A stretch of 38,984 bases of DNA, taken from IMG/VR virus record IMGVR_UViG_3300041097_000036, positions 1 to 38,984 of that record; one strand, given 5' to 3'. Position numbers and translations under genes: made by a program. The first letter of the stretch is position 1. Each line of letters begins with the position of its first letter. The notes under the pieces were generated by a model. It was not told where the DNA came from, did no database searches, and worked only from the letters and a program-made list of their open reading frames with translations. The stretch is from a virus. Taxonomy: Duplodnaviria; Caudoviricetes. Shown here piece after piece: positions 1 through 38,984 of the stretch.

Positions 1-1
1 T

Positions 2-61
2 GCGCCCACGCCGCCGCAGCCCGCCGGCAAACCCACCGGGCCCGGCTGGCTCAACAGCTGA
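2..61 (+). CDS. 3' end of upstream phage protein (partial; Pro-rich tail, possibly SSB-like)
   Basis: Frame 2 reads APTPPQPAGKPTGPGWLNS-stop, ending 5 nt before the next ATG. Confidence 0.5.
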   Translation, partial: APTPPQPAGKPTGPGWLNS

Positions 62-66
62 CCGCC

Positions 67-294
67 ATGACCAATGACGAGTGGCAGGCGCACGTGACGC
101 GCGAAGCGGCAAAGGAGGTCGGCAGATGGCTCGAAGGGCGCGGAAGGCTCAATCAGCCCATCGCCGCCCTCACCATGGCCGACCTCGAGGCCATGGCCTC
201 GAATGCGATCTCCCGCTTCATCGTCCTGGCCTCGCAGCGGATCAAGGAGCAGCCAACCGGCAACGAGGACCTGACCCGGCTCTTGCTCGGGTAG
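67..294 (+). CDS. Hypothetical phage protein (75 aa)
   Basis: ATG start, typical codon usage, fits the operon. Confidence 0.75.
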   Translation: MTNDEWQAHVTREAAKEVGRWLEGRGRLNQPIAALTMADLEAMASNAISRFIVLASQRIKEQPTGNEDLTRLLLG

Positions 295-434
295 AGCCCT
301 GCGCCCTCTGCGGGCGTCAGGCGCGCGGCTTCGGCTACGTCCACCGGCTGCAGTGGGGCCGATTTCCGCACCACCGCTTCTGCTCGATGCGCTGCCTCGA
401 CGCTGGATCGGCCCTCGCGAACAGGAGCAACGGA

Positions 435-662
435 ATGATCGACAAGACCGATATGGAGACCCGCGCGATCAAGGATGCCCGCCGCTTCCTGGCCGAGGCG
501 CTGACCGAGCTCGGCCTCATGGCGCCCTTTCATGACCGCAGCGCGGCCGAGATCGACCGCATTATCGAGGCCTGCATCGACGGGTTCCAGGAGTCGATGC
601 AGCGCCAGGCGGCCGAGAAGCGGACCCGCGATGACGATTTGAACGACCCTTTGCCCTTCTAG
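435..662 (+). CDS. DUF6511-like phage protein (in-frame Cys-rich segment upstream at ~297-434)
   Basis: AGGAG RBS at 423-427 before ATG 435; MIDKTDMETRAI...DDLNDPLPF; position before Cas4-like nuclease. Confidence 0.7.
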   Translation: MIDKTDMETRAIKDARRFLAEALTELGLMAPFHDRSAAEIDRIIEACIDGFQESMQRQAAEKRTRDDDLNDPLPF

Positions 663-678
663 ACGACGAAGCAGACCG

Positions 679-1101
679 ATGATGTCTGGAGAGATTTGGC
701 GCGTGGTCCCGAGCCTGCCTGACGTGCTCGTCAGCAGCGAGGGGCGCGTCATGATGATTCCCTACCGCGGGTCGATGCCGAAGGGCGGCGATCGTCCCTA
801 TGGCGGAAAGCCGACCTTCGGTGTTTGGAACAAGGCCGACGGCCGCTTCATCGTCACCATTCGTGGCCACACCTACAAGGTCGCCCGCCTGGTGGCGGAG
901 GCATTCCATGGCCCCGCACCGTCTGAAGATGCCGTCGTGATGCATCTCGATGAGAATGCCGCAAACAATCGCGCCGACAATCTCCGTTGGGGTACGCAGA
1001 AGGAGAATCTCAACGCCCCGGGCTTTCTGAACTACTGCCGCTCACGCACCGGCGATGACAGCCCGATCATCAAGGGACGCCGCAGGAGGGGTTCCGGATG
1101 A
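679..1101 (+). CDS. NUMOD4/HNH homing endonuclease
   Basis: EIWRVVP..LVSSEGRV (NUMOD4-like); VARLVAEAF..VMHLDENAANNRADNLRWGTQKEN (HNH_3). Confidence 0.85.
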   Translation: MMSGEIWRVVPSLPDVLVSSEGRVMMIPYRGSMPKGGDRPYGGKPTFGVWNKADGRFIVTIRGHTYKVARLVAEAFHGPAPSEDAVVMHLDENAANNRADNLRWGTQKENLNAPGFLNYCRSRTGDDSPIIKGRRRRGSG

Positions 1102-1862
1102 TCGACTTCAACCACGGCTCCGGCTTCGTCTACGGCGGTTTCGCCATTGAGCATGTCGCGACCCGCATCAATGCACTCATCGACGGCGCCCTCGTCGAGC
1201 GCCATCGCCGGCAGGCGCCGCGCGACTATCTCGGCGGAAGCCGCATCGGCGAGCCCTGTGCGCGACGGCTCGTCTATGAGATCGGCCATGTACCGCCGGA
1301 CGAGGGCCGCGCGTTCGACGGCACCATTTTGCGCATCTTCGAGGCCGGTCATCGCTTCGAGACGCTGTCGATCGGCTGGCTGCGCGCCGCGGGCTTCGAT
1401 CTCCGGACAGAGCGCCGCGACGGCGGCCAGTTCGGCTTCTCGGCTGCCGGTGGCCGGCTGCGCGGCCATATCGACGGCGTCATCGTCGACGGGCCCGATG
1501 TCGGCATCGCCTGGCCGGCTCTTTGGGAGCACAAGGCGCTCAACGCCAAATCCTGGAACGACCTGGTCAAGCGGGGGCTCAAGGTCTCGAAGCCGGTCTA
1601 TTTCGCGCAGGTCCAGCTCTACATGGCCTACATGGAGCTCGCGGTCGCCCTCTTCACGGCGATCAACAAGGACACCCAGGCGCTCTATCACGAAGCCGTC
1701 GCCTTCGATCCGGCCGAGGCCCAGGGGCTCTCCGACAAGGCGGTCGAGATCATTCGCGCCGCGGAAGCCGGGGAGCTGCCGCCGCGCATCGCCTCAGCGT
1801 CCGACTTCTATCTCTGCCGCCTCTGTCCTTATCAGCGACGCTGCTGGGAGGGCGCGCCATGA
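1098..1862 (+). CDS. Cas4-like PD-(D/E)XK exonuclease
   Basis: GSRIGEPC, GHIDG, WEHK, QVQLYM, C-terminal CRLCPYQRRC (1+3 Cys Fe-S pattern). Confidence 0.85.
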   Translation: MIDFNHGSGFVYGGFAIEHVATRINALIDGALVERHRRQAPRDYLGGSRIGEPCARRLVYEIGHVPPDEGRAFDGTILRIFEAGHRFETLSIGWLRAAGFDLRTERRDGGQFGFSAAGGRLRGHIDGVIVDGPDVGIAWPALWEHKALNAKSWNDLVKRGLKVSKPVYFAQVQLYMAYMELAVALFTAINKDTQALYHEAVAFDPAEAQGLSDKAVEIIRAAEAGELPPRIASASDFYLCRLCPYQRRCWEGAP

Positions 1863-3133
1863 CCTTCACGCCCTCCGCGCTCCAGGCGAAGGCCATCGAA
1901 GCCATCAAGGACTGGTTCACGAACCGCACGGCGGAGAACCAGGTATTCCGGGTCTTCGGCTATGCGGGGACCGGAAAGACGACCATCACGAAGCACGCCA
2001 TTGCCGAGCTGGGACTGGACGAGGGCATCCTCTACGCCGCCTTCACCGGCAAGGCGGCGCTGGTCATGACCCGCAAGGGCACGCCGGCTTCGACCATCCA
2101 TTCGCTGATCTACCGCGTCTCGGAGGCGACCCCGGCCGAGATCGAGCGGATCAAGCAGGAGATCGCCGACCTCAAGGCGAAGCTGCCCACCATGGGCACC
2201 GCCGAGCGCCTGTTTGCCGACACGCAGCTGCGCTCGCTCGAGCTCCGCCTTGCCGACATCCACAAGCCGCGCTTCGTGCTGAACGAGCAGTCGGCCCTGC
2301 GCGACGCCAAGCTCCTCGTGCTCGACGAGGTGTCGATGGTCGGCGACGACATGGCGCGCGACCTCCTCGCCTTCGGCAAGCCCATCCTGGTGCTGGGTGA
2401 CCCCGGCCAGCTCCCGCCGGTCAAGGGTGAAGGCGCCTTCACCAAGGACGCGCCCGACGTCCTCCTCACCGAGGTGCACCGGCAGGCCGGCGACAGCGCC
2501 ATCATCCGCCTGGCCACGCTCGCGCGCGAAGGCAGGCCGATCCCCTACGGCGAGCACGATGCCTTCGTGTGGAAGATGCGCAGGCACGATGTTGCGCCCG
2601 AGCAGATGCTGCGCGGCGGCCAGGTCATCTGTGGCAGAAACGCGACCCGCATCCAGCTCAACCTTGCCATGAAGCGCGCGGCCGGCTTCGAGGGCGTCTA
2701 TCCCATCGGGCGCGGCGAGAAGATCATCTGCCTCAAGAACCGCAACGATCTCGGCCTCGTCAACGGCATGTTCCTCGACCTCACCGAGATCGAGGACGAG
2801 GACGAACTCTCCTTCACCGCGGTCATCGACACCGAGGATGGCGAGAAGATCGGCGGCGCCAACGGAACACGCGAGCGCTTCCGCATCTATAAGGGGCATT
2901 TCGACGAGCACGTCGCGCCCGACCGCGAGCGTGAGCGGCGCGATCACTGGAAGAAGAAGACGCTGATCGAGGCGGTGTGGGGCTGGGCCATCACCTGCCA
3001 CAAGTCGCAGGGCTCGCAATGGGAGAACGTGATCGTCTTCGACGACGGTCTCGCGCGTGACCCCGAGGACCGCGCCCGCTGGCTCTACACCGCCATCACC
3101 CGCGCCGAGCGCGGCCTCGTGATCCTCGACTGA
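1859..3133 (+). CDS. RecD/Dda-like SF1B DNA helicase
   Basis: Walker A GYAGTGKT, DEVSMV, LGDPGQLPPV, TCHKSQGSQW, YTAITRA; ATGA overlap with the upstream stop. Confidence 0.92.
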   Translation: MTFTPSALQAKAIEAIKDWFTNRTAENQVFRVFGYAGTGKTTITKHAIAELGLDEGILYAAFTGKAALVMTRKGTPASTIHSLIYRVSEATPAEIERIKQEIADLKAKLPTMGTAERLFADTQLRSLELRLADIHKPRFVLNEQSALRDAKLLVLDEVSMVGDDMARDLLAFGKPILVLGDPGQLPPVKGEGAFTKDAPDVLLTEVHRQAGDSAIIRLATLAREGRPIPYGEHDAFVWKMRRHDVAPEQMLRGGQVICGRNATRIQLNLAMKRAAGFEGVYPIGRGEKIICLKNRNDLGLVNGMFLDLTEIEDEDELSFTAVIDTEDGEKIGGANGTRERFRIYKGHFDEHVAPDRERERRDHWKKKTLIEAVWGWAITCHKSQGSQWENVIVFDDGLARDPEDRARWLYTAITRAERGLVILD

Positions 3134-3142
3134 GGCGCGCGC

Positions 3143-6031
3143 ATGATCGATCTCAACGACGCGAGCGCCCCTCCGCCCCGCTTCGATCTCGACGCGATCG
3201 CCGCGCGCCTGCGCGACACTGCGGCGGTCTGGGTGCCGCAGCATTTCCCGAACGGGAGGCGGGAAGGCGACGAATGGCGGCTCGCCAACATCCGTGGCGA
3301 TGCCCCGCGCAAGAACGGCTCCTGCGTCATCGCGCTCAAGGGCGAGCGCGCCGGCGACTGGATCGACTTCGACGGCGGCAGTGGCGGCGGGCCCCTGAGC
3401 ACGCTTGCAGAGGCGACCGGCTATGCCGGGCACCAGCTGTTCGCCTATGCGGCCGAGCTGGCAGGCGAAGCCCCATTCGCGGCACGCCCGAGAAAGAAGG
3501 CTCCGCGTCAATCATCCGACGACGTGGCGCGCGAGATCGCCTTCATCCTGTCGGGCGCACACCCGATCGCCGGCACGCATGCGGCAGCATATCTCGCCGC
3601 CCGCGGGCTTGCGCTGCCGGCGTCGCCCGATCTTCTCTTCCATGACGATCTCGCGCACTGGGAGGCGAAGCGGGGCTTTCCCGGCATGGTCGCCATCGTG
3701 CGCGACGCCGGTGGCGCGCAGATCGCGCTCCATCGCACCTATCTCGACCCCGAGAAGCCCGCCAAGGCCGACGTCGCGCCTGCGCGCAAGACACTCGGGC
3801 CGGTCGGCGGAGGCGCGGTGCGGCTGGCCGAGCCGCACGACGGCCTCATCGCTCTGACAGAGGGCATCGAGACGGCGCTCGCGGCGATGACCGCATGCCC
3901 GGACCTGCCCGCCTGGGCAACGCTGTCTGCATCCGGGTTGGAGAGTATCGCTCTGCCGTCCGGGATCGCCCAGGTGCTGCTGCTCGCCGACCATGACGAT
4001 GCCGGGCGCCGCGCCGCCGAGACAGCCGCCGTGAAGCTTGCGATGGAGGGCCGCGAGGTCTCCATCGCGCTGCCGCCTCGCGAAGGCGACGACTTCAATG
4101 ACCTGCTCCTGCGCGAAGGCCCAGAAGCGGTCAGGGCTGCCATCGACGCCGCCGTGGCCTGGGGTGGAGACGATACGGTGCCGGCCAACGACGAGGGCGC
4201 CCAACAGCTCGAAATGGACCCCGTCATCGGCGCCACGGCACCGGAACCCGACGAGGTGGCGCGCACGGCCGCTACCTATCCGCTGCCCTTCATCGAGGGC
4301 GTTGAGCTCCGCTACTTCCGCACGCGCAAGGGAGACGTCCTCGTCCACCGCAATGCCGGCAAGGACAAGGATGGCCATACCATCTGGCGCGTGGTCGCGA
4401 GCCCCTTCGGCATCCCCGCCCGGCTGCGCTATCTCGACCAGGAGGGGACCTATGGTCTGCGCCTGCTCGTGCGCGACATGCAGGGCGAGCCGCGCGCTGT
4501 CGACTTGCCGCGCGCCGGCCTCGCCCGCCAGGGTGCGCAGGAGATCCGCTCCGCCCTCTTCGCCGCGGGCCTGCGCACCTATGGCGATGGCGACCAGGTT
4601 GCGCTGGCGGTGCTCAAGGCGGCCGATCCACGGGACGAGATCCTCGTCGTCAGCCGGCCCGGCTGGCACCGGCTCGATGGCTGCGACCGTCCGGTCTTCG
4701 TGACGCCGGCGGGCCGGGCAATCGGCGATGTACCGGCCTCCACGCTGGAGCTTGTCGCCAACGCCCGATACGACACCGTGCGCGGCAGCCTCGACGGCTG
4801 GAAGGCCGCGGCGGCCGCCGCGGCATCCGTGAAGGGCTGTCCGCACTTCCTCCTCGGCGTGCTCGCGGGATTCTGCGGTGTCGTGCAGTCGCTCGCCGGC
4901 CTCGACAGCTGCGGCATCAATCTTTCCGGCCTCTCGTCGAGCGGCAAGACCACCGCCCAGCGCCTCGCCGTCTCCGCCTGGACCTCGACAGCCATCGGTG
5001 CCGGACTGCTCCAGTCGATGCGCTCGACCGAGAACGCCATCGAGGTCTTCGCCCAGGCGGCGAGCGGCACGGTCCTCGCCCTCGACGAGCTCGCCCACGC
5101 CGACGGCCGTGCCATCGCCAAGCTCATCTACGCCATCGCCGGCGGCCAGGGAAAGGCGCGCATGACGGCCGGCGCCATCCTCAAGCAGCGCTATGCATGG
5201 TCGACCTATGCACTGCTCTCCAGCGAGTGCTCCCTGGAGGAGAAGGTGCGCGCCGACGGCGCCGCCTGGATCGCCGGCATGGCGGTGCGCATCCTCGACG
5301 TCGATGTGACCGAGGTGGACCGCTCAGTGCCGCTGGCCAGGCTCAGGGCCATCGCTGATGCAGAAAGCCACTGCGGCCATGCTGGCCCCGCCTTCGTCGA
5401 GCGGCTGGTCGCGGCGAAGCTGCATCATGCGCCGGATGCGCTGCGCGACCGCATTCTCGAACAGGCGCGCGAGCTTGCAGGCGACCGCGCCGATTCCGCA
5501 CGGCTCAGAGCGGCGACCTGCCTTGCTCTCCCGCTCGTCGCCGGCAGGCTCGCCCAGGACTTCGATCTGCTGCCCTGGTCGATCGACATCGAAGCGCCGG
5601 TCCGCTGGGCCTGGGAGCGCTTCGAGAAGTCCTCCGATGCCGAGGCGCTCACCCCCGACGAGCAGGCGATCACGAGCCTGCGCGCCTGGATCGCGGAACG
5701 GTGGGACGTCACCATCAAATCGGTCGACATCGGCGTCGAGAGCTTCGACCGCAAGCTCAACAACCGTGAAGCCGTCGCCTGGTACGACGACGCGGCCATC
5801 TATGTGCCCGCGCAGCGCCTGCGCGAAGCAGCGGGCGAGACGCTGAAGACCCAGCAGATAGTCAAGGCGCTCGCCGACCGGGACCTGCTGGCGGCGCGCC
5901 AGGATCAGCGGCGGGCCACCGTGCGATGGGTCCCGAAGATCGGCCGCATCGACGCCTATGCGCTCAAGCGCTCCGAGTTCGGCCGCCGCTCGGCCTGGGC
6001 CGATCACGGAATACAGGAGGACGAGGCATGA
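3143..6031 (+). CDS. Toprim primase fused to DUF927 helicase-like domain
   Basis: EGIETAL and ADHDDAG Toprim motifs; GLSSSGKTT P-loop; LDEL Walker B. Confidence 0.88.
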   Translation: MIDLNDASAPPPRFDLDAIAARLRDTAAVWVPQHFPNGRREGDEWRLANIRGDAPRKNGSCVIALKGERAGDWIDFDGGSGGGPLSTLAEATGYAGHQLFAYAAELAGEAPFAARPRKKAPRQSSDDVAREIAFILSGAHPIAGTHAAAYLAARGLALPASPDLLFHDDLAHWEAKRGFPGMVAIVRDAGGAQIALHRTYLDPEKPAKADVAPARKTLGPVGGGAVRLAEPHDGLIALTEGIETALAAMTACPDLPAWATLSASGLESIALPSGIAQVLLLADHDDAGRRAAETAAVKLAMEGREVSIALPPREGDDFNDLLLREGPEAVRAAIDAAVAWGGDDTVPANDEGAQQLEMDPVIGATAPEPDEVARTAATYPLPFIEGVELRYFRTRKGDVLVHRNAGKDKDGHTIWRVVASPFGIPARLRYLDQEGTYGLRLLVRDMQGEPRAVDLPRAGLARQGAQEIRSALFAAGLRTYGDGDQVALAVLKAADPRDEILVVSRPGWHRLDGCDRPVFVTPAGRAIGDVPASTLELVANARYDTVRGSLDGWKAAAAAAASVKGCPHFLLGVLAGFCGVVQSLAGLDSCGINLSGLSSSGKTTAQRLAVSAWTSTAIGAGLLQSMRSTENAIEVFAQAASGTVLALDELAHADGRAIAKLIYAIAGGQGKARMTAGAILKQRYAWSTYALLSSECSLEEKVRADGAAWIAGMAVRILDVDVTEVDRSVPLARLRAIADAESHCGHAGPAFVERLVAAKLHHAPDALRDRILEQARELAGDRADSARLRAATCLALPLVAGRLAQDFDLLPWSIDIEAPVRWAWERFEKSSDAEALTPDEQAITSLRAWIAERWDVTIKSVDIGVESFDRKLNNREAVAWYDDAAIYVPAQRLREAAGETLKTQQIVKALADRDLLAARQDQRRATVRWVPKIGRIDAYALKRSEFGRRSAWADHGIQEDEA

Positions 6032-6059
6032 CGGCGCGCGTCCGTCCGTGCACGCGCGC

Positions 6060-6470
6060 TGTGGCAACTATGGCCAGTGTGGCCACGCATGGGCGTGTGG
6101 CCATTGTGGCACCTGTGGCCAGTGCCGCCGCGCCCGGCCATGTGGCCACTGTGGCACCTGTGGCCACTCCGCCCGCGTCGGCCGCCGCAGCAGGCATTCC
6201 AGTGGCCACACTTGCCACACGGCAAATCGCTGTGGCCACTGTTAACGCATTGATGAACAAGGGCAGTTGCCACACTTTCCACCGTGGCCACAGCTGGGGG
6301 ACAGATATAGGGGAAGAGAGGCTCTTCCGTTCTTGCGGGAAGGTGCGGAGGGGTCGCGCGTCAATTTTATCTCTAGGAAGTGGAAAGTGTGGCAAGTGTG
6401 GCCACTCGCCTTTGTCTTCAAAGGCTTATCAGTGGCCACATGAAATTCCGATGTGGCAACTGTGGCCACT
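6060..6470. repeat. Iteron-like repeat cluster, putative replication origin
   Basis: Nine GTGGCCAC palindromes (6079, 6142, 6160, 6202, 6232, 6284, 6398, 6432, 6462), 9-bp TGTGGCnnn periodicity, inverted repeats 6202-6220/6387-6405, AT-richer patches; directly after the primase gene. Confidence 0.75.
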
Positions 6471-6678
6471 GGCGAAGATCGCCCGCCTTTCCGCACATCT
6501 CCGCCGTCGCCGGTCATGGACGCTGACCCTTATGGCGACGAGCGCGCTGCCACGGCAACGAGTCCGCGATCCTCCGTCCCATCGGTGATCCCGAGCCAAG
6601 CGGACGACGACGGCCAGCTCCGCCAAGAACCAGACCGTCGCCGTCCTGACCACAACGATCCCGATCACGGAGACCATC

Positions 6679-7215
6679 ATGGCTTCGACGACTCTGGCCG
6701 CGGCGTGTGCGGATGCAAGCATGCCGGCGGTCGGCATGGCGCCGCCGCTCAGCGCCATCCTCTCTCTCGACCTCGGCACCACCATGGGATGGGCCGTGCG
6801 CATGGCCGACGGAGCCATTCACAGTGGCGCCGTCTCCTTCCGCCCGAGCCGCTATGACGGCGGTGGCATGCGCTACCTGCGCTTCCGCAGCTGGCTCGAC
6901 GGGCTTGCCGCCGATGCCGGTGGTCCCGGCGCGGTCTACTTCGAGGAAGTCCGGCGGCATGTCGGCACCGACGCGGCGCATCTCTATGGCGGCTTTCTGG
7001 CGACACTGACCGCGTGGTGCGAGCAGAGGGGCGTTGCCTACCAGGGTGTGCCCGTCGGCACCATCAAGCGCCACGTCACCGGCAAGGGCAACGCGGACAA
7101 GGCGGCGGTGCTGGCCGCCGTCCGCGCACGCGGCTTTGCGCCCGCCGATGACAACGAGGCCGACGCCATCGCCATCCTGCTCTGGGCGATCGAGACGGGC
7201 GGAGGCGTGCGATGA
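6679..7215 (+). CDS. RuvC-like Holliday junction resolvase
   Basis: ILSLDLGTTMGWA, FEEV, IKRHVTGKGNADK, DDNEADAIA; GGAG RBS. Confidence 0.85.
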   Translation: MASTTLAAACADASMPAVGMAPPLSAILSLDLGTTMGWAVRMADGAIHSGAVSFRPSRYDGGGMRYLRFRSWLDGLAADAGGPGAVYFEEVRRHVGTDAAHLYGGFLATLTAWCEQRGVAYQGVPVGTIKRHVTGKGNADKAAVLAAVRARGFAPADDNEADAIAILLWAIETGGGVR

Positions 7216-7469
7216 CCGCCGAGATGCTGCTGAAGCACGCGGCCGCGGTGGTCGCCAATCGGCGTGAGACCTACGGCTGTCCCCGCACCAGCATGGAAGC
7301 GATCGCGAAGCGCTGGTCGCTCACGCTCGGGCACACGGTGACGCCGGCGCAGGTCGCCCTCTGCCTCATCGACCTCAAGCTCGCGCGCCTCGCGCACGAT
7401 CCGGCGCATCTCGACAGCATGGTCGATGTCGCCGGTTATGCCGCCGTCCTCCGGGAGGTGGCGCGGTGA
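7212..7469 (+). CDS. DUF6378-like protein
   Basis: RRETYG, IAKRWS, LKLARL, DSMVDVAGYAA. Confidence 0.8.
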   Translation: MTAEMLLKHAAAVVANRRETYGCPRTSMEAIAKRWSLTLGHTVTPAQVALCLIDLKLARLAHDPAHLDSMVDVAGYAAVLREVAR

Positions 7470-7663
7470 GGTGGTTTCCGAAAGGCTATGGCGGGGAGCG
7501 CCGATCCATCGAGGAGATCAAGCGCGAGGGCTGGCGCGAGCAGGGCCTGCTGGTGGTGAGCGCCGAGGACCAGCGGCTCACCTGGCCCGAGCGCGAGCTC
7601 ATCCGTCAGCTCGGCGAGAGGCTCTATGGCCGGCGCGCATCCCAGGAGGCGCGCCATGGCTGA
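7466..7663 (+). CDS. Hypothetical phage protein
   Basis: GTGA-coupled ORF with GGAGG RBS. Confidence 0.75.
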   Translation: MRWFPKGYGGERRSIEEIKREGWREQGLLVVSAEDQRLTWPERELIRQLGERLYGRRASQEARHG

Positions 7664-8096
7664 GACACGCTGGACGCCGTCGCTGGTCGAGGAGCGGCTC
7701 GCCGAGGCGGCAAGCGTGCTCAAGCGGCTGCCCGAGCCGAAGCTGCAGGGCTATTACAATCTTTGGCCCAGGATCATCTACGAGTTCAGTGATCTGGTGG
7801 GACAGGAGCCCAGGCCGATGCGTGTGCTGCCGTCGCCCGCAGCGATCAGCCGCATGGAGGAGACCCTGACCTGGACCGGTGGCCTCGACCCTGTTGACGG
7901 CAAGATCGTCTGGATGCGCGCCTTCGGCGAGCGCTGGAAGACCATCTGCTGGACCGTCGGGCTGCAGCGCTCCGCCGCCCACGAGCACTGGCTCTATGGG
8001 CTCTGCGTGATCGCGTGGCGGCTCAATGGGCGGCGGCTCAATCGCAATCATTCGCGGCGCAAAGTGATCGAGATGACCGGAGCGGCGAAGCCTTGA
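7656..8096 (+). CDS. DUF6362-like protein, possible late-transcription regulator
   Basis: AGGAGG RBS; WTPSLVEERLAEAA, PSPAAISRMEE, C-terminal HTH-like segment; last gene of the early operon. Confidence 0.75.
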   Translation: MAETRWTPSLVEERLAEAASVLKRLPEPKLQGYYNLWPRIIYEFSDLVGQEPRPMRVLPSPAAISRMEETLTWTGGLDPVDGKIVWMRAFGERWKTICWTVGLQRSAAHEHWLYGLCVIAWRLNGRRLNRNHSRRKVIEMTGAAKP

Positions 8097-8106
8097 GAAG
8101 TAAAGA

Positions 8107-8131
8107 GAAAGGTGTCCGGCGGACACTTTTC
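8107..8131. promoter_or_regulatory. Dyad GAAAGGTGTCC-GGC-GGACACTTTTC, possible late-promoter or regulator site
   Basis: Near-perfect inverted repeat in AT-richer DNA just after the DUF6362-like gene. Confidence 0.4.
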
Positions 8132-8246
8132 GCTCGGACAAAATCGGTCGGTTCCGATAGGGTAACCAAGCATCCTGGATCATTGCGTCACGCGCTGATC
8201 TGCCCCGTCCGGAGGGACGAGGACGGCTCCTCTGTGTCAAGGATTG

Positions 8247-8612
8247 ATGCCAAAGGACCGGGTTCGACTGATCCAGCCAGAGCAGAACACCGTGCCGCGC
8301 AAGCATCGGGGCGCTCACGCCGAGATGATCGCGGCGTGCTGGCTGATGGAGCATGGCTGGGATGTCTTCCGGAACCTTTCACCTCACGGGCCGGTCGACC
8401 TGGTTGCGATCAAGGGAGATCAGGTGCGCCTCTTCGACGTGAAGCTGTGCAATTTCCGGCCACGGGAAACTGGCGGCTGGCAGGTTGCTGGCCCGGTCCT
8501 CAAGTCGAGCCAGGCGGCCCTTGGTGTCGAGCCGATCTTCGTGACGCCTGACGGGCTGTGCGCGTTCGACCGGCGAGCGTTCGAGGCTCTGTGCGAGGGC
8601 CTCGCCGATTAG
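8247..8612 (+). CDS. Small PD-(D/E)XK endonuclease-like protein (moron)
   Basis: GAHAE...L..HGWDV...VDLVAIKG...LFDVK pattern. Confidence 0.65.
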   Translation: MPKDRVRLIQPEQNTVPRKHRGAHAEMIAACWLMEHGWDVFRNLSPHGPVDLVAIKGDQVRLFDVKLCNFRPRETGGWQVAGPVLKSSQAALGVEPIFVTPDGLCAFDRRAFEALCEGLAD

Positions 8613-8673
8613 GTTTCGATTGGACGGAGGCGAACCGAGCGCGAGCTTCGACCTCTTTCAGGGGCGCTGAGGC

Positions 8674-8723
8674 ATGTGATGAAACGGCTGTCATCAGCCG
8701 CACGTACAGCCGTTTCATGACAT
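8674..8723. terminator. Stem-loop between convergent genes
   Basis: ATGAAACGGCTGT (8679-8691) / ACAGCCGTTTCAT (8706-8718) perfect 13-bp arms; no U tract. Confidence 0.4.
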
Positions 8724-8729
8724 CGCTCG

Positions 8730-10001
8730 TCAGACCTTCCCCATGGACGCAAAGCGATCGATGACGAGCTTGGTCTCGCGATCGATGACGTCGACCACCC
8801 GGGCGATGACCGGTCGATCCTTGCCTTCGGCAGCAAACCGTCGTTGCACATCGCGCGCGGCTTGAGGCAGAGCTCGCGCAAGATCGAGCAGCCGGCGGCG
8901 GACCTGCGGAAAGGCGAGTCCCGCCTCCTTGGCGAAGCGCTCCCAGTGGCGGGGGTAGATCGCGCCTGTTTCGTCTTTGCCGCCGATCCTCATGGCGAGC
9001 CGCGGTGAGAGACCGGGGTACACGTCCGTCGAGACCACATCGTAAAGGGGAGCGAGCTGAAGACCTTCGTCGGTGAACAGCAAGGAGAAGTTCTTGCCGT
9101 GCGCGTCACGATTGCCGATCAACAGGTTGAACAGCACGGCGTCGAGGAGACGGGCCAGGTCCACGACGGGACGCACGGCGGCGTTCCGCACGAGCTCGAA
9201 GCATTGGCGTAAGCTTGGGCCGCCTTCGGACTGGTACTTCAGCTCAGGCACGATGCCGAGAGCCTGGCAGAAATCCTCCTGGTGCAGCCGGCGGACGGCG
9301 CCGTCTCTTCCCCGAGCCCGGTCATAGCGGGCGACGAGCAGAAAGGGACGATCGCCGACCGCGCGAATCTCCGCCGCGGCGACGTCGAGCCCGATGGCCT
9401 TGGCGAGCGCGAGGCAGAACCCCTCGTTGAAGACCGTATCCTCGAAGCGCCGGATCGGAGGCTTTAGAATGTGGGTGCTCGGCGCGCCATGGAGCGGCAA
9501 GGCGATCCGTCCGTCGACGACGAGAACGGGCAGCTTGTCCTGCGCGCCGGCGAGGCTGAGGCGCACGCCTTCCTCACCGGCGAGCAGAGGCCGATCGGGA
9601 AGCACATCGAGAATGCGCCTTAATTCGCCGTCATCGAGAAGCCTGTAGTCGGCCTCCTTGGAAACAGGCGGCGGCGTCTCACCGGCATGAAGAAGCGTGA
9701 TGGCGCCGGCGCATTCGCCGCCGATCCGGTCGAGCAACGCGAAGTCGTTGCGATCCGAGACGCCGAGCGCGCGCGCCACGAGCTCACGCTTCTCGGCCTC
9801 CGGCAGGAGGCCCGCGAAGAAAGGGCGCGTTTCCCGGTGATTGAAGGGCTCTGATCTGAGCGGGAGAGACCACGAGATGGGAACGCTTGCCGGGTCGGCC
9901 AGCCAGGCCTCGTGATAGGTGAAGCGAAGCTGACCGGAATCGTCCTGCACCAGCGTGCCCACGAGCCGCTGCTCGAAATAGACCTCAAGCTCTCGGGCCA
10001 T
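8730..10001 (-). CDS. hipA: HipA family Ser/Thr kinase toxin
   Basis: N-terminal couple domain (PISWSLP, FFAGLLPE), SLAGAQDK, HILKP, LHQEDFCQALG, GNRDAHGKNFS, LAPLYD. Confidence 0.96.
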   Translation of the reverse strand: MARELEVYFEQRLVGTLVQDDSGQLRFTYHEAWLADPASVPISWSLPLRSEPFNHRETRPFFAGLLPEAEKRELVARALGVSDRNDFALLDRIGGECAGAITLLHAGETPPPVSKEADYRLLDDGELRRILDVLPDRPLLAGEEGVRLSLAGAQDKLPVLVVDGRIALPLHGAPSTHILKPPIRRFEDTVFNEGFCLALAKAIGLDVAAAEIRAVGDRPFLLVARYDRARGRDGAVRRLHQEDFCQALGIVPELKYQSEGGPSLRQCFELVRNAAVRPVVDLARLLDAVLFNLLIGNRDAHGKNFSLLFTDEGLQLAPLYDVVSTDVYPGLSPRLAMRIGGKDETGAIYPRHWERFAKEAGLAFPQVRRRLLDLARALPQAARDVQRRFAAEGKDRPVIARVVDVIDRETKLVIDRFASMGKV

Positions 10002-10260
10002 TTGCGCGGTCCTTGTCCTTCAGTGTGGGTGGCATCGTCAGTTCGAGGGAGCACCCGAGCGTTCGGAGCACCTGGAGCACCTTGCCGATCTGAGCGGTAG
10101 GCTTGCCCTGCTCCAGCTCGATGATGAAACGGCGGTTCGTGCCGGAGGTGAGGGCGAGCTGGTCCTGCGTAACGCCGAGCGCGCGGCGCGCCTCGCGCAC
10201 GAGGTTGCCCAAGCTTTTGCTGTCCGTGATCTTCATCGTCATGTTCCCGATCGGGAACAT
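9985..10260 (-). CDS. hipB: HipB-like Xre HTH antitoxin (start could be 10260, 10242 or 10236)
   Basis: LGNLVREARRALGVTQDQLALTSGTNRRFIIELEQGKPT; overlaps the hipA start. Confidence 0.9.
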   Translation of the reverse strand: MFPIGNMTMKITDSKSLGNLVREARRALGVTQDQLALTSGTNRRFIIELEQGKPTAQIGKVLQVLRTLGCSLELTMPPTLKDKDRANGPRA

Positions 10261-10360
10261 CTGGATCAGATTGACCCTCGTCCTTGCCGAATGTTCCCGC
10301 TCGGCCACATTACCCCATGGCTGCCGCGTCATCAAGCAGAATGTTACCGTTCGGGAACAT
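10241..10360. promoter_or_regulatory. Three 20-bp palindromic HipB operators and a putative sigma70 promoter
   Basis: ATGTTCCCGATCGGGAACAT (10241), ATGTTCCCGCTCGGCCACAT (10291), ATGTTACCGTTCGGGAACAT (10341), 50-bp period; minus-strand TTGATG-17 bp-TAATGT at 10335-10307. Confidence 0.8.
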
Positions 10361-10410
10361 CCAATTCGACACCCGAATGCACCCAAATCGACCTAACCCT
10401 TTGAAATCAC

Positions 10411-10601
10411 GGGTCCTCCCTGGCCGAGATCGTATGCTGGCGGCAATGGCCCGAAAGCTCGCTACCGACAGCCCGAAAATCTGAGTTACCACCAGGCGGT
10501 GGTTACCACCCGCCCATTGGCAAATCTGTTGCCCGATCAAATGCTTGCCGCCCCGAAACGGGTGGCGGCCTCAGTGGTAACTGGTAACCGCGGTTACCAC
10601 C
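10411..10601 (+). other. Lambda-like cos packaging site (cosQ, cosN, cosB-like repeats)
   Basis: GGGTCCT (lambda cosQ sequence) at 10411-10417; TATGC-TGGCGGCAATGG-CCCG resembles lambda cosN; GTTACCAC(C) repeats at 10485, 10502, 10574 (reverse), 10593; phage encodes a gpA-type terminase. Confidence 0.7.
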
Positions 10602-10639
10602 CCGTCCTTCCGGATTCCGAGGTCCCTATCGCCACGGCT

Positions 10640-10820
10640 GCCCGACGCGGTCGGGTGATGACCGGGCTCGTTCTGCGGACCTTGCTTTGTTCCCCGGCGG
10701 CCACCGGGGATGAGACGCGACCATGTGCGATCCGAGCTTCATCGGGTCCGGTGGTCGCATTCGTGTGACCCCCTGACTCGCGTCCGGGGCGTGGCCGCGC
10801 CGGACCCGATGGAGACCATC
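10640..10820 (+). promoter_or_regulatory. Highly structured 5' leader of the RAMP-like gene
   Basis: Hairpins at 10641-10655 and 10691-10710; 10737-10751 is complementary to 10800-10814, which covers the GGAG RBS. Confidence 0.5.
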
Positions 10821-11489
10821 ATGGCAGCAGTCAAGGAAACGACCCAGATCGAGCTCCCGCCGCTCAACCTGGAAATCATCGAAGTCACGCTGATTGGCGA
10901 CACGCCGCTGATCTCGCACGCCTGGTCGGAGAAGGCCAAGCGCGAGATGCTCGGCAAGCAGATGAAGGTCGCCAAGCCGGCCAAGGAGGCGAAGGACCCG
11001 CACGAGGACTTTCAGCAGAGCCTCTATCGGATCGAAGGCGGCGGCTATGGCTTTCCCTCGGTCGCCTTCAAGGCGGCTGCGGTCACCGCCTGCACTTCGG
11101 TTGCCGGAATCACCAAGGTGGCGGCGCGCCAGGCATTCCATGTGGTGGGCGCGCAATCGGTGGTGCGCGGCGCCTTCAACGGCGCGCTGATGCGGATGGA
11201 CCTGGTGCGCATTCTGGGATCGGAGCCGGAGATGCGCGAGGACATGGTGCGGATCGCCATGGGCACTGCCGACATCCGCTACCGCGGGCAGTTCTGGCCC
11301 TGGCATGCCACGGTGCGGGTGCGCTTCAACGCCAATGTGCTGAGCGCGGCGCAGATCGTGAACCTGTTCAACACGGCGGGGTTCGGTGTGGGCATCGGCG
11401 AGTGGCGTCCCGAGAAGGACGGCCAGTTCGGCATGTTCCATGTGGCGACCGCCGATGAGCTGCAGCGCCTCGTTGCGGAGGCCGCGTGA
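10821..11489 (+). CDS. Stand-alone Cas7/RAMP-like RNA-binding protein (Vipr-like), 222 aa
   Basis: GGAG RBS; IEVTLIGDTPL first strand, GFPSVAFKAA (cf. RAMP P.SslKG), C-terminal Gly-rich loop GFGVGIGEWRPEKDGQFGMFHV. Confidence 0.75.
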   Translation: MAAVKETTQIELPPLNLEIIEVTLIGDTPLISHAWSEKAKREMLGKQMKVAKPAKEAKDPHEDFQQSLYRIEGGGYGFPSVAFKAAAVTACTSVAGITKVAARQAFHVVGAQSVVRGAFNGALMRMDLVRILGSEPEMREDMVRIAMGTADIRYRGQFWPWHATVRVRFNANVLSAAQIVNLFNTAGFGVGIGEWRPEKDGQFGMFHVATADELQRLVAEAA

Positions 11490-11995
11490 TGGATAGGCTC
11501 GAATATGCCTGGCGCGACGGCGCGCGGTTGCAGAAGGGCGCCCGCGTCCCGGCGCAGGCGGTGGGCGAGCGGCTGGAACGGCTGCGTGCCGCCGGCGCCG
11601 GCGAACTGACGCCGGAAGCGGTTGTCGAGGATGCGCGCCATCCGGCCTCGCCGCTGCATTCGCTGTTCGAATGGGACGACACGCAGGCCGCCCATCAATA
11701 TCGCCTGGTGCAGGCGCGCGCCGTGATCCGTGCCGTCATCGTGCGCTACCGGGCCGCTGCCGGAGATGGCGCGCGCAGCGTGGTGGCGTTCGTGAACCTG
11801 AAGGACGGCGACCGCCAGTACTACACCGCCACCGCGGTCGCGCTGTCGGATCCCGCGCGGCGCGCCATTGCGTTGCGCCAGGCCTGGGAGGATTTCCAGG
11901 CGCTGCGCCGGCGCTACGCGCAACTGGCCGAGTTCGCCCAACTGTTCGCGGCGCTCGACGAGATCGAGCGGGCACTGCCACCGCTGGCGGCGTGA
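11486..11995 (+). CDS. Conserved phage hypothetical protein, partner of the RAMP-like gene
   Basis: GTGA overlap with the RAMP-like gene; LTPEAVVEDARHPASPLHSLFEWDD..AAHQYRLVQAR motif; stop 9 nt before the array. Confidence 0.85.
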   Translation: MMDRLEYAWRDGARLQKGARVPAQAVGERLERLRAAGAGELTPEAVVEDARHPASPLHSLFEWDDTQAAHQYRLVQARAVIRAVIVRYRAAAGDGARSVVAFVNLKDGDRQYYTATAVALSDPARRAIALRQAWEDFQALRRRYAQLAEFAQLFAALDEIERALPPLAA

Positions 11996-12004
11996 CTTCT
12001 CAAT

Positions 12005-12235
12005 GGCGTGGCTAGGCTAGGTCTGGCGCCGTCGGCGGGGCGCGGCAAGGCCTGGTCGGGCATGGCTGGCGGTGTTTGGCACGATCGGGCTGGTCCAGGC
12101 GTGGTGAGGCTTGGCACGGCAGGCGCCGCATGGCTGGTTCTGGTCCGGAAGGGCCGGGCAAGCCTGGGCGGGGCAAGTCGTGGCCGGCATGGCGTGTCGA
12201 GGTTGGCGGGGCTGCGCACGGCAAGGCGGCTTGCC
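12005..12235 (+). ncRNA. GGY-NN pentamer array, putative guide RNA precursor
   Basis: 46 consecutive units; 35 start with GGC/GGT and the other 11 differ by one base; NN variable; ends in hairpin GGCAAG-GCGG-CTTGCC (12220-12235). Confidence 0.75.
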
Positions 12236-12255
12236 ACGGACTGATCCAAACAACC

Positions 12256-13668
12256 ATGCGCGATCTTCGCTTTCAGGCCTCGGCCATCGAGCAGTGGCCG
12301 ATCGGGAAGCTCGTTCCCTATGCGGCCAATGCCCGGACCCACGACGAGCGCCAGATCGGCCTCCTGGCGGGAAGCCTGGTCGAATATGGCTGGCTCGTTC
12401 CCTGCTTGATTGACGACGGGGGCACGCTGATCGCGGGGCATGGCCGCGTGCTGGCGGCGCAGCGTCTCGGCCTCAAGAGCGTGCCGGTGATCCGGATCTC
12501 GCATCTGACGCCGGCCCAGCGCCGCGCCTATCGTCTTGCCGACAACAAGCTCACCGAACTCGGCGGCTGGAACGAGGACCTGCTCGCGGCGGAACTGCAT
12601 GCGCTGAACGGCGAGGGCTTCGATCTCGACGGCCTCGGCTTCGACGAGGCCGAGCTCGATCGGCTGATGGCGCCGCTCGACGACACGGATGCGATGTCGC
12701 CGGACGGCGAGACCAAAGAAGGCAGCGACGCGGACGATGCGCCCGAGCCGCCGCGCGAGCCCGTAAGCCGGCCGGGCGATCTCTGGCGGCTCGGCGATCA
12801 TCGGCTGCTCTGCGGCGACAGCACGGACGCGGGGTCTGTTGCCCGGATCATGGATGGCGAGCGCGCATCGCTGCTGTTCACGAGCCCGCCCTACGGCAAC
12901 CAGCGGAACTACACCACCGGCGGCATCGGCGACTGGAACGCCCTGATGCGCGGCGTCTTCGGCCACCTTGCCGAGGTGGTGGCCGAGGATGGCCAGGTGC
13001 TCGTCAATCTCGGCCTCGTCCACCGCGACAACGAGTGGCAGCCCTATTGGGAGGCCTGGCTCGACTGGATGCGGGCGCAGGGCTGGCGCCGCTTCGGGCT
13101 CTACGTCTGGGACCAGGGGCCCGGGCTCCCCGGCGACTGGAACGGCCGGCTCGCGCCCGCCTTCGAGTTCGTGTTCCACTTCAATCGCAAGCCGCGCAAG
13201 CCGAACAAGATCGTGCCCTGCAAGTGGGCCGGCCACATCAACGACAGCCACGGCGGCATGCGGGGCAAGGACGGGACGGTGGGCGAATGGACGCATGCCG
13301 GCCAGGGCGTCCAGGAGACGCGCATCCCCGACAACGTGCTGCGCATCACCCGCCACAAGGCGCGTGGGCTGGAGACCGAGCACCCGGCGGTGTTTCCGGT
13401 GGCGCTGCCCGAGTTCGTGATGCGCGCCTATAGCGACGAAGGCGATGTCGTCTACGAGCCGTTCGCGGGTTCGGGCACCAGCATCATCGCCGGCGAGCGG
13501 ACCGGCCGGCAGGTGCGAGCGATCGAGCTTGCACCGGAGTACATCGACGTCGCGCTTCTGCGGTGGCGGCAGCTCTTCCCCGATCAGCCAGTGATCCTCG
13601 ACGGCGGGACCGAAGACTTCGAAGCGGTCGCAAGGCAGCGCGGCGTTGGGCTTGCGCCGATCTCTTGA
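12256..13668 (+). CDS. ParB-N domain + N4/N6 DNA methyltransferase
   Basis: PYAANARTH, IAGHGRV, YRLADNK; HRLLCGDS, TSPPY, HPAVFP, EPFAGSGT. Confidence 0.92.
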   Translation: MRDLRFQASAIEQWPIGKLVPYAANARTHDERQIGLLAGSLVEYGWLVPCLIDDGGTLIAGHGRVLAAQRLGLKSVPVIRISHLTPAQRRAYRLADNKLTELGGWNEDLLAAELHALNGEGFDLDGLGFDEAELDRLMAPLDDTDAMSPDGETKEGSDADDAPEPPREPVSRPGDLWRLGDHRLLCGDSTDAGSVARIMDGERASLLFTSPPYGNQRNYTTGGIGDWNALMRGVFGHLAEVVAEDGQVLVNLGLVHRDNEWQPYWEAWLDWMRAQGWRRFGLYVWDQGPGLPGDWNGRLAPAFEFVFHFNRKPRKPNKIVPCKWAGHINDSHGGMRGKDGTVGEWTHAGQGVQETRIPDNVLRITRHKARGLETEHPAVFPVALPEFVMRAYSDEGDVVYEPFAGSGTSIIAGERTGRQVRAIELAPEYIDVALLRWRQLFPDQPVILDGGTEDFEAVARQRGVGLAPIS

Positions 13669-13670
13669 GG

Positions 13671-13761
13671 GGCAGGCAATCCGGAGCGGCGCCGGCGCGG
13701 CCGGCATGGCGCGTCGAGGCTTGGCGGGGTTTGGCAAGGCATCGCCCGGCTGTCCTGGTCG
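13671..13761 (+). repeat. Second, shorter GGY-NN array
   Basis: GGCC GGCAT GGCGC GTCGA GGCTT GGCGG GGTTT GGCAA GGCAT CGCCC GGCTG (13699-13752); homologous to 12182-12229; intergenic. Confidence 0.7.
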
Positions 13762-13779
13762 TCCGCCTGTGAGCCCATC

Positions 13780-15060
13780 ATGAAAGACCTTCGCTTCCGG
13801 TCCTCGGCGATCGAGCTTTGGCCAGTCGACCGGCTCATCCCCTATGCGGGCAACGCGCGTGTGCACGGCGAGGATCAGGTGGCAAGGCTTGCCGAAAGCC
13901 TCGTGCGCTTCGGCTGGACCGCACCCTGCCTCGTCGATGAACGCGGTGTGCTGGTCGCCGGTCACGGCCGGCTGCTTGCGGCCCGGAAGATCGGGCTCAG
14001 GGAAGTGCCGGTCATCCGCCTCGACCACTTGAGCGACGCGGAGGCGCGTGCCTACCGCATCGCCGACAACAAGCTGACCGAGCTTGCCGGCTGGGATGAC
14101 GCGATGCTCGCAGCTGAGCTAGGGCGGCTCAAGGAGGACGGGATCGACCTCGATCTCCTCGGCTTTGGCGAGGACGAGCTCGACCGCCTGCTCGATGACC
14201 TGAACGGGACCGATGGCGCGACGGAGGGCGAGGACGCCGTCCCGGAGCCGCCTGTGGAACTCGTCTCGCGCCCGGGCGACCTCTGGCTGCTTGGCGCGCA
14301 CCGCCTGCTCTGCGGCGACGCCACCAGTACGAGCGACGTCGAGCGGCTGCTCGCGGGCGCGGTTCCGCACCTGATGGTGACGGACCCGCCCTATGGGGTC
14401 GAGTACGATCCCTTTTGGCGCAACGAGGCCGGCGTATCGGCGACCGCGCGGACCGGCCGCGTTTCGAACGATGACCGTGCCGACTGGCGCGAGGCCTGGG
14501 CGCTGTTTCCGGGCGACGTCGCCTATGTCTGGCATGCGGGCGTCCATGCGCGCACCGTCGCCGAGAGTCTGGAGGCGAGCGGGCTGATGATCCGTTCGCA
14601 GATCGTCTGGGCGAAGCCGCGCTTCGTGCTCGGCCGTGGCGACTACCATTGGCAGCACGAGCCGTGCTTCTACGCGGTCCGCAAGGGCGCGAGCGGGCAC
14701 TGGCAGGGCGCGCGCGACCAGTCGACGCTGTGGACGATCCCCTGGTCAAGCCAGGGGACCAGCGGCGGCGATGAGGACGAAGCGACGACACACGGCACGC
14801 AGAAGCCGGTCGAGTGCATGCGCCGGCCGATCGTCAACAACAGCCGGCGCGGCGATCGCGTCTACGAGCCCTTCGCCGGCAGCGGCACGACCATCGTTGC
14901 CGCGGAGAGCACGGGGCGCGCCTGCCTCGCGCTGGAGATCGACCCGCGCTACTGCGACGTCATCGTCGAGCGGTGGCAGGCGTTCACGGGATCGCCCGCG
15001 ATCCTCGAGGGTGATGAGCGGACCTTTGCGGACCTGAAGGACGAGCGGGCGGCGGCGTGA
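13780..15060 (+). CDS. ParB-N domain + N6-adenine DNA methyltransferase
   Basis: VAGHGRL, YRIADNK, TDPPY, HGTQKPV, EPFAGSGT. Confidence 0.93.
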   Translation: MKDLRFRSSAIELWPVDRLIPYAGNARVHGEDQVARLAESLVRFGWTAPCLVDERGVLVAGHGRLLAARKIGLREVPVIRLDHLSDAEARAYRIADNKLTELAGWDDAMLAAELGRLKEDGIDLDLLGFGEDELDRLLDDLNGTDGATEGEDAVPEPPVELVSRPGDLWLLGAHRLLCGDATSTSDVERLLAGAVPHLMVTDPPYGVEYDPFWRNEAGVSATARTGRVSNDDRADWREAWALFPGDVAYVWHAGVHARTVAESLEASGLMIRSQIVWAKPRFVLGRGDYHWQHEPCFYAVRKGASGHWQGARDQSTLWTIPWSSQGTSGGDEDEATTHGTQKPVECMRRPIVNNSRRGDRVYEPFAGSGTTIVAAESTGRACLALEIDPRYCDVIVERWQAFTGSPAILEGDERTFADLKDERAAA

Positions 15061-15272
15061 AGCAATCGCGCACCATGTCGCTGGTCGAGGCGATCGCCAA
15101 CGTGGCCGTCGGTTTCGGCGTGGCGGTGCTGGCGCAGATCGTGGTGTTCCCGATCTTTGGGCTTCACATGCCGTTCACGGACAACCTTCTCATCGGCGCG
15201 ATCTTCACGGGCCTGTCGATCGGGCGCTCCTACGCGCTGCGCCGGCTGTTCGAGGCCCTGCGGCGGGCATGA
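15057..15272 (+). CDS. Small membrane protein typical of phage MTase clusters
   Basis: KQSRTMSLVEAIANV, two hydrophobic segments, RSYALRRLFE. Confidence 0.8.
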   Translation: MKQSRTMSLVEAIANVAVGFGVAVLAQIVVFPIFGLHMPFTDNLLIGAIFTGLSIGRSYALRRLFEALRRA

Positions 15273-15412
15273 CCGGGGCGCGGCCGCGCCCCGTCCCCCC
15301 GGATCATCAAATGATCCGGCCGGGCCGGAAAAAGTAATCAGATTAACCGCTTATCCGCTTGGCTCCGGGCCGAAGCAGCGCCTCTATGGCGGCACAGACG
15401 ATGGAGACCGCC

Positions 15413-15775
15413 ATGAACGCCATCCTGCAGACCGCCAACCCCGATTGGGGCTTCTTCGGGACCATCCGCCACCACGCCGACCCCGCCGAGGCCTGGACGA
15501 TCGCAATGCCGGCGATCGCCGCCGCGACCGGCTGCCCCGATGCCGCCGTGCGCGACTTCCTCGACAGCCGGCACGGCCGCCACTTCGCCGACGACGTCGC
15601 TGGCGGGCTCTTCAGGGGCCTCGATCTGAGAGCCGCCGTCGAGGCCGCGGTGGACCGCTGGATGGGCTGGACCATCGGCCGCCGCACCGAGCGCGAATAC
15701 GGCATCCCGCTCGGGCTGCCGTACCTGACCGGCTTCGTCACCCACTGCGAGATCGAGGCCGACGCCTTCGCCTGA
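15413..15775 (+). CDS. Hypothetical phage protein
   Basis: GGAG RBS; WGFFGT, FLDSRHGRHFADDV, YGIPLGLPYL. Confidence 0.8.
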   Translation: MNAILQTANPDWGFFGTIRHHADPAEAWTIAMPAIAAATGCPDAAVRDFLDSRHGRHFADDVAGGLFRGLDLRAAVEAAVDRWMGWTIGRRTEREYGIPLGLPYLTGFVTHCEIEADAFA

Positions 15776-15874
15776 TCGAGCCGCCTCGCCCATGGCCCCG
15801 CGCCGCATCGCGGCCGGGGCTCGGGGTGGTAGAAGCGCCGCGATGGTCGCGGCGCCCTGCCCAAGGAGGCACCG

Positions 15875-16345
15875 ATGACCAAGACCGAGCTTTCACCCAC
15901 CCAGCAGTCGCTCCTGAAGTCCGCCGCCGGCTGCGAGGACCGCGCCATCCGCTGGCCCGACAATCTCCGGGGCGGCGCGCGCACGAAGATCATCACGGCG
16001 CTCGTCGAGGCGGGATTCGCGGAGAACCGGAAGGGCACGCTGGTCGTGACGGAGGCAGGCATGCGCGCCGTCGGCGTCGCCCCCGAGGCTGCACCCAAGC
16101 GCGCCCCGCACACGAAGGCCGCCGGGGCCCCGCGCAAGATGCGCGAGGGCAGCAAGCAGGCGCGCCTGATCGAGATGCTGAAGCGCAAGGAGGGCGCAAG
16201 CATCGAGGAGATCGTCGAGGCCTTCGGCTGGCAGCCGCACACCGTGCGCGGCGCCATCGCCGGAGCGCTCAAGAAGAAGCTCGGCCTGACCGTCACATCC
16301 GAGAAGGTGGATGGCCGCGGCCGCGTGTACCGGATCGAGGCCTGA
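15875..16345 (+). CDS. DUF3489 domain protein
   Basis: REGSKQARLIEMLKRKEGASIEEI...GWQPHTVRGAIAGALKKKLGL; AAGGAGG RBS. Confidence 0.88.
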   Translation: MTKTELSPTQQSLLKSAAGCEDRAIRWPDNLRGGARTKIITALVEAGFAENRKGTLVVTEAGMRAVGVAPEAAPKRAPHTKAAGAPRKMREGSKQARLIEMLKRKEGASIEEIVEAFGWQPHTVRGAIAGALKKKLGLTVTSEKVDGRGRVYRIEA

Positions 16346-16355
16346 GGAGGCGCCG

Positions 16356-16901
16356 ATGTCCGGAAAGCGTGGATACGACGTCATCTCGATCGGCAGCCTC
16401 GCGGGCGAGGCGCTGATCCTCACGAAGGGAATCACGCGGCGCGACATCCCGCGCGTGACCGAAGAGTACCGGAAGCGCGAAGGCGTGCGCGTCGGCACCG
16501 TGATCGGCGTGAATGAGGACGGCATCGTGGGTTCGGAGCGCGAGGGCTGGCATCCGGGCCTGCCGGATGCATTTGCCAAGCCCTTCATCATCATCCCCTG
16601 GGTGCAGGTTCTCGAGCTCCTGGGGCGTGTGCCCGAAGGGACGACGGGGAAGCTCCTCGACGCCGACGAAAGTCCTGCGACGAGGACCATCAAGGTGAGC
16701 GACGCCACGTACCGGGCCATCGCCGAAGAGGCGGTCCTGCCGTTTCGCTCGACGGCCACCCGGCAGCAGGATGGGAGCTGGCTGGTGCCCATCGCCGACG
16801 ATACGTGGGAGCGGCTCCAGCAGCACCGGCTGCCCGGCGAGACCGACGACGACGTGGTGTTGCGCCTGATCAGCCAGTACCGCGGCCACAAGCCGAACTG
16901 A
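16356..16901 (+). CDS. Hypothetical protein, apparently two-domain
   Basis: AGGAGG RBS; C-terminal half TIKVSDATYRAI...GETDDDVVLRLI is ribbon-helix-helix-like. Confidence 0.65.
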   Translation: MSGKRGYDVISIGSLAGEALILTKGITRRDIPRVTEEYRKREGVRVGTVIGVNEDGIVGSEREGWHPGLPDAFAKPFIIIPWVQVLELLGRVPEGTTGKLLDADESPATRTIKVSDATYRAIAEEAVLPFRSTATRQQDGSWLVPIADDTWERLQQHRLPGETDDDVVLRLISQYRGHKPN

Positions 16902-16982
16902 TCGGCGATGCCGCAGCGACGCCGCCGGGACCAGCGTCCCGGCGGCAGTCGTTTGGGCGGGCCGTTCTTCCGGAGACTTCCA

Positions 16983-17528
16983 TTGGGACTGTCGATCCGC
17001 GCCTATGCCAGGGCCCGTGGCGTGAGCCACGTGGCGGTGCTCAAGGCCGCCAAGGCCGGCCGCATTCCCCTGGAGCCCGACGGCACCATCGATCCCGCCA
17101 AGGCCGATGCGGCCTGGGCGCGATCGACCGAGCCCGAGCGGTCGCGTGCCAAGCCCGAGAAGTTGAAGCCGGTCGCCGAAGCGGCGGTCGGTTCGGTGCG
17201 CGAGACGCTCAAAGAGCAGGGCCTGCCCGCGAGCGGCAGCGTCACCTTCGTGCAGGCGCGCACCGCCCACGAGATCGCCAAGGCGCATCTCGCGCGGCTC
17301 CGGCTTCAGGAACGCAAGGTCGAGCTCGTCGACCGGGCGCGGGCGACGGCGCTCGTGTTCCGGCTCGCCCGAGAGGAGCGGGACGCCTGGGCGAACTGGC
17401 CGGCGCGCGTCGCGGCCCTGATGGCGGCCGAACTCGGCGTCGAGGCGCATGCCGTTCAGAAGCTGCTCGAAACGCACGTCCGCGTGCATCTGGCCGAGCT
17501 CGCCGAGGTGCGGCCCGACTTCCGATGA
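16983..17528 (+). CDS. terS: Terminase small subunit (Nu1-like)
   Basis: TTG start after GGAG; N-terminal HTH LSIRAYARARGVSHVAVLKA; coiled coil then ELVD; directly before terL. Confidence 0.8.
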   Translation: MGLSIRAYARARGVSHVAVLKAAKAGRIPLEPDGTIDPAKADAAWARSTEPERSRAKPEKLKPVAEAAVGSVRETLKEQGLPASGSVTFVQARTAHEIAKAHLARLRLQERKVELVDRARATALVFRLAREERDAWANWPARVAALMAAELGVEAHAVQKLLETHVRVHLAELAEVRPDFR

Positions 17529-17534
17529 AGACAC

Positions 17535-19562
17535 TTGGATGATCTCTTCGCCTTCGACGGCGCGGACGAGCTGCTGCAATGCTGGCGCGAGGGGCTGACC
17601 CCCGATCCGGCGCTGACGGTCTCGGAATGGGCGGACCGCCACCGCTTCCTGAGCCCGCGGGCGTCGGCCGAGCCGGGGCGCTATCGCACCGATCGCACGC
17701 CTTATATGCGCGCGATCGTGGATGCGCTGTCGCCATCGCATCCCGCCCGGCGCGTCGTCTTCATGAAGGCGGCACAGGTGGGCGCGACCGAGGCCGGCAA
17801 CAACTGGATCGGTTACGTCATCCATCATGCGCCGGGGCCGATGCTCAGCGTCCAGCCGACGGTCGAGCTGGCCAAGCGCTTCTCGCGCCAGCGCATCGAC
17901 CCGCTGATCGCCGAGAGCCCGTCCTTGCGCGAGCGGGTGAAGCCGGCGCGCTCGCGCGATGCCGGCAATACGGTGCTGTCGAAGGAGTTCCCGGCCGGGC
18001 TTCTGGTCATCACCGGCGCCAACTCGGCGGTCGGCCTGCGCTCGATGCCGGCGCGCTACCTCTTCCTCGACGAGGTCGACGCCTATCCGCCCTCGGCCGA
18101 CGAGGAAGGCGATCCGGTCGCGCTCGCCGAGGCGCGCACGCGCACCTTCTCCTGGCGGAGCAAGGTGTTCATGACCTCGACGCCGACGATCCACGGGATC
18201 TCGCGCATCGAGCGCGAGTATGAGGCGTCCGACCAGCGCCGCTTCTTCGTGCCGTGCCCCCATTGCGCCCATCGCCAGTGGCTCAGGTTCGAGCGGCTGA
18301 AGTGGGACAAGGGCAGGCCTGCTACGGCGCATTACCTGTGCGAGGCCTGCGACGGCGCGATTGAAGAGCACCACAAGACGGCGATGCTGATCGCCGGCGA
18401 GTGGCGGCCGACGGCCGAGACCTCCGATCCGGCGACGATCGGCTTCCACCTCTCGGCGCTCTACTCGCCGGTCGGCTGGCTGTCCTGGGAGGCGATCGCG
18501 CGCATGTGGGAGGCGGCCACCACCGACGAGGCGAGGCGCAGCTTCAAGAACGGCGTGCTCGGCGAGACCTGGATCGAGACCGGCGAGGCGCCCGACTGGC
18601 AGCGGCTCTACGAGCGTCGCGAGGACTTCGCCGTCGGCACGGTGCCGGCGGGCGGGCTGTTCCTGACCGCCGGCGCCGACGTCCAGAAGGACCGGATCGA
18701 GGTTTCGGTCTGGGCCTGGGGCCGCGGCCTCACCAGCTGGCTCGTCGAGCACATCGTGATCGTCGGCGGCCCGGAACACGCCGAAGCATGGGCGGAACTC
18801 TCCGCGCTCCTCGACCGCACCTGGCCGCATGCCCATGGGCAGCGGCTCGGCCTCGCCAAGCTCGGCATCGACACCGGCTACGAGGCGCCGGCGGTCTATG
18901 CCTGGGCGCGCCAGGCCGGCTTCGCCCAAGTCGCGCCCGTGAAGGGCGTTGAGGGCTTCAACCGCGCCGCACCCGTGGTCGGGCCGAGCTATGTGGACGT
19001 GACCGAGGGCGGCAGGAAGCTCCGCCGCGGCGCGCGGCTCTGGACCGTGGCGGTCGCCACCTTCAAGAGCGAGACCTACCGGTTCCTGCGGCTCGGCCGG
19101 CCGACGGAGGACAGTGAGGCGGAACCGTCGCGCCAGTGGCGCGGCGTAAGTCCGCCGAACGCCGAGGGGGCGCAGTACCCCGCCGGCTATGTCCACCTGC
19201 CGAAGGGGACCGAGGCCGAGTGGGTCAAGCAGCTCGTCGCCGAGCAGCTCGTCACGGTGAAGACGAGGCGCGGCTTCCAGCGCCTCGAATGGCAGAAGCT
19301 GCGCGAGCGCAACGAGGTCCTGGACTGCCGCGTCTACGCCCGCGCCGCCGCCTGGATCGCCGGCGTCGACCGCTGGAGCGAGGGAACCTGGCGCGACCTC
19401 GAGGCCCAGGTCGCGGCAAACGACGGCGAAAGCGGAACGATGCCGGGGGCGGATGATCCGTCTACGGAGGAAGGCTCCGCCGAGACGCCCTCGGCGGGCC
19501 TCCTGCGGCGTGAGCGGCGGCCGCGCGGCCGGCGCGTGTTCACCCCGAGCTACTTGAGCTGA
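17535..19562 (+). CDS. terL: Terminase large subunit, lambda gpA family
   Basis: KAAQVGATE, LFLDEVD, STPT, CPHC, GADVQKDR, RNEVLDCRVYA. Confidence 0.96.
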   Translation: MDDLFAFDGADELLQCWREGLTPDPALTVSEWADRHRFLSPRASAEPGRYRTDRTPYMRAIVDALSPSHPARRVVFMKAAQVGATEAGNNWIGYVIHHAPGPMLSVQPTVELAKRFSRQRIDPLIAESPSLRERVKPARSRDAGNTVLSKEFPAGLLVITGANSAVGLRSMPARYLFLDEVDAYPPSADEEGDPVALAEARTRTFSWRSKVFMTSTPTIHGISRIEREYEASDQRRFFVPCPHCAHRQWLRFERLKWDKGRPATAHYLCEACDGAIEEHHKTAMLIAGEWRPTAETSDPATIGFHLSALYSPVGWLSWEAIARMWEAATTDEARRSFKNGVLGETWIETGEAPDWQRLYERREDFAVGTVPAGGLFLTAGADVQKDRIEVSVWAWGRGLTSWLVEHIVIVGGPEHAEAWAELSALLDRTWPHAHGQRLGLAKLGIDTGYEAPAVYAWARQAGFAQVAPVKGVEGFNRAAPVVGPSYVDVTEGGRKLRRGARLWTVAVATFKSETYRFLRLGRPTEDSEAEPSRQWRGVSPPNAEGAQYPAGYVHLPKGTEAEWVKQLVAEQLVTVKTRRGFQRLEWQKLRERNEVLDCRVYARAAAWIAGVDRWSEGTWRDLEAQVAANDGESGTMPGADDPSTEEGSAETPSAGLLRRERRPRGRRVFTPSYLS

Positions 19563-19573
19563 ACCCGAGACCC

Positions 19574-19786
19574 ATGACGCTCGAAGAGATGATCGCGCGC
19601 CGCGATGCGCTGCTCGCCGCCCGTTTCCGCGGCGTGCGTACCGTCGAGATCGAAGGCCGGCGCATCACCTATGCGACCGATGCCGAGATGGCCGCCGCGC
19701 TTGCCGACCTCGAGCGGCGCATCGCCGAGGAGAAGGCGGGCGCCCGCCGACGCATCGTTCGCACGACGGCAAGCAAGGGGCTCTGA
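19574..19786 (+). CDS. Head-tail joining protein (gpW-like)
   Basis: GVRTVEIEGRRITY; lies between terL and portal. Confidence 0.85.
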   Translation: MTLEEMIARRDALLAARFRGVRTVEIEGRRITYATDAEMAAALADLERRIAEEKAGARRRIVRTTASKGL

Positions 19787-19789
19787 CCC

Positions 19790-21268
19790 GTGCTGGAATC
19801 GATCACACGGTGGCGCCGCCGCATCGGCGCACTGGTGGGCGGCTTTGAAGCGGGACAGGGAAGCCGAAGACTGCGGCACTTCCAGCCGAGCCGGGCGCAT
19901 CTCAACACGCTGATCGCCGCCGCCGGCGCCGACATCACCGCGCGCGCCCGCTGGCTCGTGCGCAACAACGGCTATGCGGCGAACGCCATCGAAAGCTGGG
20001 CCGGCAACGTGGTGGGCGACGGCATCAAGCCGTCGTCCCTGATCGCCGATGCCGATCTCAAGGCGCGCGTGCAGCGCCTCTGGCTCGACTGGACCGACGA
20101 CAGCGACGCGGAGGGGTTCACCGACTTCTACGGCCAGCAGCGACGCGCCGCGCGCGAGGTGTTCATCGCCGGCGAGGTGTTCTTTCGCTTCCGTCCGCGC
20201 CGGCCCGAGGACGGGCTCATGGTGCCGCTGCAGCTGCAGATGATCCCGTCGGAGATGCTGCCGCTCACGCGCAATGAGCCGCTTCCCGGCGGCAACGTCA
20301 TCTGCCAGGGCATCGAGTTCGATCGGATCGGTCGGCGCGTCGCCTACCATTTTCTCCGCCGCCATCCGGGCGACATCACCGACCCAGGGCTGGTAGGCGA
20401 GACGGTGCGGGTGCCGGCGTCCGAGATCATCCACGTCATTGATCCGGTCGATGCGGGGCAGTTGCGCGGGATCTCCCGCTTCGCGCCGGGCATCGTGAAG
20501 CTGTTCCTGCTCGATCAGTACGACGATGCGGAGCTCGACCGGAAGAAGGTCGCGGCGATGCACGCGCTCTTCATCACCACGCCGGCGCCGGCGGAGCCGT
20601 TCGATGTCGCCGAGAGCGACGAGGCGGGCGAGCGCACCATGGACCTGCAGCCCGGCCAGATCGTGATGCTGGAGCCGGGCGAGGAGGTGCAGACCTCGGC
20701 ACCGGCGGATGTCGGCCAGACCTACGAGCCGTTCCAGTACCGGACGCTCCTGCAGGTCTCGGCGGCGCTCGGCATTCCGTACGCATATCTGTCGAACGAC
20801 ATGTTGAAGGCGAACTACTCGAACTCGCGGCTCGCGCTCCTCGAGTTTCGCCGCCGCATTGAGGCGTATCAGCATTCGGTCATGGTCTGGCAGATCTGTC
20901 GGCGGGTCTGGGCACGATGGCTCGATACGGCGGTCGTTTCAGGCGCGCTTGCCTTGCCCAATTACGAACAGCAGAGGCGCGTTTATCTCGGCTGTTCCTG
21001 GCTGCCGCCCAAATGGGACTGGGTCGATCCGCTGAAGGACGCGCGCGCCGAGATCGAACAGATCGAGGCGGGGCTGAAGAGCCGGACGCAGGCGCTCGCC
21101 GAGCGCGGCTATGACGCCGATCAGGTCGATGCCGAGATTGCTGCGGACCGTGCGCGAGAGCGCCAGCTTGGCCTCTCCTTCGGCAGCGCCTCATCCGACC
21201 CGACGCTGCAGACCGATGCTCAAGAGGCTGCTCCAGCCGACAACCAGGCGAACGTCGCCGCCGACTGA
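19790..21268 (+). CDS. Portal protein, lambda family
   Basis: ARARWLVRNNGYA, GIEFDRIGRRVAY, GQLRG, ANYSNSR, WVDPLKD. Confidence 0.95.
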   Translation: MLESITRWRRRIGALVGGFEAGQGSRRLRHFQPSRAHLNTLIAAAGADITARARWLVRNNGYAANAIESWAGNVVGDGIKPSSLIADADLKARVQRLWLDWTDDSDAEGFTDFYGQQRRAAREVFIAGEVFFRFRPRRPEDGLMVPLQLQMIPSEMLPLTRNEPLPGGNVICQGIEFDRIGRRVAYHFLRRHPGDITDPGLVGETVRVPASEIIHVIDPVDAGQLRGISRFAPGIVKLFLLDQYDDAELDRKKVAAMHALFITTPAPAEPFDVAESDEAGERTMDLQPGQIVMLEPGEEVQTSAPADVGQTYEPFQYRTLLQVSAALGIPYAYLSNDMLKANYSNSRLALLEFRRRIEAYQHSVMVWQICRRVWARWLDTAVVSGALALPNYEQQRRVYLGCSWLPPKWDWVDPLKDARAEIEQIEAGLKSRTQALAERGYDADQVDAEIAADRARERQLGLSFGSASSDPTLQTDAQEAAPADNQANVAAD

Positions 21269-21275
21269 GGTTTCC

Positions 21276-22595
21276 ATGACGCGATTGAATCCGCTGCTCA
21301 CCCGGCTCGGCGGCCGGCCCTTGGCGATCGCCCCGCGGGCGCTCGACGGCCTGCTCGCCGCCGGCCCAATGCTCGATACCCGTCCGGCCATGCTTCCGGC
21401 CCGCAATGCGTCTCCAGGGGCGAGTCATGTTCTCACCGAGGCCGGCATCGCCGTGGTGCCTATCGTCGGACCGCTGGTGACGCGCGGCGACTGGCTCACC
21501 AGTCTCCTCGGCGCCAACGACTATGGCGAGATCGCCAGCGCCATCGAAGCCGCGCTGGCCGATCCAGCCGCGCGGGCCGTGTTGTTGGAGATCGACTCGC
21601 CGGGCGGCGAGGTCGGCGGTCTGTTCGACCTGGTCGATCGCCTCGTGTCCCTGCGCGAAGCCGCGCAGAAGCCGCTCTGGGCTGTCGCGAGCGAAAGCGC
21701 GCTGTCGGCTGCCTTTGCCATCGCCAGCGTGGCGGACCGCCTTTACGTCACCCGGACGGCGGAGGTCGGATCCATCGGCGTCGTCGCCATCCATGTCGAC
21801 GAGAGCGTCGCCGACGTCATGGCCGGCCTCAAATGGACGCTCGTGCACGCGGGCGACCGCAAGATAGATGGCAATGCCCACGAGCCGCTCTCGGATACGG
21901 CGTTTTCGGCGATCCAGGCGGATGTCGACGCGCTCCATGCCGACCTCGTCACCCTGGTGGCGCGCAATCGGAACATCAGTCCCGACGCCGTGCGTGCCAC
22001 CGAAGCCGCGATCTATCGGGGTCAGCGCGGCATAGACGCCGGCCTCGCCGACAAGCTCGGCACTGCCGATCTCGCTCTTGCGGATCTCGCCCGGGCGCTT
22101 GACCCGCCACGCCTCATCGCGGGCGCATCGCAACGCGCCCGCGCTCATCAACCTTCAAGGAGAAACACCAAGATGACAGTCGAACCCGACCGCAACCCGG
22201 CTGCCGAAGACGCCGCGGTCAGCGAGACCCGCGCACCCGATCCGGAAACGCCCGAGGCTCCGCTGTCGGCGCCGCCGGTCGTTGTAACGGATGTAGCCGA
22301 CGAGCCCAGCGCCGATCAAACGGCCGAGCGGCTGCGTGCCGAATATGCGGAGATCGCCGCCATCGCCGCCCAAGGCGCCCGGCTGGGCGTCGCCATCGAC
22401 GCCGCCGACGCCATGGCGAAGGGAGTGGCGCCGCATGCGCTGCGAAGCTCCATCCTCGACGCCCTCGCGGCACGCGCCGAGGCGAGCTCTGTCGTCGCCG
22501 TGGCGCCGTCACCGGCCGGCTGGCCGGCATCGAACGGCGGCGAAAGCCCCATCGTACGTCGTGCGCGTGAGCGCGCCTCGGCCAACCGCAGCTGA
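21276..22595 (+). CDS. S49 prohead protease (gpC-like)
   Basis: IDSPGGEV, ALSAAFAIAS, VGSIGV, GLADKLG. Confidence 0.92.
   Translation: MTRLNPLLTRLGGRPLAIAPRALDGLLAAGPMLDTRPAMLPARNASPGASHVLTEAGIAVVPIVGPLVTRGDWLTSLLGANDYGEIASAIEAALADPAARAVLLEIDSPGGEVGGLFDLVDRLVSLREAAQKPLWAVASESALSAAFAIASVADRLYVTRTAEVGSIGVVAIHVDESVADVMAGLKWTLVHAGDRKIDGNAHEPLSDTAFSAIQADVDALHADLVTLVARNRNISPDAVRATEAAIYRGQRGIDAGLADKLGTADLALADLARALDPPRLIAGASQRARAHQPSRRNTKMTVEPDRNPAAEDAAVSETRAPDPETPEAPLSAPPVVVTDVADEPSADQTAERLRAEYAEIAAIAAQGARLGVAIDAADAMAKGVAPHALRSSILDALAARAEASSVVAVAPSPAGWPASNGGESPIVRRARERASANRS
22173..22595 (+). CDS. Nested in-frame scaffolding protein (Nu3-like)
   Basis: Internal AAGGAG RBS at 22157-22162 before in-frame ATG 22173; acidic, Ala/Pro-rich product. 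Confidence 0.65.
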   Translation: MTVEPDRNPAAEDAAVSETRAPDPETPEAPLSAPPVVVTDVADEPSADQTAERLRAEYAEIAAIAAQGARLGVAIDAADAMAKGVAPHALRSSILDALAARAEASSVVAVAPSPAGWPASNGGESPIVRRARERASANRS

Positions 22596-22612
22596 CGACA
22601 AGGAGGATCATC

Positions 22613-23002
22613 ATGACCGTTCTCACCATGTCGCCGACCCTCGGCGACCTGCTCAAATACGAGCTCAATGCGAGCTACTGCCGCGAGGCTGTGACCCTCA
22701 AGGCCGGAACCGACTACGCGCTCGGCTCCGTGCTGGGAAAGATCACGGCCTCAGGCAAGTACCGACTTGCGCCGGCGGCCGAGGTAACCGGCGACGAAGG
22801 GGCGGAGATCGCAACGGCCGTCCTGATCGAGGCGGTCGACGCGACGGCCGGCGACAGGACCGGCCTCGTGATTGCCCGCGGCCCGGCGATCGTCTCGAAG
22901 GCGGCGCTCGTCTTCGACGCCTCCGTCGATGACGCGACCAAGACGGCGGCCAAGCACGCCGAGCTCAGTTCTGCCGGCATCGTGCCGCGCGACACCGCCT
23001 GA
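22613..23002 (+). CDS. Head decoration protein (gpD-like)
   Basis: GSVLGKITASGKY; lies between protease and capsid genes. Confidence 0.88.
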   Translation: MTVLTMSPTLGDLLKYELNASYCREAVTLKAGTDYALGSVLGKITASGKYRLAPAAEVTGDEGAEIATAVLIEAVDATAGDRTGLVIARGPAIVSKAALVFDASVDDATKTAAKHAELSSAGIVPRDTA

Positions 23003-23031
23003 TCCACGCTCGTCGGATCCAATCTGTCACC

Positions 23032-23063
23032 GGCTCCGAGGCGTCCGCCTCCGGGGCCTTTTT
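23032..23063 (+). terminator. Intrinsic terminator-like hairpin before the capsid gene
   Basis: GGCTCCG-AGGCGTCCGCCT-CCGGGGCC followed by TTTTT. Confidence 0.55.
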
Positions 23064-23096
23064 CATGCCCGTTCCATCCCAAGGAGACCCGACATC

Positions 23097-24119
23097 ATGG
23101 TCGCCATGATCAATCCGTTCGATGCGGGCGGCTACTCGCTCGCCGAGATGACCCAGGCCATCAACATCCTGCCCAATGTCTACACCCGGCTCGGGCAGAT
23201 GGGCCTGTTCCGCTTCGAGGGCGTCACCCAGCGTTCCGTCGTCATCGAGCAGGCGGAAGGCGTGCTAAACCTCCTGCCGACCGTGCCGCTCGGCGGTCCC
23301 GCCACCGTCGCCAATCGCGACACGCGCACCATGCGCTCCTTCACCGTGCCGTGGATCCCCCACGACGACGTGATCACGCCGCAGGACATTCAGGGCGTGC
23401 GCGGCTTCGGCGTGGCCGACGCCGCCGATCCGCTCGCCACCGTCATGGAGCGCAAGCTCACCCGCATGCGGGTCAAGCACGCCCAGACGCGCGAGTACAT
23501 GGAGGTCAACGCGCTGCGCGGCATCGTCAAGGATGGCGCCGGCACCACGCTCTACAATTACTTCACCGAGTTCGGGCTCACGCAGCTCGAAACCGACTTC
23601 GTGCTCGGCACCGCCGGCACCCAGGTCCAGGGCAAGGTGCGCGATGTTCTGCGCAAGGTCGAGACCGAGCTCAAGGGGGAGACCATGACCGGTGTGCTGG
23701 CGATGGTGAGCCCCGAGTTCTTCGACAAGCTGATCGGTCATGCCAAGGTCGAGGAGGCCTACAAGTACTATTCCTCGACCGGGGCGCAGCCGCTGCGCGA
23801 GGACACCCGCCGGCGCTTTCCCTTCGCCGGCATCCTGTTCGAGGAGTACAACGCCACCGTCACGCTCTCGACCGGCGCAACGGAAACGCTGATCCCCTCC
23901 GGCGAAGGCATCGCCTTCCCGCTAGGCACGCTCGACACCTTCGTCACCCACGGCGCGCCGGCCAACCTGATCGAGACGGTCAACACGGTCGGCCTGCCGA
24001 TCTACGCGCGGCAGATCGCCCGCCCCGACGGCAGCGCCATCGAGGTCAAGACCGAGGCCTCGATCCTGCCGATCAACAAGCGGCCGCGTCTCGCCGTGCG
24101 CATCTTCTCCAGCAACTGA
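23097..24119 (+). CDS. Major capsid protein (gpE family)
   Basis: AAGGAG RBS; PHDDVITPQDIQG, TREYM..NALRG, FPFAGILFEEY. Confidence 0.93.
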   Translation: MVAMINPFDAGGYSLAEMTQAINILPNVYTRLGQMGLFRFEGVTQRSVVIEQAEGVLNLLPTVPLGGPATVANRDTRTMRSFTVPWIPHDDVITPQDIQGVRGFGVADAADPLATVMERKLTRMRVKHAQTREYMEVNALRGIVKDGAGTTLYNYFTEFGLTQLETDFVLGTAGTQVQGKVRDVLRKVETELKGETMTGVLAMVSPEFFDKLIGHAKVEEAYKYYSSTGAQPLREDTRRRFPFAGILFEEYNATVTLSTGATETLIPSGEGIAFPLGTLDTFVTHGAPANLIETVNTVGLPIYARQIARPDGSAIEVKTEASILPINKRPRLAVRIFSSN

Positions 24120-24121
24120 GC

Positions 24122-24436
24122 ATGAGCATCTTCGCAGAGGCGATCGACGACCTCTTCGCCGATCCCAATCTCGCGCGGGATGCCATCTGGCGGGCAGGCG
24201 GCACGGGCGCGCCGGTGACCGTCCGGATCGTCTTGCGACAGCCGGATCGTGTCGAGAGCTTCGGCGAGACGCGCATCTGGAGCGAAAGCGTCATTGGTGA
24301 TGTACGAACGCGCGACGCCCCGAGCCTGGCGGAGGCAGATGTCTTCGAAATCGACGGCGCGTTCTACGTAATCCAGGGAGAGCCCGTGCGCGACAGCGAA
24401 CGCCTTGTCTGGACCGTGGAGCTGAGACCGGCATGA
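24122..24436 (+). CDS. Head-tail joining protein
   Basis: LFADPNLARDA; position after capsid gene. Confidence 0.8.
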   Translation: MSIFAEAIDDLFADPNLARDAIWRAGGTGAPVTVRIVLRQPDRVESFGETRIWSESVIGDVRTRDAPSLAEADVFEIDGAFYVIQGEPVRDSERLVWTVELRPA

Positions 24437-25080
24437 GGCTGTCCGCGACCATCATCGGTGACCTTGGTCGCATCATGGCCGAGGAGGTCAAGGCGGCCGA
24501 AAAGGCTGTCACGGCCGGTGTCGGTGAGGCGGCGGAGGGACTCAAGACCGAGCTCAGAACGCAGATCACCAATGCGGGGCTCGGCCCTCGGCTGGCGCGC
24601 ACCTGGCGGTCCGAGACCTTCCCCAAGGGCCAGAACAGCATCCGTGCGGCGGGGCTCGTCTGGTCGAAAGCGCCGGGCATCATTCGCATTTACGAAGACG
24701 GCGCCACCATCCGGTCGACCAAGGGTTTCTTCCTGGCCATTCCGACCGCTGCCGCCGGACGCTTTGGCGACGGTGGCCGCAAGATTACGCCCGGTGGATG
24801 GGAACGGCGGACCGGGCAGCGGCTGCGCTTCGTCTACCGGCGCAACGCTGCGTCTCTGCTCGTCGCCGACAACATGCGCGCGCGGACGGGGAAGCGAGGC
24901 GGATACGCCAGAGCCAGTGCCGCCGCTGTGCGCAGCGGGCGCGGCTTGGTGACCGTGCCGATCTTCATTCTGGTGCCGCAGGTCACATTCAGGAAGCGGC
25001 TCGATATCGCCTCCGCCGCGAACAGTTGGCAGGAGCGCCTGCCGGGTCTCGTCGTCCGCAACTGGGTCGACGGGCGGTAG
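24433..25080 (+). CDS. DUF6441-like neck/minor tail protein
   Basis: AGLGPRLARTWR, FLAIPT, PIFILVPQV. Confidence 0.8.
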   Translation: MRLSATIIGDLGRIMAEEVKAAEKAVTAGVGEAAEGLKTELRTQITNAGLGPRLARTWRSETFPKGQNSIRAAGLVWSKAPGIIRIYEDGATIRSTKGFFLAIPTAAAGRFGDGGRKITPGGWERRTGQRLRFVYRRNAASLLVADNMRARTGKRGGYARASAAAVRSGRGLVTVPIFILVPQVTFRKRLDIASAANSWQERLPGLVVRNWVDGR

Positions 25081-25174
25081 CCCCGTCTTCGCCTTCTTCG
25101 CATCCCGGTGCATGTGCGCGCCGCACCGCGTGCGGAGCGATCAGCTGCATTGCCCTCAAGCCTGAGGAAAACCA

Positions 25175-25609
25175 GTGTCCAGCCGTCGTGAAGCCATCCT
25201 CGGAGCTCTATTCCAGACGCTCGACACCACGTTGGACGCGAACGTGCGTCGCAACGAGGTGCTGCCCGAGAAGGTGCCGGTATCCGGTCTCGTCATCCTA
25301 CGCGACGGCGATCCGGGAGAGCCGGACGTGACGCTCAATCCGCGCACGGAGTTCTACGCCCACCGGGTCGAGATCGAGGTCTACGTATCCCGCGATCCGA
25401 CGGGCGGCGGCGAGGCAGCGCTCGATGCGCTTCTCGGATCGATCGGTACGGCACTCACGATCGATCCCTCCCTCGGCGGTCTCGCCGAGAACCTGACGCC
25501 ATCGGCGCCCGAAACCGGAGCGCTGGGAATAGAGGGCGCGGCCCCGATCCTGACCGCCCGGCTCATTGTCACGGTCGAATACCTGGTGAGCGATCCGCTC
25601 ACCGACTGA
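25175..25609 (+). CDS. Tail terminator-like protein
   Basis: RREAIL, ILRDGDPGEP, DPSLGGL; directly before tail tube. Confidence 0.75.
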   Translation: MSSRREAILGALFQTLDTTLDANVRRNEVLPEKVPVSGLVILRDGDPGEPDVTLNPRTEFYAHRVEIEVYVSRDPTGGGEAALDALLGSIGTALTIDPSLGGLAENLTPSAPETGALGIEGAAPILTARLIVTVEYLVSDPLTD

Positions 25610-25631
25610 TCTTCAAGAACAGGAGTTATCC

Positions 25632-26903
25632 ATGCCCAAGGTGCGCGCTTACGGCGCGGACGCCACGCTGAAGGCTTGCCGTGAGGCGAGCTACGGGGCG
25701 GCTCCGCTCTCCGGTTATCGAAGCCTCGACTTCAAGTCGACGGACCTGTCTTCGGCGCAGCCGCTGGGGGACGACCCGCTCCTGGGGCGGGGACGCAATG
25801 CGCAGGATCCCTATCGCGGGCTGATCACCGATGAGGGGCAGATCGATATCCCGTTCGACCTGCGTGGCACCGGCTTCTGGCTGACCGGCCTGTTCGGCGA
25901 CCCCGTGACGACGGCGACGAACGCCTCTGGCTCGATCGCCTTCGCGGCAAACCCGTCGCCCGGCGACACCATCACGCTAAACGGCACGGTCTGGACTTTG
26001 GTCGCGGGGACGCCCTCGGGCAACCAGACCGAGATCCAGGCGACCGTGACGCAGACCGTCGATCAGCTGGTCGACGATCTCAACGCCTCGGCCGATGCAG
26101 AGATCGCCAAATGCACCTATTCCCGGCCGACGAGCACCCAGACGCTCGTGATCCTGTTCGACACGGCCGGCCCGACTGGCAACAGCTTCAGCCTTGCAGC
26201 ATCGGCGGCGAGCGTGTCCGGCCCGACGCTGACCGGTGGCGGCTATGCCCATGTCTGGGAAAGCGGCGCCGACGACATCCCGAGCTACACGATCGAGATC
26301 GGCCACCCGAAGCTGACGACCCCGGTCTTCTTCCGCCATCTCGGCACGGTGATGGAGAGCCTCAATTTCGAGATGGGCCAGGAGGGGCCTGCCAACGCCC
26401 GCCTCCAGCTCGTGGCGCAAGGCGAGGAGCGTTTCGCCGCGACGGTTGACGGCAGTCCGGACGCCTTCTCGCTGCGCCGCTTCAGCCAGGGGCGCGGCTT
26501 CATCCGGCGTGGTGGCCAGCCGCTCGCGGGCGTCACCGGCGGCAGTCTGACTTTCTCGAACAACCTCGAACGGGTGCGGGTGATCCGCGAGGACGGCAAG
26601 ATCGAGGCGGCCGATCCCACCTTCGCGTCCGCCGAAGGCTCGATGTCGGTGCGCTTCGACGGCGCGACGCTTGTCGCCGAGGCCGCCAATGGCGATCCCG
26701 TCGCACTGGATTACGGCTTCACTTTCCCCGAAGGCTACGCGCTGCGGTTCGAGCTGCCGCGGGTCTTCCTCCCCAAGCCCAAATACGCCGTCTCCGGCCC
26801 CGGTGGGGTCGAGGCGAGCTTCGACTGGCGCGCCGCCTTCGACGACAGCGAGGGCACCATGCTGCGCGCCCATCTCCTGAACGACGTCACCAGCTACGCA
26901 TGA
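25632..26903 (+). CDS. Tail tube protein with inserted domain
   Basis: RAYGADA, LLGRGR, GPGGVEASFDWRAA; AGGAG RBS. Confidence 0.85.
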   Translation: MPKVRAYGADATLKACREASYGAAPLSGYRSLDFKSTDLSSAQPLGDDPLLGRGRNAQDPYRGLITDEGQIDIPFDLRGTGFWLTGLFGDPVTTATNASGSIAFAANPSPGDTITLNGTVWTLVAGTPSGNQTEIQATVTQTVDQLVDDLNASADAEIAKCTYSRPTSTQTLVILFDTAGPTGNSFSLAASAASVSGPTLTGGGYAHVWESGADDIPSYTIEIGHPKLTTPVFFRHLGTVMESLNFEMGQEGPANARLQLVAQGEERFAATVDGSPDAFSLRRFSQGRGFIRRGGQPLAGVTGGSLTFSNNLERVRVIREDGKIEAADPTFASAEGSMSVRFDGATLVAEAANGDPVALDYGFTFPEGYALRFELPRVFLPKPKYAVSGPGGVEASFDWRAAFDDSEGTMLRAHLLNDVTSYA

Positions 26904-26913
26904 GGATGCATCC

Positions 26914-27363
26914 ATGATCCGTCTCGATCTCTCCCGCGAGCCGCGTTGGCTTGATCTCGGCCACGGTGTGCGCATGCACGTCGGTCCGCTCACCACGGCG
27001 CTGATGGCCGCTGCCCGCAGCGACCCGGCGGTCACCAGCCTGCCCGAAGGGGCATCGAACGAAACCATCGCGGTCGCCATGGCCAAGGCGCTGGCGCGGC
27101 TCGTGGTCGAGGACTGGGAGGGCGTCGGCGACGCAGACGGCAATCCCGTTCCGGTCAATCCGGAAGGGATCGACGCGCTGCTTGATATCCTGCCGCTCTT
27201 CGAGGCCTTCCAGCTGCGGTACGTCTCGAAGGGTCTGCTGCTGGGTGAAGAAAAAAACGGCTCCGCGCCCTTGCCGAATGGCATTTCAGCGGGGGCGACC
27301 AGTATTGCCGATCCTGTCATGTCAACACAGGGCGCATCTGCGGCGAGTGTCCAGCCGTCCTGA
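26914..27363 (+). CDS. Tail assembly chaperone (gpG-like)
   Basis: MIRLDLSREPRWLDL, DWEGVGDADG, EKN at the slippery site. Confidence 0.85.
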   Translation: MIRLDLSREPRWLDLGHGVRMHVGPLTTALMAAARSDPAVTSLPEGASNETIAVAMAKALARLVVEDWEGVGDADGNPVPVNPEGIDALLDILPLFEAFQLRYVSKGLLLGEEKNGSAPLPNGISAGATSIADPVMSTQGASAASVQPS

Positions 27364-27593
27364 ACCGCCCCCATACCCTCGAAGTCTGGCAGGTCTGGGA
27401 TCTCGCCTTGCGGCTCACGGGCCAGCTGCGCGCTATCCCCGGCGCAGTCCTGGGGCTCGACATGACCGCCGCCCTCGCGATCGCCGAGGCGCTCGGGCTC
27501 AACACACTGATCTGCGCGGAGCTGTTGCCGGACATCGAGGCAATGATGGTGCGCGGCCTCAATGCGCAAATGAAGGCTGAACACGATGGCTGA
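27252..27593 (+). CDS. gpT-like extension expressed by -1 frameshift
   Basis: A AAA AAC at 27252-27258; the -1 frame stays open to 27593 (RLRALAEWHFSGG..C..C..C..CP..WQVWDL). Confidence 0.75.
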   Translation, partial: KKRLRALAEWHFSGGDQYCRSCHVNTGRICGECPAVLNRPHTLEVWQVWDLALRLTGQLRAIPGAVLGLDMTAALAIAEALGLNTLICAELLPDIEAMMVRGLNAQMKAEHDG

Positions 27594-30081
27594 GAAAAGG
27601 GTGTCCGTGCGCCTTGCCGTCGTCGGCGGCCGAGAGGTTCGCGCCGAGCTGCAGGGCATCGGCGATGCGGGCGAACAGGGCATGCGGCGCCTGTCCCGCG
27701 AGATGGATGCGGCGAACACGCGCGTCGCCGCCTTCTACCGACGGGTTCAGATAGCTGCCGCTGCGGCGGCGGCGGCGTTTGCAGCCGGCGCGGCGGCGAT
27801 GATCCGCTCCGGCCTGCAAGTCATCGACAATCAGGCCAAGCTCGCCGCTTCGCTCGGCACGACGGTCGAGAGCATCCAGGTGCTGGAGCGCGCCGGTGAT
27901 CTTGCCGGCGTCTCCATGGGCGAGATCGAACAGGCGACCATCCAACTGACCCGGCGCCTGAGCCAGGCGGCAGCCGGAACCGGAGCCGCGGTCGGCGCGC
28001 TCGAACGTCTGAGGCTCACCTCTCAGGAACTGCAGCGCCTTCCCCTCGACCAGCGCATCGCCGCCATCCAGGAGGCCCTCGCCCGCTACGTGCCCGAGGC
28101 CGAGCGTGCGGCGGTCGCCTCCCAGCTCTTCGGCGATCGCGCCGCGCTCACCTTCCTGCGCATCGACACGGCGACGCTCAGGACGGCGACGCAGGACGTG
28201 CGGGACTTCGGGGTCGTGGTGTCGCAACAGGACGCGGCCCAGATCGAGCGCACCAATGACGCTATCTCTCGCCTCGGTCTGATCTGGCGTGGGGTCTCGA
28301 ACCAGCTGGCGGTCGCCGCAGCGCCCGCCTTGGAAGCTGTCGCGGACGCGCTCGCTGCCATGGCGCGCACCACCGGGCCGCTCGGGCAGGCCATTCGGCT
28401 TCTGTTCGACAATCTCGGCCGGCTTGCCTCGATCGCCGCCGCATTCGCCGCCCTGATGGCGGGACGCTTTGTCGCCAGCATGGTGGTGGCGGCCGTCTCG
28501 GTCCGTGGGCTCGCCACTGCGCTCGTTTTCCTGCGCGGCGCGATCATTCGCACCGGGATTGGCGCGCTGGTCGTGGCGGCGGGTGAGCTGATCTATCAGT
28601 TCGGGCGGCTCGTGCAGGCCACGGGCGGCTTCGGCGGGGCTCTCAATCTGCTGGGGGATGTGGCGCGTGAAGTGTGGGACCGGATCGGCCTGCTCGTCGA
28701 GGTGCTGAAGAACCGGATCGCCGCAGCCTGGCTCGGCATTCAGGCGAACGTCGCCGACGCGCTGCAAGGCGCCCTCGATGCCGTCGTCGCTTTCGGCAAT
28801 CGGACCGTCAACGTCTTCCAGGGCACGTTCGACGCCATGGTGGCGATCTGGAGTCGCCTGCCGGCAGCGATCGGCGACTTCGCCATCCGGGCGGCCAATG
28901 CGCTGATCGCCGCCGTCGAATGGATGCTGAACGGCGCCACGCGCGGCATTAACGGCTTGGTACAGGGAATTGGCGCCGCGCTTTCAGCGATCGGCATCGA
29001 GACCGAAATCAGACTCGTTCCGGATATCGATCTCGGCCGGATCGAGAACCAGTTCGCGGGCGCCGCCGAAGGCGCCGGCACGGCTGCGCGCGACGCCTTC
29101 GCGGCCGCCTTCGAGACCGATGCATTTCGCGTTCCGGATCTCGGATTCTCCGCCTTCGCGGAGGATGCCCGTCGCGCCGCCGAGAGCGCCCGCGAAACCG
29201 CGAATGCCCTTGGTGAACTTGCCGGCGCGCCGCTGGAGTCGGTCGCCGCGCTCCGTGAGGCAATGGCCGGGGCGAACACCCAGATCGATGAGGCTGCTGC
29301 CGCGACGGAGCGGCTCGACACGGCGTTCGGCGCGATCGGTGGCGGCAGTGGCGATGAGGCAGGTGATGGAGCGGGTGGGAGAGGCTCGGCAGGGCGCGCC
29401 GCCGCGGCAAGTCGCGAAGCCGGCCGGGAGATCAAGACCGCCGCCGAAGAGGCCGCGACCGGCTGGGCAGCGGCGCGCGAGGAGCTTGCGCGCTACGCCG
29501 AGGAAGCCGCGAATTGGGGCAAGGGCCTCGGCAATGCGCTCACCAGCGCCTTCCGGTCGGCCGAAGACGCTGTCGCGAAGTTCGTGACGACCGGCAAATT
29601 CGACTTCAAGTCGCTCGCCGATAGCATCCTGGCCGACATCACTCGCATCGCGCTGCGCTCGGCGATCCTCGGGCCCCTCGCCAACGCGCTCGGTGGCATG
29701 GGCGGCGGCAGCGGGCTCTTCGGCAATCTGTTCGGCGGGGGCGGCGGCATCCTGTCGGGCATCTTCCACGCGGGCGGCATCGTCGGCGCTCCTGCGCCGC
29801 AGCGGCTCGTGCCGGCGTTCGCTTTTGCCGGTGCGCCGCGCCTGCATGGCGGCGGCATGGCGGGTCTTCGTCCCGACGAGGTTCCCGCCATTCTGCAACG
29901 AGGCGAGATGGTGCTGTCGCGCTCCCAGCTCGCAGCGATGGGCTCGGCCCGCGAGACGCGCCCTCCCGTGAATGTTGTGATGAACATCTCGACCCCCGAC
30001 GCGAACAGCTTCCGCTACGCGCAAGGCCAGATTGCTGCCGACGCCGCCCGCGCCATGGAACGGGCGCGGCGTAATCTCTGA
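27586..30081 (+). CDS. Tail tape measure protein
   Basis: MAEKRVSVRL, Ala-rich helical composition, C-terminal FHAGG / DEVPAILQRGE. Confidence 0.93.
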   Translation: MAEKRVSVRLAVVGGREVRAELQGIGDAGEQGMRRLSREMDAANTRVAAFYRRVQIAAAAAAAAFAAGAAAMIRSGLQVIDNQAKLAASLGTTVESIQVLERAGDLAGVSMGEIEQATIQLTRRLSQAAAGTGAAVGALERLRLTSQELQRLPLDQRIAAIQEALARYVPEAERAAVASQLFGDRAALTFLRIDTATLRTATQDVRDFGVVVSQQDAAQIERTNDAISRLGLIWRGVSNQLAVAAAPALEAVADALAAMARTTGPLGQAIRLLFDNLGRLASIAAAFAALMAGRFVASMVVAAVSVRGLATALVFLRGAIIRTGIGALVVAAGELIYQFGRLVQATGGFGGALNLLGDVAREVWDRIGLLVEVLKNRIAAAWLGIQANVADALQGALDAVVAFGNRTVNVFQGTFDAMVAIWSRLPAAIGDFAIRAANALIAAVEWMLNGATRGINGLVQGIGAALSAIGIETEIRLVPDIDLGRIENQFAGAAEGAGTAARDAFAAAFETDAFRVPDLGFSAFAEDARRAAESARETANALGELAGAPLESVAALREAMAGANTQIDEAAAATERLDTAFGAIGGGSGDEAGDGAGGRGSAGRAAAASREAGREIKTAAEEAATGWAAAREELARYAEEAANWGKGLGNALTSAFRSAEDAVAKFVTTGKFDFKSLADSILADITRIALRSAILGPLANALGGMGGGSGLFGNLFGGGGGILSGIFHAGGIVGAPAPQRLVPAFAFAGAPRLHGGGMAGLRPDEVPAILQRGEMVLSRSQLAAMGSARETRPPVNVVMNISTPDANSFRYAQGQIAADAARAMERARRNL

Positions 30082-30092
30082 CGGACTGAACC

Positions 30093-30695
30093 ATGAGCGG
30101 ATTTCACGAGGTGCAGTTTCCGCCCGACATCTCCTACGGGGCGTCGGGCGGACCGGGCTATTCGACCACGGTCGTCACCACCGTCTCCGGCCATGAACGC
30201 CGCAATGCCAACTGGGCCGCTGCGCGAGGCAAATGGAACGTGGCGCATGGCCTCAAGAAGCGCGAGCAGGTCGCGGCGCTGATCGCCTTCTTCCGTGCCC
30301 GCAAGGGCCGCGCCTACGGGTTCCGCTTCAAGGACTGGACCGACTACCAGGCGTTCGCGCAGGTTCTGGGCGTCGGCGATGGCGCCAACAAGACCTTCCA
30401 GCTCGTCAGGCGCTATGCGAGCGGCGGCGAGATTGAGAGCCGCATCATCGCCAAGCCGGTTCCTGGCACGGTCAAGATCTACCGCGACGGCGTCGAGGCG
30501 ACATCTGGCTGGACCGTGAACACGGCGACGGGGCTCGTGACCTTTACGACCGCGCCCACGTCCGGCGTCCAGGTGACGGCGGATTTCGAGTTCGACGTGC
30601 CGGTCCGGTTCGACAGCGATCAGATGGACATCACCATCGAGACCTATCAGCTCGGCAGCTGGGGCCAGATCCCGGTGCTGGAGATCCGCCCATGA
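30093..30695 (+). CDS. DUF2460 distal tail protein (GTA-like)
   Basis: FHEVQFP, SGHERRN, GFRFKDWTD, FEFDVPVRFD. Confidence 0.92.
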   Translation: MSGFHEVQFPPDISYGASGGPGYSTTVVTTVSGHERRNANWAAARGKWNVAHGLKKREQVAALIAFFRARKGRAYGFRFKDWTDYQAFAQVLGVGDGANKTFQLVRRYASGGEIESRIIAKPVPGTVKIYRDGVEATSGWTVNTATGLVTFTTAPTSGVQVTADFEFDVPVRFDSDQMDITIETYQLGSWGQIPVLEIRP

Positions 30696-32272
30696 AGTCA
30701 ACATCGACAGCGCTCGCAACCCACCTGGCAGGGCCGGTGACGACGCTCGCCACCTGCTGGCGCATCACCCGCGTCGATGGCCGGGAGTTCTTCTTCACCG
30801 ACCATGATCGCGATCTCGTCTTCGACGGCGATCTCTACAAGGCGAGCTCCGGCTATTCGCGCACGGCGATCGCCAACGATGCGAGCCTCAGTGTCGACAA
30901 TCTCGATGTCGAAGGCGTGTTCGATGACGAGGCCATCACCGAGGAGGAGCTGCGCGCCGGCCTGTTCGATCAGGCCGAGGTGCGCATCTTCCTCGTCAAC
31001 TGGGCCGATCCTTCGATGGGCGCGCTTCGCATGCGGCGCGGCTGGTTTGGCGAGGTTGTCCTGACAGAACAGGGCGTCTTTCGTACCGAGCTGCGCGGGA
31101 TGACACAGGCGCTCTCCCAGCGTATTGGCGAGCTTTACAGCCCGGAATGCCGCGCAGATCTCGGCGATCCGCGCTGCAAGGTGCCGATCCACCCGCCCGA
31201 GATCCAGCGTTCGACGTCCTATGCGGTGGGCGATACTGTTCGCGTTCGCACCTCCTCGGCGCTCGCGACGATCGGCATTCCCTTCGTCAATCCCGGCTTC
31301 GATGCGGGCAATCTCTCCGGCTGGACCGTCGCCTCTGGTTCGGCAGCCGCCAGGACCACGAGCGGCGCGCTTGGTCCGAAGACAGGCACGCATTTCCTTG
31401 AAGGCGGCAGCGTCGCCAGCTTCGAGTTGCGTCAGACTATCGATCTCTCCCATGTTCTCGATGAGCCCATCCTCGATGCTGGAGACTACCGCCTGACCGT
31501 GGGCGGCTGGCGGGCCAATGGCGGCAGCAACACCGCCGATCAGGGACGGCTGCGCGTACAGCTGCTCGATGAACTGGGGGCCGTGCTCGCCACGCCGCTC
31601 GACACCGGCAATGAGGCGATGACCGGCGTCTGGACGCTCCGCCAGGTCGCCGACGCGCTGGTGCCGCTGGGTACCCGGCAGCTGCGCGTCATCTTCAACG
31701 GCACGAGGGTCAGCGGCTCGGTGTGCAATGCCGCGCTCGACGCCGTCAGCGGCTTCTTCACCGACACGACGACAGGCGTCGGCACGGCGGCAGTGTTCGA
31801 GAACCGCATCTACCGTTGCGTCGGCGCGGGCACGACGGCTGCTGACCAGCCAGCCTACGACACTTCCGTCGGCCAGCAGACCACCGACGGAACGGCCGTG
31901 TTCGAGGCAATGGAGTCCTGGAGCCGGGCTGGGATCGCCTCCGATGTCGTCGACCGGGCGGTGTTCACGGCTACGATCGACGAGCCGCGCGCGAGTGACG
32001 GCTGGTTCGCCGGTGGGGTGCTGACCTGGGAGAGCGGGCCCAATGCCGGGCGCTCGATCGAGGTGAAGGCGTGGACCCAAGCGTCGGGCCGCGTCGAGCT
32101 GTTCCTGCCCATGGGTTACGCGATCCGGGTCGGCGACCTCTTCCGCATCCATCCCGGCTGCGACAAGCGTCTCGACACCTGCATCGCCCGCTTTGCCAAC
32201 GTCCTCAACTTCCGCGGCGAGCCCTACGTGCCGGGCCAGGACGCCATGATGAGCTATCCCGATGCCCGCTGA
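30692..32272 (+). CDS. DUF2163 baseplate hub protein with inserted domain
   Basis: CWRITRVDG, FTDHDRDL, CRADLGD..C, GCDKRLDTC..RFANVLNFRGEP. Confidence 0.9.
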   Translation: MKSTSTALATHLAGPVTTLATCWRITRVDGREFFFTDHDRDLVFDGDLYKASSGYSRTAIANDASLSVDNLDVEGVFDDEAITEEELRAGLFDQAEVRIFLVNWADPSMGALRMRRGWFGEVVLTEQGVFRTELRGMTQALSQRIGELYSPECRADLGDPRCKVPIHPPEIQRSTSYAVGDTVRVRTSSALATIGIPFVNPGFDAGNLSGWTVASGSAAARTTSGALGPKTGTHFLEGGSVASFELRQTIDLSHVLDEPILDAGDYRLTVGGWRANGGSNTADQGRLRVQLLDELGAVLATPLDTGNEAMTGVWTLRQVADALVPLGTRQLRVIFNGTRVSGSVCNAALDAVSGFFTDTTTGVGTAAVFENRIYRCVGAGTTAADQPAYDTSVGQQTTDGTAVFEAMESWSRAGIASDVVDRAVFTATIDEPRASDGWFAGGVLTWESGPNAGRSIEVKAWTQASGRVELFLPMGYAIRVGDLFRIHPGCDKRLDTCIARFANVLNFRGEPYVPGQDAMMSYPDAR

Positions 32273-32696
32273 GATCATCATCCCTAAGAGCATCGTCGCC
32301 GAGGCGCGCGGCTGGCTCGGCGTGCCCTGGCGACATCAGGGGCGGACGCGTTCGGGCATCGACTGCGTCGGGTTGGTAGTCTGCGTCGCACATGCGCTGC
32401 ACCTGTCTGAATATGACAGCACTGGCTACAGCCGCCGCGCTCAGGGACAGGGTTTCGTCGATCATTTCCGGGGTAATATGGACGGCGTCGCCATCCTGGA
32501 GGCCCAGCCCGGTGACGTGCTCGTCTTCGCCGACCAGGCCTATCCCTGCCATTGCGGCTTCCTGACCGAGCGGCTCGGCCATCCCCATCTGCTGCACGCC
32601 CATGCGACGCGCCGGCAGGTGATCGAAGAGCCCTATGCCGGCGAATGGCCGGACAAGATCAAGTTCGCCTTTCGCTTTCGCCATCCCGGACACTGA
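32262..32696 (+). CDS. NlpC/P60 tail-associated peptidase
   Basis: ARGWLGVPWRHQGR, GIDCVGL, HCG, LLHA. Confidence 0.92.
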   Translation: MPAEIIIPKSIVAEARGWLGVPWRHQGRTRSGIDCVGLVVCVAHALHLSEYDSTGYSRRAQGQGFVDHFRGNMDGVAILEAQPGDVLVFADQAYPCHCGFLTERLGHPHLLHAHATRRQVIEEPYAGEWPDKIKFAFRFRHPGH

Positions 32697-32702
32697 ACTC
32701 TC

Positions 32703-35700
32703 ATGGCCATTCTCGTTGCAGTGGGCGGCGCCGCACTCGGCTCCGCCGTCGGTCTCGGCTGGCAGGCCGGCTGGCTGGTGGGCTCGGTGGTCGGCAGCCT
32801 CTTGTTTCCCGCCAAGGGACAGAACGTCACGACCGAGGGCCCGCGTCTCGGCGATCTGACCGTCTCATCCTCCGCCTATGGCGCATCGATCCCGATCGGC
32901 TACGGCACGCTGCGCATGGCCGGCAACATGATCTGGTCGTCGGGGATCCGCGAACAGCAGAACGTCACCCGCACCCGCTCCGGCGGCAAAGGCGGCGGCG
33001 GGCGCAGCACCCAGACATCGATCAGCTATTCCTATTTTGCGTCGTTCGCGCTCAGCTTCGGCGAGGGCCCGGCCGAGGACGTGCTGCGCATTTGGGCCGA
33101 CGGCAAGCTGATCTACGACAAGACCGGATCGAGCCCCGACGTCGCCAAACCCAATCTGCGCTTCCGCTTGCATCGCGGCAGCGAGACCCAGCTGCCCGAT
33201 CCACTGATCGAGACCCATGTCGGCGCAGGCCGTGCGCCGGCGCATCGCGGGCTGTGCGTCATCGTCTTCGAGGACCTGGCGCTCGCAGACTTCGGCAACC
33301 GCATCCCGAACATCACGGCGGAGATCACCTATCGGCGCGCCGCGCAGCAGCCCTACCAGCTGATGGATTTCATCACGACGGGCGAAGGCGGATATTTCGG
33401 GTCCTACCAGATCAGCGACCTCGCCATCGATTGGCGGCGCGGCTACGGTTACTTCGTCTCGTCGAGCAGCAACGCCCAAGCCGCCGGTATTCGCCGCTTC
33501 AATCTGCGCACCATGGCGGAGGACCGCCAGGCGCGGATGACGGACGTTGCCGCCGTCACGCCCAACAATTTCCCGAGCACGCTGTTCTGCGGCGAGGACG
33601 GTCACCTTTACCTGACGGTAGGCTCGGGCAACTCGCGGCCGATCATCCGGGTCGAGCCGAATGCGCTAAAGGAAGTGGGCCGCTTCGGCTTCACCAGCAC
33701 CGGCCTTTCCAACACCACGACCCGCTTCGTGACGACGACCTGGTTGGGCATGATCTCGGCCTACGGTCCGTCCGGTCGCGTCGATTTTCTGCTGACCGGC
33801 TCGCTGTTCAACGACATCGGGCTCTTGCGCGCCGACAGCATGGGCTACGTCTGGGGCGCCGGCCAGACGGTGACGGAATCCCGCGTGCGGGGCGCAATCG
33901 GCGGCGCCGTCGGTGAGGGTTATGGCGATGGCTGGATCCTGGCGAGCGCGACATCGAGCAGTCTGAACCACACCAGCCTCGGGCTCTACCGCATTCGGGT
34001 TTCAGCCTTCGCGCAGTATGACGGTCTCACCGGCCAGTCGCTCGGCGTCACCTTCGAAAAAGTGGCGAGCTTCACGCCTGCGCAGATCGAAGCTGGCGCG
34101 ACGGGGTTCTACAGCGATGCGGGCGGACTGACCTACGACGCCACCGACGACAGCGTCATCTTCCAGATCACGATGTCGAACGGCGGCTCGGCCGGTACGA
34201 TCTATGCGATCAAGTGGCGCGCCGACACCGGGATCGTCTGGAAGACGGCGGTCCCGCACAAGATCAACTACGAAGGCCCGTTCTTCGGTCAGAGCCGCTT
34301 GCGGGGCCAGCGCTGGACGCTGATGCGCTCGACGCGCGTCGTCCAGCTCGACACGGCGACGGGCGCCATCATGCTCAATGAGATCTGGCCGGGCGCGGTC
34401 AGCGAACAGGGCGCACAGGTCTACGACGCCGTCACCGACACCCATCTGGTGCGCGGCAGTAGCGGCTGGGCCCGGCTGTTCCTCAATCGCGGGGGTGGCG
34501 AGGGTGAGGCGCTGTCGTCCATCGTCGCCGATCTCTGCGGACGCGCCGGGTTGGGGCTCGCCGACATTGACGTCGCCGAGCTCACGCCATCCGTGCCGGG
34601 CTACGTGATCGGGCGGCAGACGACCGTGCGCGGATCGATCGAGCCTCTGGCGCAGGCCTATTTCTTCGATGCGGCCGAGAGCGATGACACCCTTCGTTTC
34701 CGCAACCGCGGGCGCACGCCGGTCGCCACGATCCCGGCCGAATATCTCGTGCCGCTCGACAGCCAGACGGGCGAAAGCTGGCGCGAGCGCCGCACGCAGG
34801 AGGTCGAGCTGCCCGAGCGCGTCGCCGTCGTCTACATGGACCGGGACGCCGACTATCAACAGGGCACGCAGAGCGAGAAACGCGCATCACTGCCGCTGCC
34901 CACCATGCATTCGCGCAATCAGGCCAGCCTCGAGCTGGCGCTTGCCATCGACGCCACAACGGCCAAGCGCATCGCAGCCAAGACGCTCTACAGCGCCTGG
35001 ATCGAGCGCAGCGCCTACGAAGCCGAACTGCCGCCAGACTGGCTGCGGCTCGATCCGACCGACGTGGTGGATGTGGTCTTCGCCACCGGATCGACCTTCC
35101 GGACGCGGATCAACCGTCTCGATGTCGGCGCGGACTTCTCGCTGGCGATAAAGGGCGTCTCGGAGACCGCCGCCACCTATGTGTCCTCCGTCATCGCCGA
35201 TGGCGGCTCGGGCAAGCCCGTCCAGCTGGTGGGCGCGAATGCTGCAACACGGCTGATCCTGCCCGATCTGCCGCTCCTGCGCGACGTCGACGACTCCGGC
35301 GGTGCGGGCTCGCGGATCTACTATCTGATGGCGGGGTTCGGCGGCCCCGGCTGGCCCGGAGCCGCCCTCTATCGCAGCGCCGACGGCTCCGCATGGGCAC
35401 AAGCCGGGCGGGCCCTCAGCGAAGCAGCCTGGGGCGCCACGGCGAACGCGCTGGGCAGTCCACGCTCGCCGTTCGGCACCGACGAGGAGAACAGCCTCAC
35501 CGTCTTCATGACCACCGGCGGCGAGCGCTTGGAGAGCGTCACGCAGGAGGCTCTGGTCAATGGCGCCAATGCGGCCCTCGTGCTGAAGGCCAATGGCGAG
35601 CCCGAGATCATCCAGTTCCGTGATGTCACGCTGAACCCGGATGGCTCCTACACGCTCACCGGCTTGCTGCGCGGCCGACGCGGCACGGACGTCTTCGTCG

Positions 35701-36215
35701 ATGGCCATGCGGCAGGTGAGGTCTTCGTGCTGCTTGATCCTGATGACGTCGAGACGCTTGTCACGGCGCTCGGCGATCTCGGACTGCCGCGATCCTGGCG
35801 CGCCGTCGGCTTCGGCACGCTGTTCGAGGATGCCGAGACGTTTCTTCAGAGCCACTCGGGCCGCGACCTCAAACCTTATGCGCCCTGGAACGTCCGCGCG
35901 GTGAAGACCGGCAGCCCGGCGAACATCACGCTCTCCTGGATCCGTCGCACCCGCATTGGCGGTGAGCTGAAGGACGGGACCGGCGTGGTGCCGCTTGGGG
36001 AAGCCAGCGAAGCATATGAGGTCGACATCCTCGATGGTCCCGGCGGTGCGGTGAAGCGCACGCTCACCTCGGCGAGCCCCAGCGTCGTGTACGCGAATGC
36101 CGACATCCTGGCCGATTTCGGCGCGGTTCCAGCCTCGCTCTCGGTCGCCGTCCATCAACTGAGCGCCGTCGCGGGTCGCGGCTTCCCGCGCGCCGTCACT
36201 TTGGAGATCCCCTGA
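32703..36215 (+). CDS. Tail host-specificity / megatron-like protein
   Basis: EGPRL, YGASIPIGYG, RIWADGK, PAHRG, FGNRIP, LLRGRRGT, WIRRTR. Confidence 0.9.
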   Translation: MAILVAVGGAALGSAVGLGWQAGWLVGSVVGSLLFPAKGQNVTTEGPRLGDLTVSSSAYGASIPIGYGTLRMAGNMIWSSGIREQQNVTRTRSGGKGGGGRSTQTSISYSYFASFALSFGEGPAEDVLRIWADGKLIYDKTGSSPDVAKPNLRFRLHRGSETQLPDPLIETHVGAGRAPAHRGLCVIVFEDLALADFGNRIPNITAEITYRRAAQQPYQLMDFITTGEGGYFGSYQISDLAIDWRRGYGYFVSSSSNAQAAGIRRFNLRTMAEDRQARMTDVAAVTPNNFPSTLFCGEDGHLYLTVGSGNSRPIIRVEPNALKEVGRFGFTSTGLSNTTTRFVTTTWLGMISAYGPSGRVDFLLTGSLFNDIGLLRADSMGYVWGAGQTVTESRVRGAIGGAVGEGYGDGWILASATSSSLNHTSLGLYRIRVSAFAQYDGLTGQSLGVTFEKVASFTPAQIEAGATGFYSDAGGLTYDATDDSVIFQITMSNGGSAGTIYAIKWRADTGIVWKTAVPHKINYEGPFFGQSRLRGQRWTLMRSTRVVQLDTATGAIMLNEIWPGAVSEQGAQVYDAVTDTHLVRGSSGWARLFLNRGGGEGEALSSIVADLCGRAGLGLADIDVAELTPSVPGYVIGRQTTVRGSIEPLAQAYFFDAAESDDTLRFRNRGRTPVATIPAEYLVPLDSQTGESWRERRTQEVELPERVAVVYMDRDADYQQGTQSEKRASLPLPTMHSRNQASLELALAIDATTAKRIAAKTLYSAWIERSAYEAELPPDWLRLDPTDVVDVVFATGSTFRTRINRLDVGADFSLAIKGVSETAATYVSSVIADGGSGKPVQLVGANAATRLILPDLPLLRDVDDSGGAGSRIYYLMAGFGGPGWPGAALYRSADGSAWAQAGRALSEAAWGATANALGSPRSPFGTDEENSLTVFMTTGGERLESVTQEALVNGANAALVLKANGEPEIIQFRDVTLNPDGSYTLTGLLRGRRGTDVFVDGHAAGEVFVLLDPDDVETLVTALGDLGLPRSWRAVGFGTLFEDAETFLQSHSGRDLKPYAPWNVRAVKTGSPANITLSWIRRTRIGGELKDGTGVVPLGEASEAYEVDILDGPGGAVKRTLTSASPSVVYANADILADFGAVPASLSVAVHQLSAVAGRGFPRAVTLEIP

Positions 36216-37513
36216 TGCCCAGCCCGAACCTCGCCGTGACCCATGTGGCGGCCGCCCAGAACCAGAAAGAGGTCACGATCAATGACGCGGTCGATGCCCT
36301 CGATAACGCAATGAACCGGGCGCTGTCGCTGGCGATGGGCGACGCCAACGTCACGCTGACCAGCACGCAAGCCAACCGCAATGGCCTGATCGTGCTCACG
36401 GGCACGCTGACGGCCACACGCGTCCTGACGCTGCCCGCCAACCATCGGCGCCTTGCGATCCGCAACGCGACGAGCGGTGGCCACGAGGTCCGCGCCAAGT
36501 ATGCCGGCTCAGGCGCCGAGGTCATCATCGTGCCCGGCGGCACTGTGCTGGTGCAGGGAAATGGCAGCGATCTCTTCGGGGTCGGCGGTGGCGCAGGAAC
36601 GCTGAACGACCTGACCGACGTTTCCGCTGGCGGCGCTGTCGCCAGCGACGTGCTCCAGTTCGATGGCGCGACATGGTCGGCAGGACGCGTCGGCATCTTC
36701 CAGCGGGCGCTGCTGCCGTTCCGGGGCGCTCTCGTGCAGCGTTCAACCGACATCGCCACAGTCAGCCCGCCGATCCTGATCCCGTGGCAGGCATCCGTCT
36801 ATGACAGCGAAGGCTTCTGGGCCGGAGGGACGCCCGAGCGTCTGGCGATCCCTGCTGGCTCCGGCATCACCAAGGTCAGGCTTCTCGGCTCTATCGCCAT
36901 GAAGGCGAGCGCCACCACCGGCGGCGTTTATCTGACCTTCGACAAGAACGGCGCCGGAGAGCCGATCGGAGCCGCGCCCTACACCGTGCGCCAGGGCTCG
37001 TCCGGCTACACCAACAACGACTTCTCGACCTTCTCCGCAGTCCTGCCCGTGGTCGAAGGGGACTATTTCCAGCTTCGGGTGAACTTCACCAACAACAACT
37101 GGAACTCTATCCTCGCCGGGGCGCGTACCTGGTTCGCCATTGAGGTGGTCGAAACCCAGGATGCCGCCGACCCACCGGCCGACCTGACCGGGTTCAAGAT
37201 GGGCCAGCCGAGCGCCGATGAGATCCTCATGCGGGTACCGATCGCCCGGCGCACGCGGATGAAGGTCGATCTTGCCGGCAGTCAGGGCGTCGCGGGAGCG
37301 GCGGCCACTGCGCAGACGGACTTCGACATCCGGCGTAACGGCACGAGCTTCGCCACCATGCGCTTCGCTGCGGCGGGAAGCGTCGCCGATTTCATCGCCG
37401 CCACCGAAACCGTGCTGGAGCCGGGTGACGTCCTCAGCGTCGTCGCCCCCGCAGCGCCGGACGCAACCCTGGCCGATATCGGCTTTACGCTTGCCGGCAC
37501 GCTGGTCGTTTGA
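36215..37513 (+). CDS. Tail fibre / receptor-binding protein
   Basis: N-terminal QNQKEVTINDA..ALD anchor, LNDLTDV repeat, beta-rich C1q-like middle. Confidence 0.75.
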   Translation: MPSPNLAVTHVAAAQNQKEVTINDAVDALDNAMNRALSLAMGDANVTLTSTQANRNGLIVLTGTLTATRVLTLPANHRRLAIRNATSGGHEVRAKYAGSGAEVIIVPGGTVLVQGNGSDLFGVGGGAGTLNDLTDVSAGGAVASDVLQFDGATWSAGRVGIFQRALLPFRGALVQRSTDIATVSPPILIPWQASVYDSEGFWAGGTPERLAIPAGSGITKVRLLGSIAMKASATTGGVYLTFDKNGAGEPIGAAPYTVRQGSSGYTNNDFSTFSAVLPVVEGDYFQLRVNFTNNNWNSILAGARTWFAIEVVETQDAADPPADLTGFKMGQPSADEILMRVPIARRTRMKVDLAGSQGVAGAAATAQTDFDIRRNGTSFATMRFAAAGSVADFIAATETVLEPGDVLSVVAPAAPDATLADIGFTLAGTLVV

Positions 37514-37536
37514 AGCACCGGCCGAGGACCGCACCC

Positions 37537-37827
37537 ATGGACCGAAAACGCGACATCGGCAGGCTGATCAGCCTACCGAGCGACGAATTCGAGGCACTGC
37601 TGGAACGTGCCGCCGAAACCGGCGCCCGCCGTGCGCTGCATGAGGTCGGGCTCGACGGGACGGATGCGGCCGAGGACATCCGCGATCTGCGATCGCTGCT
37701 GGCCGGGTTTCGGCTGGCCAGGCGAACAGCCGTGCAGACCGCCGTTCGCGTCATCACCACCGGCATTCTGCTCGCCCTCATGGCGGGCATCGCCATCAAG
37801 CTGAAGCTGTTCGGCAAAGGCCCCTGA
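37537..37827 (+). CDS. DUF6127-like membrane protein (holin candidate)
   Basis: AAETGARRAL..VGL, DIRDLRSLL, C-terminal TM helix. Confidence 0.75.
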   Translation: MDRKRDIGRLISLPSDEFEALLERAAETGARRALHEVGLDGTDAAEDIRDLRSLLAGFRLARRTAVQTAVRVITTGILLALMAGIAIKLKLFGKGP

Positions 37828-37853
37828 GCGGCGCTTCCGATCCTCAACCCATC

Positions 37854-37878
37854 AACCCGCCGTTCGGCGGGTTTTTTT
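37854..37878 (+). terminator. Intrinsic terminator
   Basis: AACCCGCCG-TT-CGGCGGGTT followed by a T run. Confidence 0.75.
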
Positions 37879-37895
37879 ATGCCTGGAGACCTGCA

Positions 37896-38570
37896 ATGAC
37901 CACGATTTACTACAAACACTGGCGCGATGTGCCGACCACTCGCTGGCGCTGGAAGAACTTCTCGCCCGCCGAAATCGCCTGCCGTGGCACCGGTTCCGTG
38001 CGCATCCACGAAGACGCGCTCGACAAGCTCCAGGCGCTCCGCGACAGGCTCGGCAAGCCACTGATCATCCGCTCGGCCTATCGCAGTCCGACCCACAATC
38101 GGGCGGTCGGTGGCGCTCCGAAATCAAAACATCTCGACGGCACGGCGTTCGATATCGCCATGACCAATCACGACCCAGTGGCCTTCGAGGAGGCCGCCCG
38201 AGCAGTCGGCTTCAAGGGCTTCGGCTTCTATCCGCGGTCGGGCTTCATGCATATCGACCTTGGGCCCGCTCGGCAGTGGGGTGAGCGGTTCCCAGTCCGC
38301 GAGGCGGCCTTCGCCATGGAGGCGCCGCCCGCGCGCGAGGTGCTGGCTGAGAGTCGCACGTTGAAGGGCAGCGGTGCGGCCGGTGTGGCGACGATTGGCG
38401 CGGCGGGCGTCGAGGTGGCGCAGAACGTCCTGGCCGAGACCCAGTCCGCCATTCTGCCGCTCGTGCCCTACCTCGACACGCTGCGCTGGGTGTTCATCGC
38501 CGTGGCGCTCGCCGGCGTCGCGGTCGCCATCTACGCCCGCATCGACGACTGGAAGCGGGGGCGGCGATGA
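37896..38570 (+). CDS. Peptidase M15 endolysin with C-terminal membrane segment
   Basis: SAYRSPTHN..VGGA..SKH..G.AFDI, FMHID; hydrophobic C-terminus. Confidence 0.88.
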   Translation: MTTIYYKHWRDVPTTRWRWKNFSPAEIACRGTGSVRIHEDALDKLQALRDRLGKPLIIRSAYRSPTHNRAVGGAPKSKHLDGTAFDIAMTNHDPVAFEEAARAVGFKGFGFYPRSGFMHIDLGPARQWGERFPVREAAFAMEAPPAREVLAESRTLKGSGAAGVATIGAAGVEVAQNVLAETQSAILPLVPYLDTLRWVFIAVALAGVAVAIYARIDDWKRGRR

Positions 38571-38824
38571 TCTCTGCACTCCTGACCGGGATTGCCGCCA
38601 GCCCATGGGCGCGGGCGGCCCTGCGCTACGGCGCCATCGCGCTCGCCGTGCTCCTGTTCCTGCTTGCGCTGCGGCGATCGGGCGAGCGTGCGGGACGTCT
38701 CGCCGAACGCTTTGAGACCACGGAGAAGGCCAATGAAGTTCAACGCCGGATGCTCGACGCGGCGGCTCGCCGCCCTGGCGATCGTGACGATCTCGCTGAC
38801 CGCCTGCGCGCCGGGCGGTTCTGA
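38567..38824 (+). CDS. i-spanin-like protein
   Basis: N-terminal TM helix plus charged helix; follows the endolysin. Confidence 0.7.
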   Translation: MISALLTGIAASPWARAALRYGAIALAVLLFLLALRRSGERAGRLAERFETTEKANEVQRRMLDAAARRPGDRDDLADRLRAGRF

Positions 38825-38984
38825 GCCGCGGGTCGTTACCGTCTGTCCGCCCGTGGTGGAGTACAGCCGCGAGTTCCAGGCCCGCGCGGACGACGAACTC
38901 GATCTTCTCCCGGAGGAATCGGCGATCACCGAGATGCTGAGCGATTATGCCGTGATGCGGGAGCAGGGCCGCGCTTGCTCTTGA
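38733..38984 (+). CDS. o-spanin-like lipoprotein
   Basis: Signal peptide with lipobox LTAC; overlaps the i-spanin gene in another frame. Confidence 0.7.
   Translation: MKFNAGCSTRRLAALAIVTISLTACAPGGSEPRVVTVCPPVVEYSREFQARADDELDLLPEESAITEMLSDYAVMREQGRACS

Follow-up and report, generated by a model that had tools for sequence, protein, structure and literature searches.

The window, that is the whole stretch of 38,984 bases analysed here, holds a lambdoid phage genome with a primase, HipA/HipB-type genes, two ParB-methyltransferases, small and large terminase, portal, protease, capsid and tail genes. On its plus strand, a two-gene unit (10821–11489 and 11489–11995) is followed after nine bases by an array of pentamers (12005–12229), which ends 26 bases before the first methyltransferase gene. 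The first gene of the unit codes for a RAMP/Cas7-like protein of 222 aa (phrog_4652), in the following called Vipr; the second, the start of which overlaps the vipr stop, codes for a vap-like accessory protein of 168 aa (phrog_15946, unknown function). Downstream lie the phage's own ParB-methyltransferase 1 (12256–13668, +), a second array (13699–13752, +) made of a junction unit and a 10-unit guide (13703–13752), and ParB-methyltransferase 2 (13780–15060, +). Both methyltransferases match Pfam N6_N4_Mtase and, weakly, ParB_N. The second array, directly upstream of methyltransferase 2, had been missed in the initial annotation. Neither a CRISPR repeat/spacer array in a tandem-repeat scan nor a cas family among the 26 window proteins was found. 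With vipr, one accessory gene, no CRISPR array or cas genes, and a phage genome as its setting, the locus corresponds to a minimal VIPR locus.

Two further features of the neighbourhood may be mentioned. A HipA-type kinase and an HTH antitoxin are encoded divergently from vipr (8730–10386, −). Repeats with a 9-base period (GTGGCCA/GTGGCAA-like) occur at 6059–6173, 6380–6402 and 6452–6471, inside an ORF (5926–6588) downstream of the primase, and similar words (GGTTACCAC, GGTAAC) return around 10480–10610, upstream of vipr; possibly these are origin iterons or operator sites. The named nearest relatives of Vipr come from alphaproteobacterial bins (99% identity in one labelled Sphingomonadaceae) and relatives at 98% reside on contigs of 434–490 kb. 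Therefore, the host is likely an alphaproteobacterium and the phage likely temperate.

The array consists of 46 units, 35 of which start with GGY, while the remaining 11 deviate by one mismatch and none by more. The initial annotation had parsed it into such units, which when joined are identical, letter for letter, to the sequence of 12005–12229. It had also proposed an autocorrelation test. In this test GGY is followed by GGY at a distance of five 19 times, compared to 2.7 ± 1.6 in 5000 dinucleotide shuffles (maximum 11, none reaching 19), and the lag-5 identity amounts to 0.47 compared to 0.33 ± 0.03 (again 0 of 5000). Tandem Repeats Finder did not report the array. Open frames span it on both strands, and one could think of a low-complexity coding stretch, for instance an N-terminal extension of the methyltransferase (ORF 12076–13668), or of a slippage microsatellite. 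The initial annotation had argued that neither fits, and we agree. In all five array-crossing frames tested, GC is flat over the codon positions (0.67–0.76), whereas the three flanking genes show 0.44–0.51 at position 2 and 0.85–0.87 at position 3; lengths and indels of the arrays in close relatives break the frame; and, as described below, the variable dinucleotides decode to genes of other elements at one skip only. The target matches and the flat codon-position GC refute a coding or microsatellite origin, to which we assign practically no probability.

Five units are only 4 nt long (starting at 12030, 12064, 12118, 12182 and 12201). It had been suggested that those at 12064, 12118 and 12182 delimit about four guides, and indeed each of the blocks between them matches a different natural target under a one-base-skip code. 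The resulting guides are g1 (12005–12063, 12 units), g2 (12068–12117, 10 units), g3 (12122–12181, 12 units) and g4 (12186–12229, 9 units), all on the plus strand, separated by junction units at 12064–12067, 12118–12121 and 12182–12185, where the phase breaks and the guides on either side match different genes. The two other 4-nt units do not act as borders: unit 6 of g1 (12030–12033) and unit 4 of g4 (12201–12204) are each one base short, and we read them as deletions within the guides. A partition at all five sites into six short guides was rejected, as full-length targets appear once 12030 and 12201 are read as deletions, and the relatives L006 and L007 carry a 5-nt unit at the position in g4.

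Comparison of the 222-aa product with PDB sequences gave a sole match, the Vipr protein of phage SUSP1 (36pp_D), with E 0.0064 for the single sequence and 1e-6 for a profile of 105 sequences; the match is confined to residues 145–208. No Pfam family matched, and a tblastn search from the window Vipr at E 1e-3 did not reach SUSP1. Homologs of Vipr are numerous, 7704 among 8000 candidates scored. The predicted model (pLDDT 88) retrieves Csm3/Cmr/Cas7 chains in Foldseek with E down to 3e-5, and the best 38 rows of a VIA search are all CRISPR-Cas entries (best Z 9.9, rmsd 3.9–4.2, about 150 aligned residues). In the SUSP1 structure paper, H17, D177, R138, W178 and R179 contact GGY and K33 contacts the target backbone (bioRxiv 10.64898/2026.04.26.720927). 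The corresponding residues of the window protein are H33 (H17), E194 (D177), R155 (R138), W195 (W178), R196 (R179) and K49 (K33), the pairings of H33 and K49 lying in a low-scoring N-terminal part of the alignment. K49, R155, W195 and R196 are invariant among the 105 sequences, H33 and E194 conserved to at least 90%. Judged by sequence and model, the protein is a RAMP fold with thumb and G-loop, homologous to the described Vipr.

The accessory protein was found by tblastn in 33 phage records, whose organism counts equal those of 33 out of 34 vipr-bearing records. Its model is of high quality (pLDDT 91), without a Foldseek match at E 0.001; the best VIA result (Z 4.5) falls on a helical hairpin, and searches of Pfam, PDB sequences and, by tblastn, SUSP1 remained negative. 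Homologs of both proteins also exist in Gordonia and Mycobacterium phages (H1–H32, e.g. ODay, Pipp, Brocalys and Saal), with 38–43% identity for Vipr.

Among the 80 best related viral loci, some of which represent the same phage, 65 carry a pentamer array (parser score at least 16), always on the vipr strand and always with 4-base steps. Over the 3935 units of these arrays the entropy is 0.30, 0.86 and 1.27 bits at positions 1–3 and 1.93 and 1.97 bits at positions 4 and 5, as expected from the proposal that a constant triplet alternates with a freely variable dinucleotide. The commonest 4-base step is GGCA (323 of 471), the one found at the g2/g3 junction, and 229 of 403 internal blocks count 9–12 units. 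The turnover of blocks anticipated in the initial annotation was observed as well: g3 and g4 are common to the window and L001–L004, g2 to L001–L003 (diverged in L003) and g1 to L001 and L002, while L003 and L004 have different 5' guides. In the window and L001–L004, shared 3' and replaced 5' guides hint at a polar gain of guides. L007 keeps the first four dinucleotides of g1 and differs in the middle, hence turnover is not strictly polar. In blocks that are homologous, changes affected 11 of 366 GGY positions and 15 of 244 NN positions, counts taken from relatives that are not independent. Some of the related arrays are very long or very regular. Staggered arrays of 184–229 units with about 20 guides each are located at L037:6245–7370, L069:6151–7103 and L038:6245–7149, and L012 has three very regular arrays (4715–4857, 5708–5805 and 6445–6572), situated upstream of, between the genes of, and downstream of its vipr locus.

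For decoding, the guide dinucleotides were joined with one wildcard base each, following the rule of the discovery paper (bioRxiv 10.64898/2026.04.26.720920). All four guides of the main array decode to natural targets, and every time the skipped base is the wobble base of the target codons. At skip 1 the scores are 21/22 for g1, 19/20 for g2 and 22/24 for g3, as opposed to 12–17 at skips 0, 2 and 3; no guide-target scan at these other skips rose above background. When the unit order was shuffled, 0 of 200 trials reached the score of g1, g2 or g3, a control in which the significance of the scanning guide comes out too high, because the target contigs had been chosen with parts of that guide. 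Matches of guides other than the selecting one are free of this bias and are given below.

A scan with eight dinucleotides of g3 returned five hits. In one of them, contig G001, three additional dinucleotides outside the search pattern matched as well, 11 in a row; the other four were discarded as chance-like (one sequence, 17/26), and so were five of six hits of a third 8-dinucleotide pattern (16–21/26). The g3 targets are G001:14166(+), 22/24 with the first 11 dinucleotides perfect, and G003:31544(+), 22/24. In G001 the site is antisense to a small phrog_18541 gene (LPHFRLGSQIA), between an HTH-like gene and the primase and downstream of the integrase. The scan with g1, taken as one guide with a broken sixth unit, gave 43 hits, 41 of which were dismissed as they did not extend over the three upstream dinucleotides. 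Only G002 and G003 matched all three; there, at G002:1705(+) and G003:15287(−), the guide agrees with the sense strand of a small gene (VYYLATEAKLRM) at 21 of 22 scored bases, and the one mismatched base is matched in the relative L002. The target genes of g1 and g3 belong to one family, phrog_18541. Finally, g2 matches with 19/20 a tyrosine integrase gene, on the sense strand of the stretch coding for the N-terminus (GLTRWQVEFT), in G002, G003 and G004, the last of which stems from a g2 scan (five hits, two of them followed up); an exact 10-dinucleotide g2 scan of metagenome contigs had no hits. Taking all guides of the main array together, g1, g2 and g4 read the sense strand and g3 the antisense strand.

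G002 and G003, both selected with g1, also hold the g2 site, and G003 in addition the g3 site, located in a second element. Two guides of L004 that are unrelated to those of the window hit the same elements, with 23/26 in the neighbouring HTH-like gene and 20/22 in the integrase. When 244 guides of relatives were compared with five contigs, 15 pairs reached at least 85% at skip 1 and none did so at other skips; all 15 involve guides of L001–L004, the two unrelated L004 guides included. A further relative of the g1/g3 target gene, in G006 (L100), scored only 15/22 and 18/24, and for g4 and the second-array guide the satellite-like contigs yielded no match, 69 and 192 of 200 shuffles scoring equally well. 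Self-targets for g2 and g3 were not found within the window (best 17/26 and 14/22), and among the relatives' guides 5 of 324 match their own locus at 85% or more.

The five target elements, all in incomplete records, share an integrase-regulator-primase-terminase-capsid gene set, with a primase or primase-helicase, a large terminase, a protease-capsid and often methyltransferases or nucleases; G001 also has a portal. No tail gene or holin was seen among the longer ORFs scanned in these records, which are 31–86% complete. In G003 two satellite-like elements stand in tandem (C1:2700–17200 and 19600–34400), the first matched by g1 and g2 and the other by g3; Mrr-like, HNH and methyltransferase genes are among their cargo. 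As far as these incomplete records go, the elements resemble capsid-forming PICIs, which, according to PMC10085698, likewise combine integrase, small regulators, primase, large terminase and capsid and lack tail and holin genes; they differ from the PICIs described there in a lambda-type gpA terminase and a fused protease-capsid. Target and system can meet in one genome, since G002 and the VIPR-bearing L003 share the prefix of their source id. No Vipr homolog was found in the target contigs or at the methyltransferase-site loci. G001 has six GG/TY-NN-like pentamers inside an ORF of the target element (C1:10966–10995, +), too short to be called a solo guide.

A different class of targets emerged for g4. 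With eight dinucleotides and the broken unit filled in from L006/L007, the scan found at least 121 loci (about 270 estimated), compared to 5, 5 and 6 hits for other patterns of the same size, and 111 of 120 hits examined read (I/M)VEFGWTNP, a motif of the ParB domain of phage ParB-methyltransferases. The ninth g4 dinucleotide is a mismatch in the window and a match in L006. The second array looks like the 3'-terminal part of the main one (77% over 75 bases in L001), and the ParB motif it specifies is a different one. Its guide was recognised as ParB-like before the scan, in which the eighth step was left open. At least 120 loci resulted (about 200 estimated); 99 of 119 examined are ParB-like, most commonly SIAEFGFNVPCLV (41). 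At the eighth step, most hits (66 of 119) deviate by a single base, and the tenth, which was not part of the scan, matches in 45. A comparison of 458 distinct guides, taken from all vipr loci collected, with 252 kb around the g4 hits yielded seven guides at or above 90% at skip 1, and no guide reached this level at another skip. All seven point to ParB-methyltransferase motifs, the catalytic DPPY region included; one of them is the g4 version by which the set had been selected and another the second-array guide. In L005 (6183–6450) at least two of five guides match methyltransferases of other phages (catalytic DPPY region 20/20, linker 22/24), and a third reads like a ParB motif.

Immediately downstream of each methyltransferase guide lies one of the phage's own alleles, which does not match. 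In methyltransferase 1, the site homologous to the g4 target (12376, LVEYGWLVP) scores 9/14 with g4 and 13/20 with the guide of the second array; in methyltransferase 2, the homologous site (13900, LVRFGWTAP) scores 12/20 with the second-array guide and 9/14 with g4. The phage would thus escape its own guides because its alleles differ at the paired positions. The second-array guide is found in the window and eight related records, each of them with the insensitive allele (12/20). L004, whose Vipr is 94% identical, is without this guide and its second methyltransferase is sensitive (19/20); likewise, L007/L399 are without it and have a sensitive allele (17/20). L005 and L475 have other methyltransferase-type guides at the same position. 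A free-standing homing endonuclease linked to a resistant allele offers an analogy to such a pairing of guide and immune allele. It is conceivable, if still tentative, that anti-ParB guide and insensitive allele travel as one cassette and silence the late region of siblings which lack it, an allele-specific warfare suggested by this co-occurrence in records that represent few lineages, several being the same phage. Against a strict rule stands L007, the first methyltransferase of which matches the filled g4 pattern with 14/16, while L007 keeps a shortened version of this guide.

From this body of evidence we conclude, with a probability of roughly 93%, that the repeat is the guide array of a phage VIPR system, with four predicted guides that would silence genes of satellite-like elements and rival phages. 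The system and its staggered layout are already in print in preprints of 2026 and hence do not constitute a new kind; VIPR arrays have also been recovered in bulk, according to a fourth preprint (10.64898/2026.10.21.760802). In the discovery paper, guides of staggered vrRNA arrays originate from positions overlapping by 1 nt (fig. S18 legend). The staggered layout agrees with the window in several respects: vipr plus one accessory gene, GGY/NN pentamers, 9–16 units per guide, guides that abut at a one-base offset, a one-base-skip code on the wobble position, location on a phage and other mobile elements as targets. The type II system of SUSP1 (PDB 36pp) has a homologous Vipr with the same contact residues, and its guides are likewise directed against a satellite including the recombinase gene, with lower matches to self than to the rival. 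These guides are separate, about 100 nt long and each provided with a conserved pseudoknot tail, whereas those of the window abut. The structured 3' tail that each type II guide of SUSP1 and P. fulva has is absent from the window array, and no conserved tail was found, as the sequence following g4 differs among the window, L001–L004 and other loci. In addition, the F5 satellites of SUSP1 possess tail modules and no capsid, but the targets of the window possess terminase and capsid, with no tail gene seen. The Cas7/Csm3 backbone of class 1 CRISPR systems (types III-A/B, IV and VII) has the same RAMP fold with thumb and G-loop. Those systems differ by direct repeats, contiguous spacers and several cas genes, whereas here the specificity resides in gapped dinucleotides; searches for contiguous targets (skip 0) were empty.

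How the array is expressed can be discussed with regard to its sequence and relatives. It would probably be transcribed together with the upstream vipr and accessory genes and the transcript cut at the 4-nt junctions into four RNAs. Between 10300 and 12400 neither a sigma-70 promoter nor a plus-strand terminator was found. Contigs from four RNA-labelled runs, which may hold DNA and carry no information on transcription, ends or strand, cover 8000–16000 thinly and evenly. The array folds with a z-score of −2.6 (2 of 200 shuffles as good); a small hairpin at 12220–12235 is not kept in L002/L004, and Rfam returned two weak microRNA matches, both outside the array. Alternatively, one long unprocessed RNA might be used, or another cutting rule, with the 4-nt units only resetting the register of the filament. 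In its favour, no processing nuclease or conserved hairpin was identified at the array, and the confirmation by sRNA-seq in the discovery paper concerns ribozyme arrays and single guides, not staggered arrays. The separate RNAs described in its fig. S18 legend speak for cutting, and so does the bias of the junctions to GGCA, combined with the observation that only 2 of 12 guide-target pairs show full pairing of the junction unit and that the g1/g2 junction unit pairs with neither g1 target, as expected of a signal and not of a code. By these pairings the junction unit lies mostly outside the code, and we regard a single uncut RNA or a different cutting rule as rather improbable.

A second question is whether all guides are still functional. 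The one-base deletions have likely made g1 and g4 weaker or defective, and the units at the 3' ends of g3 and g4 do not match the targets of these guides. Together with the GGY changes within homologous blocks, the deletions suggest that part of the array may be decaying. An extreme version, which accepts the code and the targets as genuine but places them in the past, with some or all guides dead, could refer to these deletions in two of four guides, common to several relatives, to the 11 of 46 non-canonical units, to the junctions at 12064 and 12182 that differ from the usual GGCA, to a further insertion in g1 of L001 and to the fragmented arrays of L006 and L476. Such a locus in decay is nevertheless unlikely. 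Neither vipr nor the accessory gene is disrupted, and none of the six contact residues is missing; g2 and g3 have kept their phase, with matches of 95% and 92% to elements existing today; the g4 deletion, common to the window and L001–L004, fits tolerance as well as drift; and internal degeneracy of guides is frequent in the discovery paper, too.

For the mode of action of the predicted VIPR guides, the SUSP1 system provides the model. According to bioRxiv 10.64898/2026.04.26.720920 and.720927, each repeat is held at its GGY by one Vipr subunit, while NN pairs with the target strand without need for a PAM, and the resulting gapped R-loop represses transcription on either strand. Silencing of the satellite recombinase lets the phage propagate (SUSP1 papers, including 10.64898/2026.10.15.759431). 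By analogy, in the phage described here the variable dinucleotides would match every first and second base of target triplets, and the Vipr-RNA filament would bind and silence the target genes. With g1 and g3, the phage would silence the early regulatory/replication region in two kinds of apparently tail-less, capsid-forming elements, and with g2 the integrase gene in one of the two. The satellite-like elements would thereby be kept from excising, from replicating and from using the tails of the phage. For g4 and the second-array guide, the genes to be blocked would be the ParB-methyltransferase genes of related phages. In the window, these genes lead into terminase, portal and capsid genes of the same orientation, hence a roadblock at this point could have a polar effect on packaging. 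Alternatively, the benefit may be that the rival loses protective methylation.

In the text of the discovery paper, natural targets have been reported only for the SUSP1 and P. fulva clades and for types III and V. Methyltransferase genes and capsid-forming satellites as targets, and a guide linked to an insensitive allele, were not found in the consulted parts of the VIPR preprints, whose data files may already contain these targets or this clade. The words "methyl", "ParB" and "PICI" are absent from the text of bioRxiv 10.64898/2026.04.26.720920, the first two also from its supplement PDF, and "methyltransferase" is absent from the main text of 10.64898/2026.10.15.759431; nor did we find literature joining Vipr, GGY and methyltransferase. 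Our analysis thus provides a fully decoded staggered array, the guide boundaries of which are fixed from natural targets. These boundaries matter, as the discovery paper gives no sRNA-seq confirmation for the staggered layout. To the targets in the texts searched, two classes are added, one being alphaproteobacterial satellite-like elements that form capsids and apparently lack tails, the other the ParB-methyltransferase genes of rivals. Cultured actinobacterial phages with homologs of both proteins could serve as test systems, and guide acquisition and sibling exclusion can be put to the test in the close relatives, in which some guides are shared and others replaced. The hint of polar guide gain may offer a route to how VIPR guides arise, and a compact, tail-less multi-guide array would represent a natural format for multiplexed silencing.
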